The position numbers and the translations under genes are program-made. This document shows positions 1 through 64,000 of a DNA stretch of 64,000 bases, piece after piece. The stretch is from positions 44,710 through 108,709 of the IMG/VR virus record IMGVR_UViG_3300028048_003180. The stretch is one strand, 5' to 3'. Source of the stretch: a virus. Lineage: Duplodnaviria > Caudoviricetes. Within the stretch, counting starts at the first letter, position 1; each line of letters begins with the position of its first letter. The notes below the pieces were generated by a model. The model was not told the origin of the DNA. It made no database searches and worked only from the letters and a program-made list of their open reading frames with translations.

Positions 1-1890
1 CGGGCAGATTTTGAGAAGACAAAATTGGATCCTAAAGAATTCAAGGATTGGGCCTTGCAAAAAGTTAATTGGGGAGATAGAAACCAGTCATTATATAACA
101 AGTATTATGCTTTAGCCTTGAGAGATTCAGGATATAAAAACTGGCCCACGATTAACGTAGAAAGAAATTTCACCCCGGGAAATACAAGTGCAAGTGGTAC
201 TAACTTCCGCCTTGCCTCTGTGAATGGACAAAAAGAGTCCGCATACATAAAGGAAAGTATGTCAGAAAAGCTCGATAAAGGTTACGGATTGGAAGGCTTT
301 TCTAAAAAAGACGCAGAGGATTTGGTTGATAAGATACTCTCGGCATTGGATGCAGGAAGCCTGCCGAAAGAGTACGAGGGGTTATTTCTTGTTCTTACAG
401 GACTTCAAGGGGAAGCTGAAGGTCTCAAGGCCGTCATAGAGGATAATACTCAGGCACAGATTAAGAATGCGGCAACACAAGAGGTTTTTGCACACAATGA
501 AAAACTGTTTGACTTCCTCGGCTCAAAAGGCGTGTTGGGAGAAGAGGCAAAGACCTTGGAAAACAGCAAGGCTTTCTCTGAAATGAACCCTAACAATCCT
601 CTCCTCCATAAAATTAACAATCCATTCCAAGATGAGCTGCTTGAATTCAATGGAATGGACAGGAATGTAAACTACAAGACTTACAGGAGACGGCGCGTTG
701 GTGACATGATGGACCTTTCAATGAGCGACAAAAATGGAAATGGGCTTCTTGATGAGGACGAAACGGCAAATAAGCTGAAGGCAGACAAAGAGACCCATGC
801 GGCAATGAGGGATTATCTTACCAACGGGATGGGAAAAAGGTTTGCCAAGGGACTCTATAAAAATGCTCCTGATGAGATAAAGAAAGAACTTGGTTCTAAT
901 TATGGGGAATTCCAGGAAAAGCTCAAAGGAATGAATGACACTGAACTTGACGACCTGTTTAGTCATTTCAAAGGAGGAGAAGGAGCCTTTGACGGTGTAA
1001 AGGCAAGCCTTGAGGAAGTCATCGCAAAAATGCAGGAAGCTGGTGAGCATTCTGCAATATTCCAAGACAAACTGACGCAGCTTGGAAACTCAATAAAAGA
1101 TGAGGCTCTTGGTGGGGCAATGAACGCGCTCAATACAGGCTTCACAAAAGCCGGAGACTTAGCCTACAAGCTCCAGAACAACCTCATAGAAGGTGCTGAC
1201 GCTACAATGGAAATGAAGAAAACCCTCGCGGGTGTAGCGGCAACCATGCTCCAGAACATAGGCTCGACAATGACTGACACAGGCCTTAAGATTGCAGGAG
1301 GAGCTGCAATGGATAGGAACTGGGGTATGGTTGCAGCAGGCCTTGCCCTCGCGGTTGCTGGTGGCGCGGCATCCTTCGGCGGTGGTATGCTAAGTGCCTT
1401 TGCAAGCGACAACAACAAAGGCAATAGTGACGAGGCGGAAGACCAGCTTGCAAGGCTTGAGGACTTAAAGGACAACCTTGCTGAGCTTCTCAAGCAGGCA
1501 AAGGACGATGCCATCTACTACGAGACCAACATGAGGAACAAGCAGGCTCTCGTATTCAATGACGCACTATCAAGCACGAGCGTTAACGATGCCATCATCA
1601 CTCCTAGGGGTGTAGTAAATACTGCTCCTGATGACTACATCATGGCCATGAAGGACCCGACTCAGCTTATGGGAAAGGGAGACGGCGGAACCAACGTAAG
1701 CTTCTCAATCGTCAATGAATCGGGCACTCCGATGACCGTCACAGGCTCCGAGACAAGGCAGAACGGAGACACGACCGAGATAACGGCAATCGTCAACGCC
1801 ATAGTACAGAAGTCCATGAATGACGGTGAGTATGACGACGTTATGGCGGGTATGCAGCTCAGACAGAGGGGAAGCCAGATTTCTTCCTAG
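1..1890 (+). CDS. Tail tape measure protein, C-terminal part (starts before window)
   Basis: Frame is open from base 1; helical Ala/Gly-rich protein with hydrophobic stretch GMVAAGLALAVAGGAASFGGG; lies directly upstream of tail-tip genes. Confidence 0.75.
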   Translation, partial: RADFEKTKLDPKEFKDWALQKVNWGDRNQSLYNKYYALALRDSGYKNWPTINVERNFTPGNTSASGTNFRLASVNGQKESAYIKESMSEKLDKGYGLEGFSKKDAEDLVDKILSALDAGSLPKEYEGLFLVLTGLQGEAEGLKAVIEDNTQAQIKNAATQEVFAHNEKLFDFLGSKGVLGEEAKTLENSKAFSEMNPNNPLLHKINNPFQDELLEFNGMDRNVNYKTYRRRRVGDMMDLSMSDKNGNGLLDEDETANKLKADKETHAAMRDYLTNGMGKRFAKGLYKNAPDEIKKELGSNYGEFQEKLKGMNDTELDDLFSHFKGGEGAFDGVKASLEEVIAKMQEAGEHSAIFQDKLTQLGNSIKDEALGGAMNALNTGFTKAGDLAYKLQNNLIEGADATMEMKKTLAGVAATMLQNIGSTMTDTGLKIAGGAAMDRNWGMVAAGLALAVAGGAASFGGGMLSAFASDNNKGNSDEAEDQLARLEDLKDNLAELLKQAKDDAIYYETNMRNKQALVFNDALSSTSVNDAIITPRGVVNTAPDDYIMAMKDPTQLMGKGDGGTNVSFSIVNESGTPMTVTGSETRQNGDTTEITAIVNAIVQKSMNDGEYDDVMAGMQLRQRGSQISS

Positions 1891-1893
1891 TTT

Positions 1894-1922
1894 TTGCTAA
1901 AAAAAAGCCGGGGGATTACAGT
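1894..1922 (+). promoter_or_regulatory. Putative late promoter TTGCTA-A7-N10-TACAGT (near-leaderless)
   Basis: 17-bp spacer; same architecture recurs at 14071, 18784 and 48625 (minus). Confidence 0.55.
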
Positions 1923-1930
1923 CAGTCATT

Positions 1931-2689
1931 ATGAAGATAGTAGACTGGCCCTCCGGCGTAAACAGGATAGTCCTTAACGAAGCCTCACTTTCACTGGCAG
2001 AGAACGGCGTAGAATCTGACAAGAGCGACAACGGCTCTGAAGTGTCCCGCCTCAAGGCTTCGGGCACTCCAGACAGGTTCCAGGTCTCAATGTACTTCTC
2101 AAACTCCAGGACTGACTCTTTCTACAGGAACCACACGGATGCCTTGGGAAACCATTACACCGAATGGAAGAAATGGTCGGACTGGTTCAAATTCGTAACC
2201 ATGAACGGTATGCACCCGTTCTACTTCTCCGACATACAGAAGCCTGACGGCGGCGCAAAGATATACAAGATTTCAAGCGGAGGCCTGCCTCACGGAACTC
2301 CAGCCGGAGAGTACGTCAAGGTCACAATGACATGGATTGAGGTTTTCAACGAGTACATCACCGTCCAGCAGGAAGAGACGCTGGCTGACTCAATCGACAT
2401 AAACCCTGGCATGATAGACCTCCGTTTTACTGAAAAGCCGGAGGAGACACCCAAGCTGGAAGATTTCAGGGACGCAGAGGGCAACCCGCTGTCGGAGTTC
2501 TCCGTTGACGACGGGCAGACATGGAGCCCGCTTGTGCTCAATGAGATTGACTATGACGGCCAGAAGTCGGCAATCCTCTACTACGATTCCGGCATGACGG
2601 CAATAGACGGCCAGACCTACTACGTAAGGCTCAAGTACAAGGACGGCGGCTGGATAACAAACGCCTTTACTTACTGTGCGGAGGAATAG
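1931..2689 (+). CDS. Distal tail / minor tail protein (Dit, gpM-like position)
   Basis: 252 aa; first gene after TMP; N-terminal WP motif and W..WF...NG..PF.F segment resembling gpM-like proteins. Confidence 0.55.
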   Translation: MKIVDWPSGVNRIVLNEASLSLAENGVESDKSDNGSEVSRLKASGTPDRFQVSMYFSNSRTDSFYRNHTDALGNHYTEWKKWSDWFKFVTMNGMHPFYFSDIQKPDGGAKIYKISSGGLPHGTPAGEYVKVTMTWIEVFNEYITVQQEETLADSIDINPGMIDLRFTEKPEETPKLEDFRDAEGNPLSEFSVDDGQTWSPLVLNEIDYDGQKSAILYYDSGMTAIDGQTYYVRLKYKDGGWITNAFTYCAEE

Positions 2690-2692
2690 AAG

Positions 2693-3262
2693 ATGGCAGA
2701 CCCTGTAAGACACTTTTCAAATTATGTGCTGGACTCTTCGGCACAGGAATCGGATTCGACGTTCCTTCCCGTCCTTATAGACATAAGGCACAGCGGAATC
2801 TACTGGGGCCCTGACGCAGGCGGTGAGACCTCTCAGGAAAACGGACACTTGAGGCTTGTCAATGACGTAAGGGGGCTTAGATTCAAGGGGGACTCCCCTG
2901 CTCCGCTCTGGTATGCTCCCTGTACTTTCTCATTCAAACCCGGCAAGGACGACGGCAAGAACAAGGCGAATGCAAGCGTAACAATTTCGGCTGCTGACTC
3001 AAGGATTATAGAAGTCATAAGGAGCATAGAGGAAGATTTGACATGCCAGGTCGTTGCCCTCTATGCGAAGGTAAAGAACGCAGAGGGTGGCATCTCATAT
3101 ACGTTCACGAAGATATATGGCAAGGAGTTTGAGATGACCTCCGTAAACTGGGACGGCATTTCTGCCCAGTGGACGTTGAACCCTGACAGTACGCTGGACA
3201 TGAACACTCCAAGGGACAAAGGCTCATTGTTCAGGTTTCCGTCCGTAATGGTGAAGGTGTAG
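2693..3262 (+). CDS. Minor tail protein (DUF1833/gpL-like)
   Basis: 189 aa; LRLVND...Y.PC.F pattern; synteny between Dit and NlpC/P60. Confidence 0.55.
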   Translation: MADPVRHFSNYVLDSSAQESDSTFLPVLIDIRHSGIYWGPDAGGETSQENGHLRLVNDVRGLRFKGDSPAPLWYAPCTFSFKPGKDDGKNKANASVTISAADSRIIEVIRSIEEDLTCQVVALYAKVKNAEGGISYTFTKIYGKEFEMTSVNWDGISAQWTLNPDSTLDMNTPRDKGSLFRFPSVMVKV

Positions 3263-3266
3263 CGGC

Positions 3267-3650
3267 ATGGTGGACATATCTGACCTTCTTGGGGTGCGAT
3301 ACAGGGAGCACGGCAGGAGTACTGACGGCTTTGACTGCTACGGATTTGCCATCGAAGTTGGCAAGAGGTTCGGTTATGAGCTCCCGGATTTTGACTATAT
3401 AAGGCACTCTGACCCTTTGTTTGAGGACAAGAGTTCACGGCTTATTGAGGAAGGGTTCGGGAGGAAGATTCCTGTTCCGGTGGAAGGTGCAATCCTTCTC
3501 TTCCAGAACGTGTGCGGAATGAAGAACCACATCGGAATATACATGGGTGACGGACTGTTTGCCCATTGCGGGAAGGAAGGCAGCAGCATGGAGCGTCTTT
3601 GCGACTGGAAGGACAAGCTTGGAGGTATCTACTTATGGCAAAAGTTATAG
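3267..3650 (+). CDS. NlpC/P60 tail-assembly peptidase (gpK-like)
   Basis: G..Y...GRS.DGFDCYG and HIGIY.G.G.F.H catalytic motifs. Confidence 0.9.
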   Translation: MVDISDLLGVRYREHGRSTDGFDCYGFAIEVGKRFGYELPDFDYIRHSDPLFEDKSSRLIEEGFGRKIPVPVEGAILLFQNVCGMKNHIGIYMGDGLFAHCGKEGSSMERLCDWKDKLGGIYLWQKL

Positions 3651-6600
3651 TATTCAATGACATATTCGACACAAGAGACACCAACGTAATAGACGTAGAG
3701 AAGGTTCAGACGGTAAGGGACGTACTGTACGAGGGCAAGTACAATGTTCGTGACTACAGTTCCCAAGTGGAGGTCTATGACCCTGACACGGGGGAAACAT
3801 CATACCTTGCCATAAAGGATGACGGCGGACAGGCACTCAACGTCTGCGTCAAGGTCAACGGGCTTGTGAAGGACCTGTCATACGAGATACAGCCAGCTGA
3901 TGCGGTAGTCGTAGAGATACTGCCCGCTTCATCAGTGAGCAAGACCATCGAGGGAACCCTCGGTACTATATTCACAGTGGTCGGCGGCCTTGCGATGGCA
4001 GTGGGAGCTGCAATGCTCACTGTGGGAACGGGCGGTATAGGACTTGCGGTTGGACTTATGGTTGCCGGTGGACTCCTTGTCGCAGCCGGAACCTACATGA
4101 TTATGGATTCCCTTAAGTTCGACTATCCCGATGAGCAGAAGGCAGGCAAGAGCCTGACGGAAGAGCAGAGGAAAAAACTTGAAGGCGCGACCAACCAGAA
4201 CCTTATTGACATGCCGTTCCCTGTGGTGGTCGGCAAGATTGACGTTACCCCGTACACGGTGGGTACGCAGTACAACGAGCTTGTGTACAATGGCAGTAGC
4301 TGGGACGAATTCTTCGGAAGCAGGATGAGGACGACCCAGCTCCTTGCAATAGGCTACGCACCCCTCCTCCTCAAGGACATTAAGTTTGACGAGCTTGTGT
4401 CAGCCCACAACAACAACAACATACTGAACGGCGAACTCTCGTACCTTAATAATGACAACGACGTTCCCGGACACAGGCCCTCCACGTTCAACGGCAAGCC
4501 GCAGGTGGCTGACATTGAATCCAAGTGGAGGGGCAACAAGGTAAGGATGGAGATTTCCCAGTTCGGAAGGGACAGGAGTATATATCCGTTCACCGTCAAG
4601 CAGCAGAAGGTTGACGCTCCACTCCTCTATTGCTATGACGGACAGTATGCCGAGGTTGCCAATGACAGGCACATATCATGGCAGGGGGCATCGCTCCAGT
4701 GCGGCATGAGGACCAACACCATAAGGTTCTCAGACGGAATTCCCTACAAGGTGGTGGTCGGCATTGACATACCGGGCGGCCTTTGGGAAGCCAACAACAT
4801 AAAGGAAAAGACCGACACAAGGTATTCAAAGATACCAATGAACCTTGTCGTTCAGTGGAGGCCTGTCTACAAGTACATATCTGACAACGGGCTTGACTCT
4901 GCGGGTGCCGCCGGTGACGTTTATGACCGCAACAGGGACGGCTACGGAGTCCTCAGATATTCAGGATGGAGGAATTTCTCCGGCACGTCATACCTTGACG
5001 GAAAGTGGGCTGGCCCGGTCAAGCAGTGTACGTACACGGGCAACTCCCTGTCCTACTTCGTCTACAAGGACGGCAACACCCCGGCCTACAGGGACGGTTA
5101 TTACGGTTACTTCGTAAACAACAGCGGATACACGCTCACGGGAACGTTCCATAAGGTCCAGAAAAAGACTGACGAGGCCACCCTTTACAGGGAAAAATTT
5201 CTTTCCCTCATAAGGGACTGGGAAAGGCAGCATACGACAAGGGAAAGCTACATTAATGCCATATCTCCGACAAAGGGGTACGTCACGGTGGTCAACGAGG
5301 ACGGCACCAGGGCGGTCATGCCGTACCAGGCTTACTGGAAGAGCTATATATACCCGGAGATAAAGGAGTCCGTCCCTGATTCCGTCCGCCTCAGCCTTGA
5401 GGACCAGGCCCGTACATACGCAAGGAACAAGGTGGCCTCGCAGGATGCCGACTGGTGCGCCAGCCACCAGAACTACAACAACGGGACGACGTGGCACAAG
5501 ATGTCGTCACAGGAGATTATCGACTACAGTAATGCGGGCAAACTCAACGTGTCCTTTCATAATGAAAAGCAGAAGACTTGGGTCGGTCCCGGTAACTATA
5601 TCGGAGCACCCCAAGGCTACTGGCATACTGAAACGGTCAGAGTCTACGACTACTCGAGCGCAAGTTCCGACGTTTTAATCCAGAACGGTGTTCCTTACGC
5701 TCAGGACAACCCCTATGCGAATTCAATCGCCCAGATAGAGGTAAATGCAAACAAGGGCCTTTCGGCAGGAACGGGAGCCAACAGCAACCCGACATGGTTC
5801 GGGGTGAGGTGCTTCTCGCTCGGCGAGTTCTCGCTTGGCAAGACGTTCTACCAGAGGGACATGTCGGAACCGAACTTCCAGTCAGCCCTTAATATTGGTG
5901 CGAATGACGTTGACAATGCAAAGGACGAGATGCGCTTCGAGATTTGTGCGGAGCTCACCCAAGAGGACATCCTTGACCTCCTGAACAGGAACCCAAGGTC
6001 CATAAGGGCCGGGGAAGACGGAGAGGTGCCTGAGCTTCTGGGCAAGACGAACTGCATCATAGACTCAATCCAGGTCCGCGTGGTAAGGCTTACCCCCTGC
6101 TATATCGACAACAACAGCGGGGAGATTAAGTACAAATACTCCGATGTCGTCAAGTGGAGCTACTTGAGGACGTACTGCCTTGACAAGCAGAGGCTCCTTG
6201 ACAGCATAGACAACAAGACGGAGGATGCCATAGTCGGCGGCAAGGCAGTCAAGATTGCCCCTATAGACTGCTCCCTTGAGACGTTCGACAGTAGGGACCC
6301 GGACATACATGAGTACCCGACGTGGAACACATGGGACATACTTTCGTTCCGTTCCGTCCCTGTGGCAAAGGAGGACGAGGAGAAGCTGTGCCTCCTTGGG
6401 GTCGAGGCCGAGCCTGACCCGCTGGGTGTCATGTCCGACAGTCTGAACAAGATAAGCCTTACGGCCCATGCCGTCACGCCGTCACTGAGGTCGAACTACA
6501 TACGCTATTGGTATACGGATGGCATTGGCTATTGGAAATATGACTCCTACGACACCCTTGAGACGAAGGATTCAGAGGAGCTTTACCTCACGTTCTCCCA

Positions 6601-9600
6601 GAGGGACTTCAGGTGGAAGCGCACTACTGCGGAGGAATTTACGGAAACACCCAAGTCCGTGCTCAAGAAGAACGGGACTACCCGCGTAGGATACTACTTC
6701 TCTGAAATGCACAACGCATGGGACAAAAAGTGGTTCCCGGCAAAGATTGAGAAGCGGCAGTGCATACAGTACATAACGGATGCCAACGGTGAGATAGTCT
6801 ACAATGAGGCAGGAGACCCGCTCATAGAGATGACGAGGGACGGCAACGACTGGATTCCGTTCATTTACAAGGAGATGGCGAGGAATACCGACTCCCTGGG
6901 AAGGTGGGTTGCAAGCAATGCGTTCCTCAGAACGTTCACGGAGCAGAACTCCATCGGGCAGCTTTTGGGGTTTGCCTGCGGGCAGAGCCTTGGCAGGAAT
7001 GCCTACTTCTACAATTCGCTCAACGACGACAAGTTCATACGGTACTGGTACGACGACGTATCAAAGGGAAAATACTACTACTTCGACACGGACGACACCG
7101 TGCTTGACCTGGAGCACAAGCCTGTATGGAGCGATGAGGGTGACCCTTATGACCTCCCGCAGTGGACTTATGACGGATGGGCGGAAGGTTCGGAAATAGA
7201 GTTCCGCTCCGCCTCACTTACAGAAATCGGCAGCGGTTATTACTACAGCATAAGGAAGGCAGACAACGCCTTCAACATGATGGCCCTCAAGGAAGCCTTT
7301 GAATATACGGAGGCTATAGACATAGGAAAAAGTGCGGTGGGCCCCATCCCGTACAAGTGCAACATGTACATAACGAACCAGCAGAAGGCACTCGCGCTAA
7401 TGCAGACAATTCTTGTCACCGCGAGGGCGTTCTGGTTCTTCGATGAATACGGACGCTTCGAGGTTCACAACGACAAGCCCAAAAAGAACCCTGTCCTTAT
7501 GATAACGGACGAGAACTCCCTCCAGTCGTCGAATACGAGGGACTTTTCAAGGGGAATAGCAGGCTACCACATTACGTTCCAGGATGAGTCCAACGGATTC
7601 CAGACGGGGGAAGTCTACGTACTGAGGGAGGGGCAGACAAGGAACTCCCATACAAGGGATATAATTGACCAGACGATAAACGGCGTTACGAACGCGGAGC
7701 AGGCATGGTGCCTTGGCGCATACATGCTTGCCTGTTCCATAACCCAGAAGGAGTCATGGTCAAGGAAGCTCAACCATGTAGGCGGAAGCCTGACGATAGG
7801 CTCGCTTGTCTCCGTCCAGAGCTCAACCCTTATGATAGGGACTGACACTTCGGGAAGGATTGTAAGGCTTATAGAGGACGAGAATTTCATCTACGGGTTC
7901 ATCTGCGACCTCACCTATGACTACAGGGAAGAGTATGGGCAGAATGGCGAGAACGTACAGGGATGCTCCATCTTCCAGGCAGGGGCAAAGAGTCACTCAA
8001 AGGTTGTAACTCTCAGGTTTGCCAGTGCCGCACAACAGCAGCAGGGAATAACGGTGGAAACGGAGGACCCAGAATACGCAATCAACAGCGGAACATACGC
8101 AAACCTTAAGGGTCAGACGAATCTGGTACTCTTTGAAAAGAAAATAATTAAGCAGACGGAGCGGGAGCTTGAGCAGGGGAATGACGAGGAGACGGGAACC
8201 AAGGTGTTCACCCAGTTCATTCCAAAGCCGGGGGACGTGGTTGCCTTCGGCAACGTAGGCACAATCACGAAGCTTGGTGTCGTCTACCAGCTTTCCTTTG
8301 ACGAAAAGCACCATGTAACTGCCGGGATTTACCCCTATTACGAATCAATCTACCATGCAGGACGCTCACTCCCTGTACTGGAATCGTCCATGACGAAGCT
8401 TCCAAGGAACGACAATGCCCCTGTAGACTTTAGTGCGACATTCTCTGACGTAAGCGCAGCCATAGACGAGGCGAATAAGAATACGGCGGCCGCAATAAAC
8501 GGGCTTGTGAATGGAGGCGGTGACAGCAGTGCCGTGCCTGATGCCCCTGTAATGCTTGAGGCAAAGGCCTTTGAAAAGGAGATTCTGCTTAAGGCCCGTG
8601 CTGACGGTGCAGGCCTTAAGAACAGTGTGGTTGAAGTTGACTGGCAGCTGTTTAAGTGGACACCTGACGTAGAGACTGCGGACGAGAACTTGTGGGACTG
8701 GGAGGACGCGGGCACGACACCTACGCTTAGCGGGGAGTATGTGTTTGACAGGGACACTGACGGCTATCCTGAAAGGGAGGACCTGAACGGGACTGAATCT
8801 GCCTGGTTCTTCAGGTGCCGGATAAAGAATCAGTACGGGAATGACTCTGAATGGAGCCGCAAGATGGCGGTGCAGACCTACAGGTATGGCACTTGGCTGC
8901 TCGGTGCGCCCGCAATAGTGCCGAGAGTTACCAGCAGGTGTGTTACGCTGAAACTTTCCCAGCCACCAAGGGCGGGGGACAGGGAGCAGTACGGAACCGT
9001 TCGCTACAGGATTGAGGTAATGCGCCCTGACATTGATGAAAATTACTTCAAGCCTTCTATTGACCTCAACCCATATGCTGCAGAGGAGAACTACAAGGAC
9101 GGTGAGGGATATGTCATAAGCGACGGTACGTACATACAGGTGATGCCTCTCAAGGGACAGGATTCAGAACTAATAGAAAACACGTTGTACATGTTCCGCG
9201 TAACGGCAGAGAATGAGACCAGTATATCTGAGAGTTCCGTTATAAATGTAATCACTGAATGTGACTCTATACGCGACATAGTGAAGGCCCGTGAGACTGC
9301 AAAGGAAGCCTACATATCACAGCTTTCCGCAATCAGCGCGAACATGGGGTGCATATCAAGCGGTTCTTTCAACGGCTCGGACACAAACTTTTGGGAGCTT
9401 TCCTCTTTTATTGATGATTTTAATGTAAACCATCATGAGGGGGCATTCCGGGTAGGAGGAGTGGACGAATTTCTGCATGTAATTCCTGTTGACGAGGATG
9501 GTAATGACATAACGAGTGATACCCCCGTTTCTGTTGAACCCGCATCGTACCGCATTGAATTTCAGATCGGCAACTTCAAGGTAAAGTCAGACCAGACGAA

Positions 9601-10186
9601 CTTTATCAACGAACTTACCATATACAACGACAAAGACTATTCAGAGCGGCTCTGCGTGTCATACACAGGCTTGCTCAGGCAGGTTCTGCCGGGGGCAACG
9701 TCACCGGACGACTGGGGGAATGCCGCACCCGGAAGCATAACAAGCGTACCTTTCGCAAAGGCGACAAAGGAGGGGAACGCCTGCTTTACAAACGTCCCTA
9801 TTGAAGAGCTTCCGGCTACAAAGCGGTTCGTTACTGGCACCCAGTCGGCCTACAACCTTCAGGATACGGTGACTGACATATACGGGCAGAACCCTGAGAA
9901 TTTAGTCCTTGACCAGGCCAACCTCATAAACACGGCAGAAGGTTGCCCTGTGCTTGTTAATGAAGGAGTCCCCGTCACAAAAGCCTACGAGGGGGAGATA
10001 AAGATAGACAAGGAAAGCAAGTACGTTGCTTACTGGAATAAGGGTGGGGTCAGGTGTGATTCAGGAACCGCAAGGAGCGTATTCGAGGCGGCAAGAGAAG
10101 CCTGGCGAGCCAGCAGGAGTACGGAATGGGGACTGACACAAGAACAGGCCAGCACACTTGACCTTGAAGACATGGAGGAATTATGA
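3635..10186 (+). CDS. Tail tip / central fibre protein (gpI-like N-terminus fused to gpJ-like host-specificity protein), 2183 aa
   Basis: ATG 3635 after GGAGG; ubiquitin-like N-terminus, hydrophobic segment, P.VVG motif, FN3-like repeats, ISQLSAISANMG.I..G C-terminal motif. Confidence 0.8.
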   Translation: MAKVIVFNDIFDTRDTNVIDVEKVQTVRDVLYEGKYNVRDYSSQVEVYDPDTGETSYLAIKDDGGQALNVCVKVNGLVKDLSYEIQPADAVVVEILPASSVSKTIEGTLGTIFTVVGGLAMAVGAAMLTVGTGGIGLAVGLMVAGGLLVAAGTYMIMDSLKFDYPDEQKAGKSLTEEQRKKLEGATNQNLIDMPFPVVVGKIDVTPYTVGTQYNELVYNGSSWDEFFGSRMRTTQLLAIGYAPLLLKDIKFDELVSAHNNNNILNGELSYLNNDNDVPGHRPSTFNGKPQVADIESKWRGNKVRMEISQFGRDRSIYPFTVKQQKVDAPLLYCYDGQYAEVANDRHISWQGASLQCGMRTNTIRFSDGIPYKVVVGIDIPGGLWEANNIKEKTDTRYSKIPMNLVVQWRPVYKYISDNGLDSAGAAGDVYDRNRDGYGVLRYSGWRNFSGTSYLDGKWAGPVKQCTYTGNSLSYFVYKDGNTPAYRDGYYGYFVNNSGYTLTGTFHKVQKKTDEATLYREKFLSLIRDWERQHTTRESYINAISPTKGYVTVVNEDGTRAVMPYQAYWKSYIYPEIKESVPDSVRLSLEDQARTYARNKVASQDADWCASHQNYNNGTTWHKMSSQEIIDYSNAGKLNVSFHNEKQKTWVGPGNYIGAPQGYWHTETVRVYDYSSASSDVLIQNGVPYAQDNPYANSIAQIEVNANKGLSAGTGANSNPTWFGVRCFSLGEFSLGKTFYQRDMSEPNFQSALNIGANDVDNAKDEMRFEICAELTQEDILDLLNRNPRSIRAGEDGEVPELLGKTNCIIDSIQVRVVRLTPCYIDNNSGEIKYKYSDVVKWSYLRTYCLDKQRLLDSIDNKTEDAIVGGKAVKIAPIDCSLETFDSRDPDIHEYPTWNTWDILSFRSVPVAKEDEEKLCLLGVEAEPDPLGVMSDSLNKISLTAHAVTPSLRSNYIRYWYTDGIGYWKYDSYDTLETKDSEELYLTFSQRDFRWKRTTAEEFTETPKSVLKKNGTTRVGYYFSEMHNAWDKKWFPAKIEKRQCIQYITDANGEIVYNEAGDPLIEMTRDGNDWIPFIYKEMARNTDSLGRWVASNAFLRTFTEQNSIGQLLGFACGQSLGRNAYFYNSLNDDKFIRYWYDDVSKGKYYYFDTDDTVLDLEHKPVWSDEGDPYDLPQWTYDGWAEGSEIEFRSASLTEIGSGYYYSIRKADNAFNMMALKEAFEYTEAIDIGKSAVGPIPYKCNMYITNQQKALALMQTILVTARAFWFFDEYGRFEVHNDKPKKNPVLMITDENSLQSSNTRDFSRGIAGYHITFQDESNGFQTGEVYVLREGQTRNSHTRDIIDQTINGVTNAEQAWCLGAYMLACSITQKESWSRKLNHVGGSLTIGSLVSVQSSTLMIGTDTSGRIVRLIEDENFIYGFICDLTYDYREEYGQNGENVQGCSIFQAGAKSHSKVVTLRFASAAQQQQGITVETEDPEYAINSGTYANLKGQTNLVLFEKKIIKQTERELEQGNDEETGTKVFTQFIPKPGDVVAFGNVGTITKLGVVYQLSFDEKHHVTAGIYPYYESIYHAGRSLPVLESSMTKLPRNDNAPVDFSATFSDVSAAIDEANKNTAAAINGLVNGGGDSSAVPDAPVMLEAKAFEKEILLKARADGAGLKNSVVEVDWQLFKWTPDVETADENLWDWEDAGTTPTLSGEYVFDRDTDGYPEREDLNGTESAWFFRCRIKNQYGNDSEWSRKMAVQTYRYGTWLLGAPAIVPRVTSRCVTLKLSQPPRAGDREQYGTVRYRIEVMRPDIDENYFKPSIDLNPYAAEENYKDGEGYVISDGTYIQVMPLKGQDSELIENTLYMFRVTAENETSISESSVINVITECDSIRDIVKARETAKEAYISQLSAISANMGCISSGSFNGSDTNFWELSSFIDDFNVNHHEGAFRVGGVDEFLHVIPVDEDGNDITSDTPVSVEPASYRIEFQIGNFKVKSDQTNFINELTIYNDKDYSERLCVSYTGLLRQVLPGATSPDDWGNAAPGSITSVPFAKATKEGNACFTNVPIEELPATKRFVTGTQSAYNLQDTVTDIYGQNPENLVLDQANLINTAEGCPVLVNEGVPVTKAYEGEIKIDKESKYVAYWNKGGVRCDSGTARSVFEAAREAWRASRSTEWGLTQEQASTLDLEDMEEL

Positions 10187-13100
10187 GCTACGAAGTAACA
10201 TTAGGCAATTATCAGAGCGTAATTGGTGCGCTCCCTGCAAATACAGCATCCACCCCTTATGATGTCGTCATTACGGATGGGGAAAACTTGGCTCCTAATG
10301 TCTTAAGGCCTGTGCAAGCGGCGAAAAGATATGTCAATTTGAGTTTTACCCCGGCAACAGTTGAAAGTGATAGCATCCGTAATCTCTTTAGAGCAGGCAG
10401 TGTCACCTTGTACCTCGTATCATGCGACATGTCAAATCTGGACCTCTCGAACGTTACGGACGCGGTTTCTATGTTTGGGAACGTCAGTCTAAAAACTGTA
10501 GTCTTGCCGCCTATGGAGAATTTAACTACGGCAGCCGAAATGTTTTCTTGGTGTGACTCCCTTGAAAGCATTACTTTGCCTGCCATGCCTGAAGTTACTA
10601 ATGTGGGCGGCATGTTCCAAGTCTGTCGTGCACTCAAAAACATTACTTTGCCTGCTACTATGCCTAAAGTTACAGCGGCATACAGTATGTTCCAGGGGTG
10701 TGAATCCCTTGAAAGCATTACTTTGCCTGCCATGCCTGAAGTTACTAATGTGAAGGGTATGATTTTACAGTGTTCCGCCCTTAAAAAAGTTGACATATCA
10801 GGGCTCGCCTCAGGAACAAATACGGAAAACCTATTTCGGCTTTGCCCGGCCCTTAAGGAAATAACGGTAGCTACCACCAATTACGAAACTTACGTAAGTG
10901 CATTGGATGAAAATACTGCGGCAACGCCCTATGACGTAATTATTGCAGATGATACATTCGACGGTGATGTTCTTTTAAATGATATTTTTTCTTCTATGGT
11001 GCAAAGTGGAAGGTTCGTGAAGATTTCTTTTAGTGGAGGAACTTTTGGTGGTTTTACATTATGTTCAGATTATGCTTATCCAGAATCTGACTACTTGATA
11101 GAATGTGACATGTCATCAATGGCTTGCACGAACCTAATTTATGTTCAGGGTTTTCGCAACTGTAAAAACTTAAAGAAAGTAAAGATGCCTAATATTACAT
11201 CATCAGCCCCATGTACCGCAAATGGATGTTTTTTTGGTTGCGCTTCTCTTACTGAGGTAGAGTTTTTACCAGCAAACTTCGATTTAACTCAAGACATGTT
11301 TTCTCTTTGCAGTTCCCTCGAGCAAGTCGATTTGTCAAAAATACAATTAAAAGATACGGGACGTATGTTCCAAAATTGCACAGCCCTTAAGGACGTAGTT
11401 TTGCCAGATTTGTCAAGTGTATCTTCTGCTGCGTCCATGTTTGTTCGTTGTAGTAATCTTGTCACGGTAGATATATCAACATTAACTGCAGCCGCTAATG
11501 TCTATGATCTTTTTCTTGGTTGCTCCTCGCTTAAAACGGTAGTGTTGCCCGCAAGTATGGCGTCAACGAATGCTAAAGGTATGTTCTACGGTTGTAGTAG
11601 CCTTGAGGATATTACGCTGCCTGTTATGCCTGAAGTTACTAATGCGAATGAAATGTTTTATCGGTGCTCTGCACTCAAGACTGCTGACGTATCAGGGATT
11701 GCGGCAACTGCAGATGTTTCCAATATATTTCAGGAGTGTACGGTCCTTGAGGAGATAACGGTTACTACAGTCAATTATGAAACAATAGTAAGTGCATTGA
11801 ATGAAAACACTGCGGCTACTCCTTATGGCATCGTAATATCAGACGGGGAAAACCTTAGGCCTTCTGCCATGAAGGTGGATGAGACGGGAAGGTACGTCAA
11901 CCTAGGTTTTAGGCCAGCCGTTGTTGAAAGACAAGACATTGAAAGTCTTTTCGATTACAACAGCACAATAACTCATCAGTATCTTATATCATGCGACATG
12001 TCGAACCTTGACATGTCAAATGTTACGTATGCAAAAGGTGCATTCCATTCAAACAAAGGGTTAAAAACTGTTGTCATGCCGTCCTTAAGAAATGTATGGA
12101 ATTCAGCGGAGATGTTCTTAGGGTGTAATGCACTTGAAAACGTTACACTTCCTGACATGTCTAAAGTTACTGATGCAGTAAGCATGTTTTACAACTGTCG
12201 TTCACTTGAACACGTAGACATAGGGACATTCAGAAAACTGGAAGATGCATTAAATATGTTTTGCAGCTGTCATTCCCTTGTAGAAATTGACGCGACAAAC
12301 CTTACGGAACTCACCGATGCAGAGAGTATGTTCGCAGATTGTGGAGCACTTGAAAACGTTACACTTCCTGACATGTCTAAAATTACTAAAGCATCATATA
12401 TGTTTCAAGAATGCCTTTCTCTTGAAAGCATAGACTTATCTCCATTAGAAAATGTCGTAAATGCACGCAGTATGTTTTTTAAATCAGGAATTACAACCGT
12501 AAACATTTCGGGGATGAACAACCTTAAATATGCAGCAAATATGTTCAAGCAATGTGCTTCCCTGGAAAGCGTTGATATTTCTGGTATGGAAAATGTTGAG
12601 GATGCAGAGGAGATGTTCGCCGTCTGCGAAGCGTTGACGCATGTAAACATATCTGGAATGGGAAACGTTACAAATGCCACAGGTATGTTCTTTGGAGACC
12701 AGACCCTTGAGTCAGCTAATTTGACAAGCCTAGTGAGTGCAACTAATGGAGATGGTATGTTTTCCTCCTGTGTCAGCCTAGAAGAGGTTTCAGTTCCGCC
12801 CGCGTTAACCAACGTCAACGGGTTGTTTATGAACTGTCCAGACTTGACTACCGTAAAAAATTTCAAATGGGATTTCTCCAATATGGAGAATACAACCAAC
12901 TGTTTTTCCGGCTGCTCCTCCCTTACCCACCTATACTATTACTCTGACAACGACCCTGCCCTTATAATTCCTAATGACGACTGGCTTCTTTATTATAAGG
13001 GGGGGGCGTCAGCCTCTGAGGGATATACCCTTACGGCTTACGACAGGAAAGGGAATGTGGTACTCTCGGAATCTCTTGGCAGGCCGCAGATTCACCCTAT

Positions 13101-13770
13101 AGGACAGACAAACTCCCTGTTATTCGACACACAGCCAATAGATTGTGCAAACATCATAAAGTCGCCCTACCTCTTCGGAATAAATGACGGCAAGACGCTG
13201 GACGCTGCGGGCGGGACCCTTGCCATACTTGCAAAGGACACTGACAAGATAGTTACGAACATATTTGAAAGCAAGGCTATAAGGGATATGGTGAGCAACA
13301 TCACCCCGGCAGGTATAATCCAGATGTACGGCGGAACTACGGCTCCTGAAGGATGGCTCTTTTGTAACGGAGAGGAAGTCCCTACGGCCCAATATCCGAG
13401 GCTGTACGCCGCAATAGGGAATACGTATGGAACTCCGAAGACGACGGGGAACTTTGTCCTTCCTGATTTCCGCGAATGCGTACCTGTCGGAGCAGGACAA
13501 AGCAACAGGTCAGCCATATCAACCCATGATGTATTCAGCCTCGGCCAATACAAGAATGACTGTATACAGAACATCACTGGATGGGGCACAGGAACCCCCG
13601 TTAATTCTAGTGGTGGGGGAGCATTTTATAGTGACCCGGTAGACTTTGGTGGTTTTGGAGGTGGAAATTACCGTTTTAAGCAGTTACTGTTCGATGCCTC
13701 CCGCCAAGTCCGTACCAGCTCAGTAACACGAACTAAACAGATTGGTACAAACTACATCATTAAGTATTAA
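10183..13770 (+). CDS. Tail fibre with BspA/DUF285-like leucine-rich repeats and C-terminal tail-collar/tip domain
   Basis: Many MFxxCxxLxxIxLP repeats; collar motif PAGIIQMYGGTTAPEGWLFCNG...YPRLYAAIGNTYG...FVLPDFR; ends NYIIKY. Confidence 0.85.
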   Translation: MSYEVTLGNYQSVIGALPANTASTPYDVVITDGENLAPNVLRPVQAAKRYVNLSFTPATVESDSIRNLFRAGSVTLYLVSCDMSNLDLSNVTDAVSMFGNVSLKTVVLPPMENLTTAAEMFSWCDSLESITLPAMPEVTNVGGMFQVCRALKNITLPATMPKVTAAYSMFQGCESLESITLPAMPEVTNVKGMILQCSALKKVDISGLASGTNTENLFRLCPALKEITVATTNYETYVSALDENTAATPYDVIIADDTFDGDVLLNDIFSSMVQSGRFVKISFSGGTFGGFTLCSDYAYPESDYLIECDMSSMACTNLIYVQGFRNCKNLKKVKMPNITSSAPCTANGCFFGCASLTEVEFLPANFDLTQDMFSLCSSLEQVDLSKIQLKDTGRMFQNCTALKDVVLPDLSSVSSAASMFVRCSNLVTVDISTLTAAANVYDLFLGCSSLKTVVLPASMASTNAKGMFYGCSSLEDITLPVMPEVTNANEMFYRCSALKTADVSGIAATADVSNIFQECTVLEEITVTTVNYETIVSALNENTAATPYGIVISDGENLRPSAMKVDETGRYVNLGFRPAVVERQDIESLFDYNSTITHQYLISCDMSNLDMSNVTYAKGAFHSNKGLKTVVMPSLRNVWNSAEMFLGCNALENVTLPDMSKVTDAVSMFYNCRSLEHVDIGTFRKLEDALNMFCSCHSLVEIDATNLTELTDAESMFADCGALENVTLPDMSKITKASYMFQECLSLESIDLSPLENVVNARSMFFKSGITTVNISGMNNLKYAANMFKQCASLESVDISGMENVEDAEEMFAVCEALTHVNISGMGNVTNATGMFFGDQTLESANLTSLVSATNGDGMFSSCVSLEEVSVPPALTNVNGLFMNCPDLTTVKNFKWDFSNMENTTNCFSGCSSLTHLYYYSDNDPALIIPNDDWLLYYKGGASASEGYTLTAYDRKGNVVLSESLGRPQIHPIGQTNSLLFDTQPIDCANIIKSPYLFGINDGKTLDAAGGTLAILAKDTDKIVTNIFESKAIRDMVSNITPAGIIQMYGGTTAPEGWLFCNGEEVPTAQYPRLYAAIGNTYGTPKTTGNFVLPDFRECVPVGAGQSNRSAISTHDVFSLGQYKNDCIQNITGWGTGTPVNSSGGGAFYSDPVDFGGFGGGNYRFKQLLFDASRQVRTSSVTRTKQIGTNYIIKY
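10558..10752 (+). repeat. 48-bp exact direct repeat in LRR region (10558-10605, 10705-10752)
   Basis: tcccttgaaagcattactttgcctgccatgcctgaagttactaatgtg occurs twice. Confidence 0.9.
12130..12381 (+). repeat. 36-bp exact direct repeat in LRR region (12130-12165, 12346-12381)
   Basis: gcacttgaaaacgttacacttcctgacatgtctaaa occurs twice. Confidence 0.9.
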
Positions 13771-14044
13771 TACTTTATAATGTAATTTATACCCAACTCC
13801 TTTGTTCTGGTAACTGAACTTGTCCTTACATTTCTAGAAGCGTCAAAGCTAACAAGTCTTCGAGTTCTGGCGTCATCGTTCATAGTAACTTTAGGGCTCG
13901 TATACTCAAGGTCAGTAAGAGAAAAAGCTCCGTAAGGCTCAAAACCAAAAGGAATATTAGCACTGCCTCCCATGCCGTACATCTTAAATCCGCCAGTGAT
14001 GTTCTGTATACAGTCATTCTTGTATTGGCCGAGGCTGAATACAT
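13529..14044. repeat. Perfect 52-bp inverted repeat (13529-13580 / 13993-14044) flanking a 412-bp putatively invertible segment
   Basis: atgtattcagcctcggccaatacaagaatgactgtatacagaacatcactgg and its exact reverse complement. Confidence 0.95.
13767..14044 (-). other. Silent alternative tail-fibre C-terminal cassette
   Basis: Encodes VFSLGQYKNDCIQNITG-GFKMYG...FDASRNVRTSSVTRTKELGINYIIKY, paralogous to the fibre tip and in frame after inversion; no RBS of its own. Confidence 0.85.
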
Positions 14045-14070
14045 TTTTTTTTGCTTGACATTGGGATTCT

Positions 14071-14099
14071 TTGCAAAAAAAATACCACAATCTTATGAT
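14071..14099 (+). promoter_or_regulatory. Promoter TTGCAA-17-TATGAT with A-tract; leaderless ATG at 14106
   Basis: Consensus-like hexamers 6 nt upstream of ATG; no SD. Confidence 0.6.
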
Positions 14100-14105
14100 G
14101 GTCTT

Positions 14106-15077
14106 ATGCTATCAATAGTAGTTTTGTTTTGTGAGAAAGACATGTGGCATATACCGGGACTGGTACGCCACATGAAGGAAACCTTCAAGGATGAGTACGA
14201 GCTTGTGCTTATAGACAACAGGAAGGACAAATCTACGCCTCCGCCTGACGTAGGATGGCCAGTCTATGAGGCATCAGGGGACGGGACTTTCGAGGGGCGC
14301 AGGTTCTCACTGACGAAATGCAGGGGAAAATACGTCTGGTTCGTGGATGCGGACGACATAACCCTTGACTGGAGCGGTTTTGTAGACCTTGACAGTCAGG
14401 ATGCGGACTTCCTGTTCTTCAATGCGGCGGAGCTCAGGGATGAAAGGTTCGGGCCTATGTACAGCGGTGACATTCCTACATTCCTCATGCAGCAGGGGGA
14501 TGTACTCCATGAGGATATAAGGCTTGAAGTGAACCTGGATTCGTTCCTTCACGTGTACCTCCCGCTCTGGAACAAGTTCATAAGGCTTGATTTTGCAAGG
14601 CGGGTCTATGACATGGTGCCTCCCCTTCCCTCTGTCACAGACCACGAAGACTCCCTTATGAGCGCAATGCTCCTCAAACATGCAGAGTCTGTTTCTGACT
14701 GGACGGACAAGACCATTTACATCTATGACTCAAGGACAAGCACTTCATCGGTTGGAACGTCTCAGACGGTCGCGAAGTATAAGGCACTGAACAAGGGGCA
14801 GCAGAGGCTGCTGGAGTTTGCAAAGGGACACTTTACGGAGAAGGAGTGGTCAGACCTTGGCCTTGACCTGTATTTCTACGGTGACTATTACTGGAGGTTC
14901 CGGAAAATCCAGTCCTTGCCGGAGAAAGTGGAGGTCTTGAGGTTTATTACCGAAGAGTTCAGTTATGAGAACATACTGGGAATGCTGAAGTTTGCAGAGC
15001 AGTTTGACGAGTACAACCGCCGGATTATCATGGAAAGGTGTATCACCCGTTACTGCCTGAAGGATGTAAAGTTCTAA
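14106..15077 (+). CDS. Glycosyltransferase family 2
   Basis: MLSIVV start, ELVLIDN, GKYVWFVDADD (DxD), LWNKFIR, HED motif. Confidence 0.85.
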   Translation: MLSIVVLFCEKDMWHIPGLVRHMKETFKDEYELVLIDNRKDKSTPPPDVGWPVYEASGDGTFEGRRFSLTKCRGKYVWFVDADDITLDWSGFVDLDSQDADFLFFNAAELRDERFGPMYSGDIPTFLMQQGDVLHEDIRLEVNLDSFLHVYLPLWNKFIRLDFARRVYDMVPPLPSVTDHEDSLMSAMLLKHAESVSDWTDKTIYIYDSRTSTSSVGTSQTVAKYKALNKGQQRLLEFAKGHFTEKEWSDLGLDLYFYGDYYWRFRKIQSLPEKVEVLRFITEEFSYENILGMLKFAEQFDEYNRRIIMERCITRYCLKDVKF

Positions 15078-15730
15078 ATCGTCCTGCTGAGGACTCCCAG
15101 TACGCGCCCTACCACCATGAACCTGCACTTGTCATACTCGTCAAGCCTTACCGTGTAAGGGGGGTACCTTGTGTTGTCGCAGGCAACGCTCGTTTCATGG
15201 GGAAGTTGCGAAAGCCTTTTCACTGAAACCTGTCCGCCAAGGCTTACCGCATATAGCCCGTTGGCCGTAACTGCTGACGTTTCGGAGCATATAACAACGG
15301 AGCCGTTGGGAATCGTAGGTTCCATGTAGTCGCCTGAGACCCGGACGCATACCTTGGAGCCGGACGTGGACTCAAGCCATTCGGGTGCAGGAATCCAGAG
15401 TGCCGCCTTCCGCGGGGGAAACAGTTCGTCTGAAAGGACAGGCACGAAAGTCCCGCTTTCAGAGCCGCTGCCTCCTATGACCACAACCCTGTTGTCTTTC
15501 CCTTCAAGAAGGAACTCAACGGAGGTGTCCAGTATCTTGGATATTCTGAGGACTGTATGGGAGTTCGGGTATGAAGCCTGGTGCTTCCAGTCGGAGAATA
15601 CGTTTGAGTTAAGTCCGGCCTGCCTTATGAGCTCATTTTTCGTCATGTTCTTGTCATGCAGGAGTTTCTCTATACGCACGATAAACTCCGGCGGCAGCCT
15701 TTCCTTTTTTTGTTTGTGATTTGTTTCCAT
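15074..15730 (-). CDS. CI/LexA-like repressor (XRE HTH + S24 peptidase domain)
   Basis: HTH ...ISKILDTSVEFLL; VSGDYMEPTIPNG and VKRL; the usual catalytic Ser of GDSM appears as Tyr. Confidence 0.85.
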   Translation of the reverse strand: METNHKQKKERLPPEFIVRIEKLLHDKNMTKNELIRQAGLNSNVFSDWKHQASYPNSHTVLRISKILDTSVEFLLEGKDNRVVVIGGSGSESGTFVPVLSDELFPPRKAALWIPAPEWLESTSGSKVCVRVSGDYMEPTIPNGSVVICSETSAVTANGLYAVSLGGQVSVKRLSQLPHETSVACDNTRYPPYTVRLDEYDKCRFMVVGRVLGVLSRTI

Positions 15731-15780
15731 AAGGATATATTAGCGCGGCAAGAAACAAAATGCAACCATCAAGGAAAAAC

Positions 15781-15809
15781 TTGACTTATACAAGATTTTA
15801 CGTTATCCT
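15781..15809 (+). promoter_or_regulatory. PR-like promoter TTGACT-17-TATCCT with putative operator
   Basis: Divergent from cI; ttgacttatacaagatttt resembles ttgactttataaagatttt at 16603. Confidence 0.55.
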
Positions 15810-15858
15810 ATAATTAGTCATATCTTGATATATTTCATTATATTATGAGGTTTTTGTT

Positions 15859-16032
15859 ATGGAGAAAAAGGACTATAATATCATTTTGACCGTAAAGGAC
15901 GTGGCGGAGCTCTTCAAGGTTGAGGAGCAGACCGTCTACCACTGGGCCAACAACGGAACCCTGCCGTCCTTCAAGATAGGCAAGGTCATCCGTTTCAGAA
16001 GGAATGAAATATTTGGAATGCTTGATATTTAA
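15859..16032 (+). CDS. Cro/Xis-like HTH_17 protein (57 aa, not in ORF track)
   Basis: MEKKDYNIILTVKDVAELFKVEEQTVYHWANNGTLPSFKIGKVIRFRRNEIFGMLDI; GAGG upstream. Confidence 0.85.
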   Translation: MEKKDYNIILTVKDVAELFKVEEQTVYHWANNGTLPSFKIGKVIRFRRNEIFGMLDI

Positions 16033-16044
16033 GGAAGGGGCATT

Positions 16045-16269
16045 ATGGACAAGTGGACGGACAATCCTGAAGACAGGACGGTGGATGCCATCACGAGGCG
16101 TTACAAGGTGTGCAGGAAACGCACGGAGGCACTTTGCAAAAAGCACGGAGGGGATGATTTTTCAGAACCCTTGCCCGGTCAACAACCCCCACCTAAAGGA
16201 AGGGGCTTGCAAAAGCCCTTGTTGACTAGACCAAGTGCTTCGGGCACTACGTTATCCGTGAATACATAG
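16045..16269 (+). CDS. Hypothetical protein whose 3' end is supplied by the inserted element
   Basis: SD aaggaagggg; runs into the element at 16178. Confidence 0.45.
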   Translation: MDKWTDNPEDRTVDAITRRYKVCRKRTEALCKKHGGDDFSEPLPGQQPPPKGRGLQKPLLTRPSASGTTLSVNT

Positions 16270-16440
16270 GCACCAGTGGATGTTCGGTCTAGTCCACTGC
16301 TCTGCGGTACATGGTTAAACAGTTCTGAGGGGTAGGAACAGTGCTGTGTACTTAAAACCACGGAATAACATCGTCTAAGACCGCAAACAGACCTGGGTAA
16401 GTCTGAGCCGGTTCTTGTTACCGGCTGTTAAACTGCCTAA
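16178..16440 (+). ncRNA. omega-RNA / HEARO-like RNA
   Basis: Ordered motifs GTCAAC..CCCC..CTAAAG..GGGGCTTG..GTTGACTAG, ACTACGTT, AGGCACC..GGATG..AGTCC..GCTCTGCG, GTTAAACAG, ACAGTG, AAAACC..TAACAT; 3' limit approximate. Confidence 0.75.
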
Positions 16441-16508
16441 TTTTTACAGGAGGTAAAAAGGTGCTCCTCCTCCAGCTAAAGCAAGGGGTTTCCGCACCTT
16501 AATTTGCA
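16178..16508 (+). mobile_element. Non-autonomous IS200/IS605 (IscB-type) element lacking iscB
   Basis: End hairpins cccc-acctaaagga-agggg and ctcctcctccagctaaagcaagggg; starts GTCAAC; followed by ATAAA; residual SD plus 13-codon VLLLQLKQGVSAP. Confidence 0.75.
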
Positions 16509-16515
16509 ATAAACG

Positions 16516-16548
16516 AAAGCCGTGGGTTGGTTCCTGCGGCTTTTTTTT
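16516..16548 (+). terminator. Rho-independent terminator
   Basis: aaagccgtggg..cctgcggcttt followed by T8. Confidence 0.8.
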
Positions 16549-16641
16549 GTTACTGAGCCTTAGCTACAGACTTGTAAAAACTTGGCAATATAAGAAAGTT
16601 TCTTGACTTTATAAAGATTTTTCTGGTAATATATTAAAGTA

Positions 16642-16863
16642 ATGCCACTCCTTAAAATAACAATTCCTTGGAAAACTGCCGGAAGCAAGAAGAAAATTCG
16701 CGAGAGTACAGTCCTTGACGGGGTATTCAACATAGAAAGCCCGTCCGGGAAGTCCGTCTGGTTCAAGCGGGCTGGCAGCAGGTGGCTTTGTTACTGCGGG
16801 AGGGCAAGATTCTTTGACAGCATGACGGGCCTGCTTGAGTGGGCTGATTCTTTTCTGGAGTAG
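16642..16863 (+). CDS. Hypothetical protein
   Basis: 73 aa, downstream of a TTGACT..TAATAT promoter-like site. Confidence 0.5.
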   Translation: MPLLKITIPWKTAGSKKKIRESTVLDGVFNIESPSGKSVWFKRAGSRWLCYCGRARFFDSMTGLLEWADSFLE

Positions 16864-16867
16864 ATTT

Positions 16868-17209
16868 GTGAAACAGAAGAAGACTGAGAAGCTTTATAAG
16901 GAAATCGTAAAGAAAGAGATTGACGGCGGCATGACCTGCGAGGAGGTCGTAAAAAAATACCCGGTGTCAATGTACTATGCGCGGAAATGGTCGAACGACG
17001 TATACCACAAGAAAGACCTGAACCACTATGTACGCGACAGGTACAAGTGGGTTGTGGACGAGTTCAGCATAAAGCTCGCAGGCTCTCTTGCTGACGAGCT
17101 TCCAGTCTGCATCCAGGAAGACATAACGGACGAGATGTGGGAACGGTGGAACGGGGTTATAAAGCAGAGCCTTTATGACTTCTCTAAGGAAATAATCAAG
17201 AAAAACTAA
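16868..17209 (+). CDS. Hypothetical protein, possible N-terminal HTH
   Basis: GTG after GGAG; GMTCEEVVKKYPVSMYYARKW. Confidence 0.55.
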   Translation: MKQKKTEKLYKEIVKKEIDGGMTCEEVVKKYPVSMYYARKWSNDVYHKKDLNHYVRDRYKWVVDEFSIKLAGSLADELPVCIQEDITDEMWERWNGVIKQSLYDFSKEIIKKN

Positions 17210-17227
17210 TATACACAGGAGATTTTT

Positions 17228-17650
17228 ATGTCAAAGAACACAAACATGGTTGTCGTGTCAGGCAACATCGTAAGGGACGTCGAGCTCAATGAGTCACAGA
17301 CTTTAATCCGCTTCTGCATTGCGAACTCCGAGTCAGTGAAGAAGGACGGCAAGTGGGAGGAGTACACCAACTACTTCGACATCAAGGGATTCGGCGGTAC
17401 CGTAAAGCTTGCACCTTACCTTGTGAAAGGTACTAAGGTAATCGTTACCGGATCACTCCATCAGGACAGATGGGAGAAGGACGGCCAGAAGAACAGCCGC
17501 ATTGTCATTAACTGTAGCAGCCTTGAGTTCGGAGGCAACGGAAAGAAGAAGGCTGAAAGCCAGGATGAAGGTGCACCAGCCGGGAGTTCAGGAAGCGGAG
17601 AGTTCAAAGAAGACCTCCCCTGGGATGAAAACGAAGATATTCCCTTCTAA
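17228..17650 (+). CDS. ssb: Single-stranded DNA-binding protein
   Basis: OB-fold N.VVVSGNIVRD...KG..V.V.G.L.QDRW; acidic tail EDIPF. Confidence 0.92.
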   Translation: MSKNTNMVVVSGNIVRDVELNESQTLIRFCIANSESVKKDGKWEEYTNYFDIKGFGGTVKLAPYLVKGTKVIVTGSLHQDRWEKDGQKNSRIVINCSSLEFGGNGKKKAESQDEGAPAGSSGSGEFKEDLPWDENEDIPF

Positions 17651-17730
17651 TTCTGATGATGAATACGCGCCGCTGAAGGTTCTCGTAAAAGCCTTCGGCG
17701 GCACAATAACTGACAGTCCGCGAGGTTTCA

Positions 17731-18003
17731 ATGGGTTTTGACAAGAGAGAAGTAAGACGCTGTATCAGGTACACAAAGAACATTCCTGCCGCTATGGTCC
17801 TGTACATTGCAAGGAACGGATGCAACGGATTCAAGTGCAGGGGATGTCCCGTTGGCACTGTCTGCGACCACAGGCCAGTCAACTCAAGGGATTATGCTGC
17901 CGCCCTTCTTTTAGAGATAAAGAAGCGGTACAGCCTTTGGGGAAGGGTCAAAAGATTCCTTAAAGGGCTGAAGAAAAAAATATTCAGGAAGGCAAGCGCA
18001 TGA
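17731..18003 (+). CDS. Small Cys-rich protein
   Basis: CNGFKCRGCPVGTVC; overlaps start of the radical SAM gene. Confidence 0.55.
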   Translation: MGFDKREVRRCIRYTKNIPAAMVLYIARNGCNGFKCRGCPVGTVCDHRPVNSRDYAAALLLEIKKRYSLWGRVKRFLKGLKKKIFRKASA

Positions 18004-18782
18004 TGGCGGTTTTTGCCCAGAGGGTAACGTTCATACTGAACAAGAAGTGCAATGCCCACTGCCCGTTCTGCATACAGCATAGCATGAAAGGCCTGGAAGA
18101 TTTACCTGATGACGAGATTTTCAGCAACTTCATTAAGTGTATTGACCATATAGAGGGGATTACCAACATAAACGTGCAGCTCATGGGTGGAGAGCCTACG
18201 CTGTGGAGCCCCTACCTTATCCACAAGATACAGGACAGGCTTGAGAAGTATGAAAGGTACATGATATTTACCAACGGTGCAGACAAAAACTCCGAGTGGT
18301 ACAAGGACAAGAAGGCTCTTTTCCTGTGGCACGTCACTGACTGGGACGACGTGAGGGTGCTTGAGTGGAAGGACAATGAGCAGCCGAAAATAGTAGTTAC
18401 GCACAAGAACATAGACAGGCTTGAGGAGTTCCTCGAGGTGAATTATAGGCTCAACAGGGAGAGGGGTATAACAATCTCTCCATGCGTGGAGTCAGGGGAA
18501 CTGACCGCGACCCCGGAGGACATCATAAGGATAGCGGAGCTTCAGGTAAAGACGGAGAGCCGCTACAAGAACATGGTGCTTCTTGCCGAGTGCTTAAAAA
18601 GGGGCAATATGGGCAACTGGAGACAGGCCTGCAAGAGATTCGAGACGACATGGAACGTTGACTGCCAGACAATGACGGTAGAGCCATGCTGCGGCAACAA
18701 CTACGAGAGGAAACTTTACCCCCTTGAGGAGTTCACAGGTCAGAAACCGGAAGACTGCGGGAACTGTGTGTACGCTCTTTAG
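18000..18782 (+). CDS. Radical SAM protein with C-terminal Cys (Twitch/SPASM-like) domain
   Basis: CNAHCPFC, GGEPTL, FTNG, PCC and CGNC. Confidence 0.88.
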   Translation: MMAVFAQRVTFILNKKCNAHCPFCIQHSMKGLEDLPDDEIFSNFIKCIDHIEGITNINVQLMGGEPTLWSPYLIHKIQDRLEKYERYMIFTNGADKNSEWYKDKKALFLWHVTDWDDVRVLEWKDNEQPKIVVTHKNIDRLEEFLEVNYRLNRERGITISPCVESGELTATPEDIIRIAELQVKTESRYKNMVLLAECLKRGNMGNWRQACKRFETTWNVDCQTMTVEPCCGNNYERKLYPLEEFTGQKPEDCGNCVYAL

Positions 18783-18783
18783 G

Positions 18784-18812
18784 TTGGCAAAAAAAATAAA
18801 TGCGTTTACGCT
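18784..18812 (+). promoter_or_regulatory. Putative late promoter TTGGCA-A7-N10-TACGCT
   Basis: Shares the A-tract architecture. Confidence 0.5.
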
Positions 18813-18831
18813 CCGATAAACGGAGGCTTTT

Positions 18832-19842
18832 ATGGCTAAGGAAATAAAGACAGAAGACAGGAAGTTCATAAAATACTGGCTGAAGCACACTGAGGCCCCT
18901 GTCACAAGGACGACACTGGGAACTGGTGCGGTGGAAGTGAGTGTCGGTGACATTACCGAGACTACATACTGGTACCATGAAAGTACGGACGAAATCCCGA
19001 ACAGTTTTGTTGACGATATAATCACTACAGGGAAGGACTGCAAGGGCACCGTTGACGAAAAGTTCTGGACTCAGACAGATGAGGAAACCTACGCGGCTGA
19101 AACCCTCACTTCCATAAGGGAGGACGTGTGGCAGATTAACACCGACAAAGTGACTGACACGGAAGGGGTTCTTGACGTTGAGTATACGCATGAATACTCA
19201 TGGAGCACCTACGACGGGACTAAGGACGTTGAGTACAGAGTTGCAGGAGTCTGCAAGGACTGCAAGTTCTACAAGCCGAACACAGAGATTCCAGAAGAAG
19301 AGCCAGAACCCGAACCAGAGCCTAGTCCAGACCCAGAGCCGACACCAGGGCCAGGCAATGACCCAGCCCCAGGGACAGACCCTAATGACCCAAGCTCTGA
19401 CCCGTCAGACCCTAGCGGAGACCCAGACCCTACTCCAGATCCCGACCTTGAGCCGGAACCTACACCAACTCCAGGACCTGAACCGGAACCCAAGCCTGAA
19501 AAGAAGGGGGATGATTACTGGCTGCACCATCTGCCGCACAGATGCCATAGGCTTGACTGGCGCAAGGTTTGTATGGACGGCATGTGTACGAAGGTCAAGA
19601 AGATTGACTATATAGACGGCAAGGAGACAAACTCCAGCTGCTTTGAGCGCAACTATTACGGTGAGTGCCCTGACTATGAGCCGTTTGAGGAAGAGGAAAA
19701 TACAGACCCTGTAGACCCAGGTACAGACCCTGTTGACCCGGACAATCCGAATACTGACCCGGTTGACCCTGACCCCAACAACGACCCGTCAGGCGGTACT
19801 GATCCAGACCCGAACACTGACCCGGACCCAAACAATCCGTAG
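18832..19842 (+). CDS. Acidic protein with Pro/Asp/Glu/Thr low-complexity tracts and a Cys-rich domain
   Basis: (EP)n, (DP)n and TDPVDP repeats; CKDCKFY...C...C...CPDYE. Confidence 0.75.
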   Translation: MAKEIKTEDRKFIKYWLKHTEAPVTRTTLGTGAVEVSVGDITETTYWYHESTDEIPNSFVDDIITTGKDCKGTVDEKFWTQTDEETYAAETLTSIREDVWQINTDKVTDTEGVLDVEYTHEYSWSTYDGTKDVEYRVAGVCKDCKFYKPNTEIPEEEPEPEPEPSPDPEPTPGPGNDPAPGTDPNDPSSDPSDPSGDPDPTPDPDLEPEPTPTPGPEPEPKPEKKGDDYWLHHLPHRCHRLDWRKVCMDGMCTKVKKIDYIDGKETNSSCFERNYYGECPDYEPFEEEENTDPVDPGTDPVDPDNPNTDPVDPDPNNDPSGGTDPDPNTDPDPNNP

Positions 19843-19850
19843 GAACTGAA

Positions 19851-20030
19851 ATGACAAAGAGACAGGTATTGGACTTGAAGGACGACCTTACAGACCTGAA
19901 CAACAACCTCATTACGCTTGTGAATGGGGTTGAGTTTGATGACAGGAAAATGGTCAAGCCACTGGAAAAGATAAGCAACGAGCTGAACAGCTTCATAGCA
20001 AAGCTTGAAGCTTTGTCTTGGGAGGATTGA
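19851..20030 (+). CDS. Hypothetical protein (59 aa, not in ORF track)
   Basis: MTKRQVLDLKDDL...LSWED; AGGA upstream; abuts next gene. Confidence 0.6.
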   Translation: MTKRQVLDLKDDLTDLNNNLITLVNGVEFDDRKMVKPLEKISNELNSFIAKLEALSWED

Positions 20031-20561
20031 GTGACGAGGAAGGAATTAGCCGCCCTTATAGATACAAACTACGGCGACAGCATGGTGAGCTCGGCAGTGC
20101 AGCAGGCAGCAAAGGAAATGCCGTCTATTGCCGAAAAGTTCACGCATAACCTCCACATCCAGTCCTCATTTACGAAGGAAGAAATTCTCTTCATCTGCAC
20201 TTTCATAAGGCCAAAGCTTAATCCCGTTCAGATAGCCCTTATTGAAGACAACTATATTGAGCATGACACCCACTTCATCAAGGAAAAGAGGAAAATCTAC
20301 ATATCTGGTACGGAAAAGTACCTTGAGAAGCTGAGGAAAAGCCCGAAGTTCCAAAGCTGTGCGAACTGCATATACCTTAAGGGGAAAAGCATCCGCTCGG
20401 GGACTACGAAGCTTGTCCCGTTCTGCTCATTCTACAACAGGTACATACACATGATTAAGATTGAGTTGAAGAACCGTACCAGGCAGGCGGATATATTCAA
20501 GGATAAGTGCCAGACTTACAGGCACGGCGAGGTGAAACTTTTTTACAGGAAGGGATATTAA
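20031..20561 (+). CDS. Hypothetical protein with Cys motif
   Basis: GGAGG SD; CANCIY...C...C. Confidence 0.6.
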   Translation: MTRKELAALIDTNYGDSMVSSAVQQAAKEMPSIAEKFTHNLHIQSSFTKEEILFICTFIRPKLNPVQIALIEDNYIEHDTHFIKEKRKIYISGTEKYLEKLRKSPKFQSCANCIYLKGKSIRSGTTKLVPFCSFYNRYIHMIKIELKNRTRQADIFKDKCQTYRHGEVKLFYRKGY

Positions 20562-20621
20562 ATGATACCAGATATGGCAAGATAGCTGCCATCCCTTTAG
20601 GGTGGCTGGTGAATTGCCATA

Positions 20622-21026
20622 TTATCCTTGATTTTTTATATAATTTTGTAATGTCTTCTCTGAAACATCTCCAATAGTTGAAATAAAATAACCTCTAGTC
20701 CACAAATAATGCTTTCCGCTCCAATAATATCTGGATAAATAAGCATTATGTTTTTTCCATAAATCATAGGTGGAAACAGATTTCAGTTTATTTATCATTT
20801 CATAAATTACTGTTGTTGGAGTTGCCGTTATAAGAAAATGAATATGGTCTTTGTCTATCTCCATAGTCTCTATATGCCATTTATCCTGTAAAGACTCCGC
20901 TCTTTTCATTGAATTTAAAACATCATCTCTGATATCTGTTAAGCATTTTGTTCTGTATTTAGTAGAGAAGATAACATGGTATCTTAGTTTGAATTTTTCG
21001 TGATTCAATGTTTCATATTCACTCAT
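20622..21026 (-). CDS. tnpA: Y1 HUH transposase
   Basis: YHVIFSTKYR, DHIH, LWTRGYF.ST.G, YIKNQG. Confidence 0.95.
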   Translation of the reverse strand: MSEYETLNHEKFKLRYHVIFSTKYRTKCLTDIRDDVLNSMKRAESLQDKWHIETMEIDKDHIHFLITATPTTVIYEMINKLKSVSTYDLWKKHNAYLSRYYWSGKHYLWTRGYFISTIGDVSEKTLQNYIKNQG

Positions 21027-21114
21027 AAATATAATTTATAAAAAGTTAGTATATTTTGCAATATTTACTCAAACAGTATTTGCTTTTTTCTACTAAGTTT
21101 ATTATATTAAAGAT

Positions 21115-22416
21115 ATGTGTAAGACACGAGAAGAGAAAAACAAGCAGATTGCTCAGACAATAAAGGCTACCTATGAGAAAAGAGCCTCTCAGGTTTGTCG
21201 TGTCTTTACAGTAAAGATTCAGGATAATCAACTGTCTAAAGTTCAAAAAGAACAGTTGAAAATGATTTTTGTAGAAGCAAAGTGGTTAAAAAATTCAATT
21301 CTTGCTTGGATAAAAGAAAATCCAGAAAATAAAGTTTGGGATTACGATACAAAGAAGAAGACCATCATTCATAAAGATAAGGATATGAATGATGTCGAAG
21401 TTGAATTGAAATATATTCCTGCCTCTGTGAAGCAGTGTGTTCAATCAGAAATAATTTCAAACATCAGGACAATCATTACATTGCAGAAGAAAGGCTTCCA
21501 GTCTGGCGGGCATCTCAAGTTTGTAAAAGAAGTCTCATCTGTCAATTTCAAACAGTATGGGAAAACCCATAAGATAATATCCTCAAAAAGAATTAAGTTA
21601 CAGGGTATATCAGGTTCTCTGATGGTAAACGGACTCAAGCAGTTCTTGAATAAAAATCTTGAATATGCAAATGCAAAATTACTGAATACACCGCAGGGGT
21701 ATTACGTTCAGTTCACGACTTATGTAGATAAATCGAAGATAGCAAATAAACAGACCAATGGTAAGGTTTTAGGTATAGATTTCGGATGCGAGACATCCTT
21801 CACTACAAGTGAGGGTGAAAAAATCGAAGCTTCAGTTCAAGAAAGTGAGCGTATCAAGCGTCTTTCATTAAGAATGAACAAACGTCAAAAGAAAGGCTCA
21901 AAGAACTGGTGGCGGACAGTGCATCTGTTACGAAAAGAATACCAGAAACTTACCAACCAGAAAAACGACCTTGCCAACAAACTTGTTGCAAAATTCTCTG
22001 AATATGACACTGTTATTATTCAGGATGAACAGCTTAGTAATTGGCATAAAGGCAATCACGGGAAGAAAGTTCAGCGCTCAGTATTAGGAAGAGTAAAATC
22101 AAAGCTTCTTCTTAAGTCTAATGTAGTAGTCCTGTCAAAGAATTGTCCTACGACAAAATTGTGTACAAAATGTGGACAATGGCATGATGAAATGAGAGTT
22201 TGGAACAGGATTTTCAAATGTGACTGCGGAGTTGAAATGGATAGAGATATTCATGCGGCTCAGAATATGGTCTGGTTTTATGAAAATAAAGTAGGTGTGG
22301 GACGCACCAATTTCAAGCGTGTGGAGATTAAAGCACTTGTATCAGAGGCTCTTGCTTCTGGTATCAAACTCGAATCTGTGAAGCACGAAGCTGACATGGC
22401 TTTAGCCTGTCAGTAG
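21115..22416 (+). CDS. tnpB: RNA-guided endonuclease TnpB
   Basis: GIDFG (RuvC-I), IIQDE (atypical RuvC-II), CTKCG..CDCG Zn finger, DRDIHAAQN (RuvC-III). Confidence 0.9.
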   Translation: MCKTREEKNKQIAQTIKATYEKRASQVCRVFTVKIQDNQLSKVQKEQLKMIFVEAKWLKNSILAWIKENPENKVWDYDTKKKTIIHKDKDMNDVEVELKYIPASVKQCVQSEIISNIRTIITLQKKGFQSGGHLKFVKEVSSVNFKQYGKTHKIISSKRIKLQGISGSLMVNGLKQFLNKNLEYANAKLLNTPQGYYVQFTTYVDKSKIANKQTNGKVLGIDFGCETSFTTSEGEKIEASVQESERIKRLSLRMNKRQKKGSKNWWRTVHLLRKEYQKLTNQKNDLANKLVAKFSEYDTVIIQDEQLSNWHKGNHGKKVQRSVLGRVKSKLLLKSNVVVLSKNCPTTKLCTKCGQWHDEMRVWNRIFKCDCGVEMDRDIHAAQNMVWFYENKVGVGRTNFKRVEIKALVSEALASGIKLESVKHEADMALACQ

Positions 22417-22471
22417 TTCACTATTCACTTCCTTGGGAACACTGGGCAGACTCATTAGGCAATGTAATCCG

Positions 22472-25400
22472 CTAAAGCTCAATCCTCTGGGTGATTATGT
22501 CCTTCAGTTCCTGAGAGTGGGTAATGAGTACGGTCTTGTCCGCACCTCCCTCCTCATGGACAGTCTCTATCATCTTCAGGTACTTAAGCTTTGAGTCATG
22601 GTCGAGTGCTCCGTCAGTCTCGTCAAGGAACCTTGTCCTGAAACCTGCCGACTGGGAGCGGCTCCTTATGATTGAGAAGGCATGGTAGAGGGCTTCCTTT
22701 ATCCATGTCCCCTCACCTCCTGAAACCCACTCCAAAGGCCTTGTGACGCTTGTTTCCGTGTTTTCAACTAATATGTCAAAAACTTCGATGTAAGCCCCTG
22801 TAGAGCCCTTCCTGAGCGTCTGGAAGGATATTTTGAACTTGTCTCCGTATGCTGATTCCAGTATGCGGTTCGTTATGTCTGCAACGTCAGGAGCGGCGGC
22901 TTCAAGCTCCAGTGCCTGTATGCCGTTTGCTCCGAAGGCCCGCTCAAGAAACTCCCATTCAGTCTGCTCGTGCACAAGGGTTTCCCTTTCTTCCTTTAGC
23001 TGCTCATTAGTTTCTTTTGCTTCTTTTAGCTGGGCAGCTTCCTGTGTTATCTTGCCTGACTCTACGAGCAGTTCCTGGAGTTCACCTTCGGCAGAGGTAA
23101 GGGAATCTTCTACGGACTTCATCTTTCCGGCAACGTCAGGGCCCAAACCTTCCTTCTGCTTCTTCAGCTGGGACAGTTCCTTTTCAAGCGTTGATGTCTT
23201 CTTGGTGTATACTGACAGGTATTCGTTCAGGGCATTTAAGTCTGTAGACTCGGCTTCCATCTTCAGGAGGGAGGCTTCGTCCGGGATTCCGAGTTCAGAG
23301 ATTTCTTTTTCGTCCTTTTCGTTCTCTCTCTCCAGCCACTTGACCCCTCGGTTGGTGTCGGCCAATTCTTTGGCTATAAGGTCATGGGCTTCCTGTGCTG
23401 CAAGGAGCATTGACTCTGCCTTTTCAAGAGCCTTGCGGTTCTTTACAGCCTGCTTTTCCAGTTCTGCAACCTTTTCGGCAGGGAGTTTCTGTCCACAGGT
23501 AGGGCACGTGTCTGCTATGTCAGTGACCAGGTTCCTCTTTGCCGTAACGTCCGCCTTCGCGTCCGCAAGATTCGTGTAGGCTTCCTTTTCCTTTGCTTCC
23601 AGGCTTCTTACCTCTTCCCTGTTGGCATCCAGGAGTGGCTGCCTTTCACTTATTCTATTGCGTATGGAATCTGCCTTTTCGAGAAGAGGCTTTATTTTTT
23701 CGTACTTGCCGAAGTTTTCCTTCTTACTTGTGTAGGTTGCAAGGAGCCCCTTCGTTTCAAGGAGCTGCGATTCCTTCTCGCGGATTTTACTGTCTACATC
23801 AGTTCCTGAATCCGTTTTCTTCAGGCCGTCAAGCTCTGCATTGAGTTTTTTGATTTCATCCCGCAGGACCTTTATGCGCTTGTCAACTTCCTTTCCGTGA
23901 GCAAGGACTTCCTTTATCATTGCGTCGTAATCCGAATCGTCAATGAGGGTTTCCTTTTCCGTAATCTTGGCCTTGAGTTCCTTTGACTTCTCCCTTGAGG
24001 CGGCTGATATTTCAGAGGCAGATTCAGTGCCGAGCAGGGAGTTGAAGAAGCTTTTCTTTTCACCTTTTGTCGCTGATGCAATGTCAGTTACGCTTCCCGT
24101 GTTTCCCTTTGTGTAGAATACGGTGCGCAGGAACAGTTCTATTGAACCGAATGTGTTGACCACCCATTCATTGTACTGGTCAACGTTACCGTCCAATCCG
24201 TCAACAGGGTTGAGGTTGTCGGGGTTTTCCCCTGTGAAGGCAAACGCTTTTACCTTGCCGCTTTTGTTCTTGCCGTCGATGTCAATTCTTATGCGGTAGT
24301 ATGTCCCGCCTTCGTCAACGTAAAGGAGTTCCCTGTATGAGTCACGGAGGAAGAAGTGGTCTTGTAAACGTCCGTTCCTTGTAAGCATACGGAGGTACGG
24401 CTGGCAGTTCTCAATAAGGGTGGAATTATGACTAATATATCCACTTGAATAAAACTGATGAGTAGAGGGAATTGTAAAGTCGTAAACAATTTTCTTATCA
24501 TTAAATACTTCTTTTTTTGTAATTTTTGAAAAGAAATAATTCTTTGAAAGTATTAATTTGAACAAACTGTTTAGTTCTTTTACTTCTGGTATTTCACTGT
24601 TATCAGACAATGATTTCAGTAATTCAAGTTTTTTATAGGAGATATTATATTTTTTTTGGAAAAGCCGACTCGGTAAAGGTGTAATATATATCTTGCCATT
24701 TTCGGAGTGAAAATGTCCATTATGTAAAACAGTTAGTTTTTTTCTTATATAAGGATTTATATAAGGAATAATATCTTTATTTGGATTAACATCCTTCGTT
24801 CTTTTATAATTGTATTTTAATGACTTATTTATTAAACAAATCAAATTTTCAACATTCAAAGAACGGACTACAATTTTGTGATAAATCCAATCATAAGATT
24901 TTACCTTTTTTAACCCATGAGTAGATACTATTCCAAAGTTAAGTAACATATTTTGAACCGAATTCGCAATTTGCTTACTGGCAGTTGAAAATTCAAAATA
25001 ATCGTTACATAAACATCCGTCACAGTCAAACAATGCTGTTAAAAAAGCGACTTGCTCTTCTTTCGTGCCTTGTAAAATACAATTCGGAATAATTTTGTAA
25101 CGGGCAGTTGTAAGAGCTTCGTTAAAAATATATTCCAAAAACTGTCTTATTACGGAAGAGAAAATTCTAAGATTTGAATCTTTCTGAAGATTTGTAGGCT
25201 TGGAAATATTTATATTAAACAATGATTTGACTGTTTTAATATAATCATCTGCTATCTTTTTATTTTTCGTTGAAAACTGGATAGAGTTTCCTGTATGAGA
25301 TCCGTTTGCAATGTAATATCCCAAAAATTTTGCCAACTGAATTGACATCTTTGTAGGAAGATTCACCTTATTTGTACTTCTCCACATAAATGGAGAAAAA

Positions 25401-26290
25401 TCAAAGCTATAGGATTTTTCAGGAAAAACATTCATATTTCTTGAAACGCATACATAATCATCACAAGATATGTCTTTTAATTTTTTGAATTCAAAAGTAC
25501 AGTTAGGAGTAAAAATTAAAACAGGATGTTCAGGAGTTCCTTCTATTTCCATCCCTAATGAATTTGTGATTTTTATAGTCTCATTTACTTCTTCTGAATA
25601 AAAATGAGAGCTTTCTGCAAAAACATCATTTGCAGAAAGTAATTCCTTGTTAAAGTTTTGAAATCCTCTTATCTTATTGTCATAAGAACCTATTGTTTCA
25701 AAACCTTTTTTAGAAAGTATTAAAGTCTCTCCTGTTACACACTTCCCGCGTCCGCACTGACCCGCGAGCGCAACTACGCCAGGAACGAAATTCCTCAAGT
25801 CCAGTGTGAACTCATCCCTTCCAGTCCCCTCCTTTATTCCTATGCTCCCCATGAGTTTTACCTCAAGAAGCGTGAAGGTGTGGTGGGGTGCAGCGTACTT
25901 AATGCTGAGGCTGTCCTCTATCTCCTTGAGCTTGGAGTATACAGTGTCACTGGCCTTGAGCTTGTTGACCTTTATATATTCGGAGAGCTTCTCTGCCTGT
26001 GTCTTTGCCCTGATTATTTCAGGAGCCCTTACATGGGCGGAGTCCTTTACGTCGTATACAACCTTGACTGACTTTACGGCATCGTTTTTTCTCAATGCGG
26101 CAGAAATCGTCTGATAGGGAATGTTTTTCTTCTGCTCTGCCGTGCAGGACAAAAGAAGCTTGATGTTCCTCTCTGTCTTGTCTGACATTTGTGATTCCGT
26201 CCAGCTGTCAAGGATTCCCTGATTTTCTGTTATGTCAACAGTGTAATTCCTGAATACCGGGAATCCAAGTTCTATTTCCTTTATGTCCAT
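22472..26290 (-). CDS. sbcC: SbcC/Rad50-like SMC ATPase with intein and N-terminal SbcD-like extension
   Basis: Walker A GQCGRGK|S, coiled coil, CPTCG hook, VSGGEG signature, FLDE, ITH. Confidence 0.9.
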   Translation of the reverse strand: MDIKEIELGFPVFRNYTVDITENQGILDSWTESQMSDKTERNIKLLLSCTAEQKKNIPYQTISAALRKNDAVKSVKVVYDVKDSAHVRAPEIIRAKTQAEKLSEYIKVNKLKASDTVYSKLKEIEDSLSIKYAAPHHTFTLLEVKLMGSIGIKEGTGRDEFTLDLRNFVPGVVALAGQCGRGKCVTGETLILSKKGFETIGSYDNKIRGFQNFNKELLSANDVFAESSHFYSEEVNETIKITNSLGMEIEGTPEHPVLIFTPNCTFEFKKLKDISCDDYVCVSRNMNVFPEKSYSFDFSPFMWRSTNKVNLPTKMSIQLAKFLGYYIANGSHTGNSIQFSTKNKKIADDYIKTVKSLFNINISKPTNLQKDSNLRIFSSVIRQFLEYIFNEALTTARYKIIPNCILQGTKEEQVAFLTALFDCDGCLCNDYFEFSTASKQIANSVQNMLLNFGIVSTHGLKKVKSYDWIYHKIVVRSLNVENLICLINKSLKYNYKRTKDVNPNKDIIPYINPYIRKKLTVLHNGHFHSENGKIYITPLPSRLFQKKYNISYKKLELLKSLSDNSEIPEVKELNSLFKLILSKNYFFSKITKKEVFNDKKIVYDFTIPSTHQFYSSGYISHNSTLIENCQPYLRMLTRNGRLQDHFFLRDSYRELLYVDEGGTYYRIRIDIDGKNKSGKVKAFAFTGENPDNLNPVDGLDGNVDQYNEWVVNTFGSIELFLRTVFYTKGNTGSVTDIASATKGEKKSFFNSLLGTESASEISAASREKSKELKAKITEKETLIDDSDYDAMIKEVLAHGKEVDKRIKVLRDEIKKLNAELDGLKKTDSGTDVDSKIREKESQLLETKGLLATYTSKKENFGKYEKIKPLLEKADSIRNRISERQPLLDANREEVRSLEAKEKEAYTNLADAKADVTAKRNLVTDIADTCPTCGQKLPAEKVAELEKQAVKNRKALEKAESMLLAAQEAHDLIAKELADTNRGVKWLERENEKDEKEISELGIPDEASLLKMEAESTDLNALNEYLSVYTKKTSTLEKELSQLKKQKEGLGPDVAGKMKSVEDSLTSAEGELQELLVESGKITQEAAQLKEAKETNEQLKEERETLVHEQTEWEFLERAFGANGIQALELEAAAPDVADITNRILESAYGDKFKISFQTLRKGSTGAYIEVFDILVENTETSVTRPLEWVSGGEGTWIKEALYHAFSIIRSRSQSAGFRTRFLDETDGALDHDSKLKYLKMIETVHEEGGADKTVLITHSQELKDIITQRIEL
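24425..25741 (-). mobile_element. Intein (439 aa) with LAGLIDADG homing endonuclease inside Walker A
   Basis: CVTGETLI...TPEHP...FLGYYIANG...FLTALFDCDG...VYDFTI...SHN|S; markedly AT-rich. Confidence 0.93.
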
Positions 26291-26547
26291 AGATCTCCTT
26301 CTTCAGCCTTTATAGTCCTCGCTATCACTGACACCATGTTGAGTCCTGCCCTTTTGTCTGAGCAGGTAACTGACACTGGGAAGCGATACAGCTTTTTCTT
26401 TCCTTGATACAACAGGGAGTAATGTTTCCTCCCGAACTCTACTTGAAAGCCAAGCTTTGAAAGCACCTGGCAAGCTTTCTTGTTCATAATGAATCCTGAG
26501 TTCTTGAGTATAGGCTTGAGTTCAGCCTTTAATTCAGTTATCGTCAT
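26281..26547 (-). CDS. HicA-like small protein
   Basis: LGFQVEFGRKHY and T.SD.RA..N....I.R pattern; no adjacent HicB. Confidence 0.5.
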   Translation of the reverse strand: MTITELKAELKPILKNSGFIMNKKACQVLSKLGFQVEFGRKHYSLLYQGKKKLYRFPVSVTCSDKRAGLNMVSVIARTIKAEEGDLWT

Positions 26548-26556
26548 AAAAATCTC

Positions 26557-27279
26557 CTATAAAGTTACTTCTATCCAACCTCCGCAGTGCGTCTCCCCGA
26601 AGTTCTTCGGAGGCACTGAGCCGGAGTACCAGCACGGGGTTTTCAACCCCTTCACTTTCATCCTTCCGTGTATGTGTCCGCAGGCTATGTAGTCAGCCTC
26701 CATACTGTCGAGTACGGAGAGCGGCATTACCGTTCCGCCGTCCCCTACTTCCACACCGTTCTGGTAGGTACACCCTTCTATCTCGCCGTGGAACATTACT
26801 ATGTGATGCTTTTCACCGTTATCCTTCTTTGAGCCTTCAGCTATATCCTTGTACCACTTCTGGATCTGGGAGTGTTTCTCCTCAATATCCTTTCCGCTGA
26901 AAAAGGACAGCCTTGGCTCAGGGATGACAGTCAGTTTTACATCGGGAAAAATAAGGTAGCTTCCGGCATCCTTACAGTCATAGACTTTTACATTGGGCAT
27001 TATGGAGAAGCACTCAAGGGAGCCGTCCGCCTCATGCGTCGGGGTTCCGTATATCATGTAGCACTCCACGACCTCCTGCAAGTCAAAGAAAGCCCTGAGT
27101 ATGCGGTTGAACCCGCTCTGTGCGGAGTTTGAGATGGTGAAGTCCCAGAAGTCTCCGGCAAAGAGGATGAAGTCCACACCACCCTCAAGGCATCTTTCCT
27201 TGAGGGTGGTGAGCACCTTGAGGGTTTCCTCAAGGCGTGATGTGGAAGCATGTATGTCAGCTATGTGTATGAACGTCAT
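26557..27279 (-). CDS. sbcd: SbcD/Mre11 metallophosphoesterase (nuclease domain only)
   Basis: HIADIH, AGDFWD, GTPTH, FHG, CGHIH, YSGS...FGE. Confidence 0.88.
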   Translation of the reverse strand: MTFIHIADIHASTSRLEETLKVLTTLKERCLEGGVDFILFAGDFWDFTISNSAQSGFNRILRAFFDLQEVVECYMIYGTPTHEADGSLECFSIMPNVKVYDCKDAGSYLIFPDVKLTVIPEPRLSFFSGKDIEEKHSQIQKWYKDIAEGSKKDNGEKHHIVMFHGEIEGCTYQNGVEVGDGGTVMPLSVLDSMEADYIACGHIHGRMKVKGLKTPCWYSGSVPPKNFGETHCGGWIEVTL

Positions 27280-27283
27280 TCAA

Positions 27284-27655
27284 CTACCCCATGAGGTAAT
27301 AATAATTGCCGTCAACTTTTATGAGCCGTCCCCTTATTTCGTAATTGCAGAGGAAGGCTTTCAGCGAGCTTGCGTCAAGTATCTCATCCTCAATCATCAC
27401 ATGGAGTGTCTGTCCGAAGTCTATGCACTTTTCTTCGCTGTCAAAGATAAAGAGCAGAGGTATGTTGTCGTCGCTGTCACCAATCATCAGCAGGTACATC
27501 CCGTTGTTTATTGTGGCCTGTACAACAACAGTTGTCTCATGTCTTTTTCCTGGCTGGACAATCTTTGACGGCCATGACTTTATAACCTTTACAGGGTCAC
27601 AGAAACAGACGATTCCAGCCAACAAAATAACGATTAGTGCTATAAGCTTTTTCAT
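27284..27655 (-). CDS. Hypothetical exported protein
   Basis: MKKLIALIVILLAGIVCFC signal-like N-terminus. Confidence 0.55.
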   Translation of the reverse strand: MKKLIALIVILLAGIVCFCDPVKVIKSWPSKIVQPGKRHETTVVVQATINNGMYLLMIGDSDDNIPLLFIFDSEEKCIDFGQTLHVMIEDEILDASSLKAFLCNYEIRGRLIKVDGNYYYLMG

Positions 27656-27672
27656 TTGCAACCTCCTTTTGC

Positions 27673-27870
27673 TTAGGCAGCTCCGGCTTCCTTAAGCCCC
27701 TTCTCTGCAAGCAATGACCTTACGAGGTCGATTGTCTTGGCCATCTGTTCGGTTGATTTTTCTGGGGTGTCGTACTCGCAGGTGATGTCATACTGTGCGG
27801 CACCCTTTGCATTGAGGCTGATGTTGATTCTTGTGCGTGTGTTGTTCTCAGTTACCTTTGTTTCTTCCAT
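27673..27870 (-). CDS. Hypothetical protein
   Basis: 65 aa with SD, in operon. Confidence 0.6.
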   Translation of the reverse strand: MEETKVTENNTRTRINISLNAKGAAQYDITCEYDTPEKSTEQMAKTIDLVRSLLAEKGLKEAGAA

Positions 27871-27882
27871 ATTTTTTACTCC

Positions 27883-28560
27883 TTATGAAGCTTTTTTGCC
27901 CTTGCAGGCTTCGATATATTTCTGGATTTTTTCCAAGTCATTGTCCTTGATGGCCTGTTCAGCCCCGGCCTTCATCTTCGGGCGGTCGTCAAGAGCACCG
28001 TCCTTAAGGAACTTCTGAAGGTCGATTATTGCCTGTGTGCCTCCTTCTACCTGTAGCGGTGTCCCGGCGGGGAGTGCCCATGCAGGGAGTGCGGGAGGGT
28101 CCCACTTGAAGTATTTCTTGTCCTTTGTCTGGCCAGTGTACTTTCCTTTTTTTCCGTCAGGAGCGATGACTGCCCATGATTCCTTGAGGTTATACAGATA
28201 GCGGCCTATGCCGTAGAGTACAGCACTTCTCTTGATGGCTCCTGAAATTCCGCCCTTTACGGCCTCAATGTCAGTGCTGTCTGCGCCGTCAGTGCGGGAG
28301 ATCCACTCAAATGAGCCGTCCTCGTGCTGAACCCGGATGGAGAGCGTACAAAGATATGCGTCGCCTTCCTTGCGGATTGACGTTTGCCAGCCGTCAGGAC
28401 CGCAGACTTCATCAAGCCTGTCCTGCACAGCCCTTGAGGTGATGTATGCCAATGCCTTTCCCCAGAGCTTGCCGTCTTTCTCACCGCAACTCTGCAAACG
28501 CCAATCAATGTCGTCGGCAGGAAACGGTTCCTTCAGTTTTGCCATGTCTTCAACTTTCAT
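27883..28560 (-). CDS. Rad52/Sak-family single-strand annealing protein
   Basis: PF...DI.WR, AYITSRAVQDRLDEVCG..GW, KGGISGAIKRSAV..GIGRYLY. Confidence 0.9.
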   Translation of the reverse strand: MKVEDMAKLKEPFPADDIDWRLQSCGEKDGKLWGKALAYITSRAVQDRLDEVCGPDGWQTSIRKEGDAYLCTLSIRVQHEDGSFEWISRTDGADSTDIEAVKGGISGAIKRSAVLYGIGRYLYNLKESWAVIAPDGKKGKYTGQTKDKKYFKWDPPALPAWALPAGTPLQVEGGTQAIIDLQKFLKDGALDDRPKMKAGAEQAIKDNDLEKIQKYIEACKGKKAS

Positions 28561-28592
28561 CTTACACCTCCATCTACAACAGTAGAAATTCT

Positions 28593-28802
28593 TTACTCTT
28601 CAAAGAAAAAACCAGACATGTTCTTTGTCTGTTCGTCTGGTTTTTCCTTTTCCTCTTTAAGCTTTTCCTTGACTTTATTGAATATTTTGTCCATCTCGCC
28701 TTTCGGGAGGAACATAGCCGCCAACAGGAACGGGAATGTGAGCATGTCCGCCCCTGCTTTCATAAGCTTCTCCATTTCATCTTCTCTCTCCTTGTCCGTC
28801 AT
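28593..28802 (-). CDS. Hypothetical protein
   Basis: Likely start MTDKER just after the upstream stop. Confidence 0.45.
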   Translation of the reverse strand: MTDKEREDEMEKLMKAGADMLTFPFLLAAMFLPKGEMDKIFNKVKEKLKEEKEKPDEQTKNMSGFFFEE

Positions 28803-28804
28803 CA

Positions 28805-29116
28805 CTAGAACAACTCCTTGTCCTTGGCTTGGTTCCTGGGCTTCTTGTTGCTCCTGATGAACTTCTCTATGTCGCTCAGCTTGTAGAGCACCCTTCTTCC
28901 CCATCTTACGCAAGGGATTGAGGGAGGAATTGATGAAACGGTCGGGCATTTGAGGTATTCCATAGTCTCCTCAGCCGTCATGTTTCTGTCGTTCATGTAC
29001 CATGTAGTCAGGATTTCAATGTCGTTCAAGAGGTCCCTTACCGCATTTACGCGGTCAGAGATTTCCTTCTTGAAGTCCTCTTTTGTCGTGAAACTTAATT
29101 CTTCTGTATCTACCAT
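28805..29116 (-). CDS. Xis/AlpA-like HTH protein
   Basis: MTAEETMEYL...IPCVRWGRRVLYKLSDIEKF. Confidence 0.65.
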   Translation of the reverse strand: MVDTEELSFTTKEDFKKEISDRVNAVRDLLNDIEILTTWYMNDRNMTAEETMEYLKCPTVSSIPPSIPCVRWGRRVLYKLSDIEKFIRSNKKPRNQAKDKELF

Positions 29117-29123
29117 ACTTTAT

Positions 29124-29152
29124 AGTATACAGAAGGTTTGTGAGATAGTCAA
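29124..29152 (-). promoter_or_regulatory. sigma70 promoter TTGACT-17-TATACT (TG-extended, leaderless) for the recombination operon
   Basis: Near-consensus hexamers 7 nt before ATG 29116. Confidence 0.7.
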
Positions 29153-29207
29153 GAAAATACTTTATTAAATACAGATATTATTATATATTTTTTACTTTTT
29201 CTTTATG

Positions 29208-30137
29208 TTATTTCTTCCTCTTGAACATCTTGCCAAGTGAGTGCAGGGATATTGCAAGGCCAGCTGCATCAACTCCAGTCTGGAGGTGAGGAAGGTATCT
29301 CTTTCCTGCCTTCTTAGCCACGATATAGAACTTGGACTCGAAAGTGAGGTCGATAAAAATCAGTGTTCCGAACAGGATTGCCATTGCGGGAGCCATAAGA
29401 GGAAGGCCAATGAAGAAGCATGTTACGAACATTGAGCTTCCATCGGTTCCTTCTGTGCAGCAAATGCAAAGTATTGCAGACATCAGTAAGCACGTTACTG
29501 CACAACCTGTTAACAGGTGTTTATTCTCAAACTCCTCTTCAAGCATATTCTTCTCAAAGTCATACTGACCAGAATCTACGTACAGGCGTTTGTCTACCTC
29601 AGCCTTATGCTCCTCCACTTCGTCAGGAGTGCGAAGCTTGCCTTCGTTGAATTTCCACTCAAGCTCCTCAAGGTCGAACACCGTTGTCGGTTTTGCCTCG
29701 ATTATTTCATCATAGGCAGTTGCGAGCGCGAGGGCGTTTGAGTAGGTTGCATACCCCTCGTCCTCTGGGCGGGCCATGCCGCCCTTCTCCATGTCCTCAA
29801 GCTCACCCCACAGCTTCATGCTCAGGCGGGATGCCTTACCTTTAAGGACTTCAAGGCGGACAGTGAAAGCCGGGTCACTTGATATATCCTTGTTTTCTGT
29901 CGAAGAGACTTTCGGCATCTTTAGCCAACCGACCCAGTTCTTTATGAATCTGTACACATACTGTGCAAGACATCCTAATATTACTAGCCAGTATATCCAC
30001 GCAAGGATATACCCTATTGAGCCACCCAGAAACCTTCTGTGTATAAAGTTGGGAAAACCTATCGTTGAGACGCGCTCCCATATAGAGCCGCCAATATCAC
30101 GAATACCATCAAGAACAATATCCAGGATTCCGTACAT
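29208..30137 (-). CDS. Membrane protein (about 3 TM)
   Basis: Hydrophobic segments; AGGAGG SD. Confidence 0.7.
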   Translation of the reverse strand: MYGILDIVLDGIRDIGGSIWERVSTIGFPNFIHRRFLGGSIGYILAWIYWLVILGCLAQYVYRFIKNWVGWLKMPKVSSTENKDISSDPAFTVRLEVLKGKASRLSMKLWGELEDMEKGGMARPEDEGYATYSNALALATAYDEIIEAKPTTVFDLEELEWKFNEGKLRTPDEVEEHKAEVDKRLYVDSGQYDFEKNMLEEEFENKHLLTGCAVTCLLMSAILCICCTEGTDGSSMFVTCFFIGLPLMAPAMAILFGTLIFIDLTFESKFYIVAKKAGKRYLPHLQTGVDAAGLAISLHSLGKMFKRKK

Positions 30138-30152
30138 ATCAAACCTCCTTGA

Positions 30153-30509
30153 TTAACCGAACAACCTTTTCTTCAGACGTATGAGTTCAATCAACCCGAA
30201 TACTGCCGGAACGAAAAGCCAACTCGTAACTATTTTCCAAACAACACTTTCCACAAGCCATTGAATAGACATCCACATATCAGGAGTAAAGAGAGTGAAC
30301 AAGCCGAACCAAGGACGCTTGTACCAGATTACGACAAGAACTATCATAACAGTCTTGAGTACAGGATTTATAAACGGATTCCAACTCCTTAGCTCCGTAG
30401 TGAACACTACCGGGGATGCTATGTCCACGAGCACCGTGACCACCTCCAAATAAATAAAGACTGCCGCAACGATTGCAAGCAGTCCCATTATAAAGTTTAT
30501 CAAAGGCAT
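30153..30509 (-). CDS. Membrane protein
   Basis: Highly hydrophobic, 118 aa; GGAGGAG SD. Confidence 0.7.
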   Translation of the reverse strand: MPLINFIMGLLAIVAAVFIYLEVVTVLVDIASPVVFTTELRSWNPFINPVLKTVMIVLVVIWYKRPWFGLFTLFTPDMWMSIQWLVESVVWKIVTSWLFVPAVFGLIELIRLKKRLFG

Positions 30510-31025
30510 AGGCTCCTCCTATTCGGTGTTCTCTACAATCTCAAAGGTGCAGTCCTTCCACTCCTTCGCCTCATTCGATTGAGTCCAGTTCTCGGCTTGT
30601 TCCCTTGAGTCGAAGAACATGTAGTTGTCACAGTCCGTTGTGGCCGTATTGTCATACCCTACATTGTAACTTTCAGGATAACCGTCGAGGCTGACCCTTG
30701 TGGCAATGACATAGAATTTCATATTTCCCCCTTTGTTTGTTACTGTTTAATACTGTTATTATATACCTTTTCCCTTGTGCTTTCAAGCTGCGTGTCCACA
30801 AGCCCCCTCACGTCATCCACAAGGCCGTCCATATAGGGCTCGTTTATCCCGAAGTGCCTGCACAGTTCCTTCATCATAAACGAACGCTTCCCCATTATGC
30901 TGTTCACTATTATGTAGTTGGCGATGCTCTCCGCAAGGAGGGTGTCTGACCTTGCCATGCCGTCAGCATAGCCGTCATTATACCCCTTGCGGTACATGGC
31001 ATTTTCAAACTTTCCGTCCAGCATT

Positions 31026-31376
31026 TCAGCCCTCCTCTGGTTCATACATTCTTCCGACAATTTCCCAGTTCTTGATGAGATAAACTCCGTTGTCTCCGTT
31101 GTCGCAGTCAAGGCGGTCAAGGATGTCGATTCCTACGCCTGTTCCCTTGATACCTCCGTCTCCGTCAATATTGTTGGCGATTATCTGGCACAGCCTTGCC
31201 CATCCATAGTTGTCATATTCCGGGTTCCTTACGCCAGCTTCCTTGGCTTCCTTGAGGAACCTCTCGATATCCTCCCTGTCTCCGTACCAGTGTACGTAGA
31301 TTCCAATCTTGTTTCCTTTGAGTGTTCCGTCCTCATTGAGTGCGTCTGCCGTTGTGATTACTGCCCTGTTTCCCAT
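31026..31376 (-). CDS. Conserved phage early protein (MG.R...IY.HW.G type)
   Basis: MGNRAVIT...IGIYVHWYGD motif. Confidence 0.65.
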   Translation of the reverse strand: MGNRAVITTADALNEDGTLKGNKIGIYVHWYGDREDIERFLKEAKEAGVRNPEYDNYGWARLCQIIANNIDGDGGIKGTGVGIDILDRLDCDNGDNGVYLIKNWEIVGRMYEPEEG

Positions 31377-32845
31377 GATTATTCCTCCTCTTTAGAGTTA
31401 AATAGTTTTTCTTCCAGCATTTCGTGGAATAAGTCTTCCATCCGTGTCTGCAAGTCACGTCTTTCGATGAAGCTGTAACTGCAAATCGCGTCCTTTACTT
31501 TTTCCTTGATTAAGGGTTCATATTCTTTGATTGCCTCGTTTAATATTTTCTTTCCTACGTTTTCTGAGCGGCTCCAAGCATCAGGTTCCTTGAACAACTC
31601 GTATTTAATAGTGCTTTCTTCTGAAACGAGATTCTTTACAGTGTCCTTTATCTTCTGTAAAGAATCTTCGCCTGTTGTTTCTTGTATTGCCTTGAAGATA
31701 AAATCATAACCAAGATTAGAAATAATCCTTCCTAATTCCGATTCATTACTGTACTTCTGACAAATACAGGCTCTAATTGCGCTTCTGCATTCCTCTTTAA
31801 TTTCTTCTTCTGAAAGGTAATCGCTGATGTCTATATTGATATTCATCATTTTCCTCCTGCTTCAAAGCTTATTGAGATTAAGTTTTCGTTGTTAAATTCG
31901 TTGAATAAACTTAGCCTTGCAGATTTCTCGTTTATATACCAAGTGTCACGAATCGTTTGAGTTGCTGTATCTAGCCATGCGTATTCAGTCACATCTGATG
32001 ACTTTTTTATCAGAATGTACTCACTATGAAGTGCAAACCCTCCTTCCGGCCGCAACGTTGTTACTATAACTTTCATATCCTTCCTCCTGTGGCGATTTCA
32101 AATGCTGTAACGGACAGTTTGAATGAAGTGTCGATACCTTCAAGTTCCTCATTGTCTATATTCTCGACGTCAATCAGCTTCACGTAATCAGCTGTCCGTT
32201 CCAGAACTTTGCACTGCTCTCCGTCACAACAAAGTTTTAGACTGGAATAACCATCCTTGTATAAGTCGTAATAATCGTTCCCGTCAGGTGACGGTTCTCG
32301 TCTTATGCAATGACTGTATCGTGTATACACCTCGTTGTCTTTGCACATACCTGTGTACAAACATTCAAACAACGTCTGCAAATCAAGACAGACAATTTCT
32401 TCTTCCATACCGCACCTCCTTATACACATGCCTTTTTGAACGTCGCATTCACCACTTCCCATATCGCACAGGGCACTGACTCGCAGGCTGTGTTGACCTC
32501 AAGGAAGTTCGGCTCAACCCATTCCTGCGGCGTTCCCTTGTTGTAGATGTAGGACAGGACAACCTTCTCCTTCTTGTAGTCTATGTGGTCAATCCCCATC
32601 CTTCTGTTCATTTTCTTTATAAGGTTGTCGAGAGCCTTCGTCTCTTCTTCTGTGAATCTTTCCATGTCATGCTCCGAATATGTAGTCAAACGCCCTGTTG
32701 CTGTCTGCCCAGCACCAGTCATCCAGCTGCTCATAGCTCCACCCTTTATTGCTGCGGAGCCTTTCGAGTTCCTTCTCTGCAATCTTCCCCTGCTCAGCCG
32801 TCATTTCCATTCCGTCGAACAGGTTTTCAACTACGTCATGTATTG

Positions 32846-33682
32846 TCATACATCCTCCTTTGATAAGACAGTCTTTGCCTTTCCCTTCACTATTGTAGAA
32901 GTGATGAACCTCACCTGCCCCTTACAGTTCACGTAGAAGTCAGAATTGTAATGCCTGAAATACCCGCTCCTGAAGTGGGGTCTTACGAATCCGTGCTCAA
33001 CGGTCGTATGGGACACAACCTTCTCGCTCGTTGAAAGCGTCTTTGCGTTGTTGTCCCGCTTAACCCCGCTGGGAACTCCGTCAACTACACACTCCGGGAA
33101 TGCGTTGATGTAGAAGAAGAAGTTGATGACCGTATTGAACACCGAATCGTCCTTGTTTCTCTTAACGTCAAAGTCTTCAATGATGAATGCGTAGTTCATT
33201 TCGTCTGTCAGAACTGTTACGAAGTGCTTCGGCTTGCCCTCCCTAATAAACGTCTTGCAGATTATGGTGCAGGAAAAGCTCTGCCCAAGAAGCCCAGTTA
33301 TCATTACCGAACCAGACTTCTCATTCAAAAGGTCGAAGAAGTCTGTTTTTAGCAATGAACTGACTTCCTTTTCCTTGACCTCAGTGTTCCTGAAGAACTC
33401 CAGCAGGCTGCCGTCCTTGATGTAGAACCTGCATATTCCTTGCCTTACGTCTTCCTTTAGGGCGAATACCTCCAGCCAATATTGAAGCCTCATTACGTCA
33501 TCCGGGTTTGTCGGTGCCTTAAAACCTTCGGACTCTCCAGTGGAGAATCCCCGGTCTTGAAGCATTTTCTCAAATGCGGAATCCTGCTTTTTGGCAATAG
33601 GCCAGCCGGGATGAGCTTTGTTTGCGGCCTTGTATTCCTTATTGAACTCTTTCGTCTGGATTGTCAGAATGTTCTTGTACAT
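32846..33682 (-). CDS. Hypothetical protein with C-terminal PH.R.G..R motif
   Basis: HGFVRPHFRSGYFRHY...VRFITSTIVKG; start may lie a few codons downstream. Confidence 0.65.
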   Translation of the reverse strand: MYKNILTIQTKEFNKEYKAANKAHPGWPIAKKQDSAFEKMLQDRGFSTGESEGFKAPTNPDDVMRLQYWLEVFALKEDVRQGICRFYIKDGSLLEFFRNTEVKEKEVSSLLKTDFFDLLNEKSGSVMITGLLGQSFSCTIICKTFIREGKPKHFVTVLTDEMNYAFIIEDFDVKRNKDDSVFNTVINFFFYINAFPECVVDGVPSGVKRDNNAKTLSTSEKVVSHTTVEHGFVRPHFRSGYFRHYNSDFYVNCKGQVRFITSTIVKGKAKTVLSKEDV

Positions 33683-33820
33683 TATTTCGATTCTCCTTTA
33701 CGTTCAGCGTCTCAATCCTGTACCTGTCCTCGTCACAGCAAGGGCAGTAGAACGGATATTCCTTAATCTTTGTTTCCCTTATTACGGGCTTGCCGCATAC
33801 CTTGCAGATTCTGTGTGTTT

Positions 33821-34237
33821 TCATGCCGTCTCCTCCACAGCCCAGTTGTCGAACAGTCCGGGGTTTACATTCTTTGTGTCAATGTTGTGCTCCAGGAAAG
33901 AGAAGACCCTTCCCTTGTTCACTATCAAAGTGTCCACGTGGCAGATGCCTATGGCTTCACATCCCTGTGAAATCCTTTTTGCAATGTTGATTTCGGAAGG
34001 AGAAGGTTCTACTGTATCTTCCTTGTGGATGAAGAACAGGATTAAACCAGATGCCTTTACTCTTGCTGCGTACCAGAAGAAATCCTTAAGTTTCAGCAGG
34101 CAGGAAGAATCTCCTTCGGCAATAACCGTCTGGCCTATGTTGTCCTTGTGGTTGTCAACGCAAATCAATCCAGCCTTAAACTTGTCACACTTATAATCCA
34201 ACAGGTGCCAGAGTGCGTCGCCAGGTGAGTTTATCAT
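33821..34237 (-). CDS. RadC-like JAB-domain protein, degenerate metal site
   Basis: INSPGDA...ASGLILFFIH..D..PSPSE..I...I...C..IGI..VD.LIV.....FSF.E. Confidence 0.65.
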   Translation of the reverse strand: MINSPGDALWHLLDYKCDKFKAGLICVDNHKDNIGQTVIAEGDSSCLLKLKDFFWYAARVKASGLILFFIHKEDTVEPSPSEINIAKRISQGCEAIGICHVDTLIVNKGRVFSFLEHNIDTKNVNPGLFDNWAVEETA

Positions 34238-37200
34238 AAGAAGCCTCCTTAGATATTCAGCTCAAAAGCCCACTGTTCCATGACTGCATAATCATCACAG
34301 TCAAGCGCGTCACAGCCGATTTCAGCGTCCAGTCTTTCAGTAATTTCTTCTTTTGTTTCTTCCGTCTCTTCCATTACGCCACCTCCCATCTCTTATAAGG
34401 AGCTGAAGAAAAATAATAAGGTGTTTTTTCTTCTTTACGAATCATCACACATTCATAAAGACCGCTATTTACAAGGCTCTCAAACTGCTTCTCTGCATCG
34501 AACTTACGCTTGTATTTGTTTGGTAGAGTCTTTCCCCATTTGTTTTTGTCTTCAAAAACTACAAGAATAAAATAAGTCATGGTTAAGCCGCCTCCTCTAT
34601 TACTATCAGCATTTGCCCTTCTGCATTGAACCTGTCACATTCAGGATGTTCCTTAAGGAAATCCTCAATGGCCTCCTCTGGACAATCCGAGTTTTCAATG
34701 TCCACACCCTTCTCAAGAGCATAGTCTGTGACGTATGTCCTTGCGTTGTCCTTAACCTTAAGGTTAGGAAAGAAGTATGCTGTATCTTCTGTCATTGCAT
34801 CCCTGTAGATTTCGTCCCATGTAAGGACATCTGGAGTTCTTGGCTCCTCAAACTCGCTCTGCGGAATATAGCTGTCTGTACAATGGTCTACGAGAAGCTC
34901 TCCTTTTTCCATGAACATCTTTGCATCCTCAACTGACAGTTCACTCTCATAGTTGTATTTGTCCTTGAGCCTTTCAAACTCTTCGTCGGTTACGTTCATT
35001 TCCATACCGATTCTTGCGAACACTCTTTTCATAGTCAAACCTCCCTCACATTAAGTTGCTCATCAAATTCTGTGTGTATATAACCATCCATGGCAGGATA
35101 TACACTCGCACTCCATTTTGCATTCTCAGGTCCGCCGAAAAGTTCACAGCTGAAAATATTGATATCATAATCTTTGTCTCCAACCTTGAATCCATACCAC
35201 GTGTCATCAAGGCTGTCGTCAACTTTGAGTTCTGCTACTTTTCTTCCGTCAGACAAGATTATTGAGACAGAGTAAAGGTTCTCTTCAATCATCCTGACTT
35301 CTGCCGTCCCACCTTCAAACATTCCAATATTCTGTGCAAGCGATAGCTTTTGTTCATCTGTTAGTTTTGCCATTCATTCCTCCTCGTCGAATCCTATGTA
35401 TTTCTCAACGTCTTCAATATCGAAGAGTGGTACCGGACTATTGGCAAGCCCTAATGTCATATCGTAGCGATACCAATCATCATTGGTGTCCATGCAATCC
35501 AGTATGTCAGCTGCAACACGGATGTAGTCATTAGCAATCTCGTGTATTGCAAAGTCTTTTAATTCTTCGTAATTTACAATGTCATTGCGCTCTTCCTGAA
35601 GTTTTAGAATAGCTTGGTCAAACCCTCTATTCTCAACGATTTCTTTGAATTGATTTCTTGTCATTCATTCCTCCTCTAATCATCTAATTTTTCAAAGGTT
35701 TCTACCTCAAGATAATCGTGTGCAAGGTAGAGCCAGTCACCTTCCTCTGTATTGAGATACCAACAAAGATTTTCGTTTCCAAAGTAAACAATGCCTATAT
35801 CCCATATATCATCATTGGCTCCAGCCCTGTTATGTTGAATGAACCTAACCTTGTCACCGCTCTTGAGCCAGTTGCCCTTCGCATCCCTTACAAGCCCGCC
35901 ATTCGCAAGACATGCTTCTGTTTCCTCCATCTTTTCAAATAAAGCCATCAGCTTGTTGTAGTTTGATTCAGGGTCATTGCTAAGACATCCACAATATTCA
36001 CCTTCCAAGATTTTATCTTCCCAAGGAGTGCAACTGCACAAACATTCGTTGCCCTTGCAGTTGAGCCAATGGAGCCCGTCATTATCCTGTGCGGTTTCTC
36101 TTAGAGCGACTTTCAGCCCTTCAATAAGTTCCTTAGTTTCCTTTTTCATGCTATTCCTCCTTGCCTTGGTTCTTTATCCTCTGGATTGCTTCCCAGTCTG
36201 ACTGGAGCATTTCTCCGTCAACGTATATTGCGATGTATGAATGCCACTTTCCTGTGGCATCCTTGAACTTCACCCTCTTGGCAAAAGTCATTCTTCGACC
36301 TCCTCGATCTCTTCCTTGCCCTCTACGTAAGAGGAACCGCAGTCAGGGCATGGTGCCCATCTCCTTGCGCTCCACTCCCTCCCGCAGTCAAAGCAGTAGC
36401 AGCGGTACCATTTGACCTGCTTCATTGTTAGTCCTCCACTATTGTTATCTCAGCTTTCCATTCAGCTTGGTTTATGTCTGGGTGTTCAAGCTGATACCTT
36501 GACTTCATTTCCATTGCATAGATGGTGGCATTGCCACATCTTGCCCTCGACCATGAGCGGAGAATCCTGTACCCGCCCTCTCTTCCGTTACTTGCAAAAT
36601 CCTCCAAGACTTCATTCAAGTTGTCATAAGGCTTTGTTGTGTCAACCTCAATCTGCTCCCATCCGCAGATAGGATTCTTAATCCATGCGTTTGCAACCAT
36701 CATGCTCATTTTCTAATCCTCCTTAAACAACTTCGTGGATAATGTCCCACCAGCGCTCTATACCTGCGTTTCTTCTTCGTTATTATAACTTCACCTCCCA
36801 ATCTTCTGCCAAATCATAAACATCATATCTCATGGAAGGGTCAGCTAAGTCTCTTATATTCTGTTCAAGCTGCAAGAATAATTTTTTATAGTCTTCCTTA
36901 GCCCTGTTATATCCGTATTCAGCTCCGTCTCGCCAATATGCTCTTGCTATATCTTTTGCTTCGGGAAACAACCAATGGCTTTTATTTACGTTTTCTTCTG
37001 CTTCTATCTCGAACATCTTCAGCCTCCCCTTAAAGTATGCTGTCAATTACGTCCCAGCCGTGCTCGATTCCGACTTCCTCGACACGCTTCCAGTCAATCC
37101 TGTCCACAAGCTCGTTGATTTCCTCATCAGTTGCTTCGTGTCCAAAGTGTCTTTCGTATGCCATGCGGATGTCGTCAACCGTCCACTTTATTTCGCAGAG

Positions 37201-39431
37201 TGTTTCTGCCGCCTTACCCTCAAACCTTTCAATGGCTTCCTTGACATACTCCATGTCGTTGCAGAGTGTCTCCACATAGATGTCCCCGTCCTTCTTCTCG
37301 ATGTAGATTGCCTTTGAAAAGTCCTTTGAGTTCCAGATGTGAGGGAAGTTCCTCTCGTTCACGTCAATCGGCTGAACCGTGTCCTTTACCTGTGTGTTGA
37401 AGTAATACATAATTAAGCTATCTCCTCTTCTTCAATTTCAAAACAAGCCCACTGATTGATTACTCTCTCAGCTTCCTCGTTCAATTCGTCTGCAAGTTTA
37501 TCCCAGTTAGGTTCGTCATAAAGAACGGTTGTTGTGTTGTCAACTTCTGCCGTATCCTCGTCATACGGCATTGTCAAATCCCAGCTGAGGTCTGAGAACA
37601 TGATATTCTTTGCATCGTGATAACCAACTTCACAGCAGATATTCCATGTGCCGCTCTGATACTTGCCGTTGTCGTTTTTGTCGAAGCCGTCAAGCCATCC
37701 CATCGCAATGCACCATTCCCTGTTCTTGTCATCAGTTACAATCTTAATGTGACAGCATCCACAATCTTCTTTTTTAAGCCATTCAGCCCAGTGCTTTAAT
37801 TGTTTGCCTGTAATCTTCTTAATCATGTTCAAACCTCTCCATCTATTGAAAGAATCAATTTGTCATCGAGTATTATGTTTGGCATAACTCCAGACACGTC
37901 AAATGTGACTCCGTTATCGTCCATGACGACAACTTCCTTGTCCCAGTCTGTTTCAAGGCGCATGGCCTCAAACAATTCTCTGATAGTCATAATCAGTCCT
38001 CCTGTCCGTCGGTTTCCCAGACAATCGTATGGCCGGATTCCTCAAGGCACCTTGTCAGCATCTTGAGAACTTCCTGCTGGACATATCCGATGTCCATGTC
38101 ATCAATGAAGATGTCGCATATTCCGAAACATCCCCCGTTGTAGTAATCCGCCACGTACTGACGGCATGAATACGGCTCAAACCACTCCCAGGGAATAACC
38201 TTGATTCCGCACCATGAGGACGCGTCCTCATGCACCAGATTCATGTCACTGTATTCGTTCACCTCGCAGTCCACGCTTGCGAAGTCAATTTCATTGAATT
38301 CGGATCTTTTTTTCTGGCAGTCCTCAAAAATCCGCTCGGCGACAAAGGACACGAACTCATCCCTTGTTCCCGCGAATACGGTTTTATTTTCTATCACGCA
38401 AGACTTCATACAACCTCCTAAAGCGTTATGTCCCATCCAACGACAGTGCTTGATTCACTGACGCTGAATCCATAGTCCTTTAAGATTTCCTTACAGTCAG
38501 TCCATGAAGTGCTTGTACGTCCTGCGGTGTTCAGCTGCTTGCCAGCCTCTATCAGCTGCCTTATGACGACAGGCGGATATTTCTTCCGCTTGAACACAAC
38601 GGACTCCCCAAGATCTCTTGTTATAAGCTCACGTCCGATGTCATCGTGAAGTTCCCTTAGTCGATTCATACTACGCTCCTATTAGTGGCAGATTGTGGTC
38701 ATAAGCGTAGCCTGTCCTTACAGGCTCCCACTTATATCCTTCATTCAGTGAAAGTATCTCGTTGAGTCTGTACACGTCATAATCTGTGAAACTGTGGATA
38801 TTTTCACACGATACTATCATGCAAAGCTTTGCTGTGTTGCGTTTGTTCCTGAAAAGTATTTCCATAGTTACTCCTCAACATCTGCTTCAAGAAAATGATA
38901 GTTATAATCAACTTCATGGAATCCTTCGGGTATATGTTTGTGCATATACTCCTCTCCTTCTTCCCTTGTTTCAAAAATGGGTATTCCGAACTTTTTCGCA
39001 AGGGTAATTGATTTATTGTCCATGTTATATTTTTCAATACTAATACGTTTGCATGGGCGAGCCATACCTCTGTTAGTTTCCAAATATCGGTACATACGAT
39101 ACACAGTTACCGAGGCGTATTCCTTGACGGAAAGGATGTTATCCCACCTTATAAACATTGCTGTTGAACTGTCCATGTCAAACAGTTCAAGGTAACACCC
39201 GTTGTCGCTTAGGATTTTAACTTTGTTGAACGTATCAAAGCTAATTCCGTTTATTCCACGACCGTGCCCAATATTTGTAATGATTGTGTATGTTTTATTC
39301 GATTCTAATTTCATAGCTCATTTCTCCTTGCTATATCTATAGCCTTGTTATAATTTTGTGGTGTTTAATACTGTGTAATCAACTTTGATTGATGATATTC
39401 CCGCTGTGATTGTCCACAACGGGAATCAAAC

Positions 39432-40919
39432 CTAAAGTTCAACAGGAAGCTTTCCGAACAGGGCAAGGGATTCCTTGACTTCCTGTGATGAAACCTTATC
39501 CTGAAGGAACAAGGAATTGGCGTTCTTTATGTCAAGCAATGTCTGTGCAACCTTCATTACATTTGCTACAGCCCGTGCAGACAGGTCGCCAATCCTTGAG
39601 AATGTCTCACGTGCCCCATCATCAAGCCTCACAAACTTATCCGCTTCGACAATCGAAAGCTGGCCGTTCAGCTTGCCCTGTCTTGCGAGCTGAATTTCCC
39701 ATGCGCCCTTTACCATGCTCCTCATGCGCTCAAGTGTCATGTTCTCGGCCTGCAACGGATTGTTCATGTCGTAGCGGATTGCAATCCTGTCAAGGAGCGG
39801 GCCGCCAAACTTCTTCCAGTACTGTTCGATTGACCTTGCAGAGCAAAGGCACATCCTGTCCTTCACTCCATAGTTCCCGCAAGGACAAGGATTTGCTGCC
39901 ATCACAAGCTGGAACTCTGCGGGGAATGTTGTACTCCTGCCCGCTCTGCATAGCGTTATCCGACCAGATTCTACAGGGACACGGAGCATCTGCAAGACAC
40001 TGGAGCGGAACTCTGCGGCTTCGTCAAGAAACAGAACACCGTTGTGGGCAAGGCTTATCTCGCCAGCCTTTACACTTGCACCGCCTCCGCACATACCTTC
40101 AATCGTTGCAGTCTGGTGCGGCATACGGAAAGGCCTTGTATGGTTTACAACACAGTCCATTCCGCTCAAGCCTGTCAGTGAGTAGATTCTGTTGACTGTC
40201 GGAATCTCATCCTTTGTGAGCTTGGGCAGAAGCTCCGGCATGTGTTGCAATGTCAGTGTCTTTCCGCAACCAGGTGCGCCATAGGCAAGCAGATTATGAC
40301 GGCCAGAGACAGCAACTGCCATTGCGTACTTCAAGCCGTCAAGACCTCCGATTGTGTCAAGGTTGTCTTCGGGTATACTTGCAAACTCAATGCCAGAATC
40401 ATGGCTTTCACTGTGCTCGGTGAATCCTTCAAGGGAAAGGAGGTGTTCAAATGCCTCCTTGAGTGTCCCTATCCTTGCAACCTTTATCCCTTCCGGGTAA
40501 TCAGCGTTCATGGAGTAAGGTACGATTGCATACTTGATGCCGTTCTCAACTGCCGTCTGCAATGCGGCTGATATTCCCCTTACGGATTGTGCTGTTCCGT
40601 CCTGACACAGCCCGCCCATTACAAGAACTTTTTCCGAGACGGTGCCGTTCTTTTCTGCAAGGATTGCTAGGGCGATTGCAAGCTCAAAGTCTGGGCCTTC
40701 CTTCTTCAAGTCAGCAGGTGAAAGGCTTATAAGAACCCTCTCTGCGGGGAACTCAAACCCACTGTTGATGATTGCAGAGCGTACACGCTCACGGCTTTCT
40801 CTGACAAAACCATCTGCAAGCCCTACAATGTCAACTGCCGGGATTCCTCGTCTTAAATCAACCTCAACGTTTACCAAAGAACCATCATACCCAAACGGGC
40901 TAAATGAATAGATCGCCAT
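39432..40919 (-). CDS. comM: ComM/YifB Mg-chelatase-like AAA+ ATPase
   Basis: VEVDL..G.P...IVGL, LSPADLKKEG, GAPGCGKT, RPFRMPH, GEISLAHNGVLFLDE, NPCPCG, GPLLDRI. Confidence 0.92.
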   Translation of the reverse strand: MAIYSFSPFGYDGSLVNVEVDLRRGIPAVDIVGLADGFVRESRERVRSAIINSGFEFPAERVLISLSPADLKKEGPDFELAIALAILAEKNGTVSEKVLVMGGLCQDGTAQSVRGISAALQTAVENGIKYAIVPYSMNADYPEGIKVARIGTLKEAFEHLLSLEGFTEHSESHDSGIEFASIPEDNLDTIGGLDGLKYAMAVAVSGRHNLLAYGAPGCGKTLTLQHMPELLPKLTKDEIPTVNRIYSLTGLSGMDCVVNHTRPFRMPHQTATIEGMCGGGASVKAGEISLAHNGVLFLDEAAEFRSSVLQMLRVPVESGRITLCRAGRSTTFPAEFQLVMAANPCPCGNYGVKDRMCLCSARSIEQYWKKFGGPLLDRIAIRYDMNNPLQAENMTLERMRSMVKGAWEIQLARQGKLNGQLSIVEADKFVRLDDGARETFSRIGDLSARAVANVMKVAQTLLDIKNANSLFLQDKVSSQEVKESLALFGKLPVEL

Positions 40920-41083
40920 AATTATTCCTCCTCTTATTTGAAACTAAGGTAGACAGTCTCATTGCTTCTTTTAGCTTTTTCTCTGCGGATAAAGCAGTCC
41001 AAAGCGCCATCGAGATTGTCAAAATAATCAACAAATGAAAGGCTGCAAGACCCTTTGCATACCCCATATACGCTGACCAACAT

Positions 41084-41410
41084 TTATGAATTCTCCTTCA
41101 TTGGCATAATCTCTATATGCTCTGCGACAACAACAACCTTTGAGTATTCCTTGCCGTCAGCATCCTTCCAACGCTTCTGCTTAAGGCGGCCAACTATACG
41201 GATTCCCTGTCCTATTTTTGCGGTACTGGCAAGCACCCCTGTGTTTCCCCATGCCTCAACGTCAAAGTAGGACTTCTCCTCTTCGAGCTTGCCGTCCGCC
41301 GTTTTATACATACGGCTTGTTGACATTGTGAATGTTGTAACGGCAACCAAAGGGTTCACATCGATGTGCTCAACGTTTCCTTCCAGAATGAGTTGATTCA
41401 ACATATTCAT
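41084..41410 (-). CDS. ssb: SSB paralogue without acidic tail
   Basis: LN.LILEGN, EE.SYFDVEAWG, IRIVGRLKQ.RW.D..G..YSKV.VVAEHIE. Confidence 0.85.
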   Translation of the reverse strand: MNMLNQLILEGNVEHIDVNPLVAVTTFTMSTSRMYKTADGKLEEEKSYFDVEAWGNTGVLASTAKIGQGIRIVGRLKQKRWKDADGKEYSKVVVVAEHIEIMPMKENS

Positions 41411-41424
41411 AAAATACCTCCAAT

Positions 41425-41450
41425 AAAAAAGACCGCCATAATCAGCGGTC
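41425..41450 (-). terminator. Rho-independent terminator
   Basis: gaccgc..gcggtc followed by T6 on minus strand. Confidence 0.7.
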
Positions 41451-41507
41451 TAAATGATTCCGTGTTATGTGTCTTGTCATTGAAAACAACAAGTTTGTAA
41501 TAGACCA

Positions 41508-42188
41508 TCACGCCACCTCCAATTTATGCGTAGGGATATATTTTTCGCCGTCATACTCATAATCCCAAAGTGACCAGTCTTCCTCACTCTGCAAGGTGAC
41601 GTTCGGGGAAAACCGCTCATACTCGCTTTCAAGGACTGAATACTCGACATCCTCAAAGTCGATGAACTTCAGAAGATACCACTCAATCATAATGTCAATG
41701 AGGTTGTCCTTGTCCTTGCCGTGTTTGTAGTCCCACTCGAACTGAACCACATTGTTGGGTATGAATGACCAGAAGCCGTCCCGGTCTGACCAATACTTAG
41801 AAAGGTACTTGTCAAATTCCTCGCGGCAAGTTTTCCAGCAGTATTCCTTCAGCCTGTTGAGGTTTACGTCTACGCTGAACTGAATCTTGTCAGTAGTGAA
41901 GTTGTATTCCTTTGGAGACTTCATTCCGCAATACTTGCCGATTTTAAGGCCAAGAGGGTTGTCATGGTCTGCATACCTTGAGTTTTCAAGAGCGTCAGCC
42001 ATATTGGAAACCCATTGTTCGCAAGTTTCCTTGCAGTATTTTTGAAACCCTCCATCCACAAATTCCCAGCAAAAGCCTTCGGGAAGTTCGCCATTATTGA
42101 AACAATACAATTTGTCTGAATCGTAAAGGATGGATTCATAGAACCCAGGGAACACCCTGTAGCTAAAATTTTCATAAACCTTTTTCAT
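41508..42188 (-). CDS. Acidic/aromatic phage early protein (FPGFY...SPKEYNFTTD type)
   Basis: 226 aa; recognisable phage motif; function unknown. Confidence 0.7.
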   Translation of the reverse strand: MKKVYENFSYRVFPGFYESILYDSDKLYCFNNGELPEGFCWEFVDGGFQKYCKETCEQWVSNMADALENSRYADHDNPLGLKIGKYCGMKSPKEYNFTTDKIQFSVDVNLNRLKEYCWKTCREEFDKYLSKYWSDRDGFWSFIPNNVVQFEWDYKHGKDKDNLIDIMIEWYLLKFIDFEDVEYSVLESEYERFSPNVTLQSEEDWSLWDYEYDGEKYIPTHKLEVA

Positions 42189-42191
42189 AAT

Positions 42192-42398
42192 TTACCCCCA
42201 GGCCTTCTCGCCTTCCATGAACCTTGCCCCAAAGCACCAGTAAGTTTTTGTCTTTGGGACAGCCACAACGTCATAACATTCAGAGGGGATGGCAAACTGC
42301 CTTGCCTCCCTCTCTGTGTAAAGTTCCCTTCCGATAAGAATGGAGCCGTCGCTCCTGGCCTTCTGGTCAAAGCACGGCTTTATTCTCAGGTACTTCAT
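42192..42398 (-). CDS. Hypothetical protein
   Basis: 68 aa; ELYTERE...TYW.FGARF. Confidence 0.65.
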   Translation of the reverse strand: MKYLRIKPCFDQKARSDGSILIGRELYTEREARQFAIPSECYDVVAVPKTKTYWCFGARFMEGEKAWG

Positions 42399-42742
42399 CA
42401 GTCAGCCCCCTTTAGGTAAGCATCCTGTATGTCATCGTTGTAGCAGGGACACGGGACGCTTTCCCATAGTGTTCCCCAGTGGTCAACGCAGAGTACATAC
42501 AGATCCAGCATTTCGGAATACGTGAAGAGCAGGCCGAAGGACTTTTCCAGGTACTCAACGTCGTCTTCCGAAGCGTCCGTCAAGAACCATTGATAAATTT
42601 CCTTGACGTTTCCTTCTTCGTCTTCAAAGTCAAAGCGGAAATTGTCATAGATGGATTGATCAATCTTCCCAATGTCATTGCAGAGAATCAAAGAGTTGTG
42701 GAGCCAGTGAGCGGCCGTGTAGTAGTTTGTCATTCTTTCCAT
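42398..42742 (-). CDS. Acidic early protein (YQWF..D...DHWGT.W type), possible anti-restriction
   Basis: Strongly acidic, 114 aa; function is inference. Confidence 0.6.
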   Translation of the reverse strand: MERMTNYYTAAHWLHNSLILCNDIGKIDQSIYDNFRFDFEDEEGNVKEIYQWFLTDASEDDVEYLEKSFGLLFTYSEMLDLYVLCVDHWGTLWESVPCPCYNDDIQDAYLKGAD

Positions 42743-43102
42743 TTTCTATCCCCTTAATATTCTTATGTAAGTTATGTTTCCAAAGTCAGCAATAGCATTT
42801 CTCACCCAGTTGTTGAAGTCATCCCTGTCGGAGAAATCATCTGTTATTGCAGTGCCGTTTTCAAACTCGACTGTAAATTCCATGCCTAAGCCTCCATTGC
42901 GTCTTCTATGGTTAGATTCCTTGTATTGATAAAAAGGACAAGTACCTTTTCCCCATTCTTATAAAAGTTGTGAACTATATCTCCACTAAGCGTTGACTTT
43001 GAAAGCCTCCAGTTTCTGCTGAATAGCAGCTGGTGTGCCAAGAGAAATTTGCAACCTTTAAGACATGCCATAATTACACCTCCTGTTTAGTGTTCTGGGC
43101 AT

Positions 43103-43133
43103 AAAAAAAGCCGCCCGGTTTTTCCAGACGGCT
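43103..43133 (-). terminator. Terminator followed by ATGCCC
   Basis: agccgtc..ggcggct plus T-run. Confidence 0.7.
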
Positions 43134-43493
43134 AAAACAATAGATTTTCAACTGTTTCGATGTACTCTTCGGGAATGTCTCCCCATGAAATGTCATACAT
43201 TTGAAACCTCCTTCAAAAGATAATAGGCTATTGTAACGATGCTCCAGACCAGGGCACCTACAAGAATTGTTATGTTCATATTAAACCTCCCGTAAACCCG
43301 AACCTTGCGTCCTCGACCTTTGAATTGTAGAAGGCATCCGCCTCTACTTCCGAATATCCGTTGCTTCTGAACACCCTTGCAACGTCTGCAAAAGGCATTT
43401 TAAGAACCTGCCAAACATACATTTTTCCCTTCCTTCCAGTATTCATGCACTGGACAGAACACACGGAAAACCATGCGCTCTGCTTAGGGCATG

Positions 43494-43518
43494 AAAAAAG
43501 CCGCCCTTGCGGACGGCT
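43494..43518 (-). terminator. Terminator followed by ATGCCC
   Basis: agccgtcc..gggcggct plus T-run. Confidence 0.75.
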
Positions 43519-43540
43519 CAAAAAGCGGGAACTTACAAAG

Positions 43541-43801
43541 CTACTCGACAAACTTTATAGTTTTTTCCGGTTCTCCGTAGACAGGGACTATAAGCATTGG
43601 GACTGGGGAATGTTCCTTGTTTTCCGTACTGTCGCCTTCAAAAAGGTGTGTTTCCCTATAAGCAATCTTGTTTTTTTCTACGCCAAACTTTTCCTTAATC
43701 AGAGAAAACATCTGTTCTTCAGATTCTACCCATGCAAAGCATTCGTGAAGTTTTTTGTCTTTGCCAAAATATGCCGTAAATGTTCTAACTGTTGCGCTCA
43801 T
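43541..43801 (-). CDS. Hypothetical protein
   Basis: 86 aa with SD. Confidence 0.6.
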   Translation of the reverse strand: MSATVRTFTAYFGKDKKLHECFAWVESEEQMFSLIKEKFGVEKNKIAYRETHLFEGDSTENKEHSPVPMLIVPVYGEPEKTIKFVE

Positions 43802-43812
43802 AACAACACCCC

Positions 43813-44004
43813 CTATTGATTTTTCCTTTTCATTGATTCCAAAACAAGCCTGGCATAACTACCATTCTTGATTGCTCGATTTTTCAAAGTGATTGAAAGT
43901 TCGTAGCGGTCAACGCCCTGCACGTTTTCCATTGCCTTCTTGAAATTATCCCACACTGTTTCAATATCGGCAAGTGTCTTTGCCAATTTTACGTCATTAG
44001 CCAT
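43813..44004 (-). CDS. Hypothetical protein
   Basis: 63 aa behind a conserved leader hairpin. Confidence 0.6.
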   Translation of the reverse strand: MANDVKLAKTLADIETVWDNFKKAMENVQGVDRYELSITLKNRAIKNGSYARLVLESMKRKNQ

Positions 44005-44080
44005 ATAAGCCTTCCTTCCAGTATTTCATGCACTGGATTAGACACACAAAGCAAAAGCCTTGTATGTCCGTTCAGGGCAT

Positions 44081-44108
44081 AAAAAAACCGCCCATTGCAG
44101 GCGGTTTT
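44081..44108 (-). terminator. Terminator followed by ATGCCC
   Basis: aaccgcc..ggcggtt plus T-run. Confidence 0.75.
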
Positions 44109-44126
44109 GATTGCGGAAACACCCCA

Positions 44127-44747
44127 TTAAGCAACATTAGCTTCCTTGATTGCAAGGGCTTTAAGAGCGTCAATGGTCTTGTTGAGGATTGCGGAAACGT
44201 CTGCATTGTCTGTTTTTGCCAATTCGGAAACTTTGCCGATAATGCGGTCAAGCTCGGAAACTTTAGGTTCGGGCAAATCCGCCTCTTCCAGAATGTCCGC
44301 AATCTGGGAATCCGCCTGTTTTGAAGTCTTGGGCGCAACAGGTTCAGCAGGCACAATCTGGATAAGGTTAGGCACAAATTCACGGAAAACAAGGTTAAGC
44401 TGACGTGTAGACTTATTCTCGATAACCTCGGCCATAAGCAAACCTTCCTTAAAGGAAAGCTCACCTGTTGCAACTTTTGCATAGAACAGGCGCAGAGCGT
44501 TTGAAACGTCGGACGGTGAGAACATGTCCGATGCTGTAAATGTGCCTTTTCCGTTCCATCGACTTGCAACACGGCCAAAGAACTTTGAAAGCGGAATCTG
44601 AACACCCTTTGACGCACTGGACATCATAACACCCACAAGAATTTCCACTTTGCGGGAAACTTTAGACGGCATTTTATATTCTTTGGTGCCGTAATCCAAA
44701 GCACGTGTACTTTCGCCATAAGTCTTATAAAGGTCTTTTACGTTCAT
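44127..44747 (-). CDS. Hypothetical protein (206 aa)
   Basis: Start MNVKDLYK after AGGGGG; codon usage typical of a highly expressed gene. Confidence 0.7.
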   Translation of the reverse strand: MNVKDLYKTYGESTRALDYGTKEYKMPSKVSRKVEILVGVMMSSASKGVQIPLSKFFGRVASRWNGKGTFTASDMFSPSDVSNALRLFYAKVATGELSFKEGLLMAEVIENKSTRQLNLVFREFVPNLIQIVPAEPVAPKTSKQADSQIADILEEADLPEPKVSELDRIIGKVSELAKTDNADVSAILNKTIDALKALAIKEANVA

Positions 44748-44768
44748 AATAGAACCCCCTAAAATAAA

Positions 44769-45490
44769 ATAAGCCTTCCATACAGAAGGCTTATATACCC
44801 TACCCAAGAATTGAACTTGGGAACGCTTGCTAGACGTCATTGTGCCGTTAAGGGTACTATATGCAAGAACTGAATAACTTGCTTGCGGCAGATACAGAAA
44901 ACTTCTATATCCCGCTGATAGTCAGTTTTTAACCGTAGTTGCTTGCTTTTAGTCCGTAGACGTGAAAAATTTGGGAACAAAGCATAACCCATAAACTTAT
45001 AAGTTCTTACCACCCTTCCAAAACTCACCATAACGCATCGTGCAGAATACGGCTTGCAATCCATCCCTTAGTGGGTACACCTTATAAGAGTTTGTTTAGT
45101 GTCCAGTTCACTTATCAAAAATCTTTTGTTAGGCTGGAAAAATCTTTAACCACTCTAGGGAGTAATTCTAAGAATTACGCGGAATTCCTAGACACTTGCC
45201 TAAAGTTTTCGATTCAAGGGCGCTTTAATGCGCTATTACAGTGGTTAAACGGTTCACTGTTGCCGTTATGTGCTTGTTAACACCTTTTACAAGATGCCCA
45301 CTTTTCAACGCGCTAACACTCACAAGCGCGGATTTTTTCAACTATCAGCTTTTCTGCTGATGCGCCTTTACATCTACCGATAGCGCAATGGTAGTTACTA
45401 CATAAGGCATTTTTTATACTGATTACCCATTCAGTATCTAGGTTTTAATCCCTAGGTTTTGACGCTTAAATAAAATCTTTTAAGCGTCTA
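44769..45490. ncRNA. Candidate large structured non-coding element
   Basis: More than 12 stems in about 720 nt with no credible ORF. Confidence 0.5.
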
Positions 45491-45513
45491 ATCTAAAGAC
45501 TAATTTTTTCATA

Positions 45514-45726
45514 CTACTGTAAATCCCTTATATATCCGCCAATATCATTGGTATTAAAGTTTTCAAACTCAACACCATTTAAGTAAGTTACCACTTCAAA
45601 CTTGCTTTTATAGTTATTCCAATCACCCTTAGCAAACTGTAAATACATTCCTTCTTCTGAAAGAAGTTTATAACCGTTATTCAACATCATGTCTTTAATC
45701 TCTTCATTGTTCATAGTCTTATTCAT
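45514..45726 (-). CDS. Hypothetical protein, first gene of the leftward early operon
   Basis: 70 aa; AAGGGG SD. Confidence 0.6.
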   Translation of the reverse strand: MNKTMNNEEIKDMMLNNGYKLLSEEGMYLQFAKGDWNNYKSKFEVVTYLNGVEFENFNTNDIGGYIRDLQ

Positions 45727-45787
45727 AGTCTTTACCCCTTGTCTTTCAATCTCTTTTGGCTTGCCCTTGCGCTTGCCTTATGGTTAT

Positions 45788-45816
45788 AATATACCATGTA
45801 TTAACATGGTATGCAA
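45788..45816 (-). promoter_or_regulatory. Promoter TTGCAT-17-TATATT overlapped by palindromic operator ATACCATGT-N4-ACATGGTAT
   Basis: 9-bp arms at 45791-45799 and 45804-45812. Confidence 0.65.
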
Positions 45817-46237
45817 TAGCAAAAATATTTTATTTAGGATATACCCCCGGGAGGGGAGTTTTGGCCGGGGTGGAGGGACTTACCCCCGAGAATATTTTTT
45901 CAGATTTTCGGCCAAAAAACTTTAGTACAATTAAAGAAACTTTAGTATTTATAAAGTATACGTAATATAAGAAGGGATATAATAGTATCTTGTATATGGT
46001 TAAGGTTGTAAAATATAATATAAATACATGGTAATCTATAAGGTTTCTTATCTGATTCGATGTAGAAACGGTGTAGATTATAAGTGGTAGTTTGTATACT
46101 CCCTCTAGGGGAAAAATGTACTCTCTTTAGTTATTTTACAAGTAGGTACATGGAAATTTATATAAATTATGTATTTTTCGATGTATTTTTCTTGATTTTT
46201 ACACAAAGAAGCATTATATTATAAGAGAGAGGTGCTT

Positions 46238-46864
46238 ATGGAATGCAAAGATTATAAGGATTGTATTGATTTTTCCCCGCTTAAAGTGACGCTTGCGGCA
46301 AAGGGTTTTACCCGTAAAGCCTTGGCGGAAATGGCGGGTACTCAGGATTATGTAATCAATAATTACATAGCTGGCAGGACGTTTCCTGACACTGAGAAGC
46401 TGGCAAAGTTATGTGCAGCCCTTCAATGTTCTGTTGATAAGGTTGTCCGTTTTAGTGGTTATGACATAAAGGATAGGTTCAAAACCCCTTGGGATGGTTA
46501 TGGGGCTCCTAGATGGAATTGTCTTACTTATGAGCCGTTAAGGATGCTTTTTATAAATGTTTATAAGGATGATTGGGTAAATAAGTTGACAGAGTTCTAC
46601 GAGAAAATTCCCCGTCCTGAAATGTCAAGTGAAAAGAAAGAAGCTATAGAAAAAATGAAGCAGGCAAAAGCTGCTTTAATACAGGAAAAGATTGAAAAGG
46701 GGGAATATAAAGGGGCTAAGAATAATTACAGGACTACCGGGGTTGGCTTACTTTTTGAGATTCGTACAAAGATTTCTCAAGACAAACCCATTCCCCTTCC
46801 CCGTCTCTACGACATCTGCAAGGCCCTTCATTGTACCCCAGACTGGGTTATGACGTACAACTAG
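46238..46864 (+). CDS. Regulator with two Cro/C1-type HTH domains
   Basis: LAKLCAALQCSVDKVV and LYDICKALHCTPDWVM. Confidence 0.8.
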   Translation: MECKDYKDCIDFSPLKVTLAAKGFTRKALAEMAGTQDYVINNYIAGRTFPDTEKLAKLCAALQCSVDKVVRFSGYDIKDRFKTPWDGYGAPRWNCLTYEPLRMLFINVYKDDWVNKLTEFYEKIPRPEMSSEKKEAIEKMKQAKAALIQEKIEKGEYKGAKNNYRTTGVGLLFEIRTKISQDKPIPLPRLYDICKALHCTPDWVMTYN

Positions 46865-46874
46865 GAGGCTTTGT

Positions 46875-47105
46875 ATGGCGTACATAGTGAAGGTTGGGAG
46901 CCAGTATGTAGGTATTGCCCGCAACACAGGGTTCCTTAGCGGGAGGGAGGTTGTGATAAGGGGCGGGTATGAGCTTGTTGACAGTCTGGACAAGGCCGAG
47001 CCGATTGAAAGGCTGGAAGAGGCCGTACAATGTGCGGAGTTCTATGCAGGAATGGAGGCTCCTGACGGGAGCTTTCCGGGAACAAGCGTTTTAGAATACC
47101 ATTGA
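46875..47105 (+). CDS. Hypothetical protein
   Basis: AGGAGG SD. Confidence 0.55.
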   Translation: MAYIVKVGSQYVGIARNTGFLSGREVVIRGGYELVDSLDKAEPIERLEEAVQCAEFYAGMEAPDGSFPGTSVLEYH

Positions 47106-47125
47106 TTATACAGAGAGGTGCTGAT

Positions 47126-47326
47126 ATGAACGAAAACGAAAACGAAAACGAAAAGGAAGAATCTTCTCATAGGCCCTGTTTTGACAGAGAGGGGTTTATC
47201 AAGTTCTGGAATGAAAACTTTTCTGGAAAGTATGGGGATGCTGACCATGCGGAGGAGCCTTATTTTTCGATAGCTAGGGAAGCTTACGACGAAGGATATA
47301 ACTCATGTTTTGAGTATTATGTATAG
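47126..47326 (+). CDS. Hypothetical protein with (AACGAA)4 repeat encoding NENENENE
   Basis: GAGGTG SD. Confidence 0.5.
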   Translation: MNENENENEKEESSHRPCFDREGFIKFWNENFSGKYGDADHAEEPYFSIAREAYDEGYNSCFEYYV

Positions 47327-47341
47327 GTTTAGAGGTGCATT

Positions 47342-47758
47342 ATGAATTACAAGAAAAGAAAGGAAGACGTTGCAGTGTGCGACGACGTTGAGCTCATGGA
47401 GCAGGTCTGGCTGCAGAACAAGAAGACTGAGAAGGTCTTTGAGGAGGAGGTCTGCTCTGACGCTGCAAAGGAAGGCTACAGGCTCGTCGAGAGGATGGAG
47501 ATGTACAACAACAGGATTGCCCTGTACACTATCGTCGCAAGGTTTGAGGATTCCAAGGGCAACAATGCGTTCGTAGCGTCTGACGACGCGGGGATCAAGT
47601 TCTGGAACAAGGGTACCTTCGAGGTCTGCAAGGCACTCTTTGACAAGGCACTTGCGGAGGCCAGGAGTTTCTGGGGGACTGCCGACGGGCATCCTGCGAA
47701 TGACGCCGTTTGCGAGAAGTTCAAGATATTCCTTAAGGAGAAGGGCGAAAGCATTTAG
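47342..47758 (+). CDS. Hypothetical protein
   Basis: 138 aa with SD. Confidence 0.65.
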   Translation: MNYKKRKEDVAVCDDVELMEQVWLQNKKTEKVFEEEVCSDAAKEGYRLVERMEMYNNRIALYTIVARFEDSKGNNAFVASDDAGIKFWNKGTFEVCKALFDKALAEARSFWGTADGHPANDAVCEKFKIFLKEKGESI

Positions 47759-48564
47759 AGCTGCACGCTCTTGAGGAAGTCCTCTATGAACTCCCTGTTG
47801 ATTCCTGACGTGGAGTTGTAGAAGTTGTCAACGATGGTGAGGTAGTTTACGGGCATCTTGCCGTCTGTCTGGACCTTGTTGCGTATCTCCGTGTCGATTT
47901 TCGTAACAAGGTCTCCCATTTCCTTCTTTATTGCGCTGTATTCCCTGTACATTGCGAGGGTGGAGAACATCATCTCCTCTGCGAAGGAGGTGAGCCCCTT
48001 GCAGACTTTTGAAAGGTCTTCATACGGTGCGAGGAACTCGTACCAGTTTATCCTTACGAACTCCCTGAATATGTCGGCTATGCGCTCGTAGTTCAGCTTC
48101 GCGAGCGTCCTGAGCTCATCGTCGGTCTTGTCGAACAGGTGGTTCCTCTCGTATATCGTCATTGCAAAGCCGAACAGCCTCGCCTTTACCAGCTCCATCA
48201 GCATCGGGAACACCGATACGGTCATCTCCCTTGCGACGGAGTTTGTCTTCTTCAGCATCGGTATGTATTCTGCAGTGAGCCTGTTTATGTACTGGGACAG
48301 GTGGGTGTTCGTAGTCCACTTTGCCTTGTCGTGGAGGTCCTTCTTTGCCTCTGAAAGCTCGTCGTTCAGCTTGTACTTGAAGTCTGCGTACTCGGTCACT
48401 ATCTTTACGATGGCCGAGTTCTTGGACAGGCTTATCTCCTTGTCCCCGGCTTTTATGGCGAGCCCGTTGACCCTCACTATCTTGTAGAGTATGAAGCCGA
48501 CCACCCCGGTTATTATTGTAAGGAATGCCCATCCGTAAATGGGGAGCTGAGAGAGAGAGTCCAT
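47755..48564 (-). CDS. N-terminally anchored membrane protein (possible holin/lysis accessory)
   Basis: Single TM followed by helical domain; preceded by A-tract promoter. Confidence 0.6.
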   Translation of the reverse strand: MDSLSQLPIYGWAFLTIITGVVGFILYKIVRVNGLAIKAGDKEISLSKNSAIVKIVTEYADFKYKLNDELSEAKKDLHDKAKWTTNTHLSQYINRLTAEYIPMLKKTNSVAREMTVSVFPMLMELVKARLFGFAMTIYERNHLFDKTDDELRTLAKLNYERIADIFREFVRINWYEFLAPYEDLSKVCKGLTSFAEEMMFSTLAMYREYSAIKKEMGDLVTKIDTEIRNKVQTDGKMPVNYLTIVDNFYNSTSGINREFIEDFLKSVQL

Positions 48565-48596
48565 TGATGCCGCCTCCGGTTAATATTCTGGACTCT

Positions 48597-48625
48597 AGGG
48601 TACCCGTTCAGATTTTTTTTAGGAA
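48597..48625 (-). promoter_or_regulatory. Putative late promoter TTCCTA-A7-N10-TACCCT
   Basis: Same architecture as 1894 and 18784. Confidence 0.45.
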
Positions 48626-49185
48626 TTTTCGAGCAATTTTTTGATTTTCCTCCGGGAAAGCCTCCAGATGGCGAGTTTCTCCCCTTTTCTGAGGGCACTT
48701 TTTGTCTTCTGGTAGGAAAGCCAGTCGGCTATGGTTCCGGCCAGCCTTACCCTTTCAAACCTCCTGTGCAGCCCAGCCTCCGCCACCCTCACCCTGGCAA
48801 TGGCCTCGTGCATGTGCAGGGGTTCGTCCCAGAGTATTATGTCAAATTTTTCAAGACACTTAAGCTCTTCCGGCTTGAAATATTCAGCAGGAATAAACCT
48901 GATTAGGCCTTTACTGGTCATGTCGCAAATCTTTCTGGTCGGGTGGAAGAAATGGATTTCATCAAACGGATGTTCTCTGGCTATAGCCATCAATTCGTCA
49001 AATTTGTACTTGCACAGAACTCCATTTTGTGCTACGTACAAAATGGCTTTACCTTTGGCCATTTGATGTATTGCATACCTGTCAATGACGTAAGATTTTC
49101 CGGTCCTTCTTGCCCCTGTAAGGACAAGAAAACGTCTCCTTGAGTGAAAAAAGAACCATTGCCTTAAAGAAAGTCGGCTTTTCAT
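48619..49185 (-). CDS. Small P-loop NTPase (terminase-ATPase-like domain only)
   Basis: LTGARRTGKS, ILYVA, IILWDE. Confidence 0.6.
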   Translation of the reverse strand: MKSRLSLRQWFFFHSRRRFLVLTGARRTGKSYVIDRYAIHQMAKGKAILYVAQNGVLCKYKFDELMAIAREHPFDEIHFFHPTRKICDMTSKGLIRFIPAEYFKPEELKCLEKFDIILWDEPLHMHEAIARVRVAEAGLHRRFERVRLAGTIADWLSYQKTKSALRKGEKLAIWRLSRRKIKKLLENS

Positions 49186-49832
49186 AAATCCTCCTTAGTG
49201 TTCTCTGCTTCAAAAAACTTGATTGTACAATCCATTTCCTCCATCCGCAGCTTTCCGTCTGTGCCTGGAAACAGCCTTGCATCAATCCCTTTCGCAAGGA
49301 TAAAAACCCCTCTCTTTGACAGTTCGGACAGCAGCCCATCCACTTTGTCAAGTTCTATTCCTTTTTTGGAAAAACGGCACGAAGCAGGTTTCTCGCACTC
49401 TTTTTTTAACAATTCAACAAGCCTGTCTTTAATTTCAACTCTCGTTTTGTCTCCAACCACAAAGGGTATTCCCAAAAAAGTATTGACATTTCCTTTGTCA
49501 GTACTGAACACGCATGAGTATCTTTCTTCGATGGCTTTCACCATATTTTCAGAAATGGTTATGTAAAGGAATAAACTGTCATCCAGTCCTCTGGAGCGAA
49601 TTTCTTCCCTTTTGGAAAATATGGCTTCCTTTAATTCTTCGATGGATGTAATCTCCGCATCTTCATCTTCTTCCGGCTTGATACGGTATTCATATCTTGT
49701 ACCTTCGTTTATGCCATCTTCATCATCAACATCGTACCAATCATCATATCCGACTACTTTATACTGTAGTTTCTTTCCTTCCGCATAAGCCTGTATTATA
49801 GGCAGCAATTCCTTTGCTCGTTCACGATTCAT
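49182..49832 (-). CDS. Hypothetical protein
   Basis: ELLPIIQAYAEGK..Q...W......YRIKP N-terminal motif common in phages. Confidence 0.65.
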   Translation of the reverse strand: MNRERAKELLPIIQAYAEGKKLQYKVVGYDDWYDVDDEDGINEGTRYEYRIKPEEDEDAEITSIEELKEAIFSKREEIRSRGLDDSLFLYITISENMVKAIEERYSCVFSTDKGNVNTFLGIPFVVGDKTRVEIKDRLVELLKKECEKPASCRFSKKGIELDKVDGLLSELSKRGVFILAKGIDARLFPGTDGKLRMEEMDCTIKFFEAENTKEDL

Positions 49833-50014
49833 TTTTACAACCTCCTTATATCTTGTAACCAGGAATCATAACCTTTGCAATAAAAGGTTTCCTTTGCCTT
49901 TCTAGCAGCTTCTTCACCAGAAAAAGCTCTAATAAAAAGTTTTTCTACATGCTCATCATTATTACTACCATATTGTTCGCCTGACATTTCTATCTCCTCC
50001 GTCCTCTTATTGTT

Positions 50015-50482
50015 TTAGTAATGACATCTTACTTTCTTGGAGTTCTTTTCTATCATTTTAAGTAATTTGTCACTGTATTTATCACTAAACTTCATAGGTA
50101 AAAAATTTTCATTCCAATGATACGAAAACATCTCATTATAATCATCGTGAATGGTTATGTTGAAATCAAAAACCAAAACGTTTTTACTTAGGTAATCCAT
50201 AAATTCAAAAAATTCGTTTTGGGTTTGTTTTAAAATCCTGTCTCTTAAATTGCCATAAATTGTGATGATATATTGTGTATAATATCTTTTCACGCCCCTT
50301 TCATCACAGATAGACATATTTGAAATGCCGCTGTTCTGAAAAATAACTGACATATCCATTTCAGAGCCGGTAACTTTCGGAGCATTTTTAATGACGGATT
50401 CAATATGCTTTGTGTTGTTTTTTTTTGTAAGATAACAGCCTTCAATCTTTATTGCACCCAAAATATGCGTCCATCTACTCAT
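50015..50482 (-). CDS. Hypothetical protein
   Basis: MS.WTHI.G...P..TGSE...G.LRDR. Confidence 0.65.
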   Translation of the reverse strand: MSRWTHILGAIKIEGCYLTKKNNTKHIESVIKNAPKVTGSEMDMSVIFQNSGISNMSICDERGVKRYYTQYIITIYGNLRDRILKQTQNEFFEFMDYLSKNVLVFDFNITIHDDYNEMFSYHWNENFLPMKFSDKYSDKLLKMIEKNSKKVRCHY

Positions 50483-51219
50483 ATCGCCTCCCCGAACAAA
50501 GTTCCCACGCCGTTTATTTCGTCCTGCCTTGCCTTTATCCGTTCGAAAGCAAGGTTGAAATATCCTTCATTCTTCTCTATCCCAATGAAATTCCTCTTGT
50601 TATTGAGGCAGGCTATTCCCGTAGAGCCGCTTCCCATGAACGGGTCAAGCACCACGCCTCCTTCCGGGCATGATGTCCTTACAAACCTTTCAAGCAATTC
50701 CACTGGCTTCTCAGCAGGATGCATCCTTTTCTGGCAGCTTGTAACAAAGGTTTTCTTGTAATCATCTGGACTCAATCCGCTTCCCTGGAAATACGTTCCC
50801 TTATCCCTTATAAGCACTATGTACTCAAGGTCGGAGACGTGGTGCGTCGAATGGGCCGGGATTGGGTTAGCTTTAATCATGCACAAAATGTCATAGGAAT
50901 ACTTTCTGCTTTTTGCCCATTCTATATAGTCAGCTACAAGCGTCTTGTTGCAGAAGAAATAGCCGTAGAACCTCTTCAGCTTTGGTTTAATCAGGTCAAG
51001 AAAGACAGACGGGGTAAACTTGACTGAATCCAAAGTCTCCAGTTCCTTAAGCATTGTCAGAGCCCTTTTTCTTCCGTATCTCCCTTCATTTTTGGCGGAG
51101 AACATTCCCCCGCCGTGAACCTGACCGCAAAAATCATAGGGAGGGTCAGTGATAACCAAGTCTATGGAGTTGTCTGGGAGAGTAGGGATTATCTCGTAAC
51201 AGTCGCCTTGTACAAGCAT
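50479..51219 (-). CDS. N4/N6 DNA methyltransferase (beta class)
   Basis: TDPPY; HPAEKP; VLDPFMGSGSTG. Confidence 0.93.
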   Translation of the reverse strand: MLVQGDCYEIIPTLPDNSIDLVITDPPYDFCGQVHGGGMFSAKNEGRYGRKRALTMLKELETLDSVKFTPSVFLDLIKPKLKRFYGYFFCNKTLVADYIEWAKSRKYSYDILCMIKANPIPAHSTHHVSDLEYIVLIRDKGTYFQGSGLSPDDYKKTFVTSCQKRMHPAEKPVELLERFVRTSCPEGGVVLDPFMGSGSTGIACLNNKRNFIGIEKNEGYFNLAFERIKARQDEINGVGTLFGEAI

Positions 51220-51234
51220 GTATTACACACTCCT

Positions 51235-51513
51235 TTATATATGTACTTTAACATCAAGCATGATACGCATATCTTCAATACACTGGTTGTATCCTTCTTT
51301 ATAAGCTTCTTCTAAATCCCCATAGGTCAGGCACATCTCTCCCTGCTGAAGACAATCAATTCTATTCGCATAACAAGTGGCTTTTTCATCAACAGCTGAT
51401 GACAGCATTTTGCATTTACAAAAATTCAATGATACATCACCAAATTTGTCTTTTATTTCTTCAAGCTCCTTTATGAGTCCAGAAACTGACTTTGATTCAA
51501 CTTCTTCTTTCAT
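51235..51513 (-). CDS. Hypothetical protein
   Basis: AGGAG SD. Confidence 0.55.
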   Translation of the reverse strand: MKEEVESKSVSGLIKELEEIKDKFGDVSLNFCKCKMLSSAVDEKATCYANRIDCLQQGEMCLTYGDLEEAYKEGYNQCIEDMRIMLDVKVHI

Positions 51514-51569
51514 GCGACAATCTCCTTTGATATGAGTTTATGGATGTAATCCACTCCTTTCTGTCTTTC

Positions 51570-52001
51570 CTAGAATATATCCTCCGGCACCTCCTTCAGG
51601 AATCTTTCAGCCCTTTTCCTGCTTGTGTCGTCTTTGTGCTCGACCAAATCTTTAAGCAGAGCCTTGTAGTAGTCAAGGTCGGCCCTGAGCCTTTCTTCGG
51701 TTGCTGTTTCCTTCTGCCTGTCAAGCGGAGTCAGCTGCATTTCTATGTAGCAGTTGAATCCGTCAAGCTTGCAGAAACCGTCATTTCTCACCATTGTTTG
51801 TATCTTGTATTTGACACCCCTGCTTATGACGGTGAGGGTCCTTGCATCGTCCAGGTCAAGGACAACACCTTCGTCTTTTTCTTTCTGCTTCTTCCTTAAA
51901 AGTCTTTCTTTCAGTTGCCTTGCCCCAAGGCTGCCCTGGGAGTCCAACTCCCTCAAAGCTGCCATAACATTGTCAAATTCATAATCCGTCAGTGTTACCA
52001 T
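51570..52001 (-). CDS. Hypothetical protein
   Basis: GAGG SD. Confidence 0.6.
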   Translation of the reverse strand: MVTLTDYEFDNVMAALRELDSQGSLGARQLKERLLRKKQKEKDEGVVLDLDDARTLTVISRGVKYKIQTMVRNDGFCKLDGFNCYIEMQLTPLDRQKETATEERLRADLDYYKALLKDLVEHKDDTSRKRAERFLKEVPEDIF

Positions 52002-52414
52002 TCTTAACCTCCTCCATTATTTCAAATCATCCTCACCGCCTTTGAACTCCAAATAATCCTTAACGCCAATCAGGGCATGAACGGCTTTTGCCAAGGCTTG
52101 TGCAGCGGTGAAATATCTCTGCCTCAGCTCAAACGGAAGGTCATTGCCAGCCCTTGTCAAGTCAGAATAATCCAAAAGAACCTTCTTCAGATGGTTAAGC
52201 TCGCTGACTAACTCGCCTACTGAATCACTGTCAAACAAATCGTCCTTCACGTTTTCTCCTCGCTGCTGATTTTGTCAACTTCATCTTTTATCCTTTTCCT
52301 TTCTGACGGGGTAAAGAAAAGCACCCGCTTCAGCTTGTCCTTGCCTTTTGCCTTCAAAGCCCAATATCCGCAGTAAGAGTTCTTCAACTTGCGTTTCTTC
52401 TTTTCACTCGCCAT

Positions 52415-53413
52415 TCAGTAAATATCCTCCGGTATGTTCCCCTCTTCTGCAGCCATCTCCGCAAGGCTCCTTGTGTCCACAATCGAGTGCTTCTCAACTT
52501 TTACGTCGTGCTCCTCGCTGTCGGAGTATGAAAGGGCCTTGATGACCTCTTCCTGGCTGTAGCCGTCACGAATCATCTCGCGGCCCTTGTTGAAGAGCCT
52601 CCTTGCCCTCTCCACCCTCGGCTTGAGCCAGGGCGCACCCTGCCACGGGACTTCCATTCCGTTGACGTTTACGATTATCCTCTGGCAACCGTCGAACACG
52701 GCATCCCAGCTTATGCCGTGCTGGATGTCCAGGTGTACCTGGTGGAGTGCCCTGTACAGGTTCCATGACTGGTTGACGAGCCATTCAAATCCCCTTCCCT
52801 CGCCCCTTGATACTATGTGGCACACGTCGCCTCCCAACGCCCCCGTGCACATGCAGAACCTGTTCTTATCCGCCCACTCCTCAAGTGAGAGCGGGGTTCC
52901 GTCTTCATGGTAGTCGGAGGGGTCTTTGTACAGTGAGTTCTTTTCGCCCTGAAGCCATGTGAATATGTCGCTCACTGAGCCTCCGACCGCTTCGGGTATG
53001 TGGTTGGATTCCATTATGAGCGTCACCATCTTCGAGATGACCTCTATCCCTTCCTGCTTCGTGAGCTCAGACCATCCCTTCGGTTTCATCTTTCCCTCGC
53101 GGGCTGTGTCAGGACGGACAGGGAAAAGCTCCGGCTTGAGAAGGTCTTCATACCACCACTCAAGCTGCTTGGAGGTCGGTGCGTAGCCTTCGTTGAAGGT
53201 CTGGTAATGGAGTGCGGCGAGGGCCCAGAAGGTTTTTGTCTGGTCATAGGTCTTGGGCTGTGCCCTGTTCATAACCCTGACGCGCACAATGCGCCCCTTC
53301 TTCTCGTCAACGAATCCGTTGAGGAGTGACCTGTCCGTACCTGTCCTTGGCATTAACATGAACTTTCCACCTTTAGTTGGCTGCACGAAGCAGCTTGCCT
53401 CTACGACTTCCAT
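52415..53413 (-). CDS. NinB-like recombination protein fused to HNH-like domain
   Basis: KTYDQ...FWAL...SELTK.E; CMCTG...CHIVSRG...H...H. Confidence 0.55.
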   Translation of the reverse strand: MEVVEASCFVQPTKGGKFMLMPRTGTDRSLLNGFVDEKKGRIVRVRVMNRAQPKTYDQTKTFWALAALHYQTFNEGYAPTSKQLEWWYEDLLKPELFPVRPDTAREGKMKPKGWSELTKQEGIEVISKMVTLIMESNHIPEAVGGSVSDIFTWLQGEKNSLYKDPSDYHEDGTPLSLEEWADKNRFCMCTGALGGDVCHIVSRGEGRGFEWLVNQSWNLYRALHQVHLDIQHGISWDAVFDGCQRIIVNVNGMEVPWQGAPWLKPRVERARRLFNKGREMIRDGYSQEEVIKALSYSDSEEHDVKVEKHSIVDTRSLAEMAAEEGNIPEDIY

Positions 53414-53424
53414 GCAAACACTCC

Positions 53425-53772
53425 TTATGACTCCCTAAAGATATAGTCAGGGTACTGCCACTGCACGAGGGCTTTCTTTAAGCTATACACCGGATTTTTT
53501 CGCGTGATAAAGGATTTGACATCTTCAATGACAGCCTTTCCTCTTTCCTCGTAAACGAAATCTGCGATGTAAAATCTTTCCCTTTTGTTCCCACCTGCCT
53601 TTGGACAGATAGAAAATTTTACCTGAAGCTTCAGCCCGGATATAAGCCCGCCCTTTTCCATCATTTTAAGTTCAAGATACCTTGCGGATTCCTTCTTGCT
53701 ATCAAAGGTTATCCCATCCACTACGGTCTTCTTGTTGTGATACTTACTGCCTGTATGTTTGTACGGAAACAT
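53425..53772 (-). CDS. DUF1064-family PD-(D/E)XK nuclease
   Basis: SKYHNKKTVVDGITFDSKKES.RY.EL; YIADFVY; EDVK. Confidence 0.85.
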   Translation of the reverse strand: MFPYKHTGSKYHNKKTVVDGITFDSKKESARYLELKMMEKGGLISGLKLQVKFSICPKAGGNKRERFYIADFVYEERGKAVIEDVKSFITRKNPVYSLKKALVQWQYPDYIFRES

Positions 53773-53940
53773 GTATCTTTTCAACTCCAGTAAGGGGGTT
53801 CCCGGACTTAGCACCGGGCAAAAGGGTTAGAAGCCCTTTCTGCACTATGCGCCCCCTTCCGTTACGACGGTGCGCCTGTTTGCCCACAGATGGGATTTTG
53901 AGAAACTGACAAAACAAAGATGGCTTGTTATGTCGTCTGT

Positions 53941-54008
53941 GCTGCCGCAGGAGTCGGACCTGCGGGCGTGTTAGAGGTGCTTAGACCACGCCGGATTCCC
54001 TCCGCAGC
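53941..54008 (-). ncRNA. Degenerate tRNA-like element
   Basis: gctgc/gcagc acceptor-like stem; T-arm cgcagg-tccgact-cctgcg; ggcgtg/cacgcc arm; no canonical D arm or anticodon loop. Confidence 0.45.
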
Positions 54009-54192
54009 TAATGTAAGGGGAAGGTTTTTTGTTTAGCAGTACACCTACAAACCGCATCCAGTGAATCCCGCTGGTAGGTCCGGCATTTCAAGCCAACTAC
54101 TGCCCATTCGGGCTTTCGCAGGCCAAGCCTGGAAACGGCTGATTATGGCCAGCCGTTCAGCCATTATTTCTCTGCTACTCAATCATCGTATG

Positions 54193-54558
54193 TCATTTTT
54201 CTACCCCTGCTTTATTAAAGCATTCAAATAGCTTGGGGAATTGTTTTGCAATCCAATCTGTAAGCATCTCGTCTCTAGCCCATGAGCAACATTCTGCAAG
54301 TCCGCTTTCCTCAAAGAATGCATGTACAATTTCGTGTCTTATAACTTTTCTTCCGTAAGACGGCAAATCTTTCACACATGAAGCATCTTCTGTCGGCAGG
54401 AACAGAGTTTTGCATATATGAATTTCATGTACGGACGAGTCACAATATCCATCATTTCCTTTCATAGTTGGATTGTCTTTTTCCGTGTCATAAACTATTT
54501 TGTATTCAGTCCCAAGCACATTTGCTGTGTCTGGCAGAACATGATTATTTATTTTCAT
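54193..54558 (-). CDS. HExxH metallopeptidase-like protein
   Basis: DGYCD...I.I...RHEIVHAFF.ESG. Confidence 0.75.
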   Translation of the reverse strand: MKINNHVLPDTANVLGTEYKIVYDTEKDNPTMKGNDGYCDSSVHEIHICKTLFLPTEDASCVKDLPSYGRKVIRHEIVHAFFEESGLAECCSWARDEMLTDWIAKQFPKLFECFNKAGVEK

Positions 54559-54750
54559 CCTCTTTACTTCTCCATCCTTCTACATATCCTGCGACAAATA
54601 TTACTTGCGCAAAACCTTTCAATCCATCATCAATCTTTTCTCCGAATGCAATTTTTGCCGCAAACCAGTATTGCTCAAAAACCTTCTTGGCTTCTTCTTT
54701 TAACCTGTCGTCCGTCATGTTCATGTTATTCTCCCGTTAAACCTTTCCCT

Positions 54751-55137
54751 CTAATAAAATTCAACTGTATTTTTCAGCGTAATGGAGAACTCCCCGGTTT
54801 GCTCGGAAGTCATGCTGGCAATCCTTACGCCGCAGACAAGCTTATCCTTGAAGTAGACTTCCCATTTTCCGTTTGCCTGAATCGAACGGGCCCCGTCCAT
54901 CCATTCAGTAAACGGAAGGTTGTTTTTCGCCCTGTATTCGTCACACTTCCTTTCGATGTAGGCATTTATTTTCTTTCCTATTTCGTCTGCCAGCAGCTTT
55001 TGTTTTTCCCAGTAAGCTTGAAGAGCGGTCAAGCCTCGGAAAGCCTGCTTCCATTGAGTCTCATTCTCCTTCCAGTCATCGGGAGTGGCCTTCTTGACGC
55101 CATGAAAATCAACATGAAAATCAAATGGCTCGCTCAT
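54751..55137 (-). CDS. Hypothetical protein
   Basis: In operon, overlapping start/stop. Confidence 0.55.
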   Translation of the reverse strand: MSEPFDFHVDFHGVKKATPDDWKENETQWKQAFRGLTALQAYWEKQKLLADEIGKKINAYIERKCDEYRAKNNLPFTEWMDGARSIQANGKWEVYFKDKLVCGVRIASMTSEQTGEFSITLKNTVEFY

Positions 55138-55472
55138 TTTCCGTCTGCCTCAACCTTGAACTTTCCCGCACTGTCAAGGCTTATGTACTCTATCCCGTCA
55201 GTGTCCATCATCCTATACATGAACGGATGTGCCTTTATATGCGCAACCTTTTTGTTTATATCCGCAGCATCAAGCGCAGTCAGATATTGTATGTTCTTTG
55301 ACAGCTCCCTTACTGAGTTGATTTTTAGGAAAAGGGAAACAGATTGAAGTCCGAAAAATAGCACGAAACAAATGCCATACCCAAAAAGATATGGCCCCAT
55401 ATCGTTATTCTTACGCAAAAGGATTATTCCCAGCAAGGTTACGACCCCTGATATAATAAGCATTGGTATCAT
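55134..55472 (-). CDS. Two-TM membrane protein
   Basis: Two hydrophobic helices. Confidence 0.6.
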   Translation of the reverse strand: MIPMLIISGVVTLLGIILLRKNNDMGPYLFGYGICFVLFFGLQSVSLFLKINSVRELSKNIQYLTALDAADINKKVAHIKAHPFMYRMMDTDGIEYISLDSAGKFKVEADGK

Positions 55473-55483
55473 GTAGGCCTTCC

Positions 55484-56152
55484 TTAGTATGGCTCGGCGC
55501 GTTTTTCCAGCCGCTCTTCGTACTCTTCTTTTGTTATTTCAACCATGTTTTCTTCTTCGGTGTCAGCGAAATACCTGCCTATATTGACCCGCTTTCCTCT
55601 CGGCGTAACGACATAATGGACAGCCCTTGTGTTGTAGTCTTCGTTGTCCCGCGGGAACCCTATTGCAGAAAAATCTTCCGTATAAAGCTTAAACCGTCCC
55701 GTCGGCGGATAATAAGGCATTGTTATCGGGAACATATCGTCAATGATGTTGGTGACGGAGCCAATATATCCGTGGCCGCTCGTGTCATAAGCCACAGCCC
55801 TTTCAACGTCGTGGTATTTAACCGTGCCGTCCTTGTAGACCTTTTTGAACAAACTGGGCATTCTACTGCACTGGTATTCAGTATAGTCTTCCTTCTTGAA
55901 GTTAATCTCACTCCATGTGTCTTCCGTGTCCTCAATCGGGGTGAGCGGCTGTCCGTTCATAAGGCGGATAAGTATACCCCTTGTTATTGCAAAGGAATTG
56001 TTACTGTGCCCGTCCTCGCACAAAGACTTGTATGCCTTCAGTGCTGACTGGTAGCATCCGCATCCGTAATCAAAGTCTGTCCCGTTCCAGTCAGGGTTTT
56101 CCTTCTTGCAGGCAATCCTGACTTCATTCTCTGCCCATCCACTCATGCTCAT
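55484..56152 (-). CDS. Conserved phage hypothetical protein
   Basis: DGHS..S...PLTPIED...W...YQC.R..SLFK; FPITMPY. Confidence 0.75.
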   Translation of the reverse strand: MSMSGWAENEVRIACKKENPDWNGTDFDYGCGCYQSALKAYKSLCEDGHSNNSFAITRGILIRLMNGQPLTPIEDTEDTWSEINFKKEDYTEYQCSRMPSLFKKVYKDGTVKYHDVERAVAYDTSGHGYIGSVTNIIDDMFPITMPYYPPTGRFKLYTEDFSAIGFPRDNEDYNTRAVHYVVTPRGKRVNIGRYFADTEEENMVEITKEEYEERLEKRAEPY

Positions 56153-56559
56153 GTTAAATTCTCCTCAATCAGTTCTTTCAGTTCGTCTAATTTATCAGCG
56201 TTGCACAGTCTGATAATCTCCGCTTTCAAATCGTCAGTGTACTTGATGTAACGGTAAGCCATGCTTCCCATCTGATTTGCCTCCTGCTCGTGATTGCACA
56301 AAAGAAATGAATCATAGGAATAAGGGTCGTCACAAGTCCATACATTATGATGCTTCCAATGATGTTTCTGGCACTGCGCATAAGCATTTGGCGGATAGAA
56401 CCGCAGGCTAGGACTTGAACCGACAGTGTAAAAGTGACTGCACTCAAGCTGACCGCAACACGGCTCATAGTCACGTACCATGCACCTTCCGTCTCTACGC
56501 TTGATTGCGGAATTAAACGCTTCCTGCACCTTGTCTATGCTGATTTTATGCTTTCTCAT
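56149..56559 (-). CDS. NinG-like HNH nuclease
   Basis: RRD..C; LECSHFY......LRF...N..AQC..HH. Confidence 0.7.
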   Translation of the reverse strand: MRKHKISIDKVQEAFNSAIKRRDGRCMVRDYEPCCGQLECSHFYTVGSSPSLRFYPPNAYAQCQKHHWKHHNVWTCDDPYSYDSFLLCNHEQEANQMGSMAYRYIKYTDDLKAEIIRLCNADKLDELKELIEENLT

Positions 56560-56860
56560 ACATCATCTTCATCTTCAGTTTCGTGGCAATCTCGTGCTCA
56601 AGCTTCGCACCCTTTGATTTCTCCCAGCCCTTCAGCATGTATATTCCGTCGCAACTCAAGAGGAGTTCTATGTCTCCCCTCATGTAATTTTCCCACTTTG
56701 GAGATTTCCCTGCCTCTGCATATTTTTTCTCGAGGTATTTCCCGAAATCAACAGGATTGATTGTTCCATACCCCAGCCCGGCAAGGTGCTCTTCCGCCTT
56801 TGCAAAACGGGCTTCATAGTCCTTAGCCATTGTTATCGGGCCGCTTATGTATACTTTCAC
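56546..56860 (-). CDS. DUF4406 (nucleoside deoxyribosyltransferase-like)
   Basis: VYISGPIT...INP...CDGIYMLKGWEKSKGAKLE. Confidence 0.85.
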   Translation of the reverse strand: MKVYISGPITMAKDYEARFAKAEEHLAGLGYGTINPVDFGKYLEKKYAEAGKSPKWENYMRGDIELLLSCDGIYMLKGWEKSKGAKLEHEIATKLKMKMMYEKA

Positions 56861-57012
56861 CTGAACCTCTAAAAAAAAAGTCCTGTCACCTGCATGTACC
56901 CGTCTCCGGGCCGCGTACACACACAGGCAAAAGGACTAAGGAAATCAAATCTCAACTAATCCGAAAAGATTTGTGTAAGCACGCGAATTGCATAAATCTT
57001 CTCTATGACTTT

Positions 57013-57041
57013 ATAATATACGTACGTGCTTTAATTGTCAA
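57013..57041 (-). promoter_or_regulatory. sigma70 promoter TTGACA-17-TATTAT
   Basis: Near consensus. Confidence 0.7.
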
Positions 57042-57080
57042 TACTGAAACAGAACATTTGCGCCATTTCAGCATTTTTTT

Positions 57081-57479
57081 TCAGCCGAAGTTCAGGGCCA
57101 GCTGCATTTCGGAGCATGGCTTCAACCGTGAGATTTTAAGCTTAAGCATGTTCTCCTTGTGGGAAACCCACTCTAGGTTTGATATGGAGTTGTTCTTCGT
57201 GTTGCCGTCTATGTGGTTCACCTCAAGGTTCCTGACGCTTATGCCCGGGCCTGCCTTGAAGTTCAGTGCGACGAGCCTGTGGACTTTGATGGCCACTCTC
57301 ACCCCTTCCGTGTCGTACATCTTGAAGCGGAGGTAGCCGAGCCCCCGGTTGTCGGAGTAGTACGGCATGGGCTTCCGGTCGGAAACGCGGCGGACGTTCC
57401 CCCATGATGAGACTTCCCATTCCCCTGAGAAGCTGTGGCCCTGGTATTCCGTGATTTTCTTCCAAAGTTCCTGTGACAT
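57081..57479 (-). CDS. NUMOD4-HNH endonuclease
   Basis: W..I..Y...EVSSWGNVR; VHRLVA; VNHIDGNTKNN...NLEW....EN. Confidence 0.9.
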   Translation of the reverse strand: MSQELWKKITEYQGHSFSGEWEVSSWGNVRRVSDRKPMPYYSDNRGLGYLRFKMYDTEGVRVAIKVHRLVALNFKAGPGISVRNLEVNHIDGNTKNNSISNLEWVSHKENMLKLKISRLKPCSEMQLALNFG

Positions 57480-57495
57480 GCCGCTATCCCTCCGT

Positions 57496-57795
57496 TTATT
57501 TTATGTGTTCCTTTTCCCATTCTGACAGAGTGAGGCAGGAGCCGTCGGGCTTCATAATGGGTGTTATGCCCATTCTATACCCAGTTGAGTAAGCAAAGTA
57601 CAAAACGTCTGTCTTTTTATCCCAAAATATTTTATAAGTGTCATCCCAACAAATTTCCTTCATGTCGCAAAAATCGCTGACAAAGTATTTTATGCGTCCA
57701 TTATGCTCCCTGTCCATAACATAAGGTTCTTCAAGACAGGCCGTGAACATGACTGCCATAGCAAGACACAATATAAAACGCTTCATTGACTTCAT
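57496..57795 (-). CDS. Putative lipoprotein
   Basis: Lipobox-like MFTAC; D..T.V.Y...GITP...PDG. Confidence 0.6.
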   Translation of the reverse strand: MKSMKRFILCLAMAVMFTACLEEPYVMDREHNGRIKYFVSDFCDMKEICWDDTYKIFWDKKTDVLYFAYSTGYRMGITPIMKPDGSCLTLSEWEKEHIK

Positions 57796-58265
57796 ACAAT
57801 TTCTCCATATTTTCTCAATAAACGGCTAAGGTAATCACACAAAACTTCATTGTCCGTTCCGCACATGTCAGCTTTCATGTCCTCACACATTTCTTTGTAT
57901 TTTACATTTTTTTCCTTATTGTCTATGGCCTGTTCTATGCACAGGGCAACGTCGAGGGGTGTGGCATCCTTATGTCCGTGAGCCGCATAATCTTTAATAG
58001 CTTTCAGTAGCTTTTCATCTTCATCTTCGTTTAGTTTCTCCCATGCAGCTTTTGCGTCTTCCCGGTATAATTCAATTTTATCTCCCGAAGTAAGCTTCAA
58101 GGTCAGGTGCGGCAAGACCTCACCATACCCGTTGGGATATTCTGAATCAAACCCGGCACTTGCTATTTTTGCTTTGTTGATAACCAAGTCGGTATATCTC
58201 CGTGAATCCAAATAGAGGTAAGCACTTGTTATTTCGTGCTTACGGATTTTTATAAAGTCATTCAT
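57792..58265 (-). CDS. Hypothetical protein
   Basis: Overlapping start/stop in operon. Confidence 0.55.
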   Translation of the reverse strand: MNDFIKIRKHEITSAYLYLDSRRYTDLVINKAKIASAGFDSEYPNGYGEVLPHLTLKLTSGDKIELYREDAKAAWEKLNEDEDEKLLKAIKDYAAHGHKDATPLDVALCIEQAIDNKEKNVKYKEMCEDMKADMCGTDNEVLCDYLSRLLRKYGEIV

Positions 58266-58537
58266 TTTTCTATCTCCTTCAATTTCCAGTCATCACATTT
58301 TCTCCAACAATTCTTTGGCTCATTTAACTTGTCGCACCAATAAGGGAGGTACTTCATATTATAGTATTTACATGTAGTACAGCATTTCATTTTCTGCATC
58401 TGCAATTCAAGTTCTGCTTCTCGCTGTAAGAGAATCATAGACTGATTAGCCAGATTCTCATTGTCTTTTTTGAGTTCATCAATCTGCGCGTTTAGACGCC
58501 GCCGCTCAAATGCTTTTTCTTCCAGCAATTCCATATC

Positions 58538-58846
58538 TTAATCCTTGAACTTTGCAATATCTTCCGGTGTTACGCCCATGCTTATAAGAAGCAGGGTGCA
58601 ATATCCGATGATGTCGCACACGTCATTCACACGCGGCACGGGTGAAGGGTTGTTGTCAATCCTTGCCTGCTTGTCCATGAGGCGCACGAGGATTGAGTTC
58701 TGTGCGTCCCCCTTGTACCATCCTTTTCTTGGCTTGAGTGCGGAGTCTCCGTACATCTTGTTCTTGTACAGGAGAAGGTCTTTCATTGCGTCGAACGTGT
58801 CAGAAATTTTCTTCTGAGTGTCAGTTGTTGGTTCATTCTTTGTCAT
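58538..58846 (-). CDS. DUF1599 / nucleotide-modification-associated domain protein
   Basis: LLLYKNKMYGDS...RLMDK..RI...DIIGY..L. Confidence 0.75.
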   Translation of the reverse strand: MTKNEPTTDTQKKISDTFDAMKDLLLYKNKMYGDSALKPRKGWYKGDAQNSILVRLMDKQARIDNNPSPVPRVNDVCDIIGYCTLLLISMGVTPEDIAKFKD

Positions 58847-59164
58847 GCTTTTGCTCCTCGAAGGCTTCTTCAAAAGCCTTTTCCAATATTTCCATCTGTT
58901 CCCTAAGCTCTTCTTCCGTCATTTCTTCTATCTGCTTTTTGGATGGCAGAAGGCTAATTGAGCTTACTTTGTATTCATCCCTAATCTGCCAGTATCTCTC
59001 TTCTGTCATTTAGTCCCTGTCTCTGATATATCTTATTCCATCATACGTTACGAAACAGGTGAATAGGTTTACTAGCGTCTGTGCGGTGTTTCCTGACATT
59101 GATACCAGTGCTGCAATTATAAGTTGTAGTACAAGTATGATTGTTAGTATTATCAGTTTCATTT

Positions 59165-59809
59165 TCATTTCCCTTCTCCTTCAATCTCATGGAAAGTGTT
59201 GTACCATTCTTCCTTCACGAACTCATTGTAAGCAATATAGCGGGAGTATATGTCCGTCAGCATAATTTCCTTACTGTTACACCACTTCAAAAACTTTTCA
59301 AAATAACCGCACGGCTTGAACTCTGGGCATCCGAAGCGGTAAACACAGTTAGGGACAAGGACATTTGCGAGCTCCTTTGTTTCTTCAATATTGCTCAAGG
59401 AATCCTTTATATCGAACATATACTCCCTTGTCTCTTTTGAAGCCATATTGCACAATCTCCATCTTGATACATTTATCAATGCCTGAGCATTTGCTTCTAT
59501 GTCCATTGTGACAAGTGAATCCTGTCTTGCGGAATCCCTATCAACTCCAGTCCTGTCGCTTCTTTGTGTCGAAATCCATTTTTCCCATCCAAGCCAATGG
59601 CGAGCAAAATGAACTGTAATCCAAGATTTTATAGCACCCCAATGCCATTTTACTCTTAGCAATCTAATCGGTGAGTGTTCTGCTACCAATATTTTACACT
59701 TAAATTCTTTTGAACCAGGGATATTTGACGATTTCTTGTTAGATGTATGTCTGCACATGTTTTTTACATCTAGCCAATCCATATCAATTTTAACAATCTC
59801 TGTCTTCAT
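59165..59809 (-). CDS. thyX: ThyX-like flavin-dependent thymidylate synthase
   Basis: AEHSPIR, HFARH, STQRSDR, RLC..A..E.R, VPNCVYR..CPE. Confidence 0.75.
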   Translation of the reverse strand: MKTEIVKIDMDWLDVKNMCRHTSNKKSSNIPGSKEFKCKILVAEHSPIRLLRVKWHWGAIKSWITVHFARHWLGWEKWISTQRSDRTGVDRDSARQDSLVTMDIEANAQALINVSRWRLCNMASKETREYMFDIKDSLSNIEETKELANVLVPNCVYRFGCPEFKPCGYFEKFLKWCNSKEIMLTDIYSRYIAYNEFVKEEWYNTFHEIEGEGK

Positions 59810-61773
59810 ATTTCATTCTCCTTTAAATAATTTATTGCCCTCTGCCTTGCATATTCGTCTGAATTGTCCAACAGGTCTTGGATGACTGCCTTTGCGTATT
59901 CATTAGCCTTGTTATAGCCGTCTTTGAAACCGGCTTTATAACAGGTGTTTTCGTCTTGCATAAATATTTTACCTGCCCATTTTGGCTCTTTTCTGTAACT
60001 GATCAAACTTTCTTCTGCCATTTCTTCTTCTGTCATTTGTCTACTCCCATACTTAATATTTTTTTTGCTTTATCAAATAAATAATTTTTATAATTCTGTT
60101 TATCCTTCATAACACTTTCCTCAACTGCTATACCAATAACTTTTGTGTATAGTCTAATGTCAGTAAAATGTTGTACTTTCATTTTCTCAATCTGCTCTCT
60201 AAGTTCCGCATTTTTCTTTTCGAGTCTTCGCGCAACAATAAGTGCTGTTCCAATGCCTGCACAAATCAAACTCCCGTCTGTATACTCGCCATCACTACAA
60301 TGGCAATATTCTTCAACATATTGTTCTGCTATTGGTCTTATTTCCTCTTCTGTCATTCGCTTATCTCCTTTAGAATTACTTCGTACTTTGGCTTGCCATT
60401 CATTTTTATTACAAGTTCATTATCATTCTGTCTTGCAAGTTCTATGAGAGTAGCATAAAACTCTGATGTGCAATCAGCTCGTTTTGCCCATACAACACCA
60501 TTCTTAGTTTTTCTCACAGTCCCCGCATATACTGTTCCTGTCCAACCTGTTCCGATATGATACATAGTTACTCCTTTGTATCACCAAAGCCAAGTTCAAT
60601 ATCACCGCTCTGATAATACACATCGTTCAAATGTAACAGAGGAAAAGAGTCTACCTCTTCACCTTTTTTACAATCCCAAGGCAAAGTGAAAGCACAACGA
60701 GCAATTACTCTTGTATCTGCGTGTCCTTGTGCAATTAAATCTGATAATTCTTTATGAAGTTCTGCTACTGTCATAATTTATCTCCTAGATTTCAAGTTTT
60801 CAAGTCTTTCTGCAACTTCAAGATATTTTTCTCAAGTATTTCTATAAGTTTCTTATGTTCAGCCTTGGTCATTTTTTCATCCTCCATAAATCTCTTTGCA
60901 CGTTCCATCGGCTCTCTCGCATAGTCACTCATGCTTGCTGGTATGATGTGATATAATTCCGTAATGATTTCTTTTGCTTCTATGTTTTCCTTTTCGAGCC
61001 GCTTACACTTGATAATAGTATTACATAGTTCATTCTGCATATTCATTTCTGATGTAAGCAGCTTCTCGTTATAAGCTTTCAGACTTGCATTTTCCTTTTC
61101 AAGTTCTGCAATGCGCTCAAATGTCTTTTCGAGATTTTCTTCCGCATAATGAGCAATATTCGCCCAATCATTAGGACTATTATCATCACTATATGGCTCT
61201 GTTGGTCTGTCTGCATAATAGTCTTTTTCAAGTTCTTCTTTAGTCATTTTGATTCCTCCTTGCTGACATTTGTTATGCCATAACTGTACCAAGGGGCAGG
61301 GTATTTCTTTTTCATCTCCTCACCGATTACATTGAAAATCTCCATTACAATATAACCTTCATACATTGCCTCACTAGAATCCTTTGGAACGCCATTAAAA
61401 ATTCCTGTCTTGAAAAAATCTTCTCTTGTTGTTACCTTGACCTTGAACTCCTCAATAAGTTCCTTCTTGTACTTCCCGATAAGGTACATAGAAACTTTTT
61501 GCACCTTGTCTATCTCTTCTTCCATAGTTTTAATGTGATGAGCGGCATCAATCATTTTTTCTTCTAAAAACCACTTTGATTCTTCATACCTGGTCATTTC
61601 AATTTTCCTTACTTACAAAACAAAGTAATTTCGTTTTCAACGTCTGGACTTGTTACTTTGTCGCCTGCCATATAAATGGTGTAGCAATAGATTTCATTGT
61701 CGTCCGTTTTGACGAAAATCTGCGCATCATCATCAAGGCCTTCAAGAGCTTCTTCCAATTCTTTCTTTGTCAT
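59806..61773 (-). other. Array of short ORFs, several starting MT(E/K)EE
   Basis: 59806-60036, 60033-60356, 60353-60565, 60568-60774, 60792-61247, 61244-61597. Confidence 0.65.
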
Positions 61774-61804
61774 TTGTCTACCCTTCTATCTTTTATTTCA
61801 CCCT

Positions 61805-63055
61805 TCAGGCAGTAATCTCCTTAAGAATTTGCCCGAACATTGCCTTTGCAAAGTTGGGCGGCACGGCATTGCCGATTTGCTTTACAATCTCAACCTTCGT
61901 TCCAGTGAACTTGTAATCACTCGGAAAGCCTGTGGCTGCAGCAAGTTCTTTTGGTTGCAACATACGAAAACCTAGTTCAATGCCGTCAGTCGTTCCGCAT
62001 ATAGCAAACCTGTCTTTTGTTGTGATTGTCGGAAGCGGAATTCCGACTGGATGAGCACATCCATTGCCGTAGTATTCCGTAATGAACGGTTGTACCAGAC
62101 AATGCTCCTGTTTTGTGCAAATTGTTGAAAGTGGTTTGCTAATTTCACGGTTCCTGTTCTTTGCCGAAGTCTGTCCGATAGCAGACACAAATGGTTGTAT
62201 CAGCATGTGATGTGCACCACTGCAACTTATTGTAGACACAGGTTTTTGTATGCTTTCTGATGTGGACTGACCGTACAGAAGGGCAATGAACGGTTCTGCA
62301 TAGTCTCCCCAGAATTCGCGGATTCCGCATTCAATCCTGCGCAATGTTGCGGCGGCCAGAGGCTTCTTTCTGTCCTTGATAAGCTGACAAGGAATTGACC
62401 AGTCGATTATCTCAGCCGCGGCCCTCCATTTAGGAAGAAACATGTCGCCGTCCTTTGTGTTTGTCATTTTTGGCCATACAATCCTTTTTCCGCAATCTCT
62501 GCGTACAGCCTGGATAAAAAGCCTTCTTCTTGATGTAGGTGCTCCGTAATCAGCCGCACAAAGGACCTTGAAAGAAACCACATAATTCAAAGACTGTAAA
62601 CATCTGACAAACATGTTGAATGTCTGACCTTTCTTTTCTGCGATTGTTTTTCCGTCCGGTGTAAGAGGTCCCCAGTTCTGGAATTCAGGGACATTCTCTA
62701 CAATTATTCTTTTCGGGTGCAAAATTTCTGCAAACCTGAGAACATCCCATGCAGGGGCTCTCATCTGCTCATTCTTTGGCTTGCCTCCGCGGGCAACAGA
62801 ATGGTGAGTGCAGGCAGGAGAGGCCCAGAGCAGGTCAGTGTCAACGGCAGCCTTAAGAGTCTCCGGGTTTATTGTCTGTACGTCCTCTACACGGTGCTCT
62901 GCAAAAGGGTAATTGGCTGCATGAGTCTCAATTGCCCTTTCCCAGTGATTAATAGCGGACATATTTACGTCACAATCATATTCATGTGCGGCCTGTACAA
63001 GCCCTGTAGACTCTCCGCCGCCGCCGCAAAACATATCAACGATATTCAAGGTCAT
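61805..63055 (-). CDS. C5 cytosine DNA methyltransferase
   Basis: DMFCGGGG, ASPAC, ENV, YGAPTSRRRLF, QIGNAVP. Confidence 0.93.
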   Translation of the reverse strand: MTLNIVDMFCGGGGESTGLVQAAHEYDCDVNMSAINHWERAIETHAANYPFAEHRVEDVQTINPETLKAAVDTDLLWASPACTHHSVARGGKPKNEQMRAPAWDVLRFAEILHPKRIIVENVPEFQNWGPLTPDGKTIAEKKGQTFNMFVRCLQSLNYVVSFKVLCAADYGAPTSRRRLFIQAVRRDCGKRIVWPKMTNTKDGDMFLPKWRAAAEIIDWSIPCQLIKDRKKPLAAATLRRIECGIREFWGDYAEPFIALLYGQSTSESIQKPVSTISCSGAHHMLIQPFVSAIGQTSAKNRNREISKPLSTICTKQEHCLVQPFITEYYGNGCAHPVGIPLPTITTKDRFAICGTTDGIELGFRMLQPKELAAATGFPSDYKFTGTKVEIVKQIGNAVPPNFAKAMFGQILKEITA

Positions 63056-63129
63056 AAAAACACTTCCTTTCTTACAATAAAAAAAATACTACATACGACA
63101 ATTATTTGAATCGCCAATGAATAATAGCT

Positions 63130-63174
63130 GCCACCAAAAGGCAGACAGCTATTATCAAGCCACCAAAAGGCAGA
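63130..63174. repeat. 16-bp tandem direct repeat gccaccaaaaggcaga, first copy inside a 10-bp hairpin
   Basis: Copies at 63130-63145 and 63159-63174; stem 63121-63130/63146-63155. Confidence 0.85.
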
Positions 63175-63583
63175 ACTAAGTCTTCATACATCATCCCCCA
63201 GAACAACAGGCCTTGCACCTTTCACCCCTTCTTGTCATTCCAAGCCAGAGTTTCAAATATGGTTGAATGGAAGTTCTGGATGCACTTTTCAACGTAGTCC
63301 GCAAGGACATAATCAGGAGTTTTACAGGCAGTGCTTAATCCATACTTATCAAGCAACATTGTAAGCTCTGTCTTGAACTTCTTCACATTATCTCTGTTCA
63401 GCATCCTCATCCACCTTTACTTCAATAGGATTCCAGAGGTGTTCCATTTCTAAAAGGAACACAACGTCTGCAAGATTAAACTCTTCATCTCCTGCTTTTA
63501 ATTTAACCTCAGCCAGTGAATAACCGTCATGGCACAAGGACTGGAATCTTAGCGTGAGTTCCTGTAACGTCATTTGTCTCCCC

Positions 63584-64000
63584 TTAAAACGGAATGTCCT
63601 CGCTGTAGTCATATCCGCTTTCGTCATCTTCTGACTGGGTAGGGGAGCCATTGGACTGAACCTTGTCACTCTGACCGCCAAGGAACTGAACGCTGTCTGC
63701 GATTATGACAATCCTACTGGATTTCTTCCCGTCTTTAGATACCCACCTGTCCTGTTTCAGTGTCCCAGCAACAGCAACCTGCCTTCCCTTCGTAAGCCAC
63801 TGCTTAAGGTTCTCCGCCTGCTTTCCAAAAACTGTCGCATCAAAGAATGATGCCTCATCAACCCATTGTTCATTCTTTTTGACCCTGCGGTTGACTGCAA
63901 GACTCATCTTTCCGATTGCCATGCCGCCCTGTGTATAGGACAGATCCATTTCTCTTGTGAGCCTTCCGACTAAAACAACACTGCATATATCATTTGCCAT
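63584..64000 (-). CDS. ssb: Single-stranded DNA-binding protein
   Basis: VVLVGRLTR, LAVNRR, FFD...FGKQAE, QDRW, tail EDIPF. Confidence 0.93.
   Translation of the reverse strand: MANDICSVVLVGRLTREMDLSYTQGGMAIGKMSLAVNRRVKKNEQWVDEASFFDATVFGKQAENLKQWLTKGRQVAVAGTLKQDRWVSKDGKKSSRIVIIADSVQFLGGQSDKVQSNGSPTQSEDDESGYDYSEDIPF

Follow-up and report, generated by a model that had tools for sequence, protein, structure and literature searches.

The window, a 64,000-nt stretch within a 108.7-kb virus record, contains on the plus strand (10183..13770) a gene for a tail-fibre or receptor-binding protein of 1195 aa, assigned from its open reading frame, Pfam and profile matches. The virus is a 111-kb prophage with both att ends defined, and its host is a cattle-gut bacterium. 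The N-terminal part of the fibre consists of BspA-type LRR_5/DUF285 repeats (Pfam LRR_5, 2.3e-58), a Phage Tail Collar domain (PF07484, 1.8e-19) occupies residues 1044-1100, and a T4 gp12-like head follows. Profile matches to the 9CUY short tail fibre (1.7e-6) and T4 gp12 (1OCY, 4.3e-6) aligned up to a C-terminal IIK motif; the collar domain and a head ending in …IIK are shared with both proteins, whereas the N-terminus of gp12 is not of the BspA LRR type.

Structure of the putative invertible tip region

The end of the fibre gene is bounded by an inverted repeat (13529-13580 and 13993-14044) of 52 nt per arm, with 412 nt in between; the arms are 100% complementary, which bears out the perfect repeat of the original prediction. 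The 52-nt arm is present in 2 copies only within the 108.7-kb record, and by our estimate the chance expectation of such a repeat is ~1e-22 per 64 kb. The left arm (13529..13580, plus strand) lies within the fibre gene and codes for (D)VFSLGQYKNDCIQNITG, the peptide that had been read from it, while the right arm (13993..14044, minus strand) is the start of a silent cassette. In gp12, the counterpart of the arm region of the fibre is the strand at the metal-binding HxH site; the window fibre lacks the HxH motif and has QNITG instead, resembling the RNITG of 9CUY, and H-x-H is present at the corresponding place in the relatives L011, L015 and L152.

The 412-nt segment enclosed by the arms (13581..13992) is made up of two tip-coding cassettes only, with no spacer: tip A, currently expressed (13581..13770, plus strand; 62 residues and a stop), and tip B, a silent cassette with an intact frame (13767..13992, minus strand; 74 residues and a stop), which is carried by the minus-strand frame 13767-14090. 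The two lie tail-to-tail, as had been claimed, with overlapping TAA stops (plus strand, 13768-13770; minus strand, 13767-13769) contained in a 14-nt palindrome, AAGTATTAATACTT (13762..13775), that is made by two opposed K-Y-stop ends. No minus-strand promoter-like site was found within 13300-14300; promoter-like sites of the next gene, which are consensus matches only, lie just beyond the right arm on the plus strand (14055..14099).

Flipping 13581-13992 in silico produced an in-frame fibre with tip B in place of tip A, as predicted, and lengthened the protein from 1195 aa to 1207 aa. The two tips share 51% identity across 95 aa (E = 8e-24), and the final 26 of the 62 and 74 swapped residues are nearly alike, so that about 36-48 residues truly change, the earlier figure having been about 40-50. 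The dyad within the arm to which the original prediction had drawn attention, CTGTATACAG (13560-13569), is indeed a 10-nt palindrome, but its significance did not hold up: we estimate a ~4% chance expectation within 52 nt, the sister phage described below has not kept it, and it was rejected as a crossover site.

Neighboring genes and the search for an invertase

Immediately downstream, on the plus strand, lies a divergent GT2 glycosyltransferase gene (14106..15077) whose direct Pfam hit is weak. This gene fills the slot that a serine invertase occupies in relatives, and it has the same place in L015; 224 homologues were found, those scanned were bona fide PF00535 members, and the possibility that it is a hidden recombinase was rejected on that basis. 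Beyond it are a CI/LexA-type repressor with HTH and Peptidase_S24 domains (15074..15730, minus strand), an HTH_17 excisionase-like small protein 1.8 kb from the switch (15859..16032, plus strand) and SSB (17228..17650, plus strand; precomputed Pfam PF00436). Further along, a recombination module contains a metallophosphoesterase that is a candidate SbcD/Mre11-like nuclease (26557..27279, minus strand). The Rad52/Rad22-family, Sak-like single-strand annealing protein noted previously at 27883..28560 is real (PF04098, E = 2.6e-21, minus strand), and it is a candidate helper of homology-driven flipping.

The prophage encodes no invertase anywhere. Pfam profile searches showed that the claimed absence of a recombinase from the 64 kb is correct, and no PF00239 or PF07508 serine recombinase candidate was present in the 108.7-kb record. 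Additionally, four invertases of relatives used as tblastn queries had no match in the prophage or the host flanks, no Rci-type tyrosine recombinase adjoins the switch, and the only recombinase- or transposase-type genes in the prophage-wide precomputed Pfam tables are an integrase and TnpB/TnpA. Extending the search for an invertase beyond the window to the whole prophage yielded the tyrosine integrase alone. No recombinase was seen in ~17 kb of host flank (~10 kb left and ~7 kb right). The host is flagellated and has a CsrA-FliW-flagellin locus. The precomputed Pfam tables of prophage and flanks likewise contain no reverse transcriptase or diversity-generating retroelement (DGR) family, and these were dismissed as alternative diversifiers.

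The integrase gene (G000 1-1155), which lies 44.7 kb left of the window and ~57 kb from the switch, is the sole PF00589 hit and the sole conventional recombinase of the prophage. Given that the record of the sister phage has an integrase too, and that the HTH_17 excisionase-like gene is 1.8 kb from the switch, the integrase might be thought to double as the invertase. Its att core, however, has at most 8 nt in common with the arm, being a 25-bp repeat, GGAGTTCGATCCTCCCATCGCTCAA, in which a tRNA gene has its 3' end, and we know of no integrase that also operates a fibre switch, making a dual role very unlikely.

A sister phage and invertase-bearing relatives

A sister phage, represented by L015/L100, is syntenic with the window, with ~77% nt identity in the flanks, and has the same tail-to-tail design and stop overlap; its arms, 57 nt long and perfect, fall on the same codons. 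Only 29 of 57 positions (51%) are identical between the sister arms and the window arms, and at third codon positions the figure is 8 of 19. Because the arms are perfect inside either genome and 51% identical between the sisters, arm identity is kept up genome by genome rather than inherited. The silent tips of both the window and L015 are intact despite the divergence of the two phages.

In more distant phages, gp12-like tip cassettes of the same kind have ~23-nt arms, located at the homologous motif, and a serine invertase lies adjacent; in L149, L152/L175, L130 and L135 it is such a neighbouring serine recombinase that operates this tip family, the invertase gene of L152 being at 8391-9077. 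In the invertase-bearing L152/L175, the orientation of one cassette was opposite between two samples. The arms of the window are positioned at the motif that forms the cassette boundary, or crossover region, in these phages; whereas identity in the invertase-run relatives covers ~23 nt only, with synonymous differences starting immediately outside, that of the window arms extends ~14-17 nt further on each side. A common core motif was sought across the arms of all loci and rejected, with nothing convincing beyond codon-forced matches. Neither an inverted repeat nor a second tip was found in the relatives L011, L012 and L189. The exact 52-nt arm had no match in IMG/VR, and a scan of GTDB genomes found nothing close.

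Concerted evolution of the arms and selection on the silent tip

Codons that encode identical residues were compared between the shared C-terminus of the two tips and the arm. In the C-terminus, 17 of 22 such codons differ, compared to 0 of 16 in the arm (Fisher P = 1e-6), and the same holds for L015, where 6 of 13 C-terminal codons differ vs. 0 of 19 in the arm (P = 0.002). As judged from these codon comparisons, tips A and B are old paralogues whose arms have been homogenised by concerted evolution. Furthermore, the C-terminal divergence of tip B is synonymous only, even though its frame has no promoter of its own, which shows purifying selection on the silent tip.

The same observations bear on whether the locus might be a frozen relic in which the invertase was lost and flipping ceased, the arms staying perfect through non-crossover gene conversion or through recent acquisition. 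A relic would fit the single orientation seen in all records of the window phage, the presence of another gene in the invertase slot of both sister phages, and the fact that L011, L012 and L189 manage without a silent tip; decay would nevertheless be expected, and sisters that are ~23% diverged in DNA both have intact silent frames, conserved motifs and perfect arms. Synonymous-only divergence of the promoterless tip B points to purifying selection in place of decay, and whatever converts the arms can cross over between them as well. We consider a relic unlikely. Taken together, the old tips with identical arms, the design of the sister phage and the invertase-run relatives argue for a maintained switch rather than chance, a relic or an artefact.

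Orientation of the segment

Both long assemblies cross the locus in one orientation at ~30x, which is consistent with rare flipping in the lysogen. Read-derived contigs of the probable source run, which were built at k = 31 and stop on either side of the 52-nt arm, are blind to orientation. Searches for the flipped form returned only native sequences: a query with residues 1000-1195 of the fibre returned the native protein alone at 100%, the native fibre was the sole match of tip B among longer proteins, and no flipped form of the sister fibre was found in a database search. When searched for as exact sequences, the GT2 protein and a 71-aa tip-B ORF led to one contig only.

That gene callers annotate this 71-aa minus-strand ORF, and that the k = 31 contigs break at the repeat, could be taken to mean that there is no switch, the layout being an assembly artefact or the ORF an independent small gene resembling the fibre end. 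Contig depth is 58 in the arm vs. 30-32 in the flanks and interior, which is the expectation for a true two-copy repeat; the tips differ, so the segment is not a mirrored duplicate; the layout recurs in two long assemblies and in an independent sister phage; and frame continuity through the arm and overlapping stops are conserved. We regard the absence of a switch as scarcely credible. The architecture is better supported as the tip-swapping switch originally proposed, a reading strengthened by the concertedly evolving arms, by the purifying selection that acts on tip B, by the design of the sister phage and by the flipping homologues run by invertases. Flipping at the window locus itself and the enzyme responsible are what we infer.

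Possible mechanisms of inversion

Our preferred explanation, which we hold tentatively and at somewhat less than an even chance, is a working two-cassette, gene-altering inversion of the gp12-like head with strand exchange by homology-dependent recombination. The constant part of the fibre closes with a conserved strand (…HDVFSLGQYKNDCIQN…), of which a second, reversed copy lies behind the promoterless second tip; exchange between the two 52-nt copies would flip 412 nt, join the other tip in frame and alter ~40 residues of the head. Under this explanation the design derives from multi-cassette tip shufflons driven by an adjacent serine invertase; in the window lineage the glycosyltransferase gene occupies the invertase slot. 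Exchange would then rely on the homology of the arms, through general recombination or template switching during replication, and the likely actors would be host RecA and/or the phage module of Rad52-type annealase, SSB and nuclease; flipping driven by Sak or RecA is plausible. Gene conversion by such exchange would, as proposed here, keep the whole 52-57 nt identical.

The more specific proposal of a recombinase-free switch, in which the ancestral invertase was discarded and flipping proceeds through the homology of the 52-57-nt arms with the Rad52 module, RecA or template switching, is one that we find quite possible without thinking it the probable outcome. Flipping might in that case be mainly lytic, with the prophage staying in one orientation, and gene conversion by the same machinery would preserve the perfect arms. 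Several observations stand against a homology model. No flipped copy of the window or sister phage is in the databases, and 52 nt is short for RecA. In addition, L135 has 50-nt arms beside a serine recombinase, showing that long arms are not specific to loci without an invertase. To our knowledge, no homology-driven tail-fibre switch has been established experimentally.

Alternatively, the same switch may be flipped in trans by a site-specific recombinase, either a host orphan invertase or that of a co-resident prophage. A single enzyme can serve many distant sites, as do RecV of Clostridioides difficile and Mpi of Bacteroides, the Gin, Cin, Pin and Hin invertases complement one another, and the genomes of flagellated bacteria, to which the host belongs, commonly hold several recombinases. 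There are also documented invertible regions that have no recombinase gene close by (PMC9881135), and the long arms of L135 occur beside an invertase. The arms of the window and L015 lie exactly on the crossover motif of the invertase-run homologues and each match the CGGTCGGACARTTTAARGAYGA region of these relatives at 16 of 21 positions, but this match is largely forced at the codon level by shared amino acids; of the 10 positions conserved between the arms of two invertase subfamilies, the window matches 4 and L015 matches 7. Moreover, with sister arms that are 51% identical, one enzyme would hardly serve both phages, and the ~17 kb of host flank contained no recombinase. Conservative site-specific exchange homogenises nothing beyond the site itself, whereas perfect identity here spans 52-57 nt. 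We give a recombinase in trans serious weight, at a likelihood clearly below even.

Relation to known inversion systems

Tail-fibre flip switches are already textbook knowledge and are understood as invertase-driven. The G segment of Mu (Gin), the C segments of P1 and P7 (Cin), the P segment of e14 (Pin) and the Min system of p15B resemble the window in joining a constant N-terminal part to one of two or more alternative C-terminal parts by intragenic inversion, and their outcome, a change of host range, is how we read the putative switch of the window. The window prophage differs from them in having no invertase, and hence no enhancer; its 412-nt segment consists of the two tips alone and lacks chaperone genes, and its fibre is of the gp12/collar type instead of the Mu S/P1 S type. 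Sites of the Gin/Cin/Pin/Min type are 26-34 bp long, whereas the window arms are 52 nt and those of its relatives ~23 nt. The R64-type shufflon, in which Rci exchanges PilV tips, is similar in that C-terminal tips of an adhesin are swapped at intragenic repeats, and the multi-cassette relatives L152/L175 resemble it; its repeats are 19 bp, while the window has no adjoining Rci-like gene, two cassettes only and 52-nt repeats. There is precedent in another gene family for inverted repeats of tens of bases flipping without a dedicated enzyme, although the loci concerned, unlike the window, still have a dedicated recombinase.

The catalogue of gene-altering programmed inversions by Milman et al. 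(NAR 2023; PMC9881135) includes tail fibre and tail collar proteins, with tail fibre proteins among the enriched targets. The predictors in that study are a repeat of at least 44 bp, a CDS distance of at most 2588 bp and a truncated ('asymmetric') second CDS (PMC9881135), and the window locus agrees with all three through its 52-nt repeat, overlapping stops and a silent frame that begins at the arm. The contrast with shorter sites in known systems, which formed part of the original prediction, stands only in part, since repeats of at least 44 bp are typical of verified gene-altering inversions, mostly with recombinases (PMC9881135). Verified cases in the catalogue are backed by intra-species or long-read variation, whereas the window is known in one orientation; most catalogued loci have a nearby recombinase gene, whereas the window has no invertase.

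One tip family is thus found in two states, with an adjacent invertase and ~23-nt sites vs. without an invertase and with perfect arms more than twice as long, the latter state comprising two diverged sister phages, with the absence established for the prophage of the window, both ends of which are defined. Set side by side, the two states would allow experiments to separate cleanly a reliance on the length and identity of the arms from a reliance on a core site. Should flipping be homology-driven, phages can retain host-range bet-hedging without a dedicated enzyme, and searches that demand a nearby recombinase would under-count switches, which has a bearing on how host range is read from viromes of the gut and rumen. 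If a host invertase acts instead, the host range of the phage would depend on which recombinases its host carries. For practical use, the locus delimits, within a gp12-like head, the ~40 residues treated by this phage family as the specificity determinant.

Anatomy of the probable fibre-tip switch

Two perfect 52-nt inverted repeat arms (13529-13580 and 13993-14044), the only copies in the 108,709-base record whose positions 44,710-108,709 form the window, are separated by 412 nt, and the left arm lies inside the fibre gene (10183-13770, + strand), which encodes 1195 aa with BspA-type LRR_5/DUF285 repeats. The right arm opens a minus-strand frame (13767-14090) that continues into a second tip, tip B, 51% identical to the expressed tip A (E = 8e-24); the two frames run tail to tail and their stop codons overlap within a 14-nt palindrome. 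In-silico inversion of 13581-13992 leaves the reading frame open into tip B, for a fibre of 1207 aa, so that the arms, tips, overlapping stops and in-frame flip described in the original prediction of an invertible tail-fibre tip switch proved right in every detail. The fibre carries a Phage Tail Collar domain (aa 1044-1100 of 1195), and a profile built on its C-terminal 195 residues hits two short tail fibres, that of T4 gp12 in its receptor-binding part (1OCY, E = 4e-6) and that of 9CUY (E = 2e-6), with the alignment extending fully to the C-terminal …IIK motif. By function the locus resembles the host-range switches of the Mu G, P1 C, e14 P and p15B Min type, and it fits what Milman et al. 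give as sequence predictors of a gene-altering inversion; unlike the Mu, P1, e14 and p15B systems, it has no adjacent serine invertase, its segment is minimal (two tips, no chaperones) and its fibre is of the gp12/collar type. In a read-through late transcript the arms would pair as a 52-bp perfect RNA duplex, with possible effects on mRNA stability or termination; 3' of it stands a nine-U run (14045-14053) that is not conserved in the sister phage L015.

An assembly artefact had been named beforehand as a finding that would overturn the switch. In the probable source run, where the data are k=31 contigs that break at both arm ends and leave orientation unreadable, depth is 58 in the arm and 30-32 in the flanks and interior, confirming that the repeat is present in two true copies. 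No promoter-like site directed at tip B was found. We consider it extremely improbable that the locus is an artefact or tip B an independent gene.

Old tips and perfect arms in two lineages

The two tips share a 26-residue C-terminus (FDASRxVRTSSVTRTKxxGxNYIIKY) in which the DNA differs in 17 of the 22 codons for the same residue, whereas all 16 codons that lie fully within the arm are identical (Fisher P = 1e-6). The tips are therefore old paralogues, on both of which, the "silent" tip B included, purifying selection acts, and arm identity is upheld by something other than recent origin.

The sister phage L015 (IMG/VR contig 3300031760_000062; L100 is the same contig) is syntenic with the window, with flanks of ~77% nucleotide identity and a shared series of a 2187-aa protein, the fibre, a GT2-like gene, an S24 repressor, an SSB and a radical-SAM gene. 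Its arms are also perfect (57 nt, 10340-10396 and 10831-10887; interior 434 nt), and its layout is the same, with overlapping stops and an in-frame flip (871 to 891 aa). These arms lie on the same codons as those of the window, yet only 29 of 57 positions are identical (8 of 19 at third codon positions), and its tips are of other types; thus in each lineage the arms have stayed perfect and the silent tip intact during their divergence, a case of concerted evolution. No flipped form of either phage was found in the databases: the phage of the window occurs a single time in each assembly, with tip A in every case, and the sister is present in one form only. A frozen relic is an unlikely reading, being hard to reconcile with concerted evolution in two lineages, and the switch is quite probably functional.

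In three other cattle-gut runs (X17, X18 and X2), relatives share the fibre body, the GT2 gene and matching flanks with the window, and differ from 13493 to ~14071-14130 (X18 there reads …NGQSTRAILS…). This mismatch between matching flanks points to modular exchange of the tip among relatives as well. Fibres of the same family in L011, L012 and L189 have no silent tip; tail to tail with them lies a conserved 419-aa protein (10712-11971, 4727-5986 and 4582-5841, respectively) whose only known domain is a winged HTH (HTH_29) at the N-terminus.

Recombinase content of the prophage

The 108,709-base record contains no candidate for PF00239 or PF07508, and tblastn with the invertases of four relatives was likewise negative against that record, L015/L100 and the host flanks. 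The ~111-kb prophage is bounded by attL and attR, which the 25-bp direct repeat GGAGTTCGATCCTCCCATCGCTCAA (L097 9889-9913; L180 ~6900) marks at the 3' end of one tRNA gene in a cluster of three, and it runs ~2.2 kb further to the right than the IMG/VR record; genes in the host flank encode CsrA, FliW, flagellin and FlgK. Precomputed Pfam tables for the whole prophage list one tyrosine integrase (left end), four TnpB and one IS200 TnpA, and no further recombinase or reverse transcriptase. Together these searches bear out, and extend to the whole prophage, the earlier claim that the window shows no invertase. The integrase itself is very improbable as the invertase, and the att core and the arm have at most 8 nt in common. 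The "invertase slot" is occupied by a divergent GT2 glycosyltransferase (14106-15077), whose scanned homologues (n=224 in all) are bona fide PF00535 members.

All four TnpB genes lie on the + strand, one within an IS200/IS605 element (window 20622-22416; TnpA 20622-21026, − strand; TnpB 21115-22416) and three at 7158-8354, 13286-14527 and 29895-31148 of the full record.

Invertase-run relatives

A metagenome scan with a collar-tip alignment, followed by repeat and ORF scans, recovered the same tip family in more distant fibres (L149, L152/L175, L130 and L135). Their cassettes open with a conserved ~23-nt stretch, CGGTCGGACARTTTAARGAYGA, coding for (P/T)VGQFKDD (SLGQYKND in the window), directly after which cassette-to-cassette identity ends, and are followed by a serine recombinase of 227-244 aa (MIYGYIRVST…). 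L152 and L175 are one phage in two samples (flanks 99.9% identical), with 5-6 gp12-like tip cassettes (L152 7142-8408; L175 1-1450) adjoining a 228-aa recombinase. Cassette PVGQFKDDQFQSHVHNS lies on one strand in the first sample and on the other strand in the second; this phage is a natural multi-inversion shufflon, which makes the motif a genuine crossover region of the tip family. The window adds an evolutionary series, side by side in one tip family, from an invertase-run shufflon to an invertase-less long-arm pair.

In L135 (5431-8212) the recombinase gene (6162-6845) is flanked by two separate inverted-repeat systems (20 nt at 5431/6076; 50 nt at 7421/8163), each of which acts on its own tail protein by exchanging the C-terminal part. 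In L157 (6641-8355), 35-nt perfect inverted repeats (7565/8321) swap the C-terminus of a 431-aa fibre of an unrelated type in frame (445 aa in the other orientation); the 13-kb locus showed no candidate of recombinase size and may be a further invertase-less case.

Candidate mechanisms of inversion

We tentatively favour homology-dependent strand exchange between the arms, which would be carried out by RecA, a Rad52-type annealase or template switching. In both lineages the whole 52-57 nt are identical, all synonymous sites included, which gene conversion, unlike conservative site-specific exchange, can yield. The arms also reach well past the ~23-nt site of the invertase-run relatives, those of the window and its sister are too unlike for a single site-specific enzyme, and ~30x assemblies run through the locus in one orientation. 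Against homology, and in favour of a recombinase supplied in trans, which is a lesser but real possibility, long arms occur next to an invertase too (50 nt in L135), verified programmed inversions typically have arms of at least 44 bp (PMC9881135), and there is precedent for loci that lack a recombinase close by; our invertase search covered the prophage and host flanks, a small share of the host genome.

For homology-driven exchange, the Rad52-family gene named in the original prediction is real (E = 2.6e-21), with its strand to be given as minus (27883-28560); a metallophosphoesterase gene adjoins it. The same prophage has three SSB genes (window 17228-17650, 41084-41410 and 63584-64000) as well as a pair of HTH_17 excisionase-like genes, one at either end of the early regions. 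Next to the metallophosphoesterase and Rad52-family genes, a 1272-aa protein (window 22472-26290, − strand) is split by an intein that itself contains a LAGLIDADG homing-endonuclease domain.

Follow-up and report, generated by a model that had tools for sequence, protein, structure and literature searches.

Sequence evidence for a protein-less, omega-RNA-bearing mini-ISC transposon in the early operons of temperate phages

Locus and features

The DNA analysed here, referred to as the window, is the 64-kb right-hand part of an IMG/VR provirus record of 108.7 kb. According to the annotation of the window, a lambdoid-type switch region houses an element of 331 bp. The features of this region and of a separate transposon downstream are given below, where L004 and L005 are related IMG/VR phages, L006 is a phage contig with a full-length IscB element and G407 is a relative used for the boundaries of the downstream transposon.

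15074-15730, minus strand: CI-like repressor with HTH and S24 (Peptidase_S24) domains
15781-15814, plus strand: promoter-like sites of the early (cro-side) operon, from a consensus scan (TTGACT-17-TATCCT and TATACA-16-TATAAT)
15859-16032, plus strand: HTH_17 Cro/Xis-like gene
16045-16177, plus strand: first 44 codons of a small early ORF that is cut off by the element (70 aa in L004 and L005)
16162-16177, plus strand: guide position, the 16 nt 5' of the scaffold (tcagaacccttgcccg), by direct reading
16178-16388, plus strand: HEARO / IscB omega-RNA scaffold (RF02033), with 89% identity to the IscB-linked omega-RNA of L006
16389-16439, plus strand: 3' extension of the omega-RNA with two small hairpins (CAGAC...GTCTG and AGCCGG...CCGGCT)
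16440-16502, plus strand: remnant of iscB, last ~21 codons, with 85% identity to L006 8448-8514
16458-16508, plus strand: the other transposon end, an outer stem AAGGTGC/GCACCTT and an imperfect hairpin with a TAAA loop, then TTAATTTGCA
16509-16514, plus strand: target site and TAM-like flank ATAAAC
16515-16544, plus strand: intrinsic terminator, from a consensus scan, conserved in L004 and L005
20568-22419, plus strand: separate IS200/IS605 element, boundaries from G407
20622-21026, minus strand: tnpA (Pfam Y1_Tnp, 103.7 bits)
21115-22416, plus strand: tnpB (OrfB_IS605 and Cas12f1-like_TNB)

The promoter-like sites lie 5' of the element in the same orientation, which is a consensus match alone and no proof of function. 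An initial annotation, made from the letters of the sequence, had placed the element sense to an early promoter-like site and just before a terminator, and both were recovered by the consensus scan. The terminator belongs to the small phage ORF and lies outside the element. It is followed on its 3' side by a second promoter-like site, more small ORFs and an SSB gene at 17228 on the plus strand. The CI-like repressor shares 81% identity with the repressors of phages L002 and L003.

For the small early ORF at 16045, no match to a Pfam or PHROG family was found. In L004 and L005, in which both genes flanking the element are present, this ORF is finished as ...EPLP|DDVYRRVCDDIEYLTMPKKLKVMGGK*. In the window, its truncated frame reads into the omega-RNA and stops at the TAG at 16267-16269. 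An exact-protein lookup returned no record of the resulting fusion protein of ORF and element.

Identity and integrity of the omega-RNA

A search of the whole window with Rfam cmscan identified HEARO (RF02033) at 16178-16388 on the plus strand with 154.9 bits, compared to a gathering cut-off of 83, and an E-value of 1e-32. The match is not truncated, as it spans model positions 1-211 of 211, and it is the sole Rfam match above the gathering score in the whole 64-kb window. When the model pairs were mapped onto the sequence, standard pairs were found at 62 of the 65 alignable HEARO pairs. This covariance-model check bears out the omega-RNA that had been recognised from its ordered motifs. Although the match is full-length and far above the gathering score, the definition of the RF02033 family includes a neighbouring ORF for an HNH endonuclease, and the window element has none beside it.

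The phage contig L006 (IMGVR_UViG_3300028591_000787) was found by an exact-match scan with the first 29 nt of the element. It contains a HEARO RNA at 7003-7213 (136.6 bits), followed by an IscB of 424 aa at 7237-8511 with RRXRR (217 bits) and HNH domains. The 89% identity between the omega-RNAs was determined over window positions 16178-16383. Among the 22 differences between the two omega-RNAs, four pairs are compensatory double changes, and no pair is broken on the window side. For this reason, the structure of the omega-RNA can be regarded as free of decay. A 60-aa antisense ORF within the omega-RNA (16179-16361) was considered as a gene and rejected; 11 of its 60 residues differ from L006, with about 20 base changes.

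The RF02033 model does not contain the structural elements located downstream (Meers 2023, PMC10055086). In the window, these positions are occupied by the 3' extension, which is identical in a second copy of the element found in the metagenome contig L087 and at or just past the end of which the junction of the iscB deletion is located. The same arrangement, with two hairpins separating the HEARO model end from the iscB ribosome-binding site, is common to many IscB loci. No sequence homolog of this middle piece (16384-16439, 51-56 nt) was found in L006 or in 80 genome IscB loci.

The omega-RNA of IscB consists of a scaffold derived from the transposon end and a 5' guide that is encoded outside the element (Meers 2023, PMC10055086). 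The guide had been read as the 5' flank ending in the 16 nt listed above, and its position agrees with this rule.

Deletion of iscB

The loss of iscB, which had been proposed from the window sequence, is confirmed as an internal deletion when the element is set against the full-length element of L006. The 85% identity at the far end covers window positions 16440-16505 and comprises the last ~21 iscB codons together with the element end. There, the remnant protein reads FLQEVKRC..., followed by a 1-nt frameshift and ...LKQGVSAP*, and the counterpart in L006 reads YLQEVKTCFLPKLKQGVYAR*. A remnant of the IscB C-terminus had been described before as 13 codons long. The remnant itself stands, while its length had to be corrected to ~21 codons including the frameshift. 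The AGGAGG that had been taken for a Shine-Dalgarno sequence is 3' coding sequence of iscB. It is not the iscB ribosome-binding site because L006 has ...TTACAGGAGGTGAAA... at the homologous place, where iscB encodes LQEVK from the same sequence. The deletion is estimated to reach from about the ribosome-binding site or start of iscB to ~21 codons before its stop codon, with the omega-RNA and the far end being kept.

Apart from the frameshifted remnant, no IscB ORF with RRXRR and HNH domains was found directly downstream of the omega-RNA. A search for iscB in the rest of the genome, suggested in the initial annotation, was negative, with no IscB anywhere in the 108.7-kb record; the same search finds the IscB in the record of L006 (positive control G405). 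A closer full-length parent was not found either. The best IscB-linked omega-RNA has 89% identity; nothing closer than 82-89% is present in 80 genome IscB loci and 401 sampled Lachnospiraceae genomes, the latter reaching at most 82%. The L006 element is like the window element in its omega-RNA (89%), its 3' end (85%) and the kind of its flank (ATGAAG). However, it encodes an intact IscB of 424 aa and does not have the additional pair of hairpins behind the HEARO core, and for these reasons it is considered a cousin and not the parent.

Three further sites in L006, at 4530-4620 (+), 9956-10050 (+) and 12790-12690 (-), share just the first ~35 nt of the element end (GTCAAC and the hairpin) and then continue into another conserved sequence of ~60 nt (...ACAACTTTTCTCGATTCATTGAGAyTGCCATTCAGATTCA). 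The ORFs beside these sites did not match a Pfam family, and an L006 ORF adjoining a shared end, which was considered as a TnpA, is not a TnpA. Termini of ~35 bp that are common to other IS605-type elements are a known feature of ISC transposons (PMC4810608), also seen here in L006, which explains these partial matches. The three sites probably belong to another element type with the same transposon end, comparable to the published ISC/IS605B pairs (PMC4810608).

Transposon ends and target site

The bounds of the element at 16178-16508, as given in the initial annotation, agree with the comparison to its relatives: the homology to L004 and L005 stops at 16177 and resumes at 16508, and L087 is identical from 16178 onwards. 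One transposon end is formed by the first ~50 nt of the scaffold, consisting of GTCAAC, the hairpin CCCCCACC-TAAA-GGAAGGGG and GTTGAC. The hairpins that had been noticed are present at both ends as imperfect hairpins, each with a TAAA loop, and the two ends have their homologs in those of the full-length L006 element. In the outer stem of the 3' end, a compensatory change was observed, with GGTGC/GCACC in the window compared to CGTGC/GCACG in L006; the DNA-fold z-scores for the 3' end alone are weak. As the last 6 nt differ between the copies, an alternative 3' boundary at 16502 (...CCTTAA) was considered. It was rejected because the homology of the relatives resumes at 16508 and because other close IscB elements end before ATGA, reaching a few variable bases past the 3' stem and directly abutting this motif.

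ISC transposons have 5'-GTCA termini, insert at N|ATGA (also ATCA and ATAA) targets and do not create target duplications (Kapitonov 2016, PMC4810608). The 3' flanks of the three copies are ATAAAC in the window, ATGAAT in L087 and ATGAAG in L006, so that ATRAA is found in all of them. The TAM-like motif previously noted past the far end is therefore consistent with the published ISC targets N|ATGA/ATAA. ATRAA also agrees with the first five positions of NWRRNA, which is the TAM stated for OgeuIscB (PMC12660989). Based on the three flanks and the published ISC targets, ATRAA is a putative TAM of the window lineage. The alleles without the element read ttgcccg|ATGATG in L004 and L005 and cagggaat|ATGAAG at the second site, both being N|ATGA without a target duplication. 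The IS608 pairing rule between guide and cleavage sequences (TGAC with CAAG, TCAT with GAAA) agrees with the mini-element. It was given no weight as support; the rule failed to predict the target of the tnpA-tnpB element in the window.

Alleles without the element and loss of flanking sequence

The 16 nt before the break are identical in L004 and L005 and are followed there by ATGATG. An empty site in which both flanks join directly (...ttgcccg|ataaacg...) had been predicted for related phages, which is not what these two relatives contain, as they have 75 more bases between these points. The 75 bp complete the small ORF and are followed by the same terminator, and the 331-bp element stands in their place in the window. 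The right-hand break reads ...GGAAA|ATAACGG in L004 and L005 compared to ...TTTGCA|ATAAACG in the window.

Next to the 3' end, flanking sequence was replaced in both copies, namely 75 bp in the window and ~130 bp in L087, and neither insertion is clean. A possible reason could be two-site cleavage by TnpA, for which the evidence points in both directions: the window junction agrees with a joining at two target motifs, but the tandem ATGA-ATGA kept in L087 disagrees with it. Both junctions are compatible with a microhomology of 2 nt. In addition, the relatives may be mosaic at the points of flank loss.

A second copy of the mini-element

When metagenomes were scanned once for a 27-mer of the middle piece, L087 was the sole match. 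This contig contains the same iscB-less element, of which the first 293 nt are 100% identical, with different flanks on both sides. The 5' flank of this copy, which is its guide position, is gaaagaatcagggaat, and on the 3' side the element directly meets ATGAATGAT, with which an ssb gene starts. The surrounding region is a phage early operon on one strand with an antirepressor, an HTH_17 gene, small ORFs, the element and ssb. In both copies, the element is in sense orientation within a phage early operon. Five differences to L087, all of them transitions, were observed in window positions 16466-16508, which are the last ~40 nt with the 3' hairpin and the terminal 6 nt.

The uninterrupted allele of this second site was found in eight contigs that encode the exact ssb protein present at the far end of the window. 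It consists of the HTH_17 gene, ORFs of 60 aa and 57 aa and ssb, and reads ...cagggaat|ATGAAGAAAAGG... at the insertion site. In L087, an ATG in frame with ssb is restored by the junction ...CTTACG|ATGA|ATGATATATGC. This ssb variant also occurs in an independent ENA sample, in which an 825-bp contig starts at the first base of the gene. Since a repeat would interrupt an assembly at this very point, the contig supports a filled allele there. A comparison of L087 2060-2070 with L098 4866-5011 places the ATG of ATGAAG in fusion with ssb codon 3 (MND... versus MAND...), and the flank deletion in L087 removes the GAGG ribosome-binding site of ssb.

The presence of the same deletion derivative at a second, unrelated site with different flanks shows that the mini-element moved after the deletion of iscB. 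Because the two interrupted genes are unrelated, the copies in the window and in L087 represent two transposition events and not one locus spread by recombination. A blastn search of the locus against GenBank phages gave no match, and exact-pattern scans of IMG/VR for stretches of the 3' end and of the middle piece were likewise negative. With just two copies in all collections scanned, the mini-element is not a prolific family. Given how little these two copies differ, purifying selection on the RNA following the loss of iscB cannot be read from them.

Candidate helper transposase

The separate IS200/IS605 element lies ~4 kb downstream of the mini-element, and its tnpA is the only gene for a Y1 transposase in the record. 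The end hairpins of this tnpA-tnpB element differ in sequence from those of the mini-element. Its TnpA is a possible helper for the mini-element. Compared to G407, the tnpA-tnpB element is placed as ...gggatatt|element|(ac)tattcacttcc..., and G407 has 343 bp with a small ORF (MIRIILFLWQ...) instead. Like the omega-RNA element, it stands where a relative has other DNA.

Proposed explanation and alternatives

The stretch at 16178-16508 is very probably a non-autonomous, protein-less derivative of an IscB element (ISC, IS200/IS605) that was mobilised into an ATGA target and would be usable with an IscB supplied in trans. What is observed is the family of the RNA, the architecture of the deletion, the movement of the derivative, its target site and the protospacer in sibling phages. 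An internal deletion took iscB and left a complete omega-RNA gene, which includes one transposon end, together with the other end. The resulting mini-element was then mobilised, presumably with a Y1 TnpA provided in trans, and inserted upstream of an ATGA target in a small early prophage gene, in the orientation of the early operon. The next 75 bp were lost during or after this insertion.

Biogenesis of omega-RNAs needs a transcription start outside the element, and the upstream genes are strongly biased towards the same orientation (PMC10055086). The sense orientation of both copies in early operons agrees with this bias. In the window, read-through from the phage early promoter would produce an omega-RNA with the guide tcagaacccttgcccg that ends at or before the phage terminator, because the guide of an IscB omega-RNA comes from the 5' flank and such an RNA lacks its own promoter. 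This RNA alone would be inactive and would need an IscB from a full-length copy in the host or in a co-resident phage, as found in L006. Stand-alone omega-RNAs are functional with IscB (Altae-Tran 2021, as reported in Hirano 2022, PMC9581776), and PATEs encoding omega-RNAs have been published (Meers 2023, PMC10055086). With IscB provided in trans, alleles without the element that combine a guide match with ATRA could be cleaved, so that the element would more readily be retained or copied. Such alleles, and hence would-be targets, are present in L004 and L005.

A more far-reaching reading is that of a weapon or gene drive, in which the early omega-RNA and an IscB from the host or a co-infecting phage cut siblings without the insertion and either kill or convert them. 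In L004 and L005, the 16-nt protospacer is preserved exactly, and the ATGATG after it is similar to the flanks of all three copies. However, both protospacer and TAM in empty alleles result automatically from an insertion at N|ATGA, and for this reason they are no evidence of selection for targeting. Similarly, the sense orientation in the early operon would suit such a role but is a general bias of IscB elements. The related IscB of L006 is phage-borne, and among HEARO effector fragments more than 16% come from viruses or prophages (PMC9755519). Co-infecting phages or plasmids are also recognised as targets of homing, and a TnpB drive in plasmids has been reported (PMC13565253). Nevertheless, the record contains no IscB, just two copies are known, and the truncation of a conserved phage gene is what any selfish insertion would cause. 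Taken together, a role as weapon or drive is improbable, and its conversion route by homologous repair, that is non-restorative homing, is doubtful to the same degree. The same low probability applies to a speculative extension, according to which the mini-element would be a twice helper-dependent specialist of temperate phages that uses phage early promoters and a borrowed IscB to cut siblings, with homing or competitor exclusion as the outcome and the flank deletions as scars.

Alternatively, the element could be an inert relic that formed in place, was never mobile after the loss of iscB and has no activity at all. The missing nuclease in the record, the frameshift in the iscB remnant and the low number of two copies would fit such a relic. 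It conflicts, however, with the identical deletion derivative at the second, unrelated site in L087 and with an RNA without structural decay that retains both ends, so that this reading is very unlikely. Another suggestion is a decoy or sponge, with the phage scaffold titrating a host IscB away from its own guides. An intact scaffold and its position in the early transcript, these alone, would suit it. Yet IscB is not known as an anti-phage defence, and the role published for it is to retain the transposon (PMC10055086). Moreover, a decoy would not carry a functional guide, and no sequence feature sets the window copy apart from an ordinary omega-RNA. This makes a decoy extremely improbable.

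Relation to known systems

The preferred reading as a non-autonomous IscB derivative places the element close to two published groups. Stand-alone omega-RNAs and PATEs (PMC10055086 and PMC9581776) likewise possess transposon ends and a gene for a guide RNA, lack a nuclease gene, rely on a nuclease and a TnpA in trans and take their guide from the flank outside the end. The PATEs of Geobacillus are of the TnpB type, whereas the window element is of the IscB type and is carried by temperate phages. For the window element, two copies with different flanks and their empty alleles are documented, while its use in trans is putative. Non-autonomous ISC elements such as ISC1-1_MA (PMC4810608) share the 5'-GTCA, the subterminal imperfect hairpins, the N|ATGA target and the lack of a target duplication. 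They are mobilised in trans by a Y1 transposase (PMC4810608), which is putative for the window element. In contrast to ISC elements, which encode IscB, only ~21 codons of the gene are kept here. Judged by its sequence, this is a mini-ISC transposon with an omega-RNA but no protein, recently mobile in temperate phages from a community of the gut or rumen type.

Stand-alone omega-RNAs, omega-RNA-bearing PATEs, viral and phage IscB loci and homing into co-resident replicons have already been published, and no new mechanism is described here. The element is a natural example of a transposon remnant that keeps just the ends for TnpA and the guide RNA for IscB. It provides direct evidence for the movement of a nuclease-less form, with matching empty sites preserved in sibling phages. 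With its guide, target and candidate TAM, it offers a ready test system for the use of orphan omega-RNAs in trans and for biased inheritance among co-infecting phages.

Composition of the record

The end of the record lies inside the early region of a second prophage, at window positions 61805-64000 on the minus strand, where ssb (63584-64000) and a C5 DNA methylase gene (61805-63055) are encoded. Because of this early region at its end, the record, although designated a provirus, seems to combine portions of two phages that each encode an ssb of their own. Contigs L098-L105 from other samples extend the second prophage with the 57-aa and 60-aa ORFs, the HTH_17 gene and a gene of 229 aa, beyond which they contain either an integrase gene or host genes.

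What the first reader, a model, noticed from the sequence alone, without database searches (positions are those of the whole stretch)
44769..45490. About 720 nt of contiguous hairpins at the head of the early region: candidate large ornate RNA or DNA signal
Seen in an otherwise gene-dense genome, with no credible ORF: stems ataagccttc/gaaggcttat (44769-44794), cccaag/cttggg, nested tgccg/cggca around gcaag/cttgc, and tccag/ctgga. A multibranch domain is closed by tttaaccact/agtggttaaa (45145-45249) and holds tctaggga/ttcctaga and gtaattct/agaattac. Further stems are cttgt/acaag, cgcgct/agcgcg, atcagc/gctgat, ctacc/ggtag, atactga/tcagtat, ctagg/cctag and gacgcttaaa/tttaagcgtc (45461-45488). acagtg/cactgt (45238-45260) competes with the multibranch stem, suggesting a switch. 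Several G-T wobbles favour the plus strand although flanking genes are minus, so strand is unresolved. Inference: the size matches phage-borne large ncRNAs such as ROOL and GOLLD, but I cannot assign a family.
Basis: partly seen in the sequence, partly recalled or inferred. Interest (0 to 1): 0.7.

Follow-up and report, generated by a model that had tools for sequence, protein, structure and literature searches.

The report
New large structured phage leader RNA
A prophage of a rumen Treponema carries a roughly 750-base, heavily folded non-coding RNA between its early promoter and its first conserved early gene. The RNA ends in a tRNA look-alike and a terminator, matches no known RNA family, and may control read-through into the early genes.

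Summary
Window 44760-45504 has no conserved ORF and folds far better than shuffles (z -7.0 on plus, -5.9 on minus; a coding control gives -0.02).

Three related loci were found: two rumen metagenome contigs and one yak-rumen Treponema MAG. They show that this is an RNA read from the MINUS strand.
- Every conserved helix keeps pairing through compensatory changes.
- All 29 non-Watson-Crick cells are G.U on the minus strand and would be A.C on the plus strand.

Layout:
- a conserved sigma-70-like promoter, then a 68-70-aa ORF
- a conserved 5' domain of six hairpins, two of which form an H-type pseudoknot
- a fast-evolving central domain
- a conserved 3' domain with two hairpins and a 63-nt tRNA-like cloverleaf that lacks the D arm and the variable loop
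- an intrinsic terminator 7 nt before the RBS of the next gene

Rfam 15 and ARAGORN find nothing, so it is not ROOL, GOLLD, tRNA or tmRNA.

The function is inferred only. The early operon has four more conserved co-directional terminators. A small ORF followed by a large RNA resembles the conAn and put antitermination systems, so a cis-acting antitermination leader is my best guess (about 0.4).

The scan had already flagged this same stretch from another window. It was not flagged on other DNA.

The parts
45788..45816 (-). Early promoter: -35 TTGCAT (45816-45811), 17-nt spacer, -10 TATATT (45793-45788). In this phage the spacer holds a palindrome (ATACCATGT..ACATGGTAT).
   Evidence: Both hexamers are conserved and the spacer varies in all four loci (alignment A8). 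Sequence read. The transcription start is inferred, not mapped.
45514..45726 (-). Small ORF (70 aa) between the promoter and the RNA. The three related loci have a 68-aa ORF at the same place.
   Evidence: The window's version is not detectably similar to the 68-aa family (E 0.26). No Pfam or PHROG match.
44759..45504 (-). The whole structured RNA (about 745 nt). The 5' limit is where conservation begins, just after the ORF stop. The 3' limit is the end of the terminator U-tract.
   Evidence: The ends are inferred from conservation and the terminator, not mapped.
45342..45502 (-). Conserved 5' domain:
- H0: 45502-45489
- H1: 45488-45479 with 45470-45461
- H2: 45455-45451 with 45442-45438
- H3: 45437-45431 with 45422-45416
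- H4: 45394-45390 with 45378-45374
- pseudoknot stem: 45387-45383 (inside the H4 loop) with 45365-45361
- H5: 45361-45356 with 45349-45344
   Evidence: RNAalifold gives 38 pairs, 9 with double changes. Manual tables show H1, H4, the pseudoknot stem and H5 all keep standard pairs with different sequences.
44928..45341 (-). Variable central domain. It is about 330 nt here, about 260 nt in L002 and L005, and about 420 nt of unrelated sequence in L004. It includes a window-specific multibranch insert at 45145-45249.
   Evidence: L002 versus L005 still shows compensatory changes in this domain. A possible long-range helix, AGAUUUUUGAY with RGYUAAAAACU, has one A-U to G-C swap.
44863..44927 (-). Start of the conserved 3' domain:
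- single-stranded AAAAACUGACUAUC
- hairpin Pa (44915-44885): GCGG/CCGC closing a fully covarying inner stem
- hairpin Pb (44882-44863) with conserved loop UUAUUCRGUU
44795..44857 (-). 63-nt tRNA-like element:
- 7-bp acceptor-like stem
- 12-nt connector UAACGGCACAAU in place of a D arm
- 5-bp stem with 7-nt loop CUAGCAA
- no variable loop
- 6-bp T-like arm with loop UUCAAUU
   Evidence: 24 of 24 pairs are standard in all sequences. Each of the four helices has one compensatory change. 2 of 500 shuffles reach the score and slid controls give 0. It is not called a tRNA by ARAGORN or Rfam.
44759..44794 (-). Intrinsic terminator: an 11-bp stem (44794-44769) followed by UUUUAUUUUA. The AGGGGG RBS of the next gene comes directly after it.
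   Evidence: The stem is conserved with G.U and compensatory changes in all four loci.
44127..44747 (-). First conserved early gene (206 aa, unknown function). It was the anchor used to find homologous loci.
   Evidence: The AlphaFold model has pLDDT 75 and only weak winged-helix-like fold hits, E>0.009.
46232..46864 (+). Divergently transcribed HTH (Cro/CI-type) regulator. It marks this as a lysis-lysogeny or early control region.
   Evidence: Pfam HTH_26 7e-12; PHROG transcriptional regulator and repressor families.

Best explanation
Shown:
- Window 44759-45504 encodes a roughly 745-nt highly structured non-coding RNA on the minus strand.
- It has a conserved pseudoknotted 5' domain, a rapidly evolving central domain and a conserved 3' domain.
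- The 3' domain ends in a tRNA look-alike without a D arm, followed by an intrinsic terminator.
- It sits in a conserved arrangement: early promoter, small ORF, RNA, terminator, early genes.

Inferred:
- The RNA is made as the first part of the leftward early transcript, from the promoter at 45816-45788.
- It acts in cis on the RNA polymerase that has just made it. That polymerase can then read through the RNA's own terminator and the further conserved terminators between the first early genes.
- This would be a processive antitermination leader in the manner of HK022 put or pLS20 conAn2. The upstream small protein might act as a processivity partner.
- The tRNA-like end would then be a docking or processing handle. 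Its role is not explained.
For: RNA and strand:
- z-scores are -5.9 to -7.0, against -0.02 for a coding control.
- RNAalifold finds 9 + 9 pairs with double compensatory changes in the 3' and 5' domains.
- In the tRNA-like core, 100% of cells are paired and there are 5 double changes.
- L002 versus L005: 14 pairs differ, 7 by double and 7 by single changes, and none is broken.
- The sense strand has 29 G.U cells and 0 A.C cells. Mirrored onto the plus strand this becomes 0 G.U and 29 A.C.
- Both pseudoknot stems covary.

Context:
- The promoter hexamers are conserved and the spacer varies.
- The terminator lies directly before the RBS, with no room for a promoter.
- Further co-directional terminators lie at about 44105, 43519, 43133 and 41451. 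The equivalent terminators are conserved in L005 and L004.
- A small ORF immediately followed by a 260-600-nt RNA element at the head of a long, terminator-studded operon is the published conAn architecture (PMC8191782).
- Promoter-proximal antitermination RNA in a phage early operon is known from HK022 put (PMC9378689 abstract).
Against: - There is no expression, end-mapping or functional data.
- Only four sequences are available, three of them effectively distinct, so formal covariation statistics are weak.
- The RNA is 2-10 times larger than put, EAR or conAn2.
- The tRNA-like domain has no role in any known antitermination RNA.
- No boxA-like element stands out. The best match to Treponema rrn boxA ranks 76th of 217,394 positions in the phage, as expected by chance.
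- The small ORF is not conserved between the window and its relatives and has no known family.
- A protein antiterminator may be hidden among the many unknown early ORFs.
- The terminators could simply be leaky attenuators.
Confidence: 0.4

Rival explanations
1. It is a stand-alone, stable, trans-acting large ncRNA, in the sense of GOLLD, ROOL or OLE. It is released at its own terminator and perhaps trimmed at the tRNA-like end. It would act as a scaffold, cage, or decoy for tRNA-binding host or phage proteins. Read-through into the early genes would be incidental.
For: - It has a strong terminator exactly at its 3' end.
- Unpaired segments and loops are very highly conserved: 60 nt around H2-H3 are identical in all four loci, and so is the 12-nt connector. 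This suggests tertiary contacts or a bound partner.
- The tRNA-like module has a T-loop consensus.
- Its size and phage location resemble GOLLD and ROOL (my knowledge of those families).
- The same provirus carries at least one other tRNA-like element.
Against: - No separate conserved promoter is visible between the small ORF and the RNA.
- No match to any Rfam family.
- The downstream gene has no promoter of its own, so read-through must happen.
- The central third is too variable for a fixed architecture.
Confidence: 0.3
2. It is a P4 CI or P1/P7 C4-type immunity RNA. The leader would be transcribed in the lysogen and cut by RNase P at the tRNA-like element. The product would pair with the same transcript to force termination or block translation of early genes.
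For: - It lies in the leader of the early operon next to a repressor gene.
- A tRNA-like acceptor/T stack is a plausible RNase P substrate.
- A terminator immediately precedes the first gene.
- RNase P processing of P4 CI and P1 C4 is from my own knowledge. I did not retrieve a paper on it (one search found none directly).
Against: - No complementarity of 13 nt or more exists between the RNA and any other part of the 108.7-kb provirus. The 11-12-nt matches are at chance level.
- No match to any phage-RNA family in Rfam.
- The RNA is about ten times the size of CI or C4.
- A protein repressor is present.
Confidence: 0.1
3. It is a DNA-level signal formed by hairpin or cruciform DNA: a replication origin, a packaging or recombination site, or an att-like tRNA fragment.
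For: - The inverted repeats are dense and both strands fold well.
- The next gene's model shows weak winged-helix and 'replisome organizer' fold hits.
Against: - All 29 non-Watson-Crick cells are G.U on one strand only.
- The pseudoknot and the tRNA-like fold covary.
- There are no iterons or direct repeats.
- The tRNA-like part matches no tRNA gene or other place in the host-like MAG. DNA search of 401 genomes of its family, and the covariance model R1 in 151 genomes of its genus, found it only in the prophage. It is therefore not an att copy of a tRNA 3' half.
Confidence: 0.05
4. It consists of unannotated or decayed small protein genes.
For: There are short ORFs of 37-75 aa in the window.
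Against: - The ORFs are not conserved in position, frame or sequence between loci.
- There are 1-nt indels in conserved blocks.
- Substitutions are compensatory for pairing rather than synonymous.
Confidence: 0.02

Closest known systems
conAn bipartite antitermination system of pLS20 and other Gram-positive conjugative plasmids (PMC8191782)
   Same: - A small protein gene is immediately followed by a large non-coding RNA element (260-600 bp there).
- The pair lies just downstream of the main promoter, at the head of a very long operon that contains several intrinsic terminators.
- The RNA elements are poorly conserved in sequence between systems.
   Different: - The host is a spirochaete prophage, not a Firmicute plasmid.
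- The RNA here is longer (about 745 nt), carries its own terminator at its 3' end and has a tRNA-like domain.
- No similarity of the small ORF to ConAn1 could be tested.
- No functional data exist.
HK022 put RNA (PMC9378689), a cis-acting antitermination RNA of a lambdoid phage
   Same: - It is a promoter-proximal structured RNA in a phage early operon that precedes terminators.
- The proposed mode of action is the same: nascent RNA modifying its own polymerase.
   Different: - put is a two-stem-loop element of about 70 nt (my knowledge). The element here is ten times larger, with a pseudoknot and a tRNA-like module.
- No sequence or structure homology was shown.
GOLLD and ROOL large ornate RNAs, often carried by phages
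   Same: - Size class of 600-800 nt.
- Many hairpins and a pseudoknot.
- Phage-borne.
- A variable part beside a conserved part.
- Association with tRNA-like sequence (my knowledge of these families).
   Different: - No match to any Rfam model, even at E<=10.
- Here the position is fixed in an early-operon leader and the RNA ends in a terminator just before a gene.
tRNA and tRNA mimics (tmRNA tRNA-like domain, bacterial Y-RNA-like YrlA, D-armless mitochondrial tRNAs)
   Same: - 7-bp acceptor-like stem.
- T arm with a UUCAAUU loop.
- 5-bp stem with a 7-nt loop whose second base is U and whose sixth is a purine.
- A GG in the connector that could meet the T loop.
   Different: - No D arm, no variable loop and no encoded CCA.
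- No G3.U70, although the loop triplet AGC would read alanine.
- Not detected by ARAGORN in bacterial or mitochondrial mode, nor by Rfam.
- It is embedded at the 3' end of a 745-nt RNA.
P4 CI RNA and P1/P7 C4 RNA (immunity RNAs processed from early leaders)
   Same: - Leader location in a temperate phage.
- A tRNA-like feature that could recruit RNase P.
- Control exerted at a terminator or RBS just downstream (my knowledge).
   Different: - No complementary target sequences were found.
- The RNA is far larger.
- No Rfam match.

Membership tests
ROOL / GOLLD (Rfam families) | A match to the family covariance model at or near the gathering score | tested here: not met
   No match in the window at gathering. 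No match in 44300-46000 at E<=10. No match in the three homologous loci at gathering. That Rfam 15 contains both families is my own knowledge.
tRNA | 7-bp acceptor stem, T arm with UUCRANY loop, and anticodon arm of 5 bp with a 7-nt loop | tested here: met
   All three helices are present, 100% paired, and each has a compensatory change.
tRNA | A D arm and a variable loop of 4 nt or more | tested here: not met
   A 12-nt unpaired connector replaces the D arm. There are 0 nt between the anticodon-like stem and the T stem.
tRNA | Recognition by tRNA finders or models | tested here: not met
   ARAGORN finds none in the window or the whole provirus. Mitochondrial mode does not recover the fold described here; its two low-threshold calls are other folds. 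Rfam on the 96-nt slice at E<=10 gives 0 hits.
tmRNA | A tRNA-like domain formed by the 5' and 3' ends, plus a tag reading frame | tested here: not met
   ARAGORN tmRNA search is negative. The acceptor-like stem is local, closing only 49 nt.
conAn-type bipartite antitermination | A small protein gene directly followed by a large non-coding RNA element at the start of a long operon | tested here: met
   A 68-70-aa ORF is followed by about 680-800 nt of non-coding structured RNA in all four loci. The operon runs leftward from about 45790 to about 22470.
conAn-type bipartite antitermination | Several intrinsic terminators inside the operon downstream of the element | tested here: met
   Window 44794, about 44105, 43519, 43133 and 41451. 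Conserved in L005 and L004.
conAn-type bipartite antitermination | Homology of the small protein to ConAn1 | not tested
   No ConAn1 reference sequence was available through the tools. Pfam and PHROGs give nothing for the small ORFs.
conAn-type / put-type antitermination RNA | Cis-acting suppression of termination | not testable with these tools
   This needs reporter or in-vitro transcription assays.
Nus-dependent nut / rrn-type antitermination site | A boxA element resembling the host rrn boxA | tested here: not met
   A weight matrix was built from four Treponema rrn leaders. The best hit in the RNA ranks 76th of 217,394 positions in the provirus, where about 0.4 such hits are expected by chance in the region.
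P4 CI / P1 C4 immunity RNAs | Complementarity between the RNA and target sequences in the same operon | tested here: not met
   No reverse-complement match of 13 nt or more anywhere in the provirus. The 11-12-nt matches are at chance frequency.

The most novel reading that the evidence does not exclude
This is the founding example of a new class of large phage regulatory RNA. A pseudoknotted 5' domain and a D-armless tRNA mimic together reprogram the host transcription machinery (processive antitermination) or capture a tRNA-binding enzyme. This happens at the very start of the lytic programme of a spirochaete phage.
Probability: 0.3. Interest if true: 0.8.

Novelty: new variant of a known kind. 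Interest (0 to 1): 0.62.

Why it matters
- Large structured bacterial and phage RNAs over 500 nt are rare. Each new class (OLE, GOLLD, ROOL, raiA, HEARO) has opened new biology.
- Only three RNA-based processive antitermination systems are known: put, EAR and conAn. A fourth, from a spirochaete phage and with an unexplained tRNA mimic, would widen that field.
- It would also give a handle on gene control in rumen Treponema phages, about which almost nothing is known.
- On the practical side, gene callers currently run a false N-terminal extension of the next gene across the terminator and the tRNA-like element.

Tried and rejected
Searches for a known family or more copies:
- Rfam at gathering and at E<=10, on the window, on a 96-nt slice and on the three homologous loci: nothing in the region.
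- ARAGORN in bacterial, relaxed and mitochondrial modes: no tRNA or tmRNA.
- INPHARED phages by blastn and by tblastn of the neighbouring protein: no match.
- Four exact-pattern scans of IMG/VR with conserved motifs: only the contig already known.
- Protein-anchored scans of viral, genome and metagenome collections: three distinct loci in total.
- Whole-genome searches found the locus only in the one MAG: DNA in 401 family genomes, the protein profile in 401 + 338 genomes, and covariance model R1 in 151 genomes.
- R1 on the whole provirus: no second copy.

Tools that were not available:
The DNA around about 20 further protein homologues (P0002-P0022) could not be fetched.

Ideas tested and dropped:
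- boxA/nut idea: not above chance. The U-rich island I first took for boxA more likely forms a long-range helix.
- Trans or cis base-pairing targets: none above chance.
- att-site or tRNA-fragment idea: no similar tRNA in the host-like MAG or its relatives.

Neighbouring proteins:
- Fold of the 206-aa neighbour: only weak winged-helix-like hits, E>=0.0095.
- ESM Atlas leads were below a usable score.
- The small ORF family has only six clusters, all in the same lineage.

Full report
WHAT IS THERE

The window is the right-hand 64 kb of a 108.7-kb provirus record from IMG/VR. The host is almost certainly a rumen Treponema. The neighbouring protein's named relatives come from Treponema MAGs, and one homologous locus lies in a yak-rumen Treponema sp. 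MAG.

The region 44750-45513 has no credible gene. It lies between two minus-strand genes:
- a 70-aa ORF at 45726-45514
- a 206-aa ORF at 44747-44127, whose true start is the ATG behind an AGGGGG RBS

The 237-aa version produced by gene callers runs across the terminator and is not supported by the family alignment. A Cro/CI-type HTH regulator (46232-46864, plus strand) is transcribed divergently.

Minimum free energy is far below dinucleotide shuffles:
- z -6.99 on the plus strand and -5.91 on the minus strand
- z -0.02 for a same-length coding control from the same operon
- z -2.8 for the most divergent homologue

HOMOLOGUES

Protein-anchored scans found three further loci with the same gene order:
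- L002 (the same contig as L003 and L006)
- L005
- L004 (the Treponema MAG)

BLAST and MAFFT show a mosaic:
- a conserved 5' block (window 45504-45332)
- a conserved 3' block (44996 or 44930 to 44750)
- a middle that is only partly alignable with L002 and L005, and not at all with L004

Nothing else turned up in IMG/VR motif scans, INPHARED, about 740 Treponema-family and genus genomes, or with a covariance model. About 20 more protein homologues exist in Logan and ENA assemblies.

IT IS AN RNA, AND THE STRAND IS MINUS

RNAalifold on the 3' block gives 43 pairs, 9 of them with both sides changed. On the 5' block it gives 38 pairs, 9 with both sides changed.

For the 100-column tRNA-like core:
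- 24 of 24 pairs are standard in every sequence
- each of the four helices carries one compensatory double change
- only 2 of 500 column shuffles reach the observed values
- partners slid by 1-3 columns give no covariation

L002 and L005 are 90% identical. They differ at 14 predicted pairs, 7 by double changes and 7 by G.U-type single changes, and none is broken. This includes helices in the 'variable' middle.

The strand test is clear. On the window's minus strand the consensus helices contain 29 G.U cells and no A.C cell. Mirrored onto the plus strand they contain 29 A.C mismatches and no G.U. The one wobble that favours the plus strand (tctaggga/ttcctaga) lies in a window-specific insert that cannot be tested.

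No reading frame is conserved, and conserved blocks contain 1-nt indels that lengthen a hairpin on both sides.

ANATOMY (minus strand, 5' to 3')

1. Promoter. The hexamers TTGCAT and TATATT (45816-45788) are conserved in all four loci while the 17-nt spacer varies.
2. Small ORF. It is 68-70 aa in all loci, but the window's copy is not detectably related to the others.
3. 5' domain (45502-45342).
   - H0.
   - H1 (10 bp). L004 has 13 bp of different sequence with four G.U pairs.
   - H2 and H3 are invariant, loops included.
   - A conserved A-rich linker, AAAAAAUGCCUU.
   - H4 has part of its loop (UGCGC, UGUGC or UGUAC) pairing with a downstream GCGCA or GUACA. Both H4 and this second stem covary, so this is an H-type pseudoknot.
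   - H5 has four different pair combinations.
4. Central domain, about 260-420 nt. A conserved island, AGAUUUUUGAY, may pair with RGYUAAAAACU at the start of the 3' domain.
5. 3' domain.
   - Pa is GCGG/CCGC around an inner stem whose sequence is completely different in the three lineages.
   - Pb has a conserved 10-nt loop.
   - A 63-nt cloverleaf-like element (44857-44795) follows.
6. Terminator. It starts immediately after that element, with only the last 3 bases of its own stem left unpaired in the cross-locus consensus. It is an 11-bp hairpin plus UUUUAUUUUA (44794-44759), followed at once by the RBS of the 206-aa gene.

THE tRNA LOOK-ALIKE

It has:
- a 7-bp acceptor-like stem beginning with G.U
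- a 5-bp stem with the 7-nt loop CUAGCAA
- a 6-bp T-like arm with loop UUCAAUU

It has no D arm (a 12-nt invariant connector, UAACGGCACAAU, stands in its place), no variable loop and no CCA. Neither ARAGORN nor Rfam recognises it. Nothing like it occurs elsewhere in the host-like MAG or its relatives, so it is not a copied tRNA 3' half of the attP kind. I treat it as a mimic, not a tRNA.

HOW IT MOST LIKELY WORKS

This section is inference, not demonstration.
- There is no room for a promoter between the terminator and the next gene. The early genes must therefore be reached by read-through.
- The same operon has further strong co-directional terminators after each of the next genes: about 44105, 43519, 43133 and 41451.
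- The equivalent terminators are conserved, with compensatory stem changes, in L005 and L004.
- An operon built like this needs processive antitermination, or at least controlled read-through.

The published conAn systems have exactly this layout: a small protein gene followed by a 260-600-nt RNA element, just after the promoter of a long operon with internal terminators. In those systems the RNA does the antitermination in cis and the protein gives processivity (PMC8191782). HK022 put is the phage precedent for an RNA-only mechanism (PMC9378689).

My best explanation is therefore a cis-acting antitermination leader (about 0.4).

Rivals:
- a stand-alone trans-acting large RNA or tRNA-enzyme decoy (0.3)
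- a P4/P1-style processed immunity RNA (0.1)
- a DNA signal (0.05)
- hidden genes (0.02)

Tests that could have supported particular mechanisms came out negative. There is no boxA above chance and no base-pairing target. The neighbouring 206-aa protein gives no informative fold.

COMPARISON AND NOVELTY

The element is not a member of any Rfam family, and the ROOL/GOLLD resemblance is one of size class only. It works, if my inference is right, like conAn2 or put, but it is far larger and carries a pseudoknot and a tRNA mimic that those lack. I rate it a new variant of a known kind: a large phage-borne structured RNA, possibly an antitermination RNA.

Its known distribution is narrow, four loci in rumen Treponema prophages. 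That limits both the statistics and the immediate reach.

EARLIER NOTES

The scan had already noted this same stretch from an overlapping window, including the D-armless tRNA mimic and the repeated terminators. I checked those two claims and they hold. No note on other DNA resembles it.

Noticed in passing
window 44107-44004, 43519-43420, 43133-43070 (minus strand): After each of the first early genes the same module recurs: a GC-rich intrinsic terminator whose U-tract runs into (C)AUGCCC. At the first two sites this is followed by a variable hairpin and a conserved CCAGUGCAUGAA(A)UACUGG hairpin that ends in the GGAAGGAAGG RBS of the next gene. The terminators and the AUGCC motif are conserved in L004 and L005. 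The RNA's own linker reads AAAAAAUGCC.
   Followed up: partly
window 45840-45895 and 45915-45965: Upstream of the early promoter lies a conserved GC-rich element (GGGGG..CCCC..CCCGGGGG) with lineage-specific changes. Beside it are two direct repeats of ACTAAAGTTT that are invariant in four loci. These may be operators or a bidirectional terminator.
   Followed up: no
provirus record about 9860-9950 (about 34.8 kb before the window start): Another tRNA-like piece: T arm AGGGG-TTCGATT-CCCCT, followed by GCTTCC, which can pair with an upstream GGAAGC. ARAGORN calls no tRNA anywhere in the 108.7-kb record. Model R1 does not match it, so it is not a homologue of the element reported here.
   Followed up: partly
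window 16178-16388 (+): A full-length HEARO (IscB-type omega RNA) match: 154.9 bits against a gathering score of 83.
   Followed up: no
window 45145-45249: The multibranch hairpin bounded by the 10-bp inverted repeat tttaaccact/agtggttaaa is an insertion relative to L002 and L005. Its one wobble favours the plus strand. It may be a lineage-specific expansion or a small palindromic insertion.
   Followed up: partly
window 44748-44840: Gene callers extend the 206-aa gene to 237-257 aa (P0001, P0004) by reading through the terminator and the tRNA-like element. 12 of the 14 aligned homologues start at the internal Met.
   Followed up: yes
window 45514-45726 versus L002:3116-3322, L005:3112-3318, L004:3019-3225: The small ORF between the promoter and the RNA is a conserved 68-aa protein in three loci. 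In the window it is replaced by an unrelated (E 0.26) 70-aa ORF at the same position.
   Followed up: partly
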